Source of the DNA: Nemertoderma westbladi
Lineage: Eukaryota > Animalia > Xenacoelomorpha
NCBI GenBank assembly: GCA_032718475.1
Contig: JAUCBJ010001692.1
Location: 1 to 64,000 of the forward strand
Reading direction: 5' to 3'
Length of the DNA stretch: 64,000 nucleotides
Part shown: piece by piece, positions 1-64,000 of the stretch
How positions within the stretch are numbered: position 1 is the first letter of the stretch
How the letters are laid out: every line of letters begins with the position of its first letter
Position numbers and translations under genes: made by a program
Notes under the pieces: generated by a model
Databases searched by the model: none
What the model was told of the DNA's origin: nothing
Seen by the model: the letters and a program-made list of their open reading frames with translations, nothing else

Positions 1-2198
1 CTTGTAATACGCGTCCCTATGGAAACAATCAATAACAATTAACGATCGATCTTATTAATACAGACAGCCGCGCTGAGTCGTTGTTGGGCCGAGTGCTTTA
101 TTACTCGCTCGGTGTTCATCATGACGCCATTGGCGGCGTCTCAACAACCACTAACACACCGTCGCAGAGACGAAACGCATCCGTTACTTCGTCGGAGAAG
201 TTCATGTGACCCGGGGTGTCAATCACGTTGAGGAGGTATGACTTGCATTTTGAGTCTTGGGGAAGGAGAGAGACCGGCGTGGATTTAATGCTGACCAAAG
301 TTCCTAAAGTTCTTATAAGTTAAGATAAACTAATAAGATGACGATCAATCGATCTATATTAGGGTGGCCCAAAAAAAATGTGGAAATTCCTATGGGTTAC
401 ACCACCCCCCCCCCAAAAAAAAAAAATGTGTCAAATTGTGAAAAAATAAGCTGTTAAATTTTTTATCAATTTGGTTGAAGTCTACTGCTATCATTGGTAA
501 TGTCGCGATATGGCATTTTGCCACTAGAAACACAATCATTTATTTAGTGGGGGTAGGTGAGACTAAAACTGTAAAATAGAATATTTCTGAGGTGTATGCC
601 ATTTTTTTCTCAAATTTTTACAGTATATCACCTTATTATTCAAATTACTTGTATTTTGGGTAATTCGTAGGACCCAAATCTCCAGTAAAAACGTAGCGTC
701 AGCCTTCTCATTAAAATTGTGGAGCACCTCCAGCCAGATCGTCAAGAAGAAGAATGTTACAATTATTGTATTAGGCCTGTGGCCTACAGTACCATATAGG
801 TGAGGTACTTCTCGCTGTCACTCTGCACTGGCTTAATTCAATTACCGGTATTATAATGTACAGTTATATGTACTCTAGGGTACTACTCTACTGTCTTACT
901 GTTTACAAACATAGTATTCATTCATTGTGTTTATAATCAAATTAAATTGATACACAGTATAATTAGGATCAGGTAAAAACTGCCCAGCACAAATATAAGC
1001 GTAAAATAGAGTAATTATGTAGTTGAAATTAGACAGTAAAAATAAATGGCGATGCACGATGATTGATAAATGTTGCATATACTAACTAATAAGAATTACC
1101 AAATAGGTCATCCGATATTATATTAACATAGTAGTAAAATGAACTGCGTAAGGCTAGGTCATTTGCATCCTTCCAATGATGAACCGGCTTTGTGTAAGCA
1201 GATGTATAGTCTAGTACAAAGATATCCGGTAGTAGTGATGGGTTCGGATTTGACAGTGTTCAATAGAGAATAATTAAGACGACTTTCATGCATTCTTAAT
1301 GGTGTCCGAACCTCTTTCGCACAAGCCCGAGCTTATTCTGGAAAGTCAGACCATTGATCCCATAACAATCCCTTATGATTTGACAGTCTACAGTAGTAAA
1401 TCATCGATTGAACATGAGTCCACTGAGATGCGGGATGCAAGCTCATATTTCGCATACTGATAATTCAGGAAGTTGAACATCATTGGGAGGGCTGCAACTT
1501 GCCTGGCATTCTCATATGCGCTACCAAGGCTAATCGGCATTCTATAGTACAAATTGTTTATTGACATACAGTACTAAAGTACTGGTAATTCTATTTTACA
1601 CATTGTAGTCTACAGCCTGTCTGTACCTGTCGATATCCGTACCGGTCCCGGTATAAACAATTTAGTTTCATTTTCTTAATGTGTAAGCTGTATGATGAAA
1701 AATTAGTTTAAAAAAATACTTTTTTTACTAAATTTCCACAAAATTAGTTAAAAAAATACTTTTTAAAACTAATTTTCCGGATAATTAATGAAAAAACGTT
1801 AAAAAGATTAATTAACCCAATTTTAAAAATAATAGAGAGAAAACGAGCTTTTTTCAAATAAAATGTTCTTTTTTTTCAAACTTGTCAACGAATTTTACAA
1901 AAAAGTGACTTACAAAAAAATAAATAAAGTCTTATTTTATGAACAATGACGTATATAGTTAATATGACAAATAAGATAACATTAAGTTGTCATGAAATTT
2001 GCCAAAGTTTTAAAAAACTTTCTAGAATAAAAAATATTTGTTCTACCAGTCCATTGAATAATTAAAAAGGCCTTCTTCAATAAATAATTATGCTTTACTG
2101 CAGTACTTAGGTATGTAGTCAGCTAACTAAAATAGCTGAAAGGATTAAAAGTGCACTGATAAGCATACAATGCACCAGAAGGCCGATGTCGTCACAGG

Positions 2199-4214
2199 AT
2201 GGAACGGGATAATTATGTGGCATGTATTCGTAGTCTATTTTCAATGCTAAAATTGACATGTGCCTACATAGATGACAATTGTACAGCAAAATTACAAGAA
2301 ATCCACAATAAATTAGAACAACACAACATAAAATATGGAAGGTTGGTAACATATGTAGTAATACAGTGTAATTTACAAGAGATATCAGATACTGCCAGGG
2401 ATTTAAATCTGGAAGAATTACTTAATAAATGGGAGATGCTTTTAAGGAAACAACTTGATATATTGAAGAATCATAGTCCCAGTCCGCAGATACACCACTT
2501 GGAAAGTTTACATAATCTTGACAGTGAACTCGATAAATTTGCTGAAACATGGACAAACGAACTTATAGAAATAACGGCGAGAATTCTAAAAACTAGTCCA
2601 GGTGAGCACCGCCGCTGGGTAAACAGTTCAGATGGGGCGTGGGTTCTTGCAACAGTACAAAGTCATCCGGCCTCCATACTTGAGCCATTCCCGAACAGTA
2701 TGCAAGCAGAAGTACCGCATGTCACCTTACCAATAATAAACACTCAGATTAGGCAACAGCAAATGGTTCAAACTCAACCTATGCAACAGGGAACACTTCA
2801 AACTCAACCTATGCAACAGGGAACACTTCAACCTAGGCAACAGGGAGCATTTCAAACTCAACCTATGCAACAGGGAACACTTCAAACTCAACCTATGCAA
2901 CAGGGAACACTTCAACCTAGGCAACAGGGAGCATTTCAAACTCAACCTATGCAACAGGGAACACTTCAACCTAGGCAACAGGGAGCATTTCAACCTATGC
3001 AACTGGGAGCACTTCAAACTATGCAACAGAGAGCATTTCAACCTATGCAACTGGGAGCACTTCAAACTATGCAACAGAGAGCAATTCAACCTATGCAACT
3101 GGTAGCACTTCAACCTAGGCAACAGGGAGCACTTCAACCTAGGCAACTGGTAGCATTTCAACCGAGGCAACTGGGTGCACCTCATACTCAGCAGTTACCC
3201 CCAATATGCACAAATACTGGTATGGTAGGATTGGATCATATTTCGTTAGGAACTTCTTGTGAAGAACAAGGGGCTAGGCCAAAGCATACACATGTGCCAA
3301 CACATTTACCAACTTATTCGGGAGAGAGAGACCTATTACAAGAAAACATAACATTTTTTGGTCGGTGTGTAAATAAGTTTAATGAACGATTTGCTTACAT
3401 TGAACCTAATGTCAAACACGCAGATTTAACACAACCTCTGTACTTCGCAAAAAACAGAGTACATATTGGTAATCATGGATTAATACCGGAAGCAAACACA
3501 CAGCTTTTATTCCAGTTTAAATATACTATTTCTGGAGCACGATGGGTCTCATGTGTTACATTAAAGGATGACTACACATGTAGTGCATCTCGAATGATTA
3601 ATATGAATAAAGAAGCTGTTGACATAAATGGAACGGTTCAAGGACCATTGGATGACGAGATTATAGCTGATAATACAACATATACCGGGCTAGTGCAGTT
3701 AATTAAGAAAGGTGATGTTGGTTTTTGGAATACTATTCCGGTAGTAGATGACATGGAACTCTGTGCCTGTTATCGTAAGAACACTTATTGCAGTAACGTC
3801 CATATTAATGGACATAAGGATGAGAGAGTGGTGGACCAACAACTTGTTAAATTTCAGATGAATTCTCAAAATGGATACGACAGAGTTACAGTGGCTACGG
3901 TTGCAGGTGACTTTAAATGCAGAGCAGCACGGAAGATAAACAGGAACCTAAATTATATTGAAGAAGTAAATCTAGGACACACAGAAGATGCCTATAAGTT
4001 GTTCGCTAATAAACTATATACTGGCAGATTCAATTACTCTTCATTCAATGGTAGACCAGATTATTTTGGATATATTTCTCCAATAATTGATGGGAAAGAA
4101 CTGTGTAGATGTTACGGAGTATGGGTTTGTCGTGGCAAGACAATTATTGACAATATGACATATATGGAAAATAAAACTGTTGAATTTTACTTCCAATATG
4201 ACCGAAATAAATAA
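2199..4214 (+). CDS. 671-aa ORF: helical N-terminus, Gln-rich repeat tract, three tandem C-terminal repeats resembling cold-shock/OB-fold domains
   Basis: Long uninterrupted ORF in AT-rich DNA. Three related segments begin FFGRCV..FAYIEP, YTGLVQ..VGFWNTIP and YTGRFN..FGYISP and have a late (V/L)xF strand, like the CSD pattern. The domain call is by eye only. Confidence 0.55.
   Translation: MERDNYVACIRSLFSMLKLTCAYIDDNCTAKLQEIHNKLEQHNIKYGRLVTYVVIQCNLQEISDTARDLNLEELLNKWEMLLRKQLDILKNHSPSPQIHHLESLHNLDSELDKFAETWTNELIEITARILKTSPGEHRRWVNSSDGAWVLATVQSHPASILEPFPNSMQAEVPHVTLPIINTQIRQQQMVQTQPMQQGTLQTQPMQQGTLQPRQQGAFQTQPMQQGTLQTQPMQQGTLQPRQQGAFQTQPMQQGTLQPRQQGAFQPMQLGALQTMQQRAFQPMQLGALQTMQQRAIQPMQLVALQPRQQGALQPRQLVAFQPRQLGAPHTQQLPPICTNTGMVGLDHISLGTSCEEQGARPKHTHVPTHLPTYSGERDLLQENITFFGRCVNKFNERFAYIEPNVKHADLTQPLYFAKNRVHIGNHGLIPEANTQLLFQFKYTISGARWVSCVTLKDDYTCSASRMINMNKEAVDINGTVQGPLDDEIIADNTTYTGLVQLIKKGDVGFWNTIPVVDDMELCACYRKNTYCSNVHINGHKDERVVDQQLVKFQMNSQNGYDRVTVATVAGDFKCRAARKINRNLNYIEEVNLGHTEDAYKLFANKLYTGRFNYSSFNGRPDYFGYISPIIDGKELCRCYGVWVCRGKTIIDNMTYMENKTVEFYFQYDRNK
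2757..3180 (+). repeat. Coding minisatellite (24/30-nt units; QPMQQGTLQ / QPRQQGAF)
   Basis: Repeated caacctatgcaacagggaacactt / caacctaggcaacagggagcattt units that keep the frame. Confidence 0.9.
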
Positions 4215-4360
4215 ACTAAGGTTTGCACCACGGATGGAGGTCATTTAAATAGATTATGTTAAGAGATAAAAGCCTATGAGCACGAAATAGTGTAATCGTC
4301 GTTTTCTTAAGATATTTCAATTATAATAGGTCTGTTAACAACGGACTCATGACCCGCCCT

Positions 4361-4400
4361 GGTACACTGATGAGGCCTGTTAGGCCTAAACGTGCGTATA
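4361..4400 (+). ncRNA. Degenerate minimal hammerhead ribozyme-like motif (Penelope-type)
   Basis: CTGATGA-GGCCT-gtt-AGGCC-TAAA-cgtgcgta: the first core box, stem II and a short stem III are present, but GAAA is mutated to TAAA and stem I is poor. Confidence 0.4.
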
Positions 4401-5039
4401 GCGCTGGTTCAACCCCCGGTGACGCGCTTTCTCATTTTTTCCTCTTCTGAACAAACCCATAATATTACAGCTTTAGTGAATTTCGAATTAATTGACTTAA
4501 ATTGAAAGAATTAATTGACATTCGTAGATTGATATTCGCTGATATGAGTTTGCAGAAATTTGATCTAAGTGAATTCAACTATGACACAAAAAATGGAATA
4601 ACTATTCCGTATTTACTCGAATAAGAGCCCCCCCCCCCCCCCCCCCCGCCCTCGAATAAACTCCCCCTCGAATTAACGCCCCCTTTACCATCCAATTATA
4701 CAGTAGCAACTTAAACGACTTCTCCGAATAAACGCCCTGCCGTTTAAAAATATTACAATGTGGGGCGTTAACATTGTTGAGAGTTTACTGATTGTTAAGA
4801 TTGAAGGTAAATGTAGTAGGGTGTTGGTACCGCAGTAATAGGCTGTGTGTAATAAAGATAATCCTGGTTTTATTTCAATTATTTCATTTGTTTAATGGTA
4901 ATAATAATAATAAAATTTTTATATAGCGCTAAATTTACGTCTATAGTACACTAAAGCGCCTAGGACTAAGTACAGAAAATGTAAGCTTTAAAAAAAGTGT
5001 TAATTAAAATGAGCTTAAAATGGTGAAAAGTGGCATATG

Positions 5040-5900
5040 AATCAGTCAGTTTAAAAATTACTTATTAAAGGCTTCCCTAAAAGGATGAGTCTTAATATCC
5101 GTTTTAAATTTCAATGTGTTCCCTTCTGGAAAGCGTAGTCGTGGACGACCGGCCATAACATATATAGATCAACTTGAAAGGGATACTGAACTTGGGAGAA
5201 ACGAAATTGCGACAACTATGGAGAATCGGGAAGCCTGGAAGGATCTCATTTCCACTGCCCGAGTTCGCTCGACCTAGTAGTAGTAGTCCCTTCTGATCGC
5301 AACTCGTGAAGGAGTTTATTCCATAGAGTTGGTGCGGCGACTCTGTAGGCCCGACGTCCGTATGATGCACACTTGTAATGGGGTGTAATGAGCTTTGGTG
5401 CTGTTTGGCTCTGTCTCCGTATGTTGTATCTATTATTTAGTGCAATGTGAAGCATTTTCTTTACATATTCAGGGCCATTACCAATGAGAATCTTGTGTGT
5501 TATCAGAAGAATTTTGTACTGCACTCTGTGTGTAACAGGAAACCAGTGTAATTCTTCTAGAACTGGAGTTATGTGGTCGTATTTGTGGATCGATCGTAGC
5601 AGAGTCGGGCAGCAGGGTTTTGGACTAACTGCAGCTTATTTAGGTGTTTTTTAGCGATTCCAAAGAGCAAGCTGTTGCAGTAATCAATTCTACTAGTTAC
5701 GAAGGAGTGAACTAGAGTCTTCATTGCGGTTTAAGAAAGAAATCTTCTGATCTGACTGATTATGGTTGTGGATGTGGTAGAAGGCCGTTTTGCAAGTTTT
5801 GGAAATAAAGTTTCCTATAGTCATGTTGTTGTCGAACCACACACCCAAATTCTTGACTGCCTTCGCAAGTTTGATCCTGAACTTCCCCCATTGATTAATT
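5040..5900 (-). mobile_element. L2/CR1-group LINE ORF2 3' fragment (degraded)
   Basis: Minus-strand translation [54 protein letters not shown], typical of the L2 C-terminus. Boundaries are approximate. Confidence 0.8.
5129..5286 (+). mobile_element. 5'-truncated RTE-clade LINE 3' end inserted into the L2 fragment
   Basis: Encodes GKRSRGRPAITYIDQLERDT..MENREAW, ends in a (TAG)n tail and is flanked by a 9-bp TSD tcccttctg (5120-5128 / 5287-5295). Confidence 0.8.
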
Positions 5901-6141
5901 TCACTTTACTGAGTTGCTGTAACAATAATCTTGATAATCTTGGTGCGTATAAATATACAACATAATAATGTCCAATTAGTGCAATTAGTAACAAATATAC
6001 AGTATGTATAGTGTATACTGTATATAAGGTGCATTAATGTAGCTGCAGACTGCTACCGGTACCGGCAGCAGTAGTTACATAGGAACAACTCTCTGTGTGT
6101 GCTGTAACTTATGTTTTTTCTGTTGTAAACCATATACCGGA

Positions 6142-6176
6142 CAGCTAGAAAAAGGCCTGTGGCCGAAATATTGCTG
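6142..6176 (+). ncRNA. Degenerate minimal type I hammerhead-like motif (Penelope-type tail)
   Basis: cagc-tagaaaaa-ggcc-tgt-ggcc-GAAA-tatt-gctg: stem I, stem II, GAAA and a tiny palindromic stem III are present, but the CUGANGA box is degenerate. Confidence 0.4.
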
Positions 6177-7838
6177 GAATACTCAACTTAATTATTCTCA
6201 GTGGGTCACTAGTAAAAAGATCTTCACACCCGTCTACTATATCAAATCTTGATTTTTGGTCGCTGAGCTTTCATTTAATCGGACATGTTGACATCTATTG
6301 GTGAGGAAGGATTTGAAACAATTAACTTGTTTTCTTGAATTTAACAACATTCTTTATTAGGGTATTTAAATTCAAAATGCTGAAAATCTAGAACATAAGC
6401 ATAAACCCCCCCACTCGAACTACACAATTTGGAACTTATACGCCTTTCCTGTATCAACGCCCCCCTCAAATAAATGCCTCCCCAATTTGCAATTTATAAA
6501 CTTAAACGTCCATCCTCTTATTCGAATAAATACGGTAATTAAGATATTTAATACTGTATGATGACTGAAGTGATTGTTTGAACAGACATTAATTTAATGC
6601 AATAATTTTTCTCATCCGTTTAAATCACCCATAATGTCCTTTTATTTTTACTTTTTATGTCCGCCGGTAATTTACGGTTAGGTTCCATGCTACTGGTTTC
6701 TCTACTGCTGTTCTCTTTAGGATCCATCAGTACTGGTATTAGTATATCTGTATTTTGCAGTATTGCTGTATTGTATGTAGGTATAAAGCCTATGCCTTAA
6801 AAATAAATATACTGTATACTACATTACAGCATTAGGTACTGACTCACTGATTCTGTGATATGTACTGTTGTAAATATGATAGGCCTAAATTGTGATAAAG
6901 GAATATGATAAAGGTAATATATTAACTACGGTAATTTCAGAATTTTACTACCGGCACCAGTACTGCTGTAGGCCTACTCGCCGGACTGGGTAAAAAACTT
7001 GCCTACTCACCAGTATGTAAGCCACGACTTCCGGATCTAATCCCGGCATTCGCGTTACCCTAGGGTATCACCTACGCTATCTCTCCCAGCATGGCCTATA
7101 GTATGTTCACTATGACCTAAAGTATGTGGTATGTCCTGCAGTCTGAATGTGGTCCTCTGTACCGAAGTTTAATCTTCTCGAATATTCTGAGAACTCCTCC
7201 CCGCGACTACCATATCGTCGTTCAGCAGTTACTGCATTAACCCCCTCAACCGGGTATACATATCATCCTGCATTCTTTTACCGACTCTCTCTCTCTCTCG
7301 GTCCTCTCTAATACTCCGATCAGCTAACTCTGCTCTTTTCTTGCATCTTGTTCTTTACGCTCGTTCACTTATCTTGCCTCTCGTTCTTTATGCTCATTCA
7401 CTTCCCTCGCAACCCTTTCTCTATACTCGTCTGCTTCGGAAGCAGGACAATTCGGTCCGGGCAATTCGGTCCGGACAATTCGGTCCCGGACAATTCGGTC
7501 CCGGACAATTCGGTCCCGAACAATTCGGTCCCGGACAATTCGGTCCCATTAATTTTGTGTTTTGGGACCGAATTGTCCGGGACCAAATTTAATCGGTACT
7601 ATAAATGGTGAATGTTCTAGAACCTTAATATATATTATTATATGGTTGCTAGTGTTTTTTTTTACTAGCTAGTATTTTTTTGAAAATAAAAAAAATTTTA
7701 CTTTTTTTGTTAACATTATTAGTTATGGTAGCTATGGTGTTTTTATGGAGCTTGTGAATTATTTACTAGCTAGGAATAGTATGTATGTAAAATGTTTAAA
7801 ACTGATTTTTTTTATATATTGCGTATGTATACTGTATG

Positions 7839-9809
7839 TCGTGGGGCGGGTGGTAAAACGTCCTAACTTTTTACTTATGGTGGTAAGTTGTCCTAAGTCA
7901 AACAAAACTAATTACGTAAGTGAAACATAGGACGTTTTGTCAAGTTTAATGTCCGCCCACCAGGAAGTATCCATTACTATTAATAGGTAGTATTTGTTGC
8001 TGAGAGGCATTAGTGATTCCGGAAAGACCAATGTCGCGTCACACTAATAATATTATGAGATTTTTAACCTAAAATATCCAATACAATAATTTAATTTTAC
8101 ATTCAGGAAAAGTCTGACGGTGGCAATTGTATAGTACTTACCGGTGTCCCAGTTGAAATTGCCCAAATGTAATATATGCATCAACCCCGGTCATAATCGC
8201 CTTGGGCATTATGCCCCCTCCACTGGGCATAATCGTCTCTAGTCCGTAGTGCCCCCTATGGGCAAAATCTTCTAAGGCGAATTTGCCACATAACTACTAC
8301 TATTAATCGGCCTACTGCATTGAATCTGCACATTTCGAAACATTTTGTCACCACCATGCAATTAACAATTGGCAAACCCAATGCAGAGTGCATTAAGAAT
8401 GCTACGCCGATTATTCGATATACGATGCGATGCGAGATTATCGGCATCCTCAAGGCCAGTGTGTTTCCTTTGAGATTCATCTCGCGAAAGCCATGGTCTG
8501 TCCACCATGCTTATTTTCTCCACGAGGCCACCAAAGCACAAGTTTGCGCACAGGATGTTCCTCACGCTGTAAGCAATGTCCTATAATGTGGAGGCGGCGC
8601 CGTTGAATTGTCAAGCTAGGGGAGAGTAATGAGACACCTCCAACGTTATATAAGTGTCTGATTGGATATCTGTGCATTGTATTTGATTCCGAATGTGATA
8701 TGGATACTATGTAGCTTTTAAATATTTTTATCTTTTAAATAGCCTACTTGGTAACCTGTTTCTTTCCTTCAATATAATTTGATCGTTTATTGTTTTGGTT
8801 AGAAAAGCGTGCCCCTGTAACCTGCTCATTTGCATGTATTGTTAATGAGATCTTATATAGTTTTGATTATAAAAGGCTGCCCCTGTAACCTGTCATTTCA
8901 TGTATTGTTAACGAGATTGTTTATTGTTTTGGTTAGAAAAGACAGTCCCTCTAACCTGCGCGTTCATTTCCTTGAATTGGTAAAAAGTTTTGGTTTGCAT
9001 TGGTTAGTTACTGAAAACTCCTGTATTGTATTGTTAACGAGATTGTTTATTGTTTTGGTTAGAAAAGACAGTCTCTCTAACCTGCGCGTTCATTTCCTTG
9101 AATTGGTAACAAGTTTTGGTTTGCATTGGTTAATAACTTAAAACTGTCAAATGGGGGTGGGGGGGGGGGGGGGGGATACTCGGGAAGGGGCACTAGGCGC
9201 TAGGCCAAAAGTATTTACTAAAGTGCACCAAAGCAAAATTGCCCCCACCACCACCCCCCCCCCCCCCCCCCCGGGCAATCTCGCCTGGGGGGCATTTTCG
9301 CCTAAGACACCAGTACATTAGAAAATTTAAATTGCTATTCATCCTACTAGCAGTAGATAGACCGGACTTAGACACGATTAGTACCGAACAATTATTTATA
9401 ACTTTTGATTAAATTTATTCTTGTATTTAAACAAGAACCGAAATTATAATGGGGGCGCATTCATATAGTATCGGATCATAGTTACTATCGGTACATAACC
9501 TGCACCGGTTAATAGAGAATAGAGTAATAAGTAAGCAATAATACGTAGTGATAAGTTTGTAAAATGTCCTATGTCACATTAAAATTGAAATTGGTAAAAC
9601 GTCCTATGTTGCAAATTTGTCAAAAAACCCTACCAGAAGGCTATGTATCTATATTTCTGGTATCAGAAAACGATCTAACACCCTTTTTTATGTTAGAAAA
9701 TGAAATAAAACAGAATAAATTTGCAGTTTTGTTGAAATATTCAACAAAAATACGTGTTTTCTCCAAACTACATTTTTAGACTTAGGACGTTTTACCACCC
9801 GCCCCACGA
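7839..9809. mobile_element. Nested non-autonomous TIR element, superfamily uncertain
   Basis: 28-bp perfect inverted repeat tcgtggggcgggtggtaaaacgtcctaa at both ends. Confidence 0.7.
8362..8690 (-). mobile_element. RTE-clade LINE 3' fragment
   Basis: SLTIQRRRLHIIGHCLQREEHPVRKLVLWWPRG, typical of the RTE ORF C-terminus. Confidence 0.65.
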
Positions 9810-12800
9810 TGTGTTGTTAGTTGGTTAACAAGCCTAAATTATTATCCTACATAATAGCTGGATCTCATTCAGGGACTGTTATAATATCATCAATATTTTT
9901 GGTAATTAATATAATCAGCAACAGTTTAGGCCTAATTCTGAAATATCAATGTTTTCACAAGTGTTTTTATAATTTCAAGGAAATACTACCTAGTAAAAAA
10001 AACACTAGCTACACCTTAATAAATAATATATAATAATGTTCTCGAACACTTACCAATAACAAAAATAAAAAAACATACAGTATTTTTAAAATTTCAAAAA
10101 ATTATAGCAACTAACACTAGCTACCATAAAAGTATCTCTACTAATGTTCTAGAACATTCACCAATATCAAAAAAGCACTAAAAAGTTGCTATCAGGAACC
10201 GGAAAATTCGGTCCCGGACAATTCGGTCCTAGGACAATTCGGTCCTAGGACAATTCGATCCTAGGACAATTCGGTCCTAGGTCAATTCGGTCCCGGACAA
10301 TTTGGTCCCGGACAATTCGGTCCTAGGACAATTCGGTCCTAGGACAATTCGGTCCTAGGTCAATTCGGTCCCGGACAATTCGGTCCCGGACAATTCGGTC
10401 CCATTTATTTAGTGTTTTGGGACCGAATTGTCCGGGACCGAATTGTCCTACATCCGTCTGCTTCCCTAGCAGCCCTCTCTCTATACTCTCGCCACCTGCT
10501 CGGCTCTTTCTTTACATTCACTCGCTAACTCCCTTTCCCTTTCTAACAACGCAGTCCCCTCATCCAACTGTCTCTCTAACTCCTTTTGGTCCAACGCAAC
10601 TATGTCTAACTAACGCCAGATCTATTTCTAACACCCTTCTTTCTTTGGGGATGTACACTATATACTGTACGGCATTATCCCCGATCGCCACAATTCAAAC
10701 AGTTCTGTGGCGAATTCTCTCGCCCTCTCATTCGCCAACTCGCCCTGCCTTAATCGGGCTAAATAGTGAAAGTGTTTATTGCACTCACCGAGTCTGCGGT
10801 TTAACTTGGGTTCATATATCTTTCCTCCTTTCTTGGCGTCGTTGAGGATTACACCATACCATCTCCCTTAATACACCAATGGAATGCTCAGTAAACTCGT
10901 TGTATAGTAGCTCAGTGTGGGATTTTCTTAGTCCGGTATTCATTTTAAGTAACCACATTATTATATACTCGGATACATCTCTATATAGTTCCCAATTTTC
11001 ATTTAAATGGGGGGGGGGGGGGGGGGGTGGGGTAACCCCCCCCCCCCCTCACCCCCTGAATACAATTTCATATCTTTTTGCATCTACAGCTGAATTTAAT
11101 GGGGATTGCAGACCTGAAAACCGCTTAGAAAGCCCCCTTTTAGTTTTTGAGGTATCGTGGAATATATGTCTCACAATCTGTCTGTGAAAATGTAAGATAG
11201 ACAACCGGCGGACGGCAGACTTCAAGACATCCTCGCCGTTCTATCATCCCCGTCAACCGACGGAGAAAGTTCTCATACAGACTCATCCCGAAGATTCCAA
11301 CAAATATTAAAACTAACATCTGAAGTTATATCAGCGACCCCGAAAACCCCTGTAAATATAATTTAAGCTCGGTGGTCGTGGTATGCATCCTTCCAACTAT
11401 CCCATTTACTATTAACCAACCAGACCCCATACTGGCAATTTTGGGGGGAAGGTTTGAACTTGAAAGTATTTATCTCTGAATGACATATTTTCACACGAAA
11501 AATACTACCGTTTTTTGTAATTTTTTATTTATATTAAAGGTAATTTCATAAGCTTAAATAAATTCCGGCTAGTTTTCTTGATTACATAATATTTCCAATA
11601 TTGCAAATGATCAGAAATAGAAAATTAAAACACAAAAAGTGGCCGAAAATGAACATGCTGTTTCAAAAAATGTGGTATCGAAAAATACCCCAACCCCCCC
11701 CCCCCCCCCCTTGGGGGGTATTTTTCCCTCACCCTCACAGGCTACTGTCGCCGGCAAACTAACTACAGCCTTCTAAACAACGTACATTATTGATCGGTTG
11801 TGTAGGAACCAGCCCAGGCTTTCCTACTCCGAGGGTTTAAAACAACAGGAAAAACAACAATGGGGAAACAAATGTTCCTGCCCAAGCGTTAAATAACCGG
11901 GAAAATAACTCAATAATAGGGTAATAAGTGTGTTATTCCCCATTACCTTCACTCATCTACGGGTAATTTATTGATTAGGCTTCAACATTTTCTAAAAGGG
12001 TTTTGTTTGGGGGAGTTGATTAAAAATGGGGCTTTGCACGTAATCCCTGGCCTAACGCCCGAATAAAAGTTTAACTTTTTTTATTTATTTTTCATTTATT
12101 GTTTTGGTTAGAATAACTTGCCATTGTAAACAGCTCATTTCCCTTAATTTAACATTGAGACGAAATATGAATTCGCCGAGATGGGATTTGCGCCAAAAAA
12201 CGGCAAAAAACTAGCATATGTTCTAGAAGGTAATCTTTTTTTATGTGTACCCATGACCATATTTTTTTTACTATAGCTAGTTTTTGCTACTTTATTTTAG
12301 AACTATTCTATTTCATGTTAGCTATTATTAGGTAAAAAAATTATGTTCTAGAACAAATATTGTTTGTTCTAGAACATTTTTATATAAAAAAAATTAATTA
12401 AAAATTTATTATTATGTGTAATAAATTGTTTATTTATCTACAAACATTAAAAAATACATATTATCAGGCTAGCTAGTGATTTTCCAAATTAGCTAATTTT
12501 CCAAATTATTTAAAAAAAAATCAAATAAAAATATTTCTTAAAAATTGTTAATTATGTGTAATAAATTAATTATTTGTTTTATATTATTTTAGATTACTTT
12601 GCATAAGAATTGTTACTAAATTATGAAAATAATTAAATATCGAAGCACAAAATGATGATTACTGAACAAAAGTTATGTTATGTTACATGGGATCTAAGTC
12701 GTTCACTCTCAGTTTCTATGCGGTCTCGTCAGCACTCATCGGGGTCTCTTTTAGTTTGTTAATGGCAGCGAGTTTATCTTCCGCTGTCGTCCCATTGGTT

Positions 12801-12849
12801 ACTCCGTTAGTTACCGTTTCGATGATCTTAGCCACGCTCAGAGAGGTCT

Positions 12850-15800
12850 GGGCCTCTGATCCCCGCACCATCACCAAACCCCAAGCCCCGCCAACTGCGT
12901 CATCCACCCCGGATGCATAGGGAGCTAGACCGCACCAACGCAAACTGGAGCCGGCGGCGAATTCCTCCGAGGATGCATCCTAGTCCTCTCTCTCGCATTC
13001 CTTCTCTCCTGCTAACCAGTGACTCAGCGAGGTGACGGATCAGAATCTGCGTCTCATCGCACCAGACCCCATCTGTTGTTCCGGCGAGGGGGGTGAATTC
13101 CATCCGTCGGGCTTCGCAGATCGAGCGGTAGTGTTCCTTCTTTACATGGCAGCGAGCTTCAAGGATTGACGTGGTGGACCGGTTGGTCTGTGTATATGAT
13201 GTGGCGTCAGCGTTAATTAACACAACATCAAAAGACGCCACACGTTGGTTTGACCAGATACCCCGAGCCACCAGATCTGCCCGAACACCTCCAACTTCAA
13301 GGCCCTCACGATCGGTATGACCCCGGGAGAGTGTCACTTCTCGCTCCACACAGGAAGGACCAACCACCTCAGCCATTAGCTGGCCAAAGACTTCGCGAAC
13401 CTCGTCGTGTCGTTTGATCACAAGCCCTCCGGTTTTACAGCTCAAGGCATGGGAGGTTGTAAAGACACCCCCTTACCATTTGGCCACATTTGTTGTTGTC
13501 AACTCTTTTGACGTTTATCTGTCCGAAACTGAAACTCCTCGATCAATTTATGATTATAATAAATTTACTAAAGATAAATTCTTATCTGACATAAATAATC
13601 CTTCAAATTGGACATATAATGATGACGCTATTTTGAAAGAAGAAAAATTCCAAGTTTTTTACAACAATTTTAATTTAATTTGTGCCAACCATTTGCCGAA
13701 AAAAACAATAAACCCGAAATTAATTCCGAAAAAACCATGGATGACAACTAACTTGGTCAAATGTGTAAGGAGGAAAAATAAACTATACACTGCTTTCATC
13801 TCAAACCCGTCGGATACAAATCTTTCACAATATAAAACCTACCGAAACACTCTCACAAAAATTATGCGTAATGCCCAAAAAAGTTATTACGAAAATGAGT
13901 TTCTGAAAAATCAAAACAATAGCAAAAAAACCTGGAAAACAATAAATACGGCACTACAAAAAGATCCAAAACATTATCGTCCCCCGTGAAAATCAAGATA
14001 GATTCAATAGATTCAACTACAACTGATAAATCTATTATTGCTAATATATTAAATAAACACTTTGCATCGATTGGGCCGCAATTAGCGAGTAAAATACCAA
14101 AATCACAAAGGCAACCAACTCGTTATGTAAAAAATAATAAATTTAATTCTTTCTCACTCATAGAACCCAGTGAAACTGAAATAATATATTTTTTGTTAGA
14201 TATCGACAAAAATGTCTCAACTTTTGACGAGTTTCCTGTCTTATTGGTCAAATTAGCTGCCCACAGCCTTGCCCCTAACCTAACTTATCTCATTAACCTT
14301 TCAATTAAAAATGGATTCTACCCAGATGCTCTAAAAAAGGCTAAAATAATACCAGTTTTCAAATCCGGAGATCCAACCGATAAAAACAATTACCGCCCGA
14401 TATCAATATTACCCTTATTCACAAAGATATATGAACGTGTAGTCAATTCCCAATTACTGACCTTCTTAAACAAATACGACCTGTTATCACCATGTCAACA
14501 CGGATTTCGTAAACACATAACGACAACGGACGCTATTCTTACTGTTACGGAACAACTACAGGAAACACTTGACAACGGTAGCTCTGCATGTTTAATATCA
14601 GTAGACTTAAAGAAAGCCTTCGACACCCTACTGTACCACATGACATACTGTACTACTGAAAAAATTAGATTGTTACGGGATACGGGGACTTCCATTGCAA
14701 CTTAAAGGCAGCTTCTTACATAACCGCTCTCATATTGTCTCTATTGATGGTATTACCTCAGAACCAGCTTTGGCCCCTTGCGGTACCCCACAGGGGGCTA
14801 TATTAAGTCCCATTTTGTTTCTTATGTACATAAACGACTTACCGCTCTGCACAAAACTTTTCACCACACTCTTTGCAGACGACACAACTTTACTCTATTG
14901 CCATAGCAATACTGACACACTAATCTCGACAGTCAATACGGAACTCTCTAAATTAGACAATTGGCTCATTGACAATAAATTATCCCTAAACCTTAAAAAC
15001 ACTGAATATATAATCTTTAACAACTCTAGGAACTATATAACACCCAACATCACTATTAGATCCACTAATCTTACGGAAGCTACCGCCACTAAGTTTTTAG
15101 GTATATATATTGATAATAAAATTAACTGGTCGACTCATTGTGAATACATACTCTCTAAAATATCCAAATTATCTGGTATTTTCTTCAAATTGCGACACAT
15201 TTTACCTCTACACATTATGAGAACCCTGTACTTTGCACTAGTTCACCCTCACATACTGTACGGAATTTTAATGTGGGGAAATAGCTACAACTATAACACG
15301 TCGAAAATAAAAGTAAAAATAAATAAGATAATCAGAGCAATAACATTTAGCCATTACCAAGCGCATGCAGCACCTATTTATAAATCTCTACAAATCCTCT
15401 CACTAGAAAAATTATTTGACCTAGAAGTAGCTAAATTTATGTACGACATTAACAAACATAAGAAAACTGAAACCATGCAAAAAATATTCCGTCACACAAG
15501 TACAATACACAAATATTCCACGCCCTCTGCTTCTACACAAAAGTTCTTTGTCCCTCGTGTCCGCTTACAACTTTCCCAAAATTCTATAAAATATACAGGA
15601 CCTAAAATTTGGAATGATTTACCCTTAGAACTTAAAAACTCACTATCTAAAAATGCCCTAGCAAATAAATTAACAAAACGTTTTCTTGATACCTTGTCTT
15701 GAAGCTGGTAAAGATTCCACAAATAAAGTATCCACTTTGCGACTTAGGCATACTGTCCATACTCAAGTTAGACCTATACTGTATTTATCTATGTTTGACC

Positions 15801-17570
15801 TATATACAATAAAACATCTCCAATATATCCAATGTGCAGTATATTCCTGATGGGTCCCACTAGCTAGCAACTGTTTCATAAACATGTTTTTTTACATTCC
15901 GAGCACCTAAATTATCTCCTTTCGAATCTATCGAGTAACACCCCCCCCCCCCCCCCCGCCTCTCCTGATCAGTCCACTAAACCTTTCACAGTCATGCACC
16001 AGTGGAAACCTATACTAGCTTTGCTACAGCTGACCACTGGCTGCACCCCAACACCCCACGGCTACGGCATATTATCATTAGGCCTATCATATCACCCACA
16101 TTCATGAATAAATACTGATCAACCTTAAACATTTTATGGTGACCTTTGGTGTTGGGTTTTTGCAATATACTGTATAACGATATCGAAAGGCGAACTTCCG
16201 AAATTAAAGGCCCGGGCCTATCCCGGATTGAAAATTGAAATTGAAATTGACCCCCACACCCTTCACATTTGTCTGGAGTAGCTGGTGGGGTGAGGCCGTA
16301 ACGAAGGGCTAACCCATCTCTGAACTCGTCGGGACTCAGATCGGTGTGGTCCAGAACTGATGGCTGTGCTGTCAACCACCCCCCGATCTTGTATTTAACT
16401 GCACGCTCGACAGTCCTCCTCCGAGCCACAGGCAGCGATGAGACCACAGACTCCCGTTGCTGTTTATAGGCCTCTTCCTGATGGATGCGACTTTCCTGCA
16501 ATACACTTCGGAGGTGTGCAGCATGATTTGCTGTATTTAGAGGGCTTTGGGTGCAGATTGCTTCAGTAACAAGAGCTGACGCGCATACCGAGCCAGTCCG
16601 GGCAGGACCGACTCTCTTAAGGGGGTCCCGCAGACCAATCCCACCATGGCGTACGGGTAGGAGGGCAAGATCCCTCTCGATGACACTGTGTGCAGTACCA
16701 AACAAGGACGGGACAAAGTCCTGAATCAGTGCTGTGCGGATGGGGGCAATATCTTCTTCCACTGTTGGGGCAACTCTTAAAAGAAAATCCCATTCAGCTT
16801 GCACGCACCGGGACATCCCGGTGTGGGCGGCTTGGGGGAAGTCCTTGGCAACCTCTGAAAGTTTTTTGATGCTAGATACCCAGCCCTCTACTTTGCCTGC
16901 GACAAACTCCCTGCGTGCTGACTCATCCCCAATGAAGCCGCCCAGATAACGGTGGCCTAAAACCACCTGGACCCCACTGGGACCAAACAGCGTTTTGGCT
17001 GCCTCTTCAAGACCGGGTTTAATTATTAGGATGGATTTTGTAGGTTCTGGGTTATACCCTATATGAGGTCCCTGTCTGAGTAGCTCGGTCCACCACTCAA
17101 AGACTCCTGTGAGTGACCCTGCTGAAGAGGAGTCGTCAGCATACCATGATTGGCGTTGTGATGGGGCCGGTGTTGGTAATGTCAGGTTTGTTTGCGGGGT
17201 GGTTTGTTGTGGAGGGTGTGAAGGTTGGGCCAGAACCGGGACTGCACGGAGGTTGCGAATAAGTGGTAGTGTTGCACAGCCATACCCAAGCATAGCCAGA
17301 GGATCACCCTGGGTGAATCCCTCCTGACTCCAGAGTGGTGCGTCACTGCCTAGCATATAGAGGGCTGCATGGCCGTTATATGCATTATAGAGAAACTTAG
17401 ATGCCCTGTGCCAGTATTGCCGACAATTCCAAAGTGCTACTGGGCGACTTATTGCATTAAATGCATTCTTTGCATCAACTAATAGTAGCGCCTCGGTTGA
17501 ATCTTCTTCGAATATGGCATTCATCGCATGGACTGCTCCCTCAATACCTGCCTTTGTGCCTGCACATAGT
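12850..17570 (-). mobile_element. CRE-clade-like non-LTR retrotransposon (RT + CCHC + restriction-like endonuclease), 5'-truncated and split by a LINE
   Basis: The RT half (ORF 16010-17524) has LLVDAKNAFN, QGDPLAM and WYADD. The RLE half (12900-13445) has RHD..RADL..FDV..KKEHY..FTPLAGTTDG. Removing the insert restores the knuckle CEGCGG|VFTTSHALSC. Confidence 0.8.
13473..16249 (+). mobile_element. CR1-group (L2/Crack/Daphne-like) LINE, 5'-truncated, frameshifted ORF2
   Basis: Three consecutive ORFs with KPWMT, NYRPISIL, QHGFR, DLKKAFD, GTPQGAILSPILF, LFADD and KFLG; 3' tail of (attgaa)n; ACCCCC duplicated at both junctions. Confidence 0.9.
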
Positions 17571-17668
17571 GTAATAAATAGTTTATTTATCTATAAACAT
17601 TTAACATTTTTTTTTTAAAAATACTAATTATCAGGCTAGCTAGTGATTTTCCAAGTTAGCTACAGTAT

Positions 17669-18550
17669 TGTTCGCGCTTTTAGACCTTTAGCAGTTTAAC
17701 CTGCCAAATTTAGGTGTCTTCTAGGTTATAAATCGACTTTAGCCTATGACAAGTATTTGATACACATAAAACTACATTAGCCGAAGCCAGCCTATGCGCG
17801 ACCATTCACCCACTGGATTTACCCGGGAGACTGGATTCAGAAGCTCTGACCTTATTGCGGTGTAGGCCTACTATATTATTCGATTGATCGTTAATATATA
17901 ATCTCTGACAAATATTATTCACTTTCGGGAAATATTAACAGTTCCTTTAGGACGTGGCGCTCTAAGTATGTAAACAGAATTATGACTTACACTAAACACA
18001 ACGGGATGGCTATTGATTCACGTATAAAGCGCATTCTTTAGGAGATGCTTTGTTATCTATCACACTCATGCACACTACTGCACAATGCTGCACACCGATC
18101 TGCCGACCTTCACTAATTTTAATCATATATAAGGAGAACAGCCAATGACACATGTAGGGTCTATGAAATAGCATTCAATTCACTCCAAAACCACTATAAT
18201 GTAAGTCGCAATTGCTATATGTAACCGGTCTCTCTAACCTTCAGTATATCAAGAAGATTGGGGTTTTCTGATTATTTATCGATATTCTCCAAATATAACA
18301 ATATTCCATCAACTGATACAATTAATAACCGACAGTAAATAGCAGTAAAAATAATGCGGTGTTTGTATGTGACAATATGAGCAGTTTGTGATATGCAGAT
18401 TTGGTTTGCCAGTTTTGTTAACAGTTATACGTTTCTATGATCAAAGCCGTTCTAATGTTTGGCTAAAGTCTGAAACACAGAATAATTCCAAAGCCGGTGT
18501 TCTGGGCTTAGAAAGATACACACTGACTGAATTGTGTGAGTTTCTGTATG
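17669..18550 (-). repeat. Element B 3' LTR, distal part (continues at 31205-31513)
   Basis: Near-identical to 44834-45745. Confidence 0.95.
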
Positions 18551-19721
18551 TGTAAAAGCTTTTGCGTCATTAACCGGTTATTTTCCCTTAAAGTACTCTG
18601 TAGTTGGTTTACCAGGCATAAAAAGGCTGTGTCCTTGCTGTACTGGTGTTTTAGAGGACATAAAAGTCATTTCTTCTGTATTTGTACTTTAGAGGACATA
18701 ATCCGCAATCTCGTGACGCGATAAGCTAGATACTCTTGAAAACAGTGTCGCTACCATGACGACGGCTAACAGCTGATATTGCCACGTCGACATTTCTTTG
18801 TTTCTTTGTTCTCTCGTGGTTCGGTTGACCAATCAGAGCGTTTTTGTCTCTGTGTTGGAGGTATATACAGAACTCAGTAGTTCAGTGTTATGTTTTTTGC
18901 CCAGAGCCTAAGAACATCGGCTTTTGGCACCTCCGTATATCAGCATTCTTTAGCTTTACATTAGTAGGCTTAATTATAGAACGTATATCTGTTATCATAC
19001 AAATCAAACTACTTACAAACCAATTCAATGCTGTTCAGTGTTATTGTTTATATCTTACTAATATTACTGCTTTTGCTGTCGGTTGTTCATTATATTGGTT
19101 GATGAAATATTATATCGGAATACTGATCAATAGTCAGACACCCCACCTTCTTGATATACTAAAGGTTAGAGAGACCGGTTACAGATAAACGATTGCGACC
19201 TATGTTGAGTGGTTTGAAGTGAATCTAATGCTATTTCATATGCCCAACATAAATTGTCTGTTGCTCTCTTTATACGTGACCAAATTTAGTGAAGGTCGGC
19301 AGATTAGTGTGCAGTATTGTGCAGCATTGTGTATGATTGTAACTGATAACAAAGCATCTCCTAAAGAATGCGCCATATACGTAAATCTATAGCCTTTTCG
19401 TTGTTTCTAGTTTAAGTCATAACTCTGTTTACATATTTAGAGCGCCACGTCCTAAAGGAACTGTTAATATTTCCCGAAAGTGAATAATATTTGTCAGAGA
19501 TTATATTACGATCAGTCGAATAATACGGTAGGCTTACACCATCAATCATTAAGCTCCGAACTCAGTCTCCCGGGTATATCCAACGGGTGAATGATTGCGC
19601 ATAGACTGGCTTCGGCTAATGTAGTGTATCAAATACTCGTCATAAGCTAAAGAATATATATCATCCAAAAGACATCCTAATTTGGCAGGTTAAACTGTCA
19701 AAGGTCTTAAAAGCGCAAACA
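18551..19721 (+). repeat. Element A 5' LTR
   Basis: tgtaaaagc...gcgcaaaca; CCAAT motif accaatcagagcg at about 18829 is conserved in all LTRs of the family here. Confidence 0.95.
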
Positions 19722-19733
19722 ATAACAGATATA
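19722..19733 (+). promoter_or_regulatory. Non-tRNA primer-binding site of A, complementary to LTR-internal 18984-18995
   Basis: ATAACAGATATA directly follows the LTR CA, with no TGG. It is the exact reverse complement of TATATCTGTTAT in the LTR. Confidence 0.65.
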
Positions 19734-20002
19734 GCTTCTGGATTGCGGTGTAAGCAATCTAGTCGAAAGTACCGGTCGACCGGTAACCAGTAGGCCTGAC
19801 TGCCTGATCATCCGGACCGGTACCTACAACAGTACAGGTACAGCAGTATTATTCGATTTGATTATTATATGCCGGTAGGTCTTAATAATTAATCGGGGAC
19901 GCCTGGTTTTTATTGGGATTTTACTTAGGCCTATTTCTGTCAGTTTTATTTATTTGTAGGCCAGTATTGAGCAGAAGGCGTGTAAGCCTGCTCAGATTGT
20001 GC

Positions 20003-20575
20003 AGATAATTTGTAGGCTTGACTGTTGGCAAACTGTTGATTAGGTTTGAACGGATTGCAGTGCATGTAGAGTGTATGTCCGATAAAGAACGGTTAGGAAG
20101 TAGGGGCAGCCATAGCTGTAAGGTAAACCCCCATCTAAAGAATAAGTCGTACTACTGGGTTAGAACGCATACTACTTAACCATTTCGGAGTCTGCATGTC
20201 CTGTGGTTTATTTAGGCTTGATAGTAGTCTGCCATCGTTTAGTCTGTACTTTGTTTGTGTAGTCTGTACGGGTAGCGTATAATTTTATTTAGATAATTTG
20301 TAGGCTGGATAGTTGTCTGGCTGCTGTTGGGTTTGAGGAAATTTCGGTGTGTGTAAAGCATCTGTCCGATAAAGAACGGTTAGGAAGTAGGGGCAGCCAT
20401 AGCTGTAAGGTAAACCCCCATTTAAAGAATAAGTCTTACTACTGGGTTAGAACGCATACTACTTAACCATTTCGGAGTCTGCATATACCGTAGTTTGTTT
20501 AGGCTTGATAGTAGTCTGTCAGTATTTGGTCTGCATTTTGTTTGAGTAGTTTGTACGCGTAGCGTAATATTTATT
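20003..20575 (+). repeat. 288-bp tandem duplication in the 5' leader of A
   Basis: Units start with agataatttgtaggct at 20003 and 20291; B has a single copy (about 44265-44550). Confidence 0.85.
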
Positions 20576-21910
20576 ATTCAGAGTTTATGCTATTATTCGC
20601 AACATTCATATCCCCAAGTTTATTCCTACAGTAATTGTGTTTGTTATACATACCGTTATAGTTAAACTAACCCCGGTACTACATCAGGGCTGCTCGGCGT
20701 AGGTAAAGACTGGTGATTTTGTGCACCGGTCACTCTGGCAGATACCGTGGTTCTTTTAGCTGTTCAAGTATTTTTAACTACTGATTATTTGTTGTACAAG
20801 TACTTGTACCTAATTTAGGGTTTAGTGTACAGTGCTTTCCGAAAGCAATTAGTGTATAGGCAGTGTATTTGTGTTGTAAAGTGGTTAATAGGCACGTTGG
20901 TTCTGGTAGACCGCGGTAATTAACTTCTAGGTAGGGACACTCCGTGATACATAACGTAGTACCTATAGCGATACGGTTATAGGTCGTCAGGCGGTGGTAT
21001 TTTCCTATCTGGACAACGCAGTATATTTACTACTACTTATTATTTTCAAATACCGTAGTAACCTGTCCGTTGTAATAACCAGATATTCTAACCCTTTGTT
21101 AGGCTGGTTAGTAGACTTCTTGTAAAATTACCCTAAAAATTTGTATTTGTGTATTTGTAATTAAATTTTTGTGTTTACTTAGAGATTGTAATCTCAACCC
21201 GAATTGTACGTAATTTGTAGTATTAAGTAACTTAGGTAAATTAGAATTATTTGTTTTAGTGTCTAACAAGTAGCACTCCACTGAGAGCGCACAGCTTATG
21301 TGTAGTGACTCCCCCAGAAATAATAACATTTATTTCAACATTGACAAAAACCCATTTCAACGGGTATATATATATTATAAATCAACTCAAACGATTTATA
21401 AATAGTAGGCCTGCCATACAACAATTAGGTCTCAATATCAGTTGGACTACTGCTTAAATAACGGTAATAAAGTAAGTTAAAGTAACCAAGTAACCATTAA
21501 AATTCAGAAATTCAATTATTTAAAATAATTGATATACCGGTATTTACAATATGCTTATTACCTTTATTTTCATAAACTTAAGCTGAAATCATACCGGTAT
21601 TCTGTAATTAATTCTAGTTAATAATTATACTTATATATACTATAAGTGTAAACTGCATACCGGTATCCACGATAGGCCTATTATATATTTATATATATTT
21701 GTGCTAAAATTATATACCGGTATTCTGTGAAAAACCTAGTCTGTAATAATACTTATATATACCCTAAGTATACCGGTATTCTAATATTATATATCACGCT
21801 ACACTGAGTAGCAGTATCGGTAATTAATTACTAGGCTAGCAGTTAACACTGAATTACTAGACTTGCTTTGACTGTAATATAGCAGTAGGCATTCAACTGT
21901 GCAAACAAAC

Positions 21911-24900
21911 ATGTCTGATACTAAGCAGAACATGTCAGACAGTTTATTAGATGTAACTATCTGCGACTCAGATAAGGGTGTAGAACCGTCTACACCTAAG
22001 TTCACCTCCCACTGTGAGGAAGGTCATCCCTCCAGTAGTAATAACAGAACCGAGGCTGGTCCAACATCGTAGGTCTATCATAGGCACTCGAGCTCAGGTC
22101 AAGCGGGACCAAGAAGCAGCGGAACAGCAACAACTTGCGAGCCAAGAACTTATTTCTCAGCGGCCCAACAGCTCCAGTAGTGAGGATACTGTAGAGCTGA
22201 CACCCGAGCGCGGAGCAAGGATGACGGATGCGGTTTATTCGGATCCCCTTCTCATCCTTCCTGCAGCCGTACTCACTAGGTTATTGATCGCTGTAGAAGA
22301 ACACCAGATCGATTGGGCGAGAAGTAAGCGATCAACTAAAGATAGTTATGAGGGATACACAAGGGAAGAACTGAAGTCTATGGTCGAGTCGCAATGGAAC
22401 TTCCCCGGACCCGGACTCCCGTTTGATTTATCAGAAGCTGCCTGGGAAGACATACACCGGATGGGAGTAGCCAAGGAAACCATCGATCCAGCTGTGTGGA
22501 AGAGGTCCGCAGCCGGATACGCACAGGGATTCTTCAGCTCTATGGAGCGAGTAAAAGAACAACTGTTTCAACAACCTCAAGGACCTCAAGAGCAGGGACA
22601 ACTGCTTTATCAAGTTAGAGAAAGAATTCTGCAAATTAGGCTAATCTTATCGGCCTTCGAGGAGGCTTCTAAAAGAAGACAAGACACGTCGTTGCAAGTT
22701 GCCGTAAAGACTTGGTTTCAACGGGTGAGTCGCCAGGTTCAAGGAACAGCTCAGTGGAAAGCTCAGCTGGAGGAGCGCTCAACCCATGGAGAATCAACAG
22801 ACGCTACTTTTTCCCAAGTGGAAAGTGAAGCGACGGCAGAGAAACCGCATAAGAGGGATGCCATTGACATCTATCTGTCAGACTATCAACGTTTTTTAGG
22901 TGATGAAGAGTTGAGGAGAAGGTTAGAGGGGCTTAGCCCTAATAGTGAAGGAGCCCAGCGTGTGTTGGACGCAATCGATGTGGATAGGTTAGCTGCGAAC
23001 CAAGCTAAATTCAATGAAAGCATCCGCATCGCTAAGGTTCAAGAAGAACAAGTAAAGAAAAAACGTATAGAAGATAGAAAGAAAGCGGCAGAGGCAGCGG
23101 CAGAGGCAAAAGCGGCAGCGGCAGAGGCAAAAGCGGCAGCTGCAGCAGTAGAAGCCGAAAGAAAGGCGGCCGAAGCGGAAAGAAAGGTGGCAGCTGCAGC
23201 AGTAGAAGCCGAAAGAAAGGCGGCCGAAGCGGAAAGAAAAATAGCAGTGGCAGAAGCAGAACGGAGGGCATCTGAAGAGACAACCCAACTAGAGTTGGAA
23301 AATCTTCAAGAGAGACAAGACAACTTTAATAAACAGTTAACAGCTAGTAATATGCAGATGATGAATCGATCTACTCCCAAAAGACAGGGATATACATCAT
23401 CTGAGGAAGGCGATACCACCGATACTGAAGGCAAAGGAAATAGATCTCACTTAAGCAGACGTAAAAGAACATTCCAACGTCAGAAATTGCCTGATTTGCC
23501 TCCAGCTGTTAGAAGGCAACTAAATAACACCAACTTAGGTAGTACAGAACCCACAGACCAAATAATTACAATAGAGAGACTCCCTACTATAGTAGATGAG
23601 CCTGAAATAGTTAGGCCTGTTCCCGAAGCCACCCTTTCGGTCGTAGAGACACCTTTACTCCCTGAACCTACCTCTCAATTCCCGTTGCACAGCACTAAGC
23701 TACCTGTGCCCAGCAGAACAGCCCATGAGACAGTTCATGCCCTGGACTCCGAGCGAAATATTCATGATTTGTCGCCCGTTGTCCCTCGTCCGCCCGCTAC
23801 AACGTTGGCGGATCCCGTTTCGGCGGTTGATTGGGTGGACGAGAGACGGCGGGGGATGGACATTCTCCTCGAAAAGATGGAGGAGAATCGAGTACGCTCC
23901 TCCCAACAGGTCCGAGAGTTAGAAGGGACTGTTCAACAGTTAAAGGGAACCGTAAAGGAAAGTAGGTTAGAGTTGCAAGAAGTACAGCAAAATATCGCGC
24001 TAGAACGTGATAAATTAGTAAATTTACAAAAGGGTATACCACCACCCCTTGTAACAATGTGTCAACCTGTTAGGTCTGAAGTATCTCATGCGCAAGGTGT
24101 GGAGCCTACACGCATCTATACTGCTAGCGAAGTAGAAACTCCTATAGTGAACCCTATTAAGGGTAATTATAGACCTGTTGATAATGATATTCTCTATAGA
24201 CCGGATCATAATCCGAGAAATTTATATACCGATAACTCGATATTAAATAACACGATGGCCCAAGAAAGTTTTACGCGTCAAATGGCTAGAACCGAAGCCC
24301 GGCAAGCGGTAAAGGTGGGAGAGATCGTCAAGTTCAATGGAGATGAGATGAAATGGTTACCTTTTAATGAATATTACAAAGATAACATACAGAACTCTGT
24401 GCTATCTAATGGAGAGAAACTTAGATTCCTCATCGAGTGCTTGGAAGGATCTCCCAAGTTAATGGCGTTAAAGTTTATTGGACATCCTGACGGATTAAGA
24501 CAAGTTTGGGATACACTAAAATCAGGTATGGTAATAGGAATAACATAGCTGGGTATTTGTATGCAAAGTTAGTAGCGCCCCGAAAGTTTATTAGCAGCGG
24601 GATTATAGAGTTTTCCGACGAGATTCAGGAGATCTGTAGACAATTAGATTGGCTAGGTAAGTCTCATGAGTATCAGAGTGCTATGGTTATTAGAGCAGTG
24701 GCTTCTACTTTACCGAAGGGTGGAGTAGGTACACGCTGGGATAAGAAAGTGTTATATATGATGGAACAACAACGACGAGACCCTACCATGGCTGATCTCA
24801 TGTCATTCCTAGATGGAGAAGTGAAATTACAGCTCCTGAAACTGTCCAGAGAGAAGACACCGGAAAACAAGGTAAGTGAAAAACCCGTCGCTAGGAGAAA

Positions 24901-27636
24901 GGTAACACCAGTGTGTTATACAGATGATGGCGAAAGCCAGACTTCTCAAGGAGAAGATAGCGGGAAAGATACTGACAGATCTTATTACGTAAATAAAATG
25001 CCTAAAGATCAGGTAAGTAAATTCAAGTCTCGAACAAATGACAGGAGAGAACAGGTAAGAAAAACTCCTACGTCTCCCAAGAGAATTCAGGTGAGAAAGC
25101 CCGAAGAAAAAGCAAGTGTACACAATGTTACTCAGAGTAAAGTAAGTAACATCAAACCGAAATGTGCGCTATGTGATGGGACCCATCGCTTAAATATGTG
25201 TGATGAATTTCTAAAGAAATCATTAACTGAGAGACGTGAAGTCATGTGGGACAAGCGGTTGTGCTATAATTGCCTCAGACAAGGACACCAACGGCGAACC
25301 TGTTACTCTGACACAAGATGTGCCAAGTGCGGTGCGAAACATCATATCTTGTTGCACACTGAATTCGAGCGAAATAGTCCGAGTCAGGTAAGTGATTCCG
25401 AACTACATGTCCAATTCAGTGATGTGAACGACACTGATCAATCTAAGATGGAAGGATTCTATACGGACGAGTTCTCCGACGAAAACGAATCCTGTTACAT
25501 GATAAATACCACAGTGTATCGAGCACTCATTTATGAAAAAGATACAGACATTGACCTCGCTCTAACTACTTCTGATCGACAACCATCTTGGAAAGCGCCA
25601 ACTTCCAATGTAGGGATTAGAGAATTTCCTGTGGTACAGGTAAGGGTCCATGGACCAAAAAGGAGTTATGTAGTGAACGCCCTCCTTGACTCCGGTAGTA
25701 CAGGAACATTCATCGACAAAGAGCTAGCCGAAGACATATTCGCTGGACAACCCAAGTTCCGAACTAAGCTAAACATGTCAGGAATTATGCAAGTTTGGAA
25801 ATCCACAGTAACCGTGGATTATTATGTAGGTGCGTTGTCCGCCCCCCAGGACGAACTAGGAGAACATAGCATAAGGTCAGTGAAAATGGTGGCTATAAAG
25901 AACTTCGCTACTACTCAAGCAGACCTTTATAATTGGGGCGAGGATGAGAGCATCCAACATCTTAAGATACCTCGATTCCAGACAGATTATCCTGGAGTGC
26001 AAATACTCATCGGTCAAAATGCGCATGAAGCGCTCGAGACATTAGAGAAACGACCTGCTCAACCGCAACCTCTACAAGTTTATGCGGGAAGAACTAGAGT
26101 AGGTTGGTACTTTACTGGCCCTTCCCGTAGAACTCTCATGGAAAGATTACCGAAAGACCAGGTATATCAAGCACGAGAATGGGAAGTTGAGAACAGTGAG
26201 TTCGACGATCCAACTGAGGGAACTCCATACTCCTCAGACAACGACGATATACATCAACTCTTCGATGAGGAGAATGCCATCGATCTCCTTAAGGAAAGCG
26301 AGACTTGGCAAAATCAAGTGAACTTATGTCAACTCCTTCTCCCATCCGAGCGAGACGACTATAACGACGAGCTTAATGACGTCATTGAACGTTATAATGC
26401 CAAGACTCGGGATGAACACGCCGTGAGATTCTTTACTCAAGAGGTCGTAGAGCCCAACTCCTACGATAAGGCCCTATCGGTGGAGGAAGAAAGAGCCAAG
26501 CAGATCCAAGCGACAACTACTCGTTTCTTAAAGATCAAGATAGGTATGAGATCGGACTTCCTTTCCGAAAGCGAGAACCAAAGTTTATTAACAACAGACC
26601 TTTGGCGGAGAAAAGAATTGCTCAACTACATCGACGCCTTACGGCAAATTCTTCAGCTAAAGAAATGTATAAAACACAGTTGAAGAAGTTTATTAGCAAG
26701 GGATATGCGGAGCTAGTACCGGAAGAAACCCCTATAACTGAGAGAACGTATTACTTAACTCACCATTACGTTCCCAAACCCGGTAAACCCCATGAAATAC
26801 GAGTGGTGTTTGACGGTTCCGCCCTTTATATGGGCCAATCTCTTAATTCTGAATTGTTACCCGGACCCAACTTACTCCAATCCTTGTTGGGAATACTACT
26901 AAGATTAAGACAATACTCCATTGCTTTCGCCTCAGATATAGAAGGCATGTTCTTACAAGTCAAAGCGCTGGATAGGGATGGAGATAGCCTACGATTTTTG
27001 TGGTGGCCTGAAGGAGACCTCAATAAGAAACCGGTGGAGTACTGGATGACCATCCAAGCTTTTGGGATAATCTCGAGCCCTTCAAACGCCTGTTCCGTGG
27101 TACGCACCACTGCGGATGACAACCGAGACACCTTCTCTAAAGAAGTGATCGACAATATCAAACGAGACATCTACATGGACGATAATCTGAAGTCCCTTCC
27201 ATCAGTCGAAGAAGCCATTGAGGTCGCTAAAGGAACGGTAGAGTGCTTAAAAAGAGGTGGATTTCGATTAACTAAATTCACCAGCAACTCCCGTGAGTTT
27301 CTGGAGTCGATCCTGGTAGAAGATCGAGGAGTAAAAGACCTAGATCTAATAAAGGATGATCTCCCAGAAACTAAGACCCTTGGTTTGAAATGGGACACAG
27401 AAAGAGACATCCTGTTTTTCCAATTAAAACAGCGAGATAATCCAGTTCGGACTAAACGGATTTGTTTAAGTATCCTGAGCACTTATTTCGATCCATTGGG
27501 ATTTATTAGCCCAGTTATATTGATTGCTCGGAGTTTAGTACAACAAATGTGGCTTGAAAACCACTCATGGGACGATCCACTTAAGGGAGAATTATTAAAG
27601 AAATGGATGAAATGGGAAGATTCTCTGTTATTGTGA
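21911..27636 (+). pseudogene. Element A gag-protease-RT polyprotein, frameshifted and truncated after RT
   Basis: Probable ATG at 21911; frameshifts near 22010, 24520 and 26530 relative to B; BEL gag KFNGDEMKWLPF, triple knuckle CALCDGTH..CYNCLRQGH..CAKCGAKHH, protease LLDSGS, RT RVVFDGS/DIEGMF/YMDD. Confidence 0.92.
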
Positions 27637-29006
27637 TGTGTTATCTCTCTGATGTGTTATTCGAGGAGGAAAGAATACAACGATATGGAGATGTGGAAAC
27701 ATATACCACACAATATTTAAAGTATAAAGACCTGCCTAATGCTAGCGAATGTGCTACCTTGTGGCATCCTGTGGGAATGACAATCGAAAACGCCACTAAA
27801 GAGTGGAACGAAACTCTTAACGTTATCGAGATGTATGGAGTTGTCACTTACGATAACGAAGGTAGCGTTCCGGTTGGAGAACTTGGAACTACGCGGATGA
27901 TACACATACGAGGACTCGCTGGTTCTACCCACGTATTTACTCGAGCATGTTCCGACGTTATTGATTATTCTTTTGAAACTCTTACTGAGACACAAAAGAA
28001 ACTCCGACATGGACAATTTGAACTCGCGCAGCGTTACGTCACCGACACCGAGCGCAAGCCGGCCATGGGTATCGATGGATCGATGTTACCCCAACCCGTG
28101 CTCGAGATGCTGTTTAACGAAGGAATCCTTAAAATCGGCTCAGCTGTTTATGGAGACCTACAGAACGACTTTCGGAATATGGAGAACATTCCATACCCCT
28201 TCGTTGATACTCAGCTGATTGCTCCTTGGGCAGAAGGCCGAGGTTTCTTCCGCACTATGTATGCCAATACACCCAGCGGAATTACCAAAGTACAACGAAC
28301 CTCCATCGGACATCTTGCCTTTCAAGAATACGGATGGAATTTCAAGGTTGGAAATCCTATAAATTACCAACAAGTATACGGAGATCATTATTCTTGTTTA
28401 TACTTTGATGGACCATTGACCGCACCTGGAGCCGTGTATAGCTTTATGAGTGTTCCACTTCGTCCCTCCTTAGCTATATACACGATCTTTGAAAACGCAG
28501 CACTTGCCGGTTGGCTAGCCGATGTGTGCAGTCGTACCATACGCGCCCATCCCTTAATACTTGGAACCAAACTCGCCAAGTTAGATGAACACAATAAATT
28601 CATCCGCTTTGAATGTTTCAGGCGCTTTCTGACTCCGTTCCGTAACGTTGATAGTCAGTTCAAGGACCGCGCTCTGACCAAACTCAGCCTGAGAGACTCA
28701 GCGGCGGAGAAGCTAAACAGCGCGGGATTTGCCCTTTTTCAGGACGTTTGTATACAGAACTTGCACTCATCTGTTATACAAAGACCCCGAATACCCACGG
28801 GTTATTCTGTCGTCGAAGTTCAGACAGTGGGTCCACTTGCGGAGACAGCCGCACCTACCTCAGCTATGCAATTGGAAGACGAACCAATATGCTTAGAAGC
28901 TGAAGCGATTCAGCCTACAGCGCCCCGGAGCAGCGATAATGACTACATCTTAAGAGTGGTATCAAGGTCCACAATATCTCACCACATACGATTATCGACA
29001 CGCTAA
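27603..29006 (+). CDS. Accessory ORF with a DEDDy 3'-5' exonuclease-like (WRN/EXD/Mut-7-like) domain; N-terminus lost by deletion
   Basis: ExoI VVTYDNEG (D codon at 27852); LPQPVLEMLFNEGILKIGSAVYGD (ExoII); FVDT; SIGHLA; ExoIII-like PLRPSLAIYTIFE (about 28455-28493). Confidence 0.65.
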   Translation: MDEMGRFSVIVMCYLSDVLFEEERIQRYGDVETYTTQYLKYKDLPNASECATLWHPVGMTIENATKEWNETLNVIEMYGVVTYDNEGSVPVGELGTTRMIHIRGLAGSTHVFTRACSDVIDYSFETLTETQKKLRHGQFELAQRYVTDTERKPAMGIDGSMLPQPVLEMLFNEGILKIGSAVYGDLQNDFRNMENIPYPFVDTQLIAPWAEGRGFFRTMYANTPSGITKVQRTSIGHLAFQEYGWNFKVGNPINYQQVYGDHYSCLYFDGPLTAPGAVYSFMSVPLRPSLAIYTIFENAALAGWLADVCSRTIRAHPLILGTKLAKLDEHNKFIRFECFRRFLTPFRNVDSQFKDRALTKLSLRDSAAEKLNSAGFALFQDVCIQNLHSSVIQRPRIPTGYSVVEVQTVGPLAETAAPTSAMQLEDEPICLEAEAIQPTAPRSSDNDYILRVVSRSTISHHIRLSTR

Positions 29007-29955
29007 CTATGTTTCTCGAAAACGTTGTCGATTATGCGCATCGAGAGACCATTTCACCCCTATGGACTCAGACGTACCCTGCTCCTATTTCCACGAACAA
29101 CCAATGATGGAGATATATTGTGCGTATTGCAGACTTAATAACTCTCATATTTTTGCAGTCTGCCCCCAATTTATGACTCAATGCCACCACTGTCAACTTA
29201 AAGGACATGCCAGTTATAATTGCCCCTTTAATCACGATTTAGAGAGCGTAGACGAAATGATTACCCTGCGATACATTCGAGCTTGGGAAGCGAACGCGGA
29301 TTTACATTGTGAGTCCCGTCATCGATACTACCCTGGACGCTCTTACGAGGGAGTTTACGCATTCCATCCTTATTTATTAGCGTCTGTGGAACAAAAAACA
29401 CGCATACCGAGTTACGAGCTAATGAAGCGTGTTGGTGAGTGTATTTCCACTAAATTTGTTAGAAGATACCTTAGGAACGTCAATCCTAACGATATTACTT
29501 CATACCATTTGATCAATTATATCCGTCAAGACCCTGAGTATGGCGATTTATTTATCAACTCGCACCCTGAGTTAAAGGAAGTATCTCGACGGCCCTACGA
29601 ATATCGAGCCCGAGAACGCGAGCTGGAAAGAACTATTAAACCAAGGAAGTTTCTCACCACCCCTGGTCCGCCTACCGCCATTACCCAGACAACCCGTCAA
29701 GGACCCGTAGGAGCTGCTGTCCTGAGGCGCGCCCTAAAGGCTGTTAGACCTCGCTCCACGGAAGTTGATATCGATCAACCAGGTACCTCGACCGGCGGAT
29801 ACACCGATCGCAATCCGAAACCTTCTGATGCAATTGTATTGCACCCTTCACCCAGGAGTTACAGCCCTCCTAGTAAAGTGGCTCGCCCCAAAGAGAAAAG
29901 GACTCTTACTAGCCTCAAAAAACTGCGTAAACGCCGTCCGCGTAAGAAAGACTAA
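28939..29955 (+). CDS. Accessory ORF with three CCHC zinc-knuckle-like motifs and a basic C-terminal NLS-like tail
   Basis: The frame is open upstream of the ATG at 29062 back to a TAA at 28951, with an ATG at 28939. Motifs: CRLC-x4-H-x9-C, CAYC-x5-H-x4-C, CHHC-x4-H-x4-C. It ends KKLRKRRPRKKD. Confidence 0.7.
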
Positions 29956-30033
29956 CTGTTTAGAGTATTTTTATATTTTAGAAACTGTGATTTGTTATAT
30001 TTTATAGACTTAAATCCCATTTTCTGGGAGCGG

Positions 30034-31204
30034 TGTAAAAGCTTTTGCGTCATTAACCGGTTATTTTCCCTTAAAGTACTCTGTAGTTGGTTTACCAGGC
30101 ATAAAAAGGCTGTGTCCTTGCTGTACTGGTGTTTTAGAGGACATAAAAGTCATTTCTTCTGTATTTGTACTTTAGAGGACATAATCCGCAATCTCGTGAC
30201 GCGATAAGCTAGATACTCTTGAAAACAGTGTCGCTACCATGACGACGGCTAACAGCTGATATTGCCACGTCGACATTTCTTTGTTTCTTTGTTCTCTCGT
30301 GGTTCGGTTGACCAATCAGAGCGTTTTTGTCTCTGTGTTGGAGGTATATACAGAACTCAGTAGTTCAGTGTTATGTTTTTTGCCCAGAGCCTAAGAACAT
30401 CGGCTTTTGGCACCTCCGTATATCAGCATTCTTTAGCTTTACATTAGTAGGCTTAATTATAGAACGTATATCTGTTATCATACAAATCAAACTACTTACA
30501 AACCAATTCAATGCTGTTCAGTGTTTTTGTTTATATCTTACTAATATTACTGCTTTTGCTGTCGGTTGTTCATTATATTGGTTGATGAAATATTATATCG
30601 GAATACTGATCAATAGTCAGACACCCCACCTTCTTGATATACTAAAGGTTAGAGAGACCGGTTACAGATAAACGATTGCGACCTATGTTGAGTGGTTTGA
30701 AGTGAATCTAATGCTATTTCATATGCCCAACATAAATTGTCTGTTGCTCTCTTTATACGTGACCAAATTTAGTGAAGGTCGGCAGATTAGTGTGCAGTAT
30801 TGTGCAGCATTGTGTATGATTGTAACTGATAACAAAGCATCTCCTAAAGAATGCGCCATATACGTAAATCTATAGCCTTTTCGTTGTGTCTAGTTTAAGT
30901 CATAACTCTGTTTACATATTTAGAGCGCCACGTCCTAAAGGAACTGTTAATATTTCCCGAAAGTGAATAATATTTGTCAGAGATTATATTACGATCAGTC
31001 GAATAATACGGTAGGCTTACACCATCAATCATTAAGCTCCGAACTCAGTCTCCCGGGTATATCCAACGGGTGAATGATTGCGCATAGACTGGCTTCGGCT
31101 AATGTAGTGTATCAAATACTCGTCATAAGCTAAAGAATATATATCATCCAAAAGACATCCTAATTTGGCAGGTTAAACTGTCAAAGGTCTTAAAAGCGCA
31201 AACA
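30034..31204 (+). repeat. Element A 3' LTR
   Basis: Same length as the 5' LTR; only two substitutions noticed by eye. Confidence 0.95.
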
Positions 31205-31513
31205 GTATGCACTGTCCAACACAAAATGAAAATCGCTCTGATTGGTTGAGCCGAACAAAGAAAGCCAAAAGCTACACGTCGACATCTCAGCTGATAGATG
31301 TCGTCATCTGAAATACACTGTATTAAGAGTATTCTGGTGCATTGCGGCATAAAATTGCTAGTTATGTCCGCTAAAGTACACATACAGAAGAAATGGCTTT
31401 TTATGTCCACTAAAACACCTGTACAGTAAGGAAACGGCTTTTTATGTCCGCTAAAACACCTACAGAGTACTTTGCGGGGAAAATAACCAGCTAATTCCGC
31501 AAAAGCCTTTACA
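31205..31513 (-). repeat. Element B 3' LTR, proximal (U3) part
   Basis: Matches 45741-45900 plus 47968-48100; abuts the PPT ccgctcccagaaaatggg. Confidence 0.95.
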
Positions 31514-31591
31514 CCGCTCCCAGAAAATGGGATTTAATTCTATAAAATATAAAAAATCACAGTTTCTAAAATATAAAAATACTCTAAACAG

Positions 31592-33130
31592 TTAGTCTTT
31601 CTTGCGCGGACGGCGTTTACGCAGTTTTTTGAGGCTAGCAAGAGTCCTTTTCTCTTTGGGGCGAGCCACTTTACTAGGAGGGCTATAACTCCTGGGTGAA
31701 GGGTGCAATACAATTGCATCGGAAGGTTTAGGATTACGGTCGGTGTATCCGCCGGTCGAGGTACCTGGTTGATCGATATCAACCTCAGTGGAACGAGGTC
31801 GAACAACCTTGAGAGCGCATTTTAAGACAGCAGCTCTTACTGGTGCCTTACGGGTCATTTGCACGAGAGCGGTAGGTGGACCGTGTGTAGTGAGAAATTC
31901 CCTCGGTTTGATGATTCTTTCCAACTCACGTTCTCGGGCTCTATCGGGATCGATATGCTTCTCCTCGAGCTGATTTTCCTCCGCTTGTCGTTGAAAGCAT
32001 TCGTCCAAAACTCTTGCAGAAAGTAGAGTCGTCCAAGTTCGAAATCTTCTTAGAGATTCTGGATTTCCTGATCGAACTGAGATAAAGCTAATTCGTTTAC
32101 CGCTTGGACTTGTTGTTGCAATCTCTGAACAATCGTAGGTTCCTTTTCCGATCTTTTTGCCGAATAATGTCTAACGCGTTTCGTTCAACTCTCTCCTCCA
32201 CCTCGGTGACAGGTTGTTTCGTGTTAAACGGGGACGATTATACGGTTGAATGGCGATATTAGGTGTCCGCGTCCCAATCCGGCTAGGTAAGATGGGCGAA
32301 TATTTAGGGAGCCCACAACCGGAGTGCCACCGACTAACCGTTCGGGTAACACTAGATCTTTGAACAGTGAGTACAGTTCGGGAGGATCCGTGATACTATT
32401 AGGATCAAGAGTCTGAGGTCTTAACTAGGGAATGAGGAGGTCTGACCGAGTATTCCGGAACTCTGATCATAGGTTTATTTAAGGATCGTTTGAATCGAGC
32501 GAGCGTAGGTGATACATCGAACAAGTTTCGCTCGAAACTCCCAGAAATATAGCGAGTAAAACCGTGTTTAAAGCAACGTCTCCGTGGATGTTTATGTCTT
32601 TCCGTTTGTTGGTTGGGTCTTGGGCATTCATCGCAATAATACCAAAGACGCACGTCTTGTAGGGGAAACGCGGGTGATATTTATTCGGTTTTACAATGTT
32701 TCTCTCAAGAATTCCAAATATACGTTGGAGTTACCGCGTTTATCCGGTTCTTTAACGTCTTCTCTTTCGAGTCGATTTCGAATAGAATTTTCGCATTCGA
32801 TTTTCAGTTTATCATTCCGACTCCGCTGGGTAGGATATTTAAATAGTACCATTTCCCTTTCGGTGTCGACATAGTCCGTATCGTGTAAATCGATAGGATG
32901 GCCAGTAGTTAAGAAGTCCATATACGTACCATTACGATGCGTATAGCGAGCGGTGAATTTTCTATAGTACAATTCAGGCGTAAGTTGCTTCTGGGACATC
33001 GGCGGTTCGATATAACGACCATCGTCCTCCGTAGTAGTTGGACTAGCGTCGCCGCGTATCAAGCTATCCACAAACGCTTGCAACGGTAGAGTACCCTGAT
33101 ACCAAGATCATCTTCTATCAACTCAGTCAT
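31592..33130 (-). pseudogene. Element B accessory ORF remnant (fragmented); only the last ~115 codons are homologous to A's zinc-knuckle ORF
   Basis: ORF pieces 32691-33083, 32405-32653 and 31592-32008; shared tail RARERELER..RRPRKKD. Confidence 0.6.
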
Positions 33131-34830
33131 ATCTGCTATATGAGTTTATCAATATTATAATTAGTTATAATTAGGCTAGCGGGCGTCGCTGCCTACCCCT
33201 CACGGCCCCCGGACAGTGTAAGATCCTCAGCGCTGATGTACTGTCGCCGCTGTGCCTATCGCCAACATAGTAGCTGCACAACGACAACAACGACCAGCGC
33301 GAGTCATCCACTGTCCGTCCCAAAGGCTTAGATTTACTTCAGGTTCTTACTGCAGAGTTAGGGCTACTTTAACAATTGCGACTCGCTACTGTAAACACAC
33401 TTTAGTAGTAACATTCACCTATAAACGCACAAATTCCACACAACTGTCACAAACCGCACACATTCGGGCCATTTGTCCGTTAGTCAAGTGCCTTCCAGAA
33501 TGCCACGTTATTATTGGGTATCCTTGGATACTAGCAGTGTGCTATTATTCCTTATGCTATTCAATGGGCAAGCTTTATTGTTCTTTTAACTCACTTCTAA
33601 TTCTAGCGTGGTTGTTGCCATGGTGACATTATGGAAAGCTAGCCGTAGAATTAGGGTAATTCTCATGCATACAGATCTGGGATGCTATTTAATAGTAATT
33701 CTTTAATTGTCAATATTCCTCTTTATACATGATTTTATGAATTTTATCGGCTATTGACTATATATTGGAGATTCTCGCACACTAATACACTTAATAGGGT
33801 GAATCTCCGCTCCCATGATCTATTAATTAATGGAATTTTGGGAATGTTACAAATTGTATAAAAATGACAATTTATCAAATTCATTAAAAGATATGAATTT
33901 AAATTTATTCCCGTAAATTTTATTATTTAATATTAAATAGACACAATTTTATTCCAGAGCATGTCTGGGGACTAGGATCCTGAATTCTAGGAAATTTGTC
34001 CTTTTAAGAGTATCGGTAGGTGCTACGATATCTTAATAGACTAGAATTTTAAAGGATCTAAAATTTTATAGATTTTAATTTATAGAATTTCTAGAGTTAA
34101 CTTGTAAGTAGTTACTCTATTGTATCTATTTGACAGATTTTATAAATATTAATAGTTAATATTTAAGATGGGCACCGGTTTATTCCAGAACTTGTCTGGG
34201 GACGTTAACCACTGATTCTAGAATTTTGTCTTTCAAGTATATCGGTGGGTGCCGTGATATCTTAATCGACTAGAATTACAGATGGTCAAAGGGTTTAACA
34301 GATTTATTTTGCGTTTTACGCTACTGTTAAAGGGACATCACGCTACTATATGTATTATTTAATATACGGTATGAGAGCAATATCGCAAGAAGCAATGTCA
34401 GTGAGAAGAGGCAAGTCGTTTCCAAGGTCTACCCAGAGCTTGGTTTAGCCGAGACACGAGGATCTGAATTTTGCATTCCTAATACTCTACTTACCAATAA
34501 TACTTGAATATAGTAGGAGCTTTATTGTACTTTAATAAGTACGGACATTTCATCTTACTATAGTCACGTATTTATAATATGATACGGACAGTAAGGAAAG
34601 AGAAAAATAATTATTTCTCGCCGTCGCACTAAATATATAATATATAAGTAATTAAGTAATAAACACTAATATATATTGCACTAATCTACTAAATAATCGC
34701 TAAAATAACATTCTACTAAATAAAATTAAAGAAAACGATTAGAATAAAATTACATAATAATACATACATAAATATAAAATAATAAGAACAAATATAAAAT
34801 AATATAGTCACACACCCACTCCAGACGCTG

Positions 34831-36951
34831 TTACGTTGGGGAGTCCCTAGATGTTTGTTGGATTAGGGAGGTGGTCGTGGGAAGATTATCTTGCCTTCCA
34901 TAGTTTCCGGAGAGTTCTCTGTCTCTTTCCAGTAAACATAAACGACCAACTGGGCGATTGAGTTGCTGTGTCTCGAAGACAATTCCCGGTTTCTTAAAGT
35001 TACGTCGCATGACGACGAGTTCTACCGATCGCACTAAACCGTCATCCGAGATATGAGTCTCGATGATACGACCTGTCTGCCACCGCTTACGTGGAAGATC
35101 TGAATCCACAATAAGGACCATGTCTCCGGCGCTGACGTTTTCTTGCTGCGCAAACCACTTAGTTCGAAGTTGTAGCGTGGGCAGATAATGTTTTTCGAAG
35201 TGGTCAGCGAAACGACGGGATAACAACTGCATAAGTTGCCAAGTTTGCCGACAGTATTCGTCTCCGTCCGTGATTTCCGATCGTGGGAGCATGGCTACAG
35301 GTTTCTTCAGTAGGAAGTGCACGGGTGTTAGCGCTTCCAGGGAATCGGGACTCGATGAGACTGGCATAAGCGGTCTCTCATTGAGATAGGCGGCTATTTC
35401 CTCCATTAACGTCCGCAAAAGTTCGTCGGTGAGATACACGCGGCACGGCACTATAAAGTGAAATGCGGTCTTCACGCTTCTGATTAATCTCTCCCAACTT
35501 CCTCCCCACAAAGGGGCGTCGGCGGTGTTGAAGGTCCAGCTAGATGCTGTTACCCTTAGCTGATCGTCCACCTGTCTTTGGTTCCAATCTTTGACGTAAG
35601 CCTTGATTTCATTGTTGGCACCAATGAAGTTCGTTCCCTTATCAGATCTCATCGTGTTACTAGTTCCAAAGCGAGCGATCTGTCGGCGTAAGCTCAATAT
35701 GAAGCTATTGGTAGACAAATCGTTCACCATATCGAGATGGATAGCTCTACAAGTCATACAGACAAAGATGACACACCATCTCTTGCCTATAGTCCTAGCA
35801 CGATATACTTCAATAGGGCTAAATAAATCCACACCGGTATTAGTAAAGGGTGGTTCATAGAAGCTTACTCGTTCCCTAGGTAATTCTGCCTCTCGCTGTG
35901 TTAAAGGCCTACTGAATGCTTTCCTACAGGGTATGCAGTTCCTAAGAACTTGGTTCAGAGCTCTACGGGGTTTATGAAAATAATAGCGAGTTCGAATTTC
36001 GCTAACAACTCGTTCTCTACCAGCATGATAAAGCTTACTGTGAACATCTACAATCATCTTGATTTGTATTTCAAGATTTCTAATGAGTATGGGAAACTTA
36101 GTTTCAAAGGATAATGGAGCATTAGTTAGTCTTCCTCCAACACGTATTAACCCATCTATCATTGTGCTAGAGAAACGATCCCTTAAGCGCATCTGTGGAT
36201 TTCTCAACAACGGGAAATACTTATCGGAATCCTCATAGCATTGCAAGAGTCTCAGTATCTGCTTATTGGTTTCTTCATGCTCCTGGTAACTGATCTTCTC
36301 CTTCAGAAACCTGTCGGATATCTTGTATTTGGGAAGATCTTTAACAACATGGACCTGCGCAGATGTCAGTGGAGCGGTATCACTAGTGGTCTTCGTCCTG
36401 GAGTAGTGATGATGAAAACATCGCTTTAAATATGTAACGGCCTTACAGAGCCAATTCCAGGAACTATAGTGATGTATCGCTCTCTGTAGGAGGGGTGAGA
36501 GTCCTTGCGAGACATCTGGTATTCCAGATTTCCAATCTCTCTCCCTGATTTCCACAACAGACTTATTTGTGGCTGCGGGTTTCGGATCCAAAGCGTCGTC
36601 TCCGGAAGTGTGTAGTACAGACAGATCTACCACGGGTTTAAATAACTTCGATTTACTCGCCCGAGTTTTAGGTTTGACTTTCTCCGCTCCCTTGGCCTGT
36701 CTAATCTCCGCCGTAGTAAGATGAGGAGGCCATTCATCCTCTTCTTTGCTTAGGAAGTCGGGTCCACCTAACCAGTCTGGAGTATCTATCAGTTCTTGTG
36801 GAGTTGCTCCCCTGGAGGCGATGTCGGCTGGATTAATCGTTCCGGGGCAATGTCTCCATTGATCTATCTTCGTGCGACTAAGTATAATGGCTACTCTGTT
36901 GGTAACGAAGACGCTGAACTGACAGTCTTCATTGGTTATATACTCCAACAC
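34831..36951 (-). CDS. Element B RNase H C-terminal part + integrase
   Basis: NPADIASRG; RVGGRL; HHCC (HSKLYH..CIPC); DDE motifs GVDLF, SDKGTNF and GSWERL; BEL C-terminal GRII..DGLVRSV. Confidence 0.95.
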   Translation of the reverse strand: MLEYITNEDCQFSVFVTNRVAIILSRTKIDQWRHCPGTINPADIASRGATPQELIDTPDWLGGPDFLSKEEDEWPPHLTTAEIRQAKGAEKVKPKTRASKSKLFKPVVDLSVLHTSGDDALDPKPAATNKSVVEIRERDWKSGIPDVSQGLSPLLQRAIHHYSSWNWLCKAVTYLKRCFHHHYSRTKTTSDTAPLTSAQVHVVKDLPKYKISDRFLKEKISYQEHEETNKQILRLLQCYEDSDKYFPLLRNPQMRLRDRFSSTMIDGLIRVGGRLTNAPLSFETKFPILIRNLEIQIKMIVDVHSKLYHAGRERVVSEIRTRYYFHKPRRALNQVLRNCIPCRKAFSRPLTQREAELPRERVSFYEPPFTNTGVDLFSPIEVYRARTIGKRWCVIFVCMTCRAIHLDMVNDLSTNSFILSLRRQIARFGTSNTMRSDKGTNFIGANNEIKAYVKDWNQRQVDDQLRVTASSWTFNTADAPLWGGSWERLIRSVKTAFHFIVPCRVYLTDELLRTLMEEIAAYLNERPLMPVSSSPDSLEALTPVHFLLKKPVAMLPRSEITDGDEYCRQTWQLMQLLSRRFADHFEKHYLPTLQLRTKWFAQQENVSAGDMVLIVDSDLPRKRWQTGRIIETHISDDGLVRSVELVVMRRNFKKPGIVFETQQLNRPVGRLCLLERDRELSGNYGRQDNLPTTTSLIQQTSRDSPT

Positions 36952-37071
36952 GAGTAAAGCATCGGTCCAATAGATAGTTTTCTCCAGTGGATAGTCGATC
37001 TGTTCTGTTACATTCCGGCCGATGGCTGTAGCGTATAGAGCCGCTTTTAACTCCGCTCAAGGAACTTTCAA

Positions 37072-39255
37072 CTAGTTGTTTATCAAGGCCTTAGAGGTAA
37101 CCAAGGCGACCTTGATTCCATCCAGAGTTTCAACTCTCAGGTAGGCTACTATACCTATTCCCATATCGCTGGCGTCTCCAAACACATGGAGTTGATAGGA
37201 ATACGTAGGGAGAACATGACCAAAATATGAACGGGAAATTATAAAGTTCTCGATTGATGGTAGAGAATCTTCCCATTTCATCCACTTCTTTAATAGTTCT
37301 CCCTTAAGTGGATCGTCCCATGAGTGGTTTTCAAGCCACATTTGTTGTACTAAACTCCGAGCAATCAATATAACAGGGCTAATAAATCCCAATGGATCGA
37401 AATAAGTGCTCAGGATACTTAGACAAATCCGTTTAGTCCAAACTGGATTATCTCGCTGTTTTAGCTGGAAAAACAGGATATCTCTCTCTGTGTCCCATTT
37501 CAAACCAAGTGTCTTGGTTTCTGGAAGATCGTCTTTGATTAGGTCTAGATCTTTAACTCCTCGATCTTCTACCGGGATCGATTCCAGAAACTCACGGGAG
37601 TTGCTGGTGAATTTAGTTAATCGAAATCCACCTCTTTTCAAGCACTCTACCGTTCCTTTGGCGACATCAATGGCTTCTTTCACTGATGGGAGGGACTTTA
37701 AATTGTCGTCCATGTATATATCCCGTTTGATGTTGTCGATCACCTCTTTAGAGAAGGCGTCCCGGTTGTCATCAGCAGTGGTGCGCACTACTGAGCAGGC
37801 GTTTGAAGGACTCGAGATGATCCCAAAAGCCTGGATGGTCATCCAGTACTCCACCGGTTTCTGGTTGAGGTCTCCCTCAGGCCACCACAGAAATCGTAGG
37901 CTGTCTCGATCCCTATCCAGCGCTTTAACTTGTAAGAACATGCCTTCTATATCTGAGGCAAAAGCGATTGAATATTGTCGTAATCTTAAGAGTATTCCCA
38001 ACAAGGATTGGAGTAAGTTGGGTCCTGGCAACAACTCGGAATTGAGGGATTGGCCCATGTAGAGGGCGGAGCCGTCAAATACTACCCAGACTTCGTTGGG
38101 TTTACCGGGTTTGGGAACGTAATGATGTGTTAGATAGTACGTTCTCTCAGTTATGGGTGTTTCTTCCGGTACTCGCTCCGCATATCCCTTGTCAATAAAT
38201 TTCTTCAACTGAGTCTTGTACATTTCCTTAGCTGAAGCATTTGCCGTAAGGCGTCGATGTAGTTGCGCAATTCTTTTCTCCGCCAAGGGTCGGTTGTTTA
38301 TAAATATAGGTTCTCGCTTTCGAAATGGCAGACCAATTTCATATCTACCTTGATCTTTAAGAAAACGTGTAGTTGTTTCCTGTATCTGCTTGGCTCTTTC
38401 TGCTTCTACCGATAGGGCCTTATTGTAGGAATTGGGCTCTACAGCCTCTTGAGTAAAGAATCGTACGGCGTGTTCATCCCGAGTCTTCGCGTTGTAGCGA
38501 TCTATCACGTCATTCAGTTCGTCGTTATAGTCGACTGTTCCTGATGGATGAATGAGTTGACATAGGTTCACTTGGTTTTGCCAAGTTTCGTTTTCCGTAA
38601 GGAGGTCGATGGTATTCTCCTCGTCGAAGAGATGGTGGATATCATCATTATCTGAGGAGTATGGTGTTCCCTCAGTTGTGTCATCTACCTCACTGCTCTC
38701 CGCTTCCCATTCACTTACCTGGTAGACCCGTTCTTTGGGTAACCTTTCCATGAGAGTTCTACGGGAAGGGCCAGTAAAGTACCAACCTACTCTAGTTCTT
38801 CCCGCATAGGTTTGTAGTGGTTGCGGTTGAGCAGGCCGTTTCTCCAATGTCTCAAGCGCCTCATGCGCATTTTGGCCGATGAGTATTTGCACTCCAGGGT
38901 AGTCTGTGTTGAATCTAGGTATCTTAAGGTGCTGGGTGAAATCGTCCTCATCCCAGTTATAAGGTTCCACTTGGCTGGTAGCGAAGTTCTTTATCGCCAC
39001 CATTTTTACTGACCTTATACTGTATTCTCCTAGTTTATCCTGGGGAGTGGACAATGCACCTACATAATAATCTGCAATTACTGTAGATTTCCAAACCTGC
39101 ATAATTCCTGACATGTTTAACTTAGTTCGGAACTTGGGTTGTCCAGCAAAGATGTCTTCGGCTAGTTCTTTGTCGATGAATGTTCCTGTGCTGCCGGAGT
39201 CAAGGAGGGCGTTCACTATATAACTCTTGTCACGCCCATGGACTCTCAACTGCAC
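37072..39255 (-). CDS. Element B protease + reverse transcriptase + RNase H N-terminus
   Basis: LLDSGS, VVFDGSA, DIEGMFLQV, YMDD, FDPLG, LHVFGDAS; frameshift near 37070. Confidence 0.95.
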   Translation of the reverse strand: MQLRVHGRDKSYIVNALLDSGSTGTFIDKELAEDIFAGQPKFRTKLNMSGIMQVWKSTVIADYYVGALSTPQDKLGEYSIRSVKMVAIKNFATSQVEPYNWDEDDFTQHLKIPRFNTDYPGVQILIGQNAHEALETLEKRPAQPQPLQTYAGRTRVGWYFTGPSRRTLMERLPKERVYQVSEWEAESSEVDDTTEGTPYSSDNDDIHHLFDEENTIDLLTENETWQNQVNLCQLIHPSGTVDYNDELNDVIDRYNAKTRDEHAVRFFTQEAVEPNSYNKALSVEAERAKQIQETTTRFLKDQGRYEIGLPFRKREPIFINNRPLAEKRIAQLHRRLTANASAKEMYKTQLKKFIDKGYAERVPEETPITERTYYLTHHYVPKPGKPNEVWVVFDGSALYMGQSLNSELLPGPNLLQSLLGILLRLRQYSIAFASDIEGMFLQVKALDRDRDSLRFLWWPEGDLNQKPVEYWMTIQAFGIISSPSNACSVVRTTADDNRDAFSKEVIDNIKRDIYMDDNLKSLPSVKEAIDVAKGTVECLKRGGFRLTKFTSNSREFLESIPVEDRGVKDLDLIKDDLPETKTLGLKWDTERDILFFQLKQRDNPVWTKRICLSILSTYFDPLGFISPVILIARSLVQQMWLENHSWDDPLKGELLKKWMKWEDSLPSIENFIISRSYFGHVLPTYSYQLHVFGDASDMGIGIVAYLRVETLDGIKVALVTSKALINN

Positions 39256-39267
39256 TATGGGAAATTC

Positions 39268-42200
39268 TCAGATTCCTACGTTGGAAGTTGGTGCTTTCCA
39301 AGATGGTTGTCGTTCAGGAGTAGTTAGGGGGAGCTCATTGTCAGTTTCCTTCTCATACGTAAGTGCTCGATACACTGCGGTATTTATTAGGTAACAGGAT
39401 TCGTTTTCGTCGGAGAATTCGTCCGTATAGAATCCTTCCATCTCAGAACTTTGGTCAGTGTCGTTCACATCACTGAATTGGACATGTAGTTCGGACTCAC
39501 TTACCTGACTAGGGCTGTTTCTTTCGAATTCAGTGTGCAACAAGATATGATGTTTCGCGCCGCACTTTGCACACCTTGCGTCGGAGTAACAGGTTCGCCG
39601 TTGGTGTCCTTGTCTGAGGCAATTATAACACAACCGCTTATCCCACATGACTTCACGTCTATCTTTTAGTAACTTCTTTAAAAATTCATCACACGTACTT
39701 AAACGGTGGGGCCCGTCACACAGCGCACATTTTGGTTTGATGTTACTTACCTTACTTTGAGTAACGTTGTGCACACTCGTTCTTTCCTCGGGCTTTCTTA
39801 CATGAATTCTCTTAGGAGACGTAGGAGGAGTTTTTCTTACCTGTTCTCTCCTGTCATTGGTTCAAGACTTGAATTTACTTACGTCTTTAGGCACTTTGTT
39901 GACATAGTAAGATCTTTCAGTGTCTTTCCCGCTGTCCTCTTCTTGAGAAGCCTGGCTTTCGCCGTCGTCGGTATAACACACTGGTGTTACCTTTCTCCTA
40001 GAAACGGGTTTCTCACTTACCTTATTTTCTGGTGTCTTCTCTCTGGACTGCTTTAGGAGCTGTAATTTTACCTCTCCATCTAAGAATGACATGAGATCAG
40101 CCATGGTAGGGTCTCTTCGTTGTTGTTCCATCATATATAAGACTTTTTCTTGTCCCAGCGTGTACCTACTCCACCCTTTGGTAAAGTAGAGGCCACGGCT
40201 CCAATAACCATAGAACTCTGATATTCATGGGACTTACCTAGCCAATCTAATTGTCTACAGATCTCCTGAATCTCATCGGAAAACTCTATAATCCCGCTGC
40301 TAATGAACTTTCGGGGCGCTACCAATTTTGCATACAAATACCTAGCTATGTTATTCCTATTACCATACCTGATGTTTAGTGTATCCCAAACTTGTCTTAA
40401 TCCATCTGGATGTCCAATAAACTTTAACGCCATTAACTTGGGAGATCCTTCCAAGCACTCAATGAGGAATCTAAGTTTCTCTCCATTAGATAGCACAGAG
40501 TTCTGTATGTTATCTTTATAATATTCATTAAAAGGTAACCATTTCATCTCATCTCCATTGAACTTAACGATCTCTCCCACCTTTACCGCTTGACGGGCTT
40601 CGGTTCTAGCCATTTGACGCGTAAAACTTTCTTGGGCCATCGTGTTATTTAATATCGAGTTATCGGTATAATAAATTTCTCGGATTATGATCAGGTCTAT
40701 ATGGAATATCATTGTCAACAGGTTTATAATTACCCTTAATAGTTTCTACTTCACTAGCAGTATAGATGCGTGTAGGCTCCACACCTTGCGCATGAAATAC
40801 TTCAGACCTAACAGGTTGACACATTGTTACAGGGGGTGATGGTATACCCTTTTGTATATTTACTAATTTATCGCGTTCTAACGCGATACTCTGCTGCACT
40901 TCTTGCAACTCTAACCTGCCCTCTCTGACTGTTCCCTTTAAGTGCTGAACAGTCCCTTCCATCTCCCGGACCTGCTGAGAGGAACACAAACGGTGTTCCC
41001 TCAGCTGCCCGAGCAGGAGACCCATCTCCCGCCATCCCTCATCCACCCACTCTACCGCCGAAGCGGGAGCCGCCAACATAGTAGCGGGTAGACGAGGGAC
41101 AATGGGCGACAAATCGTCGATATTTCGCTCGGAGTCCAGGACAGGAACTGTCTCAGGGGCGGTTCTGTTGGGCACAGGTAGTTTAGTGCTGTGCAAAGGG
41201 AATTTAGAGGTAGGTTCTGGGAGTACAGGTGTCTCTATCACCGAAGGGGTGGCTTCGAGAACAGGCCTAATTATTTCAGGCTCATCTACTATTGTAGGGA
41301 GTCTTTCTATTCTAATAATTTGGTCTGTGGGTTCTGTACTACCTAAGTCTGTGCTAGCTAGTTGCCTTCTAACAGCTGGGGGCAAATCAGGCAATTTCTG
41401 ACGGTGGGACATTCTTCTACGCCTGCTTAGACGAGATCTATTTCCTCCGCCTTCAAGATCGGCGGTATCGCCTTCATCAGATGATGTAAATCCCTGTCTT
41501 TTGGGAGTAGATCGACTCATCATCTGCATTTGACTAGCTGTTAACTGTTTATTGAAGTTGTCTTGCTTCTCCTGAAGATTTTCCAACTCTAGTTGGGTTG
41601 TCTCTTCAGATGCCCTCCGTTCTGCTTCTGCCACTGCCGCTTTTCTTTCCACTTCGGCCGCTTTTCTTTCCACTTCGACCGCCTTTCTTTCCGCTTCTGC
41701 CGCTGCCACTGCCGCCTTTCTTTCCGCTTCTGCCGCTGCCACTGCCGCCTTTCTTTCCACTTCGGCCGCTTTTCTTTCCACTTCGACCGCCTTTCTTTCA
41801 GCTTCTGCCTCTGCCGCTGCCGCTGCTGCTGTCTTTCTATCTTCTATACGTTTTTTCTTCACTTGTTCTTCTTGAACCCTAGCGATGCGGATGCTTTCAT
41901 CAAATTTAGCTTGGTTCGCAGCTAACATTTCCGCATCTATTGCGTCCAACACAAACTTGGCTCCTTCACTATTAGGACGAAGTCCAGCCAGCCTTCTCCT
42001 CAACTCTTCGTCACCTAGAAATCGTTGATAGTCTGACAGATAGATGTCTATAGCGTCCTTCTTCTGCGGTTTCTCTGCTGTCGCTTCGCTTTCCACTTGA
42101 GAAAAGGTAGCGTCTGTTGATTCTCCGTGGGTTGAGCGCTCAGCCAGCTGAAAATTCCACTGGGCCGTTCCTTGAACCTTGAGACTCACCCGCTGGAACC

Positions 42201-42933
42201 AAGTCTTTACGGCAACTTGCAACGACATGTCTTGTCTTCTTTTCGAAGCTTCCTCAAAGGCCGATAGGATTAGTCTGATCCTTAGAATTCTTTCTCTAAC
42301 TTGATAAAGCAGCTCTCCCTGCTCTTGAGGTCCTTGGGGTTGTCGAAACAGTTGTTCTTCTAATCGCTCCAAAGAGCTGAAGAATCCCTGTACATATCCT
42401 GCTGCCGACCTCTTCCACACAGCTGGATCACTAGTGTCTTTTGTCACTCCCATCCTGTGTATGTCTTCCCAGGCAGCTTCCGATAAGTCAAACGGGAGTC
42501 CGGGTCCGGGGAAGTTCCATTGCGACTCGACAATAGACTTCAGTTCCTCCCTTGTGTATCCCGCATAACTATCCTTGGTCGATCGCTTACTTCTCTCCCA
42601 ATCAATTTGGTGTTCCTCCACCGCAATCAATACCCTAGTGAGTACGGCTGCAGGAAGGATGAGAAGGGGATCCGAATAAACCGCATCTGCCATCTTTGCT
42701 CCGCGCTCGGGTGTCAGCTCTACAGTATCCGAACTACTGGAGCTGTCGGGCCGCTGAGAAATAAGTTCTCGGCTCGAGTGTTGCTGCTGTTTAACAGCTG
42801 CTTCTTGGTCCCGCTTGACTTGAGCCCAAGTGCCTATGATATACCTCCGGTGTTGGACTAGCCTAGGGTCCGATACTACTACTGGAGGGATGATCTTTCT
42901 TACAGTAGGAGGTGAGTTGAACTTCGGTCTCAC
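39268..42933 (-). pseudogene. Element B gag (fragmented by frameshifts and stops; start codon region deleted)
   Basis: ORFs 40660-42933, 40131-40718, 39862-40134 and 39268-39774 are colinear with A gag and include a coiled-coil AEAERKA repeat tract. Confidence 0.92.
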
Positions 42934-44822
42934 ACGTTATACACAGTTGAATGCCTACTGCTATATTACAGTTAAAGCAAGTCTAGTAATTCAGTATCAA
43001 CTGTTAGCCTAGTAATTAATTACCGATATCGTTACTCAGTGTAACGTGATATATTTACAATATATTAGAATACCGGTATGCACTTATAGTATATATATAA
43101 GTATTATTACAGACTAGGTTTGTCACAGAATACCGGTATATAATTTCAGCTCAAATATATAGAAATATATAATAAGCCTATCGTGAATACCAGTATACAG
43201 CTTACACTTATAGTATATATAAGTATAATTATAGACTAGAATTAATTACAGAATACCGGTATATAATTTCAGCACAAATATATAGAAATATATAATAAGC
43301 CTATTGTAAATACCGGTATGTCAATTATTTTAGAATAATTGAATTTCTGAATTTTAGGGTTACTTGGTTACTTTACTTTACTTTATTACCGTTATTTAAG
43401 CAGTAGTCCAACTGATATTAAGACCTAATTGTTGTATGACAGGCCTACTATTTTATAAATCAGTTTGAGTTGATTTATAATATATATACCCGTTTAATGG
43501 GTTTCGTTACAATATTTGAAATAAATGTTATTATTTCTGGGAAGGAGTCACTACACAGAAGCTGTACGCTCTCAGTGAAGTGCTACTTGTTGGACACTAA
43601 AACAAATAATTCTAATTTGCCTAAGTTACTTATTACTACAATTATGTACAATACGGGATGAGATTACAATCTCTAAATAAACACAAAAATTACACGTACG
43701 AATTTTAGGGGTAATTTTACAAGAAGTCTACAAACCAGCCTAACAAGGGGTTAGAATTTCTGGTTATTACAACAGACAGGATACTACGGTATTTGAAAGT
43801 AATAAAGCAGTAGTAAATATATTGCGTTGTCCAGATAGGAAAAATACCACCGTCTGACGACTTATAGCCGGAGCGCTATAAGTACTGCGTTATGTACACG
43901 GAGTGTTCCTACCTAGAAGTTAATTACCGGCCTACCAGAGCCAACGTGCCTATTACTTTACAACACAAATATACTGCCTACACACTAATTATCTTAGGAA
44001 AGCACTGTACACTAAACCCTAAATTAGGTACAAGTACTTATACAACAAATAACCAGCAGTTAAAAATACTTGTACAGCTAAAAGAACCACGGTATCTGCC
44101 GGAGTGACCAGAGCATAAAATCACCAGTCTTTACCTACGCCGAACAGCCCTGATGTAGTACCGGGGTTAATTTAACTATAACGGTATGTATAACAAGCAC
44201 AATTACTGTAGGAATAAACTTGGGGTTGTGAATGTTGTGAATAATCGCATAAACTCTGAATAATAAATATTACGCTACCCATACAGACTACACAAACAAA
44301 ATACAGACCAAACGCTGGCAGACTGCTATCAAGCCTAAATAAACTACAGTATATGCAGACTCCGAAATGGTTAGTTAGTATGCGTTCTAACCAAGTAGTA
44401 CGACTTATTCTTTCGGGGGGGGGATTTACCTTACAGCACTGGATGCCCACCACGTTCCTAACTAGTAATTTATCAGACATATACTCTACACACACTGCAA
44501 TCTCTTCAGACTTAACAACAGTCAGACAACAATTCAGCCTACAAATTATTTATACAATCTGGGCAGGCTTACACGTCTTCTGCTCAATATTAACTTACAA
44601 ATAAATAAAACTGACAGAAATAAGTAAAATCCCAATAAAAAACCAGGGCTGCAGTCCCTGATTAAATATCAAGACCTACCGGTATATAATTATCAAAATC
44701 GAATAATACTGCTGTACCTGTACTGCTGTAAGTACCGGTTCGGGTGGTTAGGTAGTCAGGCCTACTGGTTACCGGTCGACCGGTACTTTTACCTTTATTG
44801 CCTACGTTGCAATAAAGAAGCA

Positions 44823-44833
44823 ATAACTGTTAT
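44823..44833 (-). promoter_or_regulatory. Non-tRNA primer-binding site of B, complementary to LTR-internal 45614-45623
   Basis: Sense sequence CA|ATAACAGTTATTG with no TGG; TAACAGTTAT pairs with ATAACTGTTA at the LTR position homologous to A's site. Confidence 0.6.
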
Positions 44834-45928
44834 TGTTCGCGCTTTTAGACCTTTAGCAGTTTAACCTGCCAAATTTAGGTGTCTTCTAGGTTATAAATCG
44901 ACTTTAGCCTATGACAAGTATTTGATACACATAAAACTACATTAGCCGAAGCCAGCCTATGCGCGACCATTCACCCACTGGATTTACCCGGGAGACTGGA
45001 TTCGGAAGCTCTGACCTTATTGCGGTGTAGGCCTACTATATTATTCGATTGATCGTTAATATATAATCTCTGACAAATATTATTCACTTTCGGGAAATAT
45101 TAACAGTTCCTTTAGGACGTGGCGCTCTAAGTATGTAAACAGAGTTATGACTTACACTAAACACAACGGGATGGCTATTGATTCACGTATAAAGCGCATT
45201 CTTTAGGAGATTTTTCTTGATCTTGAGGAGATCTTGAGGACATTCTTTATCTATCACACTCATGCACACTACTGCACAATGCTGCACACCGATCTGCCGA
45301 CCTTCACTAATTTTAATCATATATAAGGAGAACAGCCACTGACACATGTAGGGTCTATGAAATAGCATTCAATTCACTCCAAAACCACTATAATGTAAGT
45401 CGCAATTGCTATATGTAACCGGTCTCTCTAACCCTTCAGTATATCAAGAAGATTGGGGTTTTCTGATTATTTATCGATATTCTCCAAATATAACAATATT
45501 CCTTCAACTGATACAATTAATAACCGACAGTAAATAGCAGTAAAAATAATGCGGTGTTTGTATGTGACAATATGAGCAGTTTGTGATATGCAGATTTGGT
45601 TTGCCAGTTTTGTTAACAGTTATACGTTTCTATGATCAAAGCCGTTCTAATGTTTGGCTAAAGTCTGAAACACAGAATAATTCCAAAGCAGGTGTTTTGG
45701 GCTTAGAAAGATACACACTGACTGAATTGCGTGAGTTTCTGTATGCACTGTCCAACACAAAATGAAAATCGCTCTGATTGGTCGAGCCAAACAAAGAAAG
45801 CCAAAAGCTACACGTCGACATCTCAGCTGATAGATGTCGTCATCTGAAATACACCGTATTAAGAGTATTCTGGTGCATTGCGGCATAAAATTGCTAGTTA
45901 TGTACATATACATGTATATGTACATGTA

Positions 45929-47963
45929 CAGTCGGGGTCTCAAAGCGCATCTGTTCTTTGAGATTTTCTCAAAGTTTTTCTAAAAGTGTCTAAAAGTCAT
46001 TACATTACTCCCAACGGCCGCTTTGAATTCTTGTAGACACTTTTAGTTGGGAATCTCAAAGTGATTTCCTGCTTTTAGGCACTTTGAATTCTTTGAATTC
46101 TTTGAGAAATGTCACTTTGAGGTAGTTTGCGGCACTTTTAATTCTTTGAGAAAATAAACTCCGAGGTATTCCTGATTGACAGCTCGTGGTAAGTTAACTG
46201 AGAGGCAGAGGCATTCTCGGGGAACAATATTATGCGGGCAACAAAGTGATACTTGTGTGTTGGCCAGTTGTTGCATAGAAGCTATATTCCCATTAATTTA
46301 TCAAATTGAGGTTCCTGAGGTCATTACAGGATGAGTTTTCGGTCGCAAGTACAAATTGAATTTACGGCACCCTAAAGTCTTTCTAAAAAAACATTCATTC
46401 AAATAATACATGAAACATAATTTGTAAAACAAGATTAATGCTTGACAAGATTGATTATTTTAATAACATAATACAATATCAGATTAAAAATTAATATAAG
46501 AGAAACTTCTCTGTAGTTTCTCTGTGTATACGCAGTTTCATTATAATGACCGAAAGAAGCCCTGTTGGGAGAAAGCTTGTAATAACATTTGTTATTCATT
46601 TCATTAGTCACCTCAGGTCAAACCGTACTACCTTTACTGTTTAATTAATATGATAACTATGTTGACGAGAGCGCGAGAATTCCTTCTTAAAAACTAAGAA
46701 AGGCTTTCGACTTTCAAGTACGATAGAACGGCTACAATCTTGTGTTGTTTTAGCTTAATAGAGATATTAAAATATCCCCTGCCGCTGGCGTTTATATTTG
46801 AGCATATTTTAAATGTTTGCCTCATATTCAATTGATGTGTACCGCCTTCTGGCAAAGCGGCACCCAGTTTAAACTATCAATCACAGCTAGTGAGTAGCGA
46901 CCCACGGTCGGCGACCTTCAAACAAACAGGTGCAGAGTCGGAAAGAACTGTCACATGCTTTGCTTGGCTTGTGGTACCATTTGATTACATAATAGATTTT
47001 GGCAGACTGGGCGGTCGCTCTGACCATATGCATTGCGCACCAACAATGCCTAAAATTGAATCATTTATCTTTATTCCTGCCTCTATCGTTATTCTTTACT
47101 TTGTATAACACAATTTACAGTACGGCAAAGTATGGCTGGTTGACCATTGAAATGCATTGGTAAAGGAATTCGGCGTTCACGTGGGCTAAACAAATTTAAA
47201 CAGTACAGTTTTAGCACTATACATTAATATAGATAGGGCAACAGAAAAACTGTCTATGACACAAATACCAACACATCCCGATAGCCCGCAATTACGGCGT
47301 CTCTAAAGAGCCCAAATATAAATTAATAAAATCCTCTATGAAACAATAAAAATTCCTACAAAAAATACTGCTGTATTAAATATTAGTTACTGCAGTAACA
47401 TATAACAATTACTGCAGTAACAAATATTTATTACTGCAGTAATAAATATTTATTACTGCAGTAATAAATATTTATTACTGCAGTAACAAATATTTGTTAC
47501 TGCAGTAACAAATATTTATTACTGCAATAATCAATATTAATAAATTAATAAATAATTGAATAAAAATTAATACTGCAGTAATCAATATTAATAAATAATT
47601 GAATAAAAATTTCTACTGCAGTAACAAATTATTTGTTACTGCAGAAAAATACAATTTTTTATTACTGCAGTAAGTTTAATTCTTACTTTCAGTAACAAAT
47701 ATTTATTACTGCAGTATTTTTTGGAGGCATCTTTATTGTTTCATAGAGGTTTTTATTACTTATATTTTACCCTTTAGTAGTCAAAGTCTATATACCCCAT
47801 ACCATAGCCAGCTTCAGGCAGGACTGTATGAAATGACTGACAGTACTACTTTGAAATCTTTGAGGACACTTTGTCATTTTCTTGGACCACTTTTAGAAAT
47901 TTGAGACACTTTTAGTTCTTTAAGAAAATCTCAAAGAACAGATGCACTTTGAGACCCCGACTG
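45929..47963. mobile_element. Non-autonomous Tc1/mariner-superfamily element
   Basis: ~40-bp TIR cagtcggggtctcaaag(c/t)gcatctgttctttgagattttct; TA TSD; no long ORF. Confidence 0.88.
47301..47780. mobile_element. Nested MITE/foldback with internal palindromic ttactgcagtaa tandem units
   Basis: cctctatgaaacaataaa...aaaaaatactgc is inverted at about 47710-47750; ~22-bp repeats lie between. Confidence 0.7.
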
Positions 47964-50408
47964 TATATATACAGAAGAAATGGCTTTTTATGTCCACTAA
48001 AACACCTATACAGTAAGGAAACGGCTTTTTATGTCCGCTAAAACACCTACAGAGTACTTTGCGGGGAAAATAACCAGCTAATTCCGCAAAAGCCTTTACA
48101 AGTATTATTAAAATAAAAATGGTTTTTCAAAATTATATACTTTTCTTTTATACTATTCTTTGGAAATCTCAATAATATTTGGATCTTTAGAGCACTTTTT
48201 GTTTTCGTGACGTGGCATTTTATTTAATGAAAACAGTTAAAGTGAACCTACTACTGTAAACATTAAAAAACATATAAAAACATATAAATTTTTTAAAAAA
48301 TTTATAATTCCTAATAATACACCTTAAAATGTTAATCTGTTTTTGTTTTTGTAAAGTGCTTTTTTTTTGCAAAACTATAGCTAATATGACATAGAACATT
48401 AAAAAAAAAATAAAGTATCGAAAACTAGCTACAGTACTATGTACAAAAATATCCCGGTCATGGGTACACATACTGTAGTAGTGCCCAATGAAGGAGTAAT
48501 TGTATCAAATGTGAATTTTTAGAACTCTCCTCATATTATCAGGTCTCAATCTTTAAAATCGATTCCAGATTTACTATACAGTACCTAACTACCTCCTACG
48601 TATGCTAGGCATCTGTACACTTGTCGCTGTCTTACGGGATCATACCTTTCGGCAACAATTCTGTAATAAGTTCTAAACAAAGTGGTTGTGAATTGTAACC
48701 ATGGTAGCTAGTGGATGGAACCTATTAATATGCGAATATTTTATATTTTATTATTATATTCTAATTGATTGGCCGTAACTAAGCTACCAAAAGCGGGATA
48801 GGATTAATAACTGGTTATTTTCCCTAGGGCGAATTCGGATATTTTTTTACATAGACCACCATTGTATTGTTATTTTAAACAGTTTGTAATGGGGAATAAC
48901 TGTTTATAAGTTCCGTGGTGTTATCGAAATTACCATTGCTAAAGTGTTGCTAACAGTGTGTTGAACGCACTGTATTGAATAGGCCCACTACTGTATATTG
49001 CAGGGGACAGTGGGTTTCACCACACAAGGCACAAGGCAACTGCTGAAATAAACAAATATGTCGTCCATCTTTAATACTCAAGGTGAGCCTTGAAATTTCA
49101 AATTTCACCTTGACTAAGTATTGCTTTGAATTACCCGCTTGACTGAAACTCAAAAAAATCTTAATCAAGGTAAAACTTGAGTTTCAAGGTGACATTGAAG
49201 TGTATTTCAAGGTAAATCTCAAAATTTTGTGAGTTACTCGGCCCTGGTGTATTTATAAGATAGCTACTGTTGTTAAAAATAGATGAGGATTTGTCAAGGC
49301 TTTTACGGGAGGCTGACCTACAGATGCCGTTATGTTCTGTCTGTAATTCTTATGAGTGTTATCAAGTGCCTTGGGGTACCTGCCATACAGCAGGAACACT
49401 CACGAATGTGTGGGGGTATATATATATTATCTAATATATATATCTAAGTGAGTGTACAACTAATTACTGTAAGTATAAAGCTTCGGGGCTTATAAACTGC
49501 TTCAAGGGGGGTGATAGTTACGTGTAAACCGTTCCGTTATATTGTGTTGTTGGCGAGTAAAAATTAAATTAAATTGCATACAGCAAGCTACACTGCATGC
49601 AACAAGTTACTATGCACACAGCAAGATGAAATACTACGAGTCCTGCAAATTACAATGACTCGCAACAGGCTTAATAAGATGTTAAGGTTACGCCTGGAAA
49701 TAATGGGTGAATATCAACTATATAAATAAGTGATACAACAAAAATAGAACAGCCAATAGGAAGCAAGAATGCTTGCTCCCGTAGTTACCAATGAGAGTTC
49801 ATTCAGTATTACCACAACTGCTGCTAGGCAACATGTAAACAAGGTTCATGGTGTTATACAACACGAATTAGGCATAAATGTTATACGCACAGGAATTGAA
49901 TGATTATCTGGTAAAAATATTAGATTTCGATATGCAGTTAGCCCGTGCAGCAAAACCGTTCCTTAAAATTACGAACAAGTTCAACAATCATTCTATGATT
50001 AACACAATATTGAGTTTTTTCTGAAATTTGCATTGAAAAGGCATATACAATCTTTCAACAATCAAAGGTGACGTTGATATCAAATACTCGCTACATACAA
50101 TTAAATGTGATAAACAATCTAACTAAAATTAAACGAAATTAATTAAGGGTAGATCAACTTCCTCATATAAAGTAATAAAGTTTGTTGAGTCACTTCCGGT
50201 AAACTAAATAAGTATTAAACAACCTTTCAAACAATATTAGAGTTTAATATGTTTACAAGTATGGGAAGTAGGTGAATTAATCGACGTAAGGAGGTAAATA
50301 TTGAGTCATATTATCCTTCAAATAATAAAATACATAAATTCAACCAATACATTGAGTTTCATTCTTACAATAGGAAATACATATTGTTTATTATTTACAA
50401 ATATGATA

Positions 50409-51577
50409 TGTTCGCGCTTTTAGACCTTTAGCAGTTTAACCTGCCAATTTTAGTTGTCCTCTTGTTTATAAATCGACTTTAGCCTATATCGATTATTTAG
50501 TGTACTGAAGTTACATTAGCCGAAGCCAGTCTGTGCGCGATCATTCACCCACAGTTAAGGGAGACTGGATTCGGGTGCTTTGAAAGTTATTGCAATGTAG
50601 ACCCACTGTATTATTCGATTGATCGTTACTATATAATCTCTGACAATATATTTACTTTCGGGGAAATATTAACAGTTCCTTTAGGATGTGGCGCTTTAAG
50701 TATAAAAACAGAGTTATGACTTATACTAATCACAACGAGATGGCCACAGAGTTTCGTAAATAGCGCATTCTTTAGGAGATGCTTTATTATCTGTCACACT
50801 ACTTCACACGACTTCACACTACTTCACACTACTGCGCACTAATCTGCCGACCGTCACTGAATTTGATCACATATAAGGAGGATTACAACTGACACAAGTA
50901 GGGATTATGAAATAGAATTTAATTCACACAAAAACCACTATAATGTAAGTCGCAATTGCTACCGGTAACCTGTTCCTCTTACCTTCAGTAATCAAGAAGA
51001 TTGGGGGTTTTATGATTATTTATCGGTATTCTCCAAATATATCATCAATATACATCAATATAACAACAATTAATAACAGACCGTAAACAGAAGTAAAATA
51101 ATGCGGTGAACAGTCAGTATGTGTTACGTAATGCATTGAGTTCAGTAATGAGATAGGTGAGATTGGATTGATAATAGATTTACGTTCTTATAATCAAAGC
51201 CATCTAATGTTTAGGCCAAAGTCTGAAACTTCCAAAACAGAAGTACAGAAGATTCCAAGCCGGTTCTGAGGCTCAGAAAGGTAAACAAAGACCGTAATGC
51301 ATTGTGCGGGTTTCCATAGGCCCCTGTCCAACATAAAGTGAAAATCGCTCTGATTGGCTGAATAGGCAGAACAAAGAGGTTCCACGTCTACAGGAAATCA
51401 GCTGACAGATTTCGTCATCTGAGCTCCAATCTCTTCCCGTCACGTAGGGGAACAAATTCATGGCTATTTTTAGAGTATTCTGCGCATTGCGGCAAAAATG
51501 ACTTGTTATGTCCGCAAAAGCACCTACACTGCGCATTGCGGGAAAAATGACTTGTTATGTCCGCAAAAGCTTTTACA
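50409..51577 (-). mobile_element. Solo LTR (C) of the same BEL lineage
   Basis: tgttcgcgcttttagacc...aaaagcttttaca, 1169 bp, 5-bp TSD TGATA (50404-50408 / 51578-51582). Confidence 0.92.
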
Positions 51578-51761
51578 TGATAGTTAAATAACGTACTTAA
51601 CGGTTGACGAACGAGTACAGTGATTTTATAAAGATTGACAGGCTAACTGGTAGTAATCTTATATCATCGCTTCCGCTTGGGATGCTTGGGTGTACTTTGC
51701 ATAAATAGTCGTTTCCTCTTCCTCACAGGCGTTTGGGGCGCGGGTAACGTCATGTCATTGC

Positions 51762-52551
51762 TGTAAAAGCTTTTGCAGACAAAATAAGTCATTTTGCGCA
51801 ATGCGCTAAATACTCTAAAAGGACTTATAATTGTACAACTGTCAAAAAACCCAGAGTTGTAATGACGAAATCTACCAGCTGTTCCTTTGTGTGAGAACGC
51901 TCCTTGTTGACATATATTTTTAACCAATCAGAGCGATTTTGCCTTCTCTGTTTACAGTGGCCTACGGAAGATGACGCAATGCGGCAGTTTTCCGAGAATT
52001 CATGCTTGATTCAGGATTCATTCGGACGTTCTGACTTTCAGACTTTGCCCTAACATCAGAGGCTAGAGTTATAAGAACGCAAATCTATTAACTCAATTCA
52101 TACCATCGTATCACATCGAAACATATTGCATATCACTCGACATATCACATACTCTTTTCACCGCACTGCTTTCTAATATACTGTTTTATATTATTGTTAA
52201 TTGTTGTTTATATTAATGGATGTTATATTTGGAGAATACTGATGGATAATCGTAAAATCCCCCTTGACTTTCTTAATATACTGAGGTAAGCATAAGGGTG
52301 TATCAGTAGCAATTGTGGCTCAATTTATACTGGTTTTTGTGTGATATAAATGCTATTTCATAATCCCAACGTACGTGAGTTGCAATCCTCCTTATATGTG
52401 ATCAAATCAGTGACAGTCGGCAAATCAGTATGCATTAGTGTGTATTAGTGTGAAGGTTAATAAAGCATTCCTAAAGAATGCGCCATTTGCGATACCTTAT
52501 TGCCTCTAGTTGTGATTAGTGTAAGTCATAACTCTGTTTGATACTTAAAGC
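51762..52551 (+). mobile_element. Truncated LTR (D) of the same BEL lineage
   Basis: Starts tgtaaaagcttttgc, contains accaatcagagcg and stays colinear with the A LTR up to gtcataactctgttt. Confidence 0.85.
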
Positions 52552-52592
52552 AGGAATTCGACGGGTCTCGTTGCGCCCGAGTCGACAGCCGG

Positions 52593-54383
52593 TCAACGGA
52601 TCTCTAAACCTGGAGTAGCAGCTAAGCGCTTCCACACAGCAGCTTGCACTGGTCCAGAGGGGACAGTTTGGGTAACGACACCAAACGGGGTGAGCACGAC
52701 AGAGGCGGCTACTGAAGTCGCTTCTAGATGGATTGGTTCATCCGTTTGGTTGGGGGCATCCATAACGTCATTTTGTATTTGTCCAACCGAGAAACCAGGT
52801 TTAATAATGTGCCTCTCGATCACCGATTGATGGAGATTGGAAATACATACATCTCGGAATATAGCAAAGCCACCACTGGCTAAAAAGACGCACCCTGAAG
52901 AGACCCACTGTCAAGCTTCATTCCTAGCCATTTGTCTGATGAGGTCGGTTTGGACTGCTGAAGAATTCAATAAAAGGTCGGTTAGATATGAGCTTTGATC
53001 GTTCTGATGCACTGTGTTCTCGGCATGAATACCGCTCACATCAGAGGCATATTTCAGAATTTTTACACCCTGCAACGCCGCTTGTGAGTCGACCTTTTTA
53101 TTTGTTAGGGTGATATGGTCTTGCATTAAAGCCACTTGTTGCTCTAAATCGTCATTTCTTTGTAATAAAGAATCAATGATTTCTTTAGAGTCGTCGTTGC
53201 TCTGAGGTGGTCGGGATTGCCTGATATTTTGTACATAATGGTGGACGTTATGTAGGCTGGGATCTAACGGGGGTGCATATGCATCTAAAGGTGAAGTAGG
53301 GTCACCTTGGGGGAACGCCTCACCTGGGATGTCTGGCACAAACCTGACTCCACTTCTGGGGTAGGCTTCCCCTTGCCCTTTAGGGGGGACTGATATCCGT
53401 CCGCCGGATGACAATGGTCCTGGATGCCGGGTCCCCACTGGCGCCGACGTTGTTGCGGCTAAGTGGGCCGATCCGGGGGCCAGGTGCCTGTCATCCGGCT
53501 GATTTTGATGGTTATAATATATCGTCGAGCGGGGATTTACTTCATCCATAGACGTCCAATTATTATTGTTTCCTCCTTCATTACTATGGGGTAACGCATG
53601 TGGAACCTTGGGATTTGCTGCCAAACTGGTGATTGGGGATATTCCAGTGCCAAATGACATTCTTCCATCCTTTGTCCTGGCCAAGGTACTAGACAAGTAG
53701 TTAGGTTTGGGGGGTTCTAGACAAGCTCTCCAAGAGGTATGGTTTGAGATTGGGGCTTCACTGGGTATCCATTTAGTTATAAGTTGGGCCCCTACTGGTG
53801 GTACAACATCTCTATTGCGGTAGGGGGTTGCTGTCATGGTCGAGTGGGGAACTACTACTGGGTCGATCGACTCGGCTGATACACCGCACAATAGGGGCGC
53901 AACCATCTGAGGTGGCTCCCGTTCCCGTGGATCTATGCGTTGTATCTGCATCATAGGCGATCGCTCATCCCGACATCTTCCTCCTGAACTTCTTGGCCTC
54001 CTCTCCTCGTCCGGCGTGGTACCATCAGCCCCACCGTTCCCATTCCGGTGGGATGCTTGCCACCTGTAGCCGTTGGTTGTCTGGCGACTCTGGTACTTCT
54101 TTCGCCGCTCCTGTCCTGTGCCGTCTCGTATCTCTCCTCTCCTTGTACTCGTCCACCCTCCTCAGTGTCAACCGAACCGTCTCTCCTCTGTGAATCCAGT
54201 GTGGCAGGATGGTTCCGCCTTATCGCCGCCTCCCGAATCGTTTGGTCTCTGTCGCTCGGGGTGAGCGGTTGGTCAACTTCCTCCCTTCTCCGAACCTTGG
54301 GGTGTTCCTGTTTGTTCACTCATCTTGCTGTTGGCGTGTCATCGTCACAGCTAATCTCATTGATGTTAGAGTCTAGTTTTTAA
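52593..54383 (-). pseudogene. Divergent BEL gag fragment
   Basis: ORF 52911-53954 ends LIRQMARNEA, matching FTRQMARTEA in A/B gag; Pro-rich plus coiled-coil composition. Confidence 0.5.
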
Positions 54384-54699
54384 CTGTGACGGGATCCCCT
54401 AGTTGGCGAGGGAATCCCGACCGGTTTTTGTCGTGGTTTTGATATGCGTCGCCGTGTGCTACTGTGACTGAAGGCTTTGGGGCTGAAAGGCCGGTAGAAT
54501 AAATGAGTTAATAGCTGAATATTGATCTTGATATAATGTCCAATGTATAACTGTATAACTACCGGTAATACAGCACAATAATAGCAGTAATGGCGATGGT
54601 TGAAAACCGCCTGACTTCAGCACTCTACATAGCTAACTTAAGGCATAATTAATATGGGTAACGGTTATATTATTATTACACACAGTATACTCCTAGCTA

Positions 54700-54970
54700 C
54701 TTTGGCCTAGCCAATGAATGCGCGCTTAATTGATTGTAATTCGTCCCACCATTGGGTGATCTATCTATCCTGGGCCAATATGCTAGCTTCTGCCCTGAGA
54801 TGAGCTGGCATATCTCCCTGTGGCTGGCAATGTGTATTGCCCCGGTATGTCGGTATGTGATATTATATTGCTAATATCACATAGCTGAACATAATTGGTA
54901 AATCGTGACTTTCCCTATTTTCCGCTGGGTGGTGCAGCGAATTGGATCCGCTAACATCCTTGAACCATTC
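54700..54970 (+). mobile_element. LTR 3' end of a different BEL-like family followed by a degenerate PBS
   Basis: gggtggtgcagcgaattggatccgctaaca resembles 59701-59730; it is followed by tccttgaacc. The left boundary is approximate. Confidence 0.4.
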
Positions 54971-55079
54971 CATTTATGTCAACAGCTTCTTTATTCATAT
55001 TAATCATTCATGATGCCCTACATGTATAGTCATCCTTTAATGTAACACAAGAGACCCATCATACTCCAGAAATAGTATA

Positions 55080-56641
55080 TTTAAACTGGAATAAAAGCTG
55101 TGTTGTTTCTGTTATAAAAAAAATGCTGTAAAATCGCAAAGCATTTTCACAAGTCGTCAAAGGATTCCAGTGAATTCCAAAATGTATTAAGGAAAATGGA
55201 TTGAAGGTGTACGAATTTATTCGGGATATTGAAACACGGTGGAATAGCGCATATAATATGATTCAGCGACAACTCACTCTTCATGATGGTTATACGAAAT
55301 GACTATCAACGACAAAATCTGAGTTTGATGTTGTTCTCACTGGGCATGAGTGAGTATATGTTGTTGGATAAATTAGCTGGTAAGTTAAACTTGACACTTT
55401 CGTATTTCGTAGGTCTTCGCGCAGGACTAAGTAAGTAAGCTTAGCATATGGGTACCACTATTTCAACTCTTACATATTCGCCCTCTTGCGGGAGACTGGA
55501 GAACTGCTGAGAACTTCCACTTAAATTTTTATTTCAGATTTGGGGGGGGGGGGGGGGGTGGGGGGGGGGGTCATAAAGTATGTCACACAAATTTTCCCGA
55601 TTTTTGACCCCCCCCCCCACCCGCTCTGTCACAAAGTATCACGCAAGCTCGCACCACCCCCCCCTCACCCTCCCAGTGCGTGAAATACTTTATGAACGCC
55701 TCCATTTCGACAGACTACTGTATTAAGTTTGGTTTAATTTCATCAAATTTAGATAAATTCATTAGAAATTCAAACAAAAACATTCAAACATTAGGCAACA
55801 GACAGACTGACCGACAACAGTTGTTACAGCAGTACACATACTGTATGCTAAGCTCGCTTACTTTTTCGCTCGCCCCACATAGCCTTTCAGACTCAAACAG
55901 AGTTTATGTTCTAGAATAGTATATAATATTTATATTTTGTACTAGGACTCTAGGTTGTTGCCATAGTAAGAATTACAGAAAAAATATACAGAAAATTCTG
56001 ATAATTTTGATATTATTATTCCTTTCAGAAATTCTTAAACCAGTGAAGGAGATGTCGGAGGCACTGAGTCACAACAATGCCACATTAGCAGACGAATATG
56101 TGCTCAGTAAGGCACTGATACAAACCTTATCAAACTATAATGATCGCACATTTGTAGTTTTAATGACAAATTCCATTCTTTCTTCAATCACTCGACGATT
56201 TGGCGAGCTGAACAAGAAAAAACTAGTTCTTGTTACCACGTTATTGGACCCGCGTCGTAAATTAAAATGGTTTGCAGATGACGACACCAAAAAGAAAGCA
56301 ACGGACGCAGCTCGGGAATATATACAGTATGTGAACTTATTACTACATGTGCGCCTGATAGTTTGCGTATGAGCGGTAAACGCGTTCACGTTAACGATAA
56401 GAGCGACGAACCTCCTATAAAAATAATACGCGTTGGGGATTCGCAACGAGGTAGTCTCCAAGATATCGTCGATGAACTGGACGACAGTGACACTGACAAG
56501 GTAGTTATTACTTCCGGGCCAGATGCAGACACAACTTCAGCTATAGTCGAATTAGACACGTATTTATCTGATAAACGAGTGGATTGGTTAATTACTGATA
56601 TTTCAAAGTGGTGGCTTCAAAATAAGTCTTTAATAATATAA
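55080..56641 (+). pseudogene. hAT transposase remnant (Ac/ZBED-like)
   Basis: IAKHFHKS..IRDIETRWNSAYNMIQR (about 55135-55270); ILKPVKEMSEALS..LLDPRRK (56007-56372); ELDTYL..KWWLQN, start of the hATC dimerisation domain. Confidence 0.85.
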
Positions 56642-56900
56642 GTGCTTTATGATGCTTTAAGTGCTTTACAAAATAAGTGCTTTATGAACTGTCGCGAATG
56701 CCTACCAACGCGTGCTCCATAACATATCATATATTCTTGATTTCCATCACCTATACATCTAATTATTATTAGTAATTAAAAGTTTCAATTCGGTTTGTCT
56801 TTCCGTTATCTGGTTATTCAGTTATTGCATTATTAATAAATAAATGTTTTAAAATATATCTTACGATTACGAAATATGGTTAATAATTAAAACTTGTCGC

Positions 56901-57440
56901 TAACATTCTCGCTATGGGGGTTTTAAGGAGTGCTGGTTACATTTCTGATGTCAGTTTTCACGTTTACATAAATATAGTCTGTCTGTCTGTCGGTCATTCT
57001 GTCAGTCAGTCTGTCAAAACATAAAAGAGAATTCAAATTAACTAACATTCTCGCTATGGGGGTTTTAAGGGGTGCTGATTTCATTTCTGATGTCAGTTTT
57101 CAGGTTTACATAAATCTAGTCTGTCTGTTTGTCGGTCTTTCTGTCAGTCAGTCAGTCATTCAAAACTTAAAAAAGAATACAAACTAACTAACATTCTCGT
57201 TATGGGGGTTTTAAGGAGTGCTGATTACATTTCTGATGTCAGTTTTCACGTTTACATAAATCTAGTCTGTCTGTCTGTCGGTCTTTCTGTCAGTCAGTCT
57301 GTGAAAACTTAAGAAAGTATACTAACTAACCAACATTCTTGCTATGGGGGTTTTAAGGGTTGCTGATTTCATTTCTGATGTCAGTTTACACGTTTACATA
57401 AATCTAGTCTGTCTGTCTGTCGGTCTCTCTGTCAGTCTGA
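56901..57440 (+). repeat. Tandem repeat, ~143-bp unit, ~3.7 copies
   Basis: aacattctcgctatgggggttttaagg..ctgatgtcagtttt..gtctgtctgtc recurs at about 56901, 57043, 57189 and 57332. Confidence 0.9.
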
Positions 57441-58620
57441 ACTACTGTACTGTGGTTGGCATTACGCCATATACCTAACACTAATAATACAGTCTACAAT
57501 ACAGCCTATCTACAGTACAGAATGGATTTTTTGCCATGAAGATCAATAAATGTCATTAATACTATCAACCAGTATACCTACTCCAAGAGTCTTCCAATAA
57601 AACATGTATTCCAGCATGACGTCCACTGCACGTCTTCGTGCTGTCCATGGTGACGTGCAGTGGACGTCATTGGCTCTAAGGGGTTAAGCAACACGGTCCC
57701 TACTTTGCCCTGTCGACACCCCAGCCATTTTTCACCAACCCTTTTTTAGAGTTTTTTAATTTTTTTGGTATTGGTCAAAGTTCTACAACATTAGTAGATG
57801 TTTTTTTATGATAGCTAGTGTTTTTTTGCTAGCTAGTATTTTTTGAAATTATAAAAAATGTGAAAGTCCATGATATTTCAGGTTAAACTGTTGAATAATA
57901 TATTAATGACCAAAATAATTTCCAAAAATTACTAGCTAGTAAAAAATACTAGCTATATACCATAAAAAATCTACTAAGGTTCTAGAACATTCACTAATAT
58001 TTAAAAGCATTCAAAATCACAAAAAAAATAAAGGTTAAAAAACTCATTCGGGACCCTTTTGCTTGCTTAAGGAGTCAAAATTGTAGAACAAATTCCCGAA
58101 GTTTGCGACGTTTGCGAAATTCGCGAAGAATCCGTCAGTTTCTGTGCCCTAATGGGTTCGTGCCGAAACAATCAAATCTTACACACTTAACACACACGAA
58201 CTAATTCAATGTGTGTATTAGTATGCCTGAATAATTAAATAGAAATTAAATTAATGAACGCTATTTCAACATGAAATCTACGGAATCAATACACAACACA
58301 CGCACACCACTGTATTTAAAAATTTATATAGAGTGCAACCATGGAATACAAAATATACATATGTATATTTAGTATTCCATGGTGCAACTTATATTTGGCT
58401 ACCTTTTAGGCCTAATGGGTGACTAATTTAATTATTCACCCCTATATATTTGTAGCCTTTTTAATTTGTTCCTCTAATTGAATCAAACATTAAACTAAAA
58501 TATATGTCACAATATTGGTCTGTCGGTAGCTGGTCAATGAATCTCTCATAAATTTGTTAATTAGTCGCTGCTCAATCATTGAACATTTGAACATGTGCTG
58601 CTCGAAGACCCCACAACGTG

Positions 58621-58837
58621 TATTCCTATACTGCTTACCTACCATGTTGTTATGTACTCCTATACTGCTTACCTACCATGTTGTTATGTATTCCTATACT
58701 GCTTACCTACCGTGTTGTTATGTATTCCTATACTGCTTACCTACCGTGTTGTTATGTATTCCTATACTGCTTACCTACCATGTTGTTATGTATTCCTATA
58801 CTGCTTACCTACCGTGTTGTTATGTATTCCTATACTG
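58621..58837 (+). repeat. 34-bp minisatellite, ~6.4 copies, probably inside an LTR
   Basis: tattcctatactgcttacctacc(a/g)tgttgttatg repeated without spacers. Confidence 0.92.
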
Positions 58838-58899
58838 GTGCTATTATGTTGCTTGCATTGTTGCTATTACCAAATCAATTATTGAACTTTCTGACATTT

Positions 58900-59570
58900 T
58901 GATATAAACTTATTGTTTTCATTATTTAATTGGAAAGGGGTATTTGGGCTGGAACATTCTTCGAACCAGATAACAAAAAAATGCCGAATGGAACAGATGC
59001 GAAAAGGAAATAATTAGGCCTACTGCCTTATATCGCCTTGGCAATCTACTAGACCTACCCAGCCTTCCGGTACCTGCCAAACTATGTCACTGCCTGGATC
59101 CCGTACTCGGAATTGTGGGGGTAAGCCAGCCATTGGTGATGATAATGAGATTCGACGTCGAATTGAATTTCTGAAGAGAAACCGTACTACTGAGCGAACA
59201 AAGGCCCAAAAGTTAATAACAGATATTAAGGATCTCTGGGATCAAAGCGAGGAGGATATCGATGCTGATGAACTGGCTTACAATATTGAGGTTGCTGAGC
59301 AATACCATAAAAACTTAAATACTATTGACTATGAATTAATAGACTTCCTCCTATGACTGTGACCTCCATAAGGCTATTTTCAAATCAACCTGTGTGTTAA
59401 ATCGTGTGGAACGAGCAGAACAACACCCCCACTCTACAACCAGTGAGAAATCCCAAAGTGATTCTGGTGGAGGAGCAGGAACCAAATGTTTACCAAAAAT
59501 ATCTGTACCAACTTTTGATGGTGACTTCTTGCTTTGGCGCCCATTCTGGGACTCTCTCCAGGAGGTTTAA
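58900..59570 (+). mobile_element. Fragment of another BEL family: LTR end, tRNA-Tyr-like PBS and gag N-terminus
   Basis: ..gggctggaaca|ttcttcgaaccaga; ORF 59084-59356, then LPKISVPTFDGDFLLWRPFWDSLQE (BEL gag motif) at about 59490-59565. Confidence 0.7.
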
Positions 59571-60694
59571 CCTCTGACCTCCCTTTGTGTGGCTGTTTGG
59601 GGTTTGTTGTCCCCGTTATTGGTTGTGTGATACGAGGTTAATGGTGATTAACCTCGTATCCCCAATATTGCTAAAAGGGGCGCCGTTTCCCAACTTTATG
59701 GGGTGGTGAGCGGAATTGAATCCGCTCACATTTATTTTATTATAAATTATATTTATTTTTATTTATTATTTATTATATTTTTATAGTATAAATTTAGGCC
59801 CCCTATAATATCTACGTAGGCAAAAAATGAACAAAACAAGTAACCAGCACTTTTCGGTTTGAACAGAACCTTTTTAATTCACTTAAACGATGCTAGAAAT
59901 TCGCATTTATAGGTTTTATGGGTTGCTGATTCTAATGGAATACATTTCTAATTTACCAGATCATTGCTACACGTATTTTTTGGTGCATTAGGGCAAATTT
60001 TGGTGCTAGCACCAAATTTCGTACCCATCATTAAAAATTACAAGTTTGAGATGTCCAATGCTGTTTTTATGGATTTCATCGGATTCAGGACCCTCATAAA
60101 CCCGTATAACGCAAGAAACAAGATGATACTATCTATTGATCAATTTACTTACTTTCAAAATTTTGGTGCTGGCACAATAATTTTCATACACCGACGAAAA
60201 ATACAAGTTTGAAAACTCTTATGCAATTTTTACTTATTCCATTGAACTCAGAACCCTCAAATAATATATAGGAATAAATAGTAAATAAATATATAGATTA
60301 ATATATAATGATTAGGTTAGTGTTATGACGTGTTAATAGGTTAATGAATAGTGTTAAGTAGGGTTTACCGGTGACCGGTACACATTTTTAATATTCAAGT
60401 AGACTACTACCAATTATCACTGTTAGTGTTATTTAAAATCTAATCTGTAGGTGTTACTGTAATCAATACAGATTGGAATGCAGTATTGCTGCTGGAAATA
60501 CTGCTAGAAACAGCATTTTATCAATTTTCATAATCATGAATTAAATTAATTATAGTGTCAAAAGACGCGCAAGACACACTGCTTTCAATTGATATAAGCC
60601 GCGTGTGAAATAATTGAGATTAAATGTGTATTTGAATCGATCGAAAATCACCCTCCATAGAAAACAATATAAGAAATTATCGGAGCACTGCGTA

Positions 60695-61756
60695 ATGATG
60701 TCAAAACTAGAGGATGGTTGGTTGCGGTTGTAGGTGGGGTGGGAGTTGTTATGTTACTGGCGGTCGTGATAGTAACATCGATTTATTTATTTCATCCAAA
60801 AGTTTACAGCTAAGAATTACGGATTGCATAAAACTAAACTGACAAGGAACAAAAGAAACAAGGAATTAGATATGATTTCAACATTCTCGTGGGTGATGTT
60901 ACTGATGATAGATTCATGGATGGGAAAAAATAGTTGAATGTCATCCGATACTAAATGGAAGTAAACTGGATAAAAAAAAAGGATCAGAAAAGTAAAAAGG
61001 ATCAAACTGAAAGAAATAGAAAGTTGGATGAAAGTATTTGTGATCTAATGGAAATAAATATAACTTTAGTAAATAGGATGTCGCGGCTTCACCCTGAAAT
61101 TATTTGTTTAAATACTAAAGTAAACACATCCGCCTATGTTAGCCATATTAATTGGGTAAATTGTGTCATTAGCTGTGACTACACAATCGCTGGTGGTCCC
61201 TGGATAGTCATACAGAGATGGGTAGATGCATCATAAGTCTTCTATCGTAATTGGGACAGTTATGTCAGTTATTGGGACAGTCGGTTTGGTAACGTAGAAA
61301 GTAATTTTTGGTTGGGTCTAGAACAGATACACAAACTCACCAATGCTGGAGTTGTTTTGAGGATCGAGATCTGGTACCAAGGAGAACACAAGTACGCGGA
61401 GTACCGAAACTTCAAGATTGGCGATTATAATGATAAATACATGCTATGTATATATATGACTACAGCGGCACAACGGGCGATTCAATCAATACTACCAGAT
61501 TCTATATCTGAGTATTATTTGGGTGTCTAAGAAACCCCCCGGAAAGTCAATCACAATGTCCGTTTCTCAACTTACGACCGAGACAACGATGACTCTCCTT
61601 CCTCAAATCAAGCCGTCAACCACAAAGGGGTTTGGTGGTTTATGGTGGAACACTCCATGTCCAATATAAATGGCGTCTACGGGGGAAAGGGTGATGAAGG
61701 TCCAAATTGGGAGACTTTCATTGGATAAAATAGAGATGAAGATTAGAGTTCAATGA
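60695..61756 (+). pseudogene. Intronless fibrinogen-related domain (FReD/ficolin-like) pseudogene with an N-terminal transmembrane segment
   Basis: WLVAVVGGVGVVMLLAVVIV; CDYTIAGGPWIVIQRWVD*, FYRNWDSY, FGNVESNFWLGLEQIHKLT, YAEYRNFKIG, FSTYDRDND, GVWW, SNING, EMKIR; several stops and frameshifts. Confidence 0.85.
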
Positions 61757-63019
61757 ATTTATAATCTTTGTATAATTCGGAACTTATTCAGAATTTCATT
61801 ATGAGTAAACATAAATTAACATAAAGATTAAATATATGATATAACAAGATAATTAATTCTATATTTAGAACCTTTATGTCAATATTGTGTATCAACAACT
61901 GGTTCATTATTAATTATATTGAATCTGCTTTAAATTTACTTTCTGAAAACAAAATACAACAAATCACATAGTTTACGTCCATGATAAATCCTATGTGGTT
62001 GCTATGGAGACACGGTCGGTAACCAATACCTAGGGACGCTAATGCTAAAAATAATGCCCTAATGACCCATAATGACCCAATGATCTAATGCGAAAATTGC
62101 AGATATGGAGATGTACAATTAATAGTTCGAATTTGTTTAAAATATTATGAAGGTAGCCCGTCACTGGTTCAAATTGGAAACATTTAAATCTACAATTGAA
62201 AAATTATTGTTCTGACCATTAGGCGTCATAAAACTATGTACGAAAATTTACTTAGTAAAAAATAATTAGTAATTAATAGAGTAATAATTAAGGGTAGCAT
62301 TAGTCAGTGTGGTGCTGGTCAGTAGGGGAGATGGGTAGCCAATATAGAACCTTACTAATGTCATTTCAGTGTATTATAAAGTTCTATAAGAGTTATAATT
62401 CATAACAATAATACAATATATTTGCAATATACTGCCTCAAGAGGATGCCTAAAGGCATATGAAATATATTGCATTATTATTGTTGTTATGAATTATACTC
62501 TTATATAATTTAATAATAATACACTCAAATTATATTTAAAATTACAACTTTTGTTATTAAAATTTGGATTATAATCGTGTTTCTTACTAATGCACCACAT
62601 CACATTTTCGGTGGTAGTTTTTTCCTCATACTACAGCTACTATGGTGCTGCCCTTCCAATGCAGCAATAAAATTTACTCTTGATTGCTCTAAACAAACAG
62701 TAAAATATTTTAAGTTATAGTATTATTTATTTATTAATTTATAAATTATTATTTATTTATATTAATTTATTTATTTTAGTACATTATTTTATGGTGCCTT
62801 TTGTTTCAGAACAATAAATTATCTCTATTAACCCTATCCGGCCCGGGCTACAATTAAACGAATAAAAGACAACAATGTAACTTATTCCCTCAACTACAGT
62901 AATTAATAAATATTCCGCCATTAGTACGAAATTTTCCGTGATATTGGTAGACATTCTATGAGTTAATGTACTACACTGATACAAATTTCTCGATAAATGA
63001 CTCCAGGCATATTTTTTTA

Positions 63020-63240
63020 AATTTTTTATGTGAATCATTTTTAGAAGAGGGGGTACATTATGCTGTTCTAAATCTCAAAAAGGGGAAAGCTTATGGGGAT
63101 GATATTAGAAGAATGTTTAAAAGAAGGGCCACATGTATTAACGCCATATATAACGCGGCACTTTTGATTGGATACTTCCCGAAAGCCTGGACTACTGGTA
63201 TTATAGTACCTTTGTACAAGAGAGTGAATAAGATGACTTC
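63020..63240 (+). mobile_element. Small LINE RT fragment
   Basis: LKKGKAYGDDI..NAALLIGYFPKAWTTGIIVPLYK, the pre-RT motif of APE-type LINEs. Confidence 0.6.
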
Positions 63241-64000
63241 CGTCGTTTGTGGTGAGAATATTGAAAGTTCCCTTTCCGATTCCTGCGTGTTCTGCTAGCT
63301 CAATATCGACCTCCCTTCCAACTAGATCACTGGTTTCGTTCAGGGAACCTTTTTAACAGTCGAAGTTAGATCTGTGCAAGGATATGTAGTTAGACCCTAG
63401 AGTTAGTGTCGTGAATAATAATGTTTGGTTTGACTTACAATGTTATTATTTGCTCTGATTTCTACAAGTCTAATAATTACTACCTCACCAATAATGTGAG
63501 TTATTGCAGCAAGTAAGTTGCGAATAACATATACACCAATAATACACAATAATAGTAATATAAAGATATAAGTAATAGAAAGAGATTACATTTAATGTAG
63601 AAGTACACTCAAGAATGAAATCCTACACTAAATATTGTCATGTTAAATACACCAATATATTACCAATATCAACTAAACATCTGGCCGCTCTAATATTAGC
63701 ACTTCAATCAAGGCCCTTGTATGTAAACTCCAATCTCTGATACTCCCAACCAACTCCCAAACAATATTGTCTCCCTTTGTTCTGCACAACAATGATTCCC
63801 GTATACATTTTATACACTCCTATTGTAATACAACCACCTCGTATAATTATTGCACCTTTTGGCTTCCACTAAAAGGCAGTGTTTAATGGGTTTGGCTATT
63901 TATTGCTTCCTCCCTCTTTCTTTGTTCATCACTCTAACACACTTAGTCATACCGCACTATAACTCAATTTGTTAGCAATATTACATCCACTGTTGCTACT

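Follow-up and report, generated by a model that had tools for sequence, protein, structure and literature searches.

The window, a 64,000-nt stretch of genomic DNA from Nemertoderma westbladi, was compared with itself, which revealed a nested arrangement in which one LTR element on the forward strand (A) is inserted in the 3′ LTR of a second on the reverse strand (B). Pao-type Gag-Pol domains identify A and B as BEL/Pao (Belpaoviridae) retrotransposons, with Pfam matches to Peptidase_A17 in both elements and to DUF1759, Integrase_H2C2, and DUF5641 in B. Structural traits of BEL/Pao elements are likewise present, namely TG...CA LTRs, a purine tract, and target duplication, B having a 5-bp duplication of its own. 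The closest named relatives, from a coral, a sea anemone, a crinoid, a ribbon worm, and a seahorse, are ∼40% identical, and all 78 matches to the named-relative search were BEL/Pao-type polyproteins by Pfam. A solo LTR of the same family (C) is also found in the window. Coordinates of these features, and of those discussed below, are collected in Table 1.

Several further features were noted. The ∼2-kb insertion in the 5′ LTR of B (45904-47963) has terminal inverted repeats at 45929 and 47963, is flanked by TA, and holds an inner 22-nt tandem array at 47314-47767; it resembles a Tc1/mariner-type non-autonomous element. A more diverged fragment of the A/B/C LTR family occupies 52036-52551 (+). 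Arrays of 15-nt units at 7444-7589 and 10186-10459 are inverted copies ∼2.8 kb apart and resemble the subterminal repeats of DNA transposons, and broken RVT_1 frames without LTRs at 13321-15702 (+) probably belong to a non-LTR retrotransposon. Long open frames of 683, 526, and 416 aa (2163-4214, 16010-17590, and 52911-54161, respectively) gave no Pfam match; the first of these contains 24- and 30-nt tandem repeats.

Table 1. Features of elements A, B, and C and of their candidate priming signals, in window coordinates
Feature	Position	Strand	Remarks
A 5′ LTR	18551-19721	+	1171 nt, TG...CA; 2 differences from A 3′ LTR
A 3′ LTR	30034-31204	+	purine-rich tract just before; second copy of self-primer site at 30467-30478
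A target duplication	18546-18550 / 31205-31209		5 bp
A gag-pol region	21984-29955	+	five overlapping frames, frameshift-broken
B 5′ LTR	48100-44834	−	first part interrupted by ∼2-kb insertion (about 45904-47963)
B gag-pol region	34831-42936	−	in pieces; DUF1759, Peptidase_A17, integrase zinc finger, DUF5641
B 3′ LTR	31513-31205 + 18545-17669	−	split by A insertion; copy of B self-primer site at 18428-18419
C, solo LTR, same family as A/B	51577-50409	−	homologous site 51182-51171, two changes, both compensated in masking partner
A primer-binding site	19722-19733	+	adjoins LTR, offset 0, without TGG
A candidate self-primer	18984-18995	+	exact reverse complement of 19722-19733 (12 nt)
A primer-duplex extension	18978-18981	+	pairs with 19736-19739 (4 nt) beyond 2×2 mismatch
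B primer-binding site	44833-44823	−	1 unpaired base, then 10 pairs (offset 1)
B candidate self-primer	45623-45614	−	10-nt complement of 44832-44823
Promoter-like motifs	18829-18868	+	CCAAT box (also B, C) 155 nt and TATA-like word (A only) 122 nt upstream of self-primer site
Upstream helix 1, 5′ strand	18945-18956	+	partner 19644-19655; pair probability A 0.92, B 0.93, C 0.99
Upstream helix 2, 5′ strand	18957-18965	+	partner 19615-19623; pair probability A 0.61, B 0.88, C 0.33
Masking partner of A self-primer site	19344-19351 + 19375-19382	+	pair probability 0.94-0.97 in A
Hairpin after primer-binding site	19738-19762	+	9 pairs; in B one two-sided and one G-U to U-A change

The CCA end of a mature tRNA reads TGG in a primer-binding site. 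The sequence-only reading had described both elements as lacking this motif after the 5′ LTR, and this was confirmed: TGG is absent from the first 17 nt beyond the LTR of A and from the 24 nt read beyond that of B, so the 3′ end of a mature tRNA cannot be the primer. No tRNA gene was found in the window, and 18500-22300 gave no Rfam match at E values up to 1. The same reading had paired the bases following each LTR with a site inside the LTR itself, and its coordinates and letters proved correct for both copies: 12 exact nucleotides in A, resumed for 4 bp after a 2-nt mismatch, and 10 in B. Within the window, the 12-mer of A occurs only at the candidate self-primer and at its copy in the A 3′ LTR (30467). 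The pair 18988:19729 is T-A in A and A-T in B, a two-sided change that bears out the compensatory GAT/GTT difference claimed for the two copies; the first and twelfth pairs are lost in B. Crossed pairing, with the site of A set against the LTR of B and the reverse, reached at most 6 and 8 nt, and the cognate duplexes (−18.7 and −13.4 kcal/mol) were more stable than the crossed ones (−10.8 and −10.9 kcal/mol). As published, a self-primer is recognized in sequence by at least 10 bp of complementarity starting 0-5 bp after the LTR (PMC6317226); with 12 nt at offset 0 and 10 nt at offset 1, A and B lie within this range.

In dinucleotide shuffles, a complement of at least 12 nt from offsets 0-3 was obtained in 4 of 3000 for the LTR of A, and one of at least 10 nt in 25 of 3000 for that of B; none of 10,200 internal positions of A reached 12 nt. 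The helices are short and A+T-rich, and A and B are related and therefore not two independent draws; against these shuffles and the same relation in relatives (see below), chance complementarity in A+T-rich DNA is nevertheless scarcely credible. The A and B copies alone would be thin evidence for self-priming: the two primer-binding sites of the family that were compared show a single compensated pair, and B has lost two pairs. It is the relatives that strengthen the case.

Contigs of three DNA runs from two samples, in which the A/B family is very abundant, were aligned to 18935-19030; their short length does not allow a self-primer site to be matched to the primer-binding site belonging to it. 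A further run, presumed to be RNA, placed no contig on this interval, a result that weighs neither for nor against transcription. Summed contig depth drops ∼tenfold from bin 18995-18998 to bin 18999-19002 (81,121 to 7,967 in run X1, 57,659 to 3,258 in X2, and 44,271 to 4,626 in X3), and the contigs run on into dissimilar A/C-rich tails. Family-wide similarity ends at 18996, i.e. at the 3′ edge of the A site, an indirect measure as contig depth does not equal copy number. Among the 18 of 38 contig rows listed, no joints or loose ends were seen inside 18984-18995. G-poor tails also follow the predicted splice junction of several of the relatives described next.

Relatives were collected with an RT/RNase H alignment search, which gave 79 loci on metagenome contigs (best 80 of 535) with ∼40% RT/RNase H identity. 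Both LTR copies were cleanly ended in 14 loci, and 13 readable relatives were retained once one duplicate had been dropped; L020, L049, L064, and L066 were excluded from this count, their repeat ends not being at CA. TGG was found at the LTR end of none of the 13. Contiguous complements were mostly short in these elements, and each site directly follows a pyrimidine tract and AG. For 12 of the 13, the complement of the post-LTR bases is found where two exons would be joined by removal of a predicted GT-AG intron within the LTR (GTRAG..YAG), taking in the last 4-9 nt before the GTAAG donor and the first 5-11 nt after the acceptor. These junction complements are 10-15 nt long at offsets 0-4, with introns of 67-164 nt, and comprise nine different sequences among the 12 relatives. 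Splicing of the LTR intron is a prediction drawn from these sequences.

Shuffles in the junction search gave 0 of 300 for each relative. When each site was set against the LTRs of other elements, 199 of 210 crossed cells were zero; 8 of the 11 non-zero cells belong to sister elements sharing a site, and the other 3 do not exceed 6 nt. Starting the search at mock points of the leader gave zero in nearly every case. A blind scan at every CA upstream of gag gave matches in 20 of 59 loci on the forward strand versus 1 of 59 on the reverse strand; 14 of the 20 were new, some of them near-copies, and most of the loci missed do not include a complete 5′ LTR. The thirteenth element, L048, and its sister L066, whose LTR end is less certain, have contiguous complements, 10 nt long in the former and 12 nt in the latter, that differ by a two-sided change. 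When the excluded loci were revisited, L064 scored as spliced, L020 was judged spliced by eye, and L066 was contiguous, with L049 and L017 falling in neither class. A junction scan of heads against tails reached at least 10 nt in 126 of 2352 crossed pairs, many between sisters, a high background that leaves the extra spliced assignments of L040, L042, and L055 weak. Among viral contigs, 50 pattern matches were obtained, none of them related. At L029 (1-210 and 7086-7140), where the LTR ends are not delimited, an apparent contiguous 12-nt complement was seen at offset 4.

Because 12 of the 13 relatives carry junction-complementary sites, tRNA-free self-priming is judged to be lineage-wide from these comparisons, and A and B to be its intron-less form. 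The proposal that a BEL/Pao lineage primes without tRNA is upheld by covariation over nine primer-binding sequences, and is corrected in that the trait is not special to the A/B family and that most relatives would have the complement only once a predicted intron has been removed.

A GTRAG donor upstream of the site could be found in neither A nor B, nor could a strict GTRAG junction fit. With relaxed rules, junctions of 11 nt in A and 10 nt in B were obtained, each at offset 1, as would be expected if A and B also splice, by removing a 700-750-nt intron from a GT inside the site to a CAG near the LTR end and so producing the same 10-11-nt complement. The donor of this intron is not GTRAG, its acceptor has no pyrimidine tract, and the GT is missing from solo LTR C; splicing would add nothing to the length of the unspliced match, and only four post-acceptor bases need to fit. 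We regard splicing of this kind in A and B as very improbable. Other splice-like words were recorded in the LTRs. A pyrimidine-rich, acceptor-like stretch ending in CAG lies at 45690-45664 in B, 51250-51222 in C, and, in weaker form, 18930-18946 in A; in B and C it stands 40 nt upstream of the site, without an upstream donor, and is possibly an intron relic or a trans-splicing site. Only one splice-donor-like word is common to all three LTRs. It lies ∼170 nt beyond the site on its downstream side, at 19162-19170 in A and at the corresponding positions of B and C, and is a perfect GTAAG in C. Since the leader to the first long frame exceeds 2 kb, this word might yield an mRNA without the primer-binding site.

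Trees of the RT/RNase H region, built without Sinbad, Dan, and Suzu references, were used to place A and B. A FastTree tree of 158 rows nested them among the spliced elements; IQ-TREE runs on selected sets of 36 and 34 rows did not recover this nesting and left A and B on a long branch at an open fork. A group containing A, B, and all spliced elements has support of 93/98 and excludes Tamy and other insect (Pao-type) elements. In the AU test, holding the spliced group together without A and B was not rejected (p 0.49). L048 and L066 nest inside the spliced elements on starred branches, which indicates intron loss for these two. For A and B, intron loss and ancestral absence would both be compatible with the trees. 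Loss would be easily explained, as reverse transcription of an RNA in which the 3′ R had also been spliced would leave a ready-made primer. The element nearest to A and B in the FastTree tree is L007, whose 3′ LTR (4710-5010) shows a donor-like word, a ∼250-nt A+T-rich stretch, an acceptor, and an A/C-rich tail, as in spliced relatives; the contig does not extend over its primer-binding site.

RNA folding was then considered. In the lowest-energy unconstrained fold of A, the self-primer site is paired inside the LTR and not with the primer-binding site. Comparison of A, B, and C shows three two-sided changes in this inner, masking pairing, and the change of B at 18988 is compensated in both partners, i.e. 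in the primer-binding site and in the inner LTR segment. As the site has a second, better-compensated partner in the LTR, its conservation alone is no proof of priming. When the primer helix is imposed, the energy cost depends on the start chosen and ranges over 0-3.0 kcal/mol for A and 0-8.1 kcal/mol for B, where the upper limit belongs to a nested helix with the start set near 45665. If both strands are opened and the duplex is then formed, the balance is a gain of 4-7 kcal/mol, with no pseudoknot penalty included. In these models, the masked and paired states both appear feasible, and we would hypothesize an RNA switch between them. The LTR RNA is highly structured in other parts too: the pairing of the block upstream of the site with the remaining LTR surpasses that of 299, 291, and 287 out of 300 shuffles in A, B, and C, respectively, with the 3′ strands of the two upstream helices (19615-19655) sitting 66-106 nt before the primer-binding site.

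So structured an RNA, and a site with another partner, would suit a pairing that serves packaging, dimerisation, or translation control only, with a host RNA such as a tRNA fragment as the primer; half-tRNA priming without TGG is known in copia lineages (PMC6317226). A and B differ in mid-site, however, and the nine unrelated post-LTR sequences of the relatives, each fitting its own LTR junction alone at offsets 0-4, cannot be one host RNA. A purely structural role is accordingly rated improbable. Priming in trans, by a separate short LTR-derived RNA from a solo LTR, a 3′ LTR, or the second genome in the particle, is given somewhat more credit and is still considered unlikely. It would draw on the abundance of the family in the DNA runs and on the existence of solo LTRs such as C, and it would avoid the pseudoknot that the primer helix makes in cis if the upstream helices form. 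Each primer-binding site nonetheless tracks its own LTR, as expected for pairing on one molecule, and a shared pool of primers would relax this tracking.

Within self-priming, the position of the transcription start bears on which end of the RNA acts as primer. In the exact Tf1 type, a variant of self-priming from the LTR that differs in the start site, transcription would begin at 18978-18984 and the capped 5′ end would itself be the primer. A start at 18978 places the primer helix in a lowest-energy fold of both A and B at a cost of 0.0 kcal/mol, with a pairing that spans 18 nt (18978-18995), and the TATA box of relative L031, only 36 nt before the donor, would leave a first exon of just a few nucleotides. 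The primer-binding sites of A (19722-19726) and B also begin with the same letters as that of Tf1, ATAAC (PMC11042837); the sites of the relatives do not start this way, so the match is probably coincidence or a cut-site preference. On the other side, conservation of the helices 18945-18965 / 19615-19655 in A, B, and C would require transcription to begin before 18945, in the 3′ copy at any rate. The CCAAT box and TATA-like word likewise lie well upstream of the site (Table 1), and relatives L002 and L061 have TATA boxes ∼140 nt before the donor.

In the Tf1 RNA, LTR sequence lying downstream of the primer takes part in a "pretzel" of three duplexes (PMC10085805). No counterpart was found in A or B: with G-U allowed, the best helices measure 8 and 12 bp in A and 8 and 9 bp in B, lengths that shuffled sequence also gives, and the positions of these helices in the two elements are not homologous. 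The upstream helices and the promoter-like motifs point to a start earlier than 18984, and a Tf1-like primer at the very 5′ end is doubtful; we hold the exact Tf1 type to be a less likely variant, with an internal primer somewhat more likely than a 5′-terminal one. The likeness to Tf1 put forward from the sequence thus stands in part: a site adjoining the LTR does complement the element's own LTR, and the 5′-end primer is put in doubt by the upstream helices, the promoter-like motifs, and the missing pretzel.

Taken as a whole, the sequence comparisons make it likely that in A and B a fragment of the element's own LTR RNA, and not a tRNA, primes reverse transcription. The transcript would begin in the 5′ LTR at a point probably ∼90-120 nt before the site, which would place the site within R. 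Two states are predicted for the site, in keeping with the covariation: masked by the inner LTR segment, or joined, presumably in cis, to the primer-binding site; in A they lie within 0-3 kcal/mol of each other. A cut at 18995/18996, the 3′ edge of the paired site, would then provide the 3′-OH, probably through the element's RNase H; the model for this step is the primer-releasing cut in Tf1 (PMC5341516). Reverse transcriptase would copy ∼730 nt back to the cut and jump to the 3′ R.

A wider picture, to which we give about even chances, is that a broad, mainly aquatic BEL/Pao lineage dropped tRNA priming. In most of its members the host spliceosome would assemble the primer by joining two exons of the LTR, which would leave unspliced RNA and the 3′ LTR copy without one, and the intron-less A and B would hide a ready-made primer in an LTR stem, as an RNA switch, until its handover to the primer-binding site. 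Pre-mRNA splicing would then make the primer of the relatives and make the onset of reverse transcription dependent on the host spliceosome, a connection for which we found no paper. The rule that post-LTR bases complement an LTR junction offers a quick genome-wide test. LTR finders that require a tRNA site would miss or down-rank this lineage.

To our knowledge, self-priming has been proven only for Tf1-type gypsy elements and is predicted for one plant copia lineage. In the literature outside subscription journals, Repbase Reports, and GyDB, no report of self-priming or of a spliced primer in BEL/Pao was found, and the accessible parts of three BEL/Pao clade papers (PMC3118150, PMC6238403, and PMC554778) hold zero occurrences of PBS, primer, and tRNA terms. 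The ICTV profile of Belpaoviridae gives tRNA priming from an 18-nt site for tRNA-Arg or tRNA-Gly (PMC8742986). A and B share with this family (Semotivirus) the Pao-type peptidase, DUF1759, DUF5641, a 5-bp target duplication, and 1.2-kb LTRs, whereas the 18-nt tRNA site is found in neither of them nor in the 13 readable relatives; the site is a descriptive trait, and membership rests on Pol. Self-priming would thus occur in a superfamily otherwise described as tRNA-primed, the splice-built form itself lying outside the window.

Like A and B, Tf1/Tf2 and the Tf1/sushi group of Ty3/gypsy chromoviruses have no tRNA site and an LTR-adjoining site that complements their own LTR RNA (PMC11042837); the Pol of A and B is that of BEL/Pao, without chromovirus ancestry. 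A separate origin in BEL/Pao would mean that tRNA has been dropped repeatedly. Self-priming has been predicted from similar sequence evidence for the plant Ty1/copia TAR lineage (Houba and Osr-1) and for moss Tcn1 chromoviruses, which belong to other superfamilies and hosts and for which the accessible portion of PMC6317226 does not mention an intron through the primer. With the relatives predicted to be primed from a splice junction, A and B share the superfamily, the broad branch, a similar place of the site in the LTR, and a G-poor stretch thereafter. A and B differ from them in having no upstream GTRAG donor, in the length of the LTR remainder (726-780 versus 93-289 nt), and in the offset (0-1 versus mostly 2-4), and so provide a natural comparison in which the same function would be served without an intron.

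Follow-up and report, generated by a model that had tools for sequence, protein, structure and literature searches.

A candidate DEDDy-class exonuclease gene with zinc knuckles in the third-gene slot of a BEL/Pao retrotransposon from Nemertoderma westbladi

The window, by which we mean the whole 64,000-nt stretch of Nemertoderma westbladi DNA that was analysed (positions 1 to 64,000 of contig JAUCBJ010001692.1, assembly GCA_032718475.1), contains an LTR retrotransposon on the + strand at 18551-31204, here called element A. Its 5' LTR (18551-19721, +) and 3' LTR (30034-31204, +) have the TG...CA ends and the 5-bp target duplication looked for in a BEL/Pao element, the duplicated GTATG standing just before the first LTR (18546-18550) and again after the second (31205-31209). 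The pair shows 2 mismatches over 1172 compared bases, and near-identical LTRs together with GTATG on both flanks indicate that the insertion of element A is recent. Element A is nested in opposite orientation in the 3' LTR of another element, B (17669-18550 and 31210-31514), and part of the LTR is self-reverse-complementary between A and B (19064-19724 against 17666-18348, 81%), forming a long imperfect inverted region. Elsewhere in the window, separate broken reverse-transcriptase frames at 13321-15702 (+; RVT_1, E about 1e-10) mark another retroelement, and two further long frames, one of 683 aa with 24-30-nt tandem repeats at 2163-4214 (+) and one of 526 aa at 16010-17590 (-), gave no convincing Pfam match.

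The gag-protease-RT part of element A (21984-27626, +) is spread over three frames and is of BEL/Pao type. Three Cys-His motifs lie within 24491-26683, in gag, accompanied by a weak DUF1759 match (E 0.1), a combination which we take to be a mark of BEL/Pao gag proteins. The pol region matches Peptidase_A17, a Pfam family specific to Pao elements (E 1.7e-14), with DUF1759 and Asp_protease_2 weak. Of the Pao-type order protease-RT-RNase H-integrase, Peptidase_A17 is found in both A and B and the downstream part in B only, which keeps the RNase H-integrase side (Integrase_H2C2, E 2.7e-7; DUF5641, E 1.6e-20). The gag-pol of A is 88% identical to that of B as far as 27626, where the match ends; pol in copy A stops near this point, before RNase H and integrase, at what we regard as a deletion joint. 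Splicing as the source of this deletion was ruled out, as the sequence of B past the joint does not start with GT. Lacking RNase H and integrase, copy A would have been mobilised by a helper element.

Behind the joint, between pol and the 3' LTR, lies ORF-X (27585-29006, +), 473 aa from stop to stop with its first Met past the joint at 27636. An earlier note on this DNA had placed an exonuclease in the env slot of the element, and both this position and the motifs it quoted hold: all of them are present, in the order given, in this one open frame. They outline a DEDDy-like 3'-5' exonuclease domain at 27774-28553 (+), whose putative site residues are D90 (27852), E92 (27858), D191 (28155), Y299 (28479) and E303 (28491), with LPQP at 28086, FVDT at 28200 and SIGH at 28302. 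The domain contains two insertions, about 30 extra residues lying between ExoI and the LP motif. The end of ORF-X is overlapped in another frame by ORF-Y (28954-29955, +), where three knuckles of CCHC type (29026-29223) are encoded together with a basic tail. The best 19-residue hydropathy is 1.19 in ORF-X and 0.59 in ORF-Y, so that neither frame has a membrane-like segment of the kind expected for an env signal peptide or anchor, and we do not regard the product as env-like.

The relationship between the two frames is clarified by a single homologue, P0001, the only protein returned by phmmer from 1.84 billion representatives (648 aa, E 2e-4) and a singleton on a 9.4-kb contig. P0001 and ORF-X share 30% identity over 150 aa; P0001 carries DxE, LP-x10-KVG-x5-D, DTQ, GLGH and PL-x6-Y-x3-E, followed by three CCHC knuckles, which match those of ORF-Y (pairwise E 5e-5) and through which it also matches retroviral nucleocapsid chains. 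As exonuclease and knuckles are joined in one P0001 chain, ORF-X and ORF-Y are probably a single gene that was frameshifted in copy A at 28954-29006, ORF-X being its N-terminal part; we refer to it as the cargo gene. Searches for further relatives added little. Word-indexed homologue searches recovered nothing among 886 candidates and P0001 alone among 907 and 7995 candidates, no relative was found in the viral contigs searched or by pattern in prokaryote genomes, and plasmids and phages gave chance-level rows alone (E 3-10). The ESM Atlas yielded no usable match; phage adaptor clusters found there (0.87-0.88) fell under chance level and were dropped. One of 148 stretches from a metagenome scan, the fragment L001, has 25 matched residues and a weak PF01612 score (E 0.05), and we treat it as a lead rather than as support.

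How firmly can the exonuclease domain be assigned? With ORF-X as the sole query, neither Pfam nor the PDB sequences gave a match. Among 18,950 NCBIfam models two matched, each of them an RNase D model (E 0.015 and 0.036), the NCBIfam score of 14.5 bits lying below the curated whole-protein cut-off of 299. P0001 reached 11.9 bits against Pfam (E 0.2; curated cut-off 23.6), such that no library match of either protein passes a curated cut-off, and a two-row profile run against the PDB returned three matches, RNase D at E 1.2 alongside two unrelated proteins. We therefore turn to comparisons with their own controls, using four profiles built from PF01612 domains of proteobacterial genomes (a motif filter dropped 2 of 40 short loci and passed 16 of the 30 first loci), the subsets of which carry RNase D, WRN-like and NrnC-like labels of our own, assigned by their sequences. 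ORF-X scored 19.0 bits against the RNase D profile (16 rows), a score reached by none of 1000 shuffles, the best of which gave 4.4, and 10.0 bits against the pooled profile (54 rows), again reached by 0 of 1000. Against the bacterial WRN-like profile (13 rows) it scored 2.5 bits, equalled by 1 shuffle in 1000, with ExoI and ExoII aligned in order, and against the NrnC-like profile (25 rows) -2.6 bits, with 315 of 1000 shuffles as good.

A blind test in the reverse direction gave a concordant result. The two-sequence profile of ORF-X and P0001, run across 301 genomes, matched in 119 of them with an E of 1 or lower, mostly through positions 112-160 of the profile; in the 61 genomes scanned with both profile and family, 19 of 24 checkable matches fell inside PF01612 domains, and the DxE...YxxxD pattern is present at 25 of the 30 best loci. 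A 61-row MAFFT alignment has invariant columns for D, E, K, D, K, L and Y, including the ExoI DxE and the ExoII Asp of ORF-X, which P0001 shares, and E303 falls in the conserved ExoIII Asp column. The identity of ORF-X to the aligned cellular DEDDy rows is 11-24% throughout. The signal is concentrated in 45-50 residues around ExoII, with ExoI and ExoIII placed by alignment and spacing. Both the shuffle controls and the blind PF01612 overlap put the homology above chance, and because these weak but independent matches point one way, to the DEDDy exonuclease class, we consider it very probable that ORF-X has a DEDDy fold, as the earlier note had proposed in naming a DnaQ-like family.

Structure prediction agrees with this assignment within limits. 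An unguided single-sequence fold of ORF-X gave no usable model (pLDDT 29.4), whereas a fold guided by the 61-row alignment reached pLDDT 59.6 and a pTM of 0.62. Averaged by block, the confidence of the guided model is 75-92 in the three motif regions and falls below 50 at residues 33-70, 73-90 and 171-224. Every listed PDB match to the guided model is of the DEDDy class (RNase D, EXD2, Nibbler, Rrp6, Egalitarian, EXD1, WRN and Pol I), the best being RNase D (Z 15.0, rmsd 3.3, 170 aligned residues, for this alignment-guided model). As 59 of the 61 alignment rows are themselves DEDDy proteins, the guided fold shows compatibility with a DnaQ-like fold and is not proof of it. The motif order and spacing (DxE; LxxxxxxKxxxxxxxD; DT; PLxxxxxxYxxx[D/E]) and the predicted fold are those of RNase D, WRN-exo, EXD2, Nibbler/Mut-7 and Rrp6; these cellular enzymes are accompanied by HRDC or helicase domains, whereas the predicted protein here has CCHC knuckles, a Glu at ExoIII and two insertions. 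Within the class, the K-[IV]-G that precedes the ExoII Asp resembles WRN, yet the profile scores favour RNase D, for bacterial sets only, and the gap in guided-fold Z between RNase D (15.0) and the WRN/EXD side (13.8) is small. Of the earlier assignment to a WRN/EXD-like DEDDy enzyme the class is supported, whereas the scores (19.0 bits for RNase D against 2.5 for bacterial WRN-like) do not single out WRN/EXD or any other subfamily.

The site departs from the canonical one at ExoIII, where a strict Y-x3-D is absent: ORF-X and P0001 both read Y-x3-E, with the Tyr and the spacing kept. The earlier note had taken the Asp-to-Glu change as a sign of possible inactivity, and we accordingly weighed whether the domain is catalytically dead, an RNA-binding module of the EXD1 or Egalitarian kind, which would package or localise the element RNA or block a host trimming enzyme. 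The Glu in both known members, the two long insertions, the three nucleocapsid-like knuckles and the presence among the fold matches of Egalitarian and EXD1, proteins that have this predicted fold and probably bind RNA, would all fit such a module, as would the fact that one matched Egalitarian entry, 9rw6, contains a retrotransposon RNA signal. However, the Glu is also found in P0001 together with all other site residues, which makes it a common trait and not private decay of copy A, and D, E, D, Y as well as an acidic residue at the fifth position persist in two proteins with 30% identity. In dead EXD1 proteins the acidic residues are gone (SDLN, AELE; from the accessible part of PMC4712191), so retention here favours a working site, and the case for inactivity is weakened to the point where we consider a dead module fairly unlikely. 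Judged by this conservation, the chances are somewhat better than even that the D-E-D-Y-E site has retained two-metal binding and cleavage. Our literature search turned up no study of what an ExoIII Asp-to-Glu change does.

Whether the cargo is native to the element family is a separate question. The exonuclease likeness could have arisen by chance, or a gene of the host or of another transposon could have been captured once and carried neutrally. The library scores under cut-off, the frameshift in A, the position behind a deletion joint and the uneven distribution among the related elements of the window agree with a passenger of this kind. The 3' region of element B (31508-34830, -) shows no trace of an exonuclease; it has only the final 437 nt ahead of the LTR in common with A and contains different, broken cargo frames. 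The cargo of B at 31950-33600 (-) has Cys-rich stretches and a basic tail as in ORF-Y, and those of its frames that were scanned matched nothing in Pfam. Element C (50409-54200, -), an internally deleted relative, has a gag-like frame followed by a piece like the C-terminal part of ORF-X and by the ORF-Y tail, with the exonuclease core and the knuckles absent. Variant sites in ORF-X and ORF-Y are 6 silent and 5 non-silent at 11 listed places, pre-selected and too few to judge. Set against this, the piece in C (52626-52883, -) is 47% identical to ORF-X aa 377-442 (E 1e-9) and occupies the same slot, about 1 kb upstream of the 3' LTR of C. The stretch was also found in four DNA runs from three studies of a single organism, with 30 of 30 element bins covered in all four, and diverged gap-free copies exist: among the pieces listed (32 of about 160,000, short and ending before the flanks of the diverged copies), run X4 contains a 420-nt contig that spans 27936-28355 and has 61 differences, and the knuckles are spanned by two contigs of 350 nt, with 19 and 40 differences. 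These copies, the piece in C and a G+C of the cargo gene close to that of pol (0.46 against 0.44) indicate that the cargo is not a one-off insertion; a one-off insertion is what the earlier note had said would speak against its reading. Together with the architecture common to P0001 and the shuffle-controlled scores, they make a mere passenger most improbable. The absence of the exonuclease from B shows that the gene is optional within the element family, and the cargo slot looks swappable between sister elements.

This optional status also bears on what the enzyme might do. Directly behind the 5' LTR of element A is a self-primer-like primer-binding site (19722-19733, +), complementary over 12 nt to the LTR-internal sequence 18984-18995, an exact match whose length was reached by 4 of 2000 LTR shuffles. 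Element B has a site of the same type (10 nt, 44833 downward and 45623-45614, -; reached by 16 of 2000 shuffles). The two target a homologous spot, each in its own LTR, with one compensatory change between them, and in both elements a short inverted repeat follows the site. From these sequences the sites suggest Tf1-like self-priming in a BEL/Pao family, for which our literature search found no earlier report.

An active enzyme could accordingly be a replication helper that trims the 3' ends of the element's own RNA or cDNA, whether at the self-primer, in strand-transfer intermediates or in proofreading. The self-primer-like sites of A and B, with their compensatory change, are in keeping with such a role, and there are proposals of a similar kind in the accessible parts of two papers: for the rotifer ORF3, Rodriguez et al. 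suggested that it processes the 3' ends of element RNA (PMC5408684), and the DEDDy domain of Dada transposons was proposed to process cleaved ends (PMC3706591). However, B has the self-primer-like site and RT-RNase H-integrase and lacks an exonuclease ORF, and in Tf1 the primer is made by RNase H, according to the part of PMC4600332 that was available. Supply in trans from A-type copies would be possible, yet the dispensability of the gene in B argues against a core replication role, including the trimming of a self-primer that the earlier note had suggested, and we regard a replication helper as unlikely.

Our preferred reading, to which we give about an even chance, is that the third gene of this BEL/Pao element encodes an active but optional RNase D/WRN-class exonuclease with three knuckles that binds RNA and trims 3' ends. 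The cargo product would be an accessory factor, an RNA-binding 3'-5' exonuclease in which the zinc knuckles bind RNA, the likely ligand in view of their nucleocapsid-like character, and the DEDDy domain trims its 3' ends. Nibbler and Mut-7 provide an analogy for action on host silencing RNA. By this analogy, the target may be host small RNAs or their precursors, whose trimming would serve counter-defence and not core replication, a proposal that we make tentatively as possible rather than probable. The more specific picture, in which the DEDE exonuclease and three knuckles of this BEL/Pao lineage are an anti-piRNA counter-defence in a swappable slot, from a family spread among distant mobile elements, appears doubtful as a whole.

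DEDDy cargo in LTR retrotransposons is already known from bdelloid rotifers, and this precedent, which like the fused zinc knuckles is overlooked in the earlier note, lowers the surprise of the present case. According to the accessible text of PMC5408684, bdelloid Juno and Vesta LTR elements and Athena/Terminon elements carry DEDDy ORF3s that were gained at least twice, and the same case is repeated in the available parts of PMC6431247 and PMC5718144. Like the gene described here, the bdelloid ORF3 is RNase D-like, lies after pol as a third ORF that is not env, has a patchy distribution in sister families and is altered in its acidic motif. The differences, as far as that text goes, are that the LTR carriers are Juno and Vesta and not BEL/Pao, that the motif is written DEED as opposed to DEDE here (compared as written and not position by position), and that only a Cys-His-Cys motif is mentioned, whereas three knuckles follow the domain here. 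The accessible part of PMC3706591 describes another transposon-encoded DEDDy domain, in the Dada DNA transposases of Laccaria and Ectocarpus; there it lies inside a DDE transposase and keeps DEDD, whereas here it is a separate retroelement gene with DEDE. Our searches found no report of a DEDE site, of a knuckle fusion to a DEDDy domain, or of a BEL/Pao element with an exonuclease; as Repbase, the Terminon paper and the bulk of the subscription literature lay outside the search, a prior record of the last is possible. The features for which we found no precedent are thus a BEL/Pao element as carrier, a DEDE site common to ORF-X and P0001, the joining of three knuckles to the domain, and a slot whose cargo is exchanged in a close sister.

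The use of non-env third genes in LTR retrotransposons is mostly obscure. As the exonuclease domain is uninterrupted in copy A it can be assayed as it is, and if the DEDE site is active it would widen the notion of a working DEDDy site. A second group of retrotransposons with DEDDy cargo, in which a close sister lacks it, suggests a repeated benefit and offers a natural comparison of elements with and without the gene. Should host silencing RNAs be what the enzyme trims, small RNAs would be the direct target of a suppressor encoded by the transposon itself.
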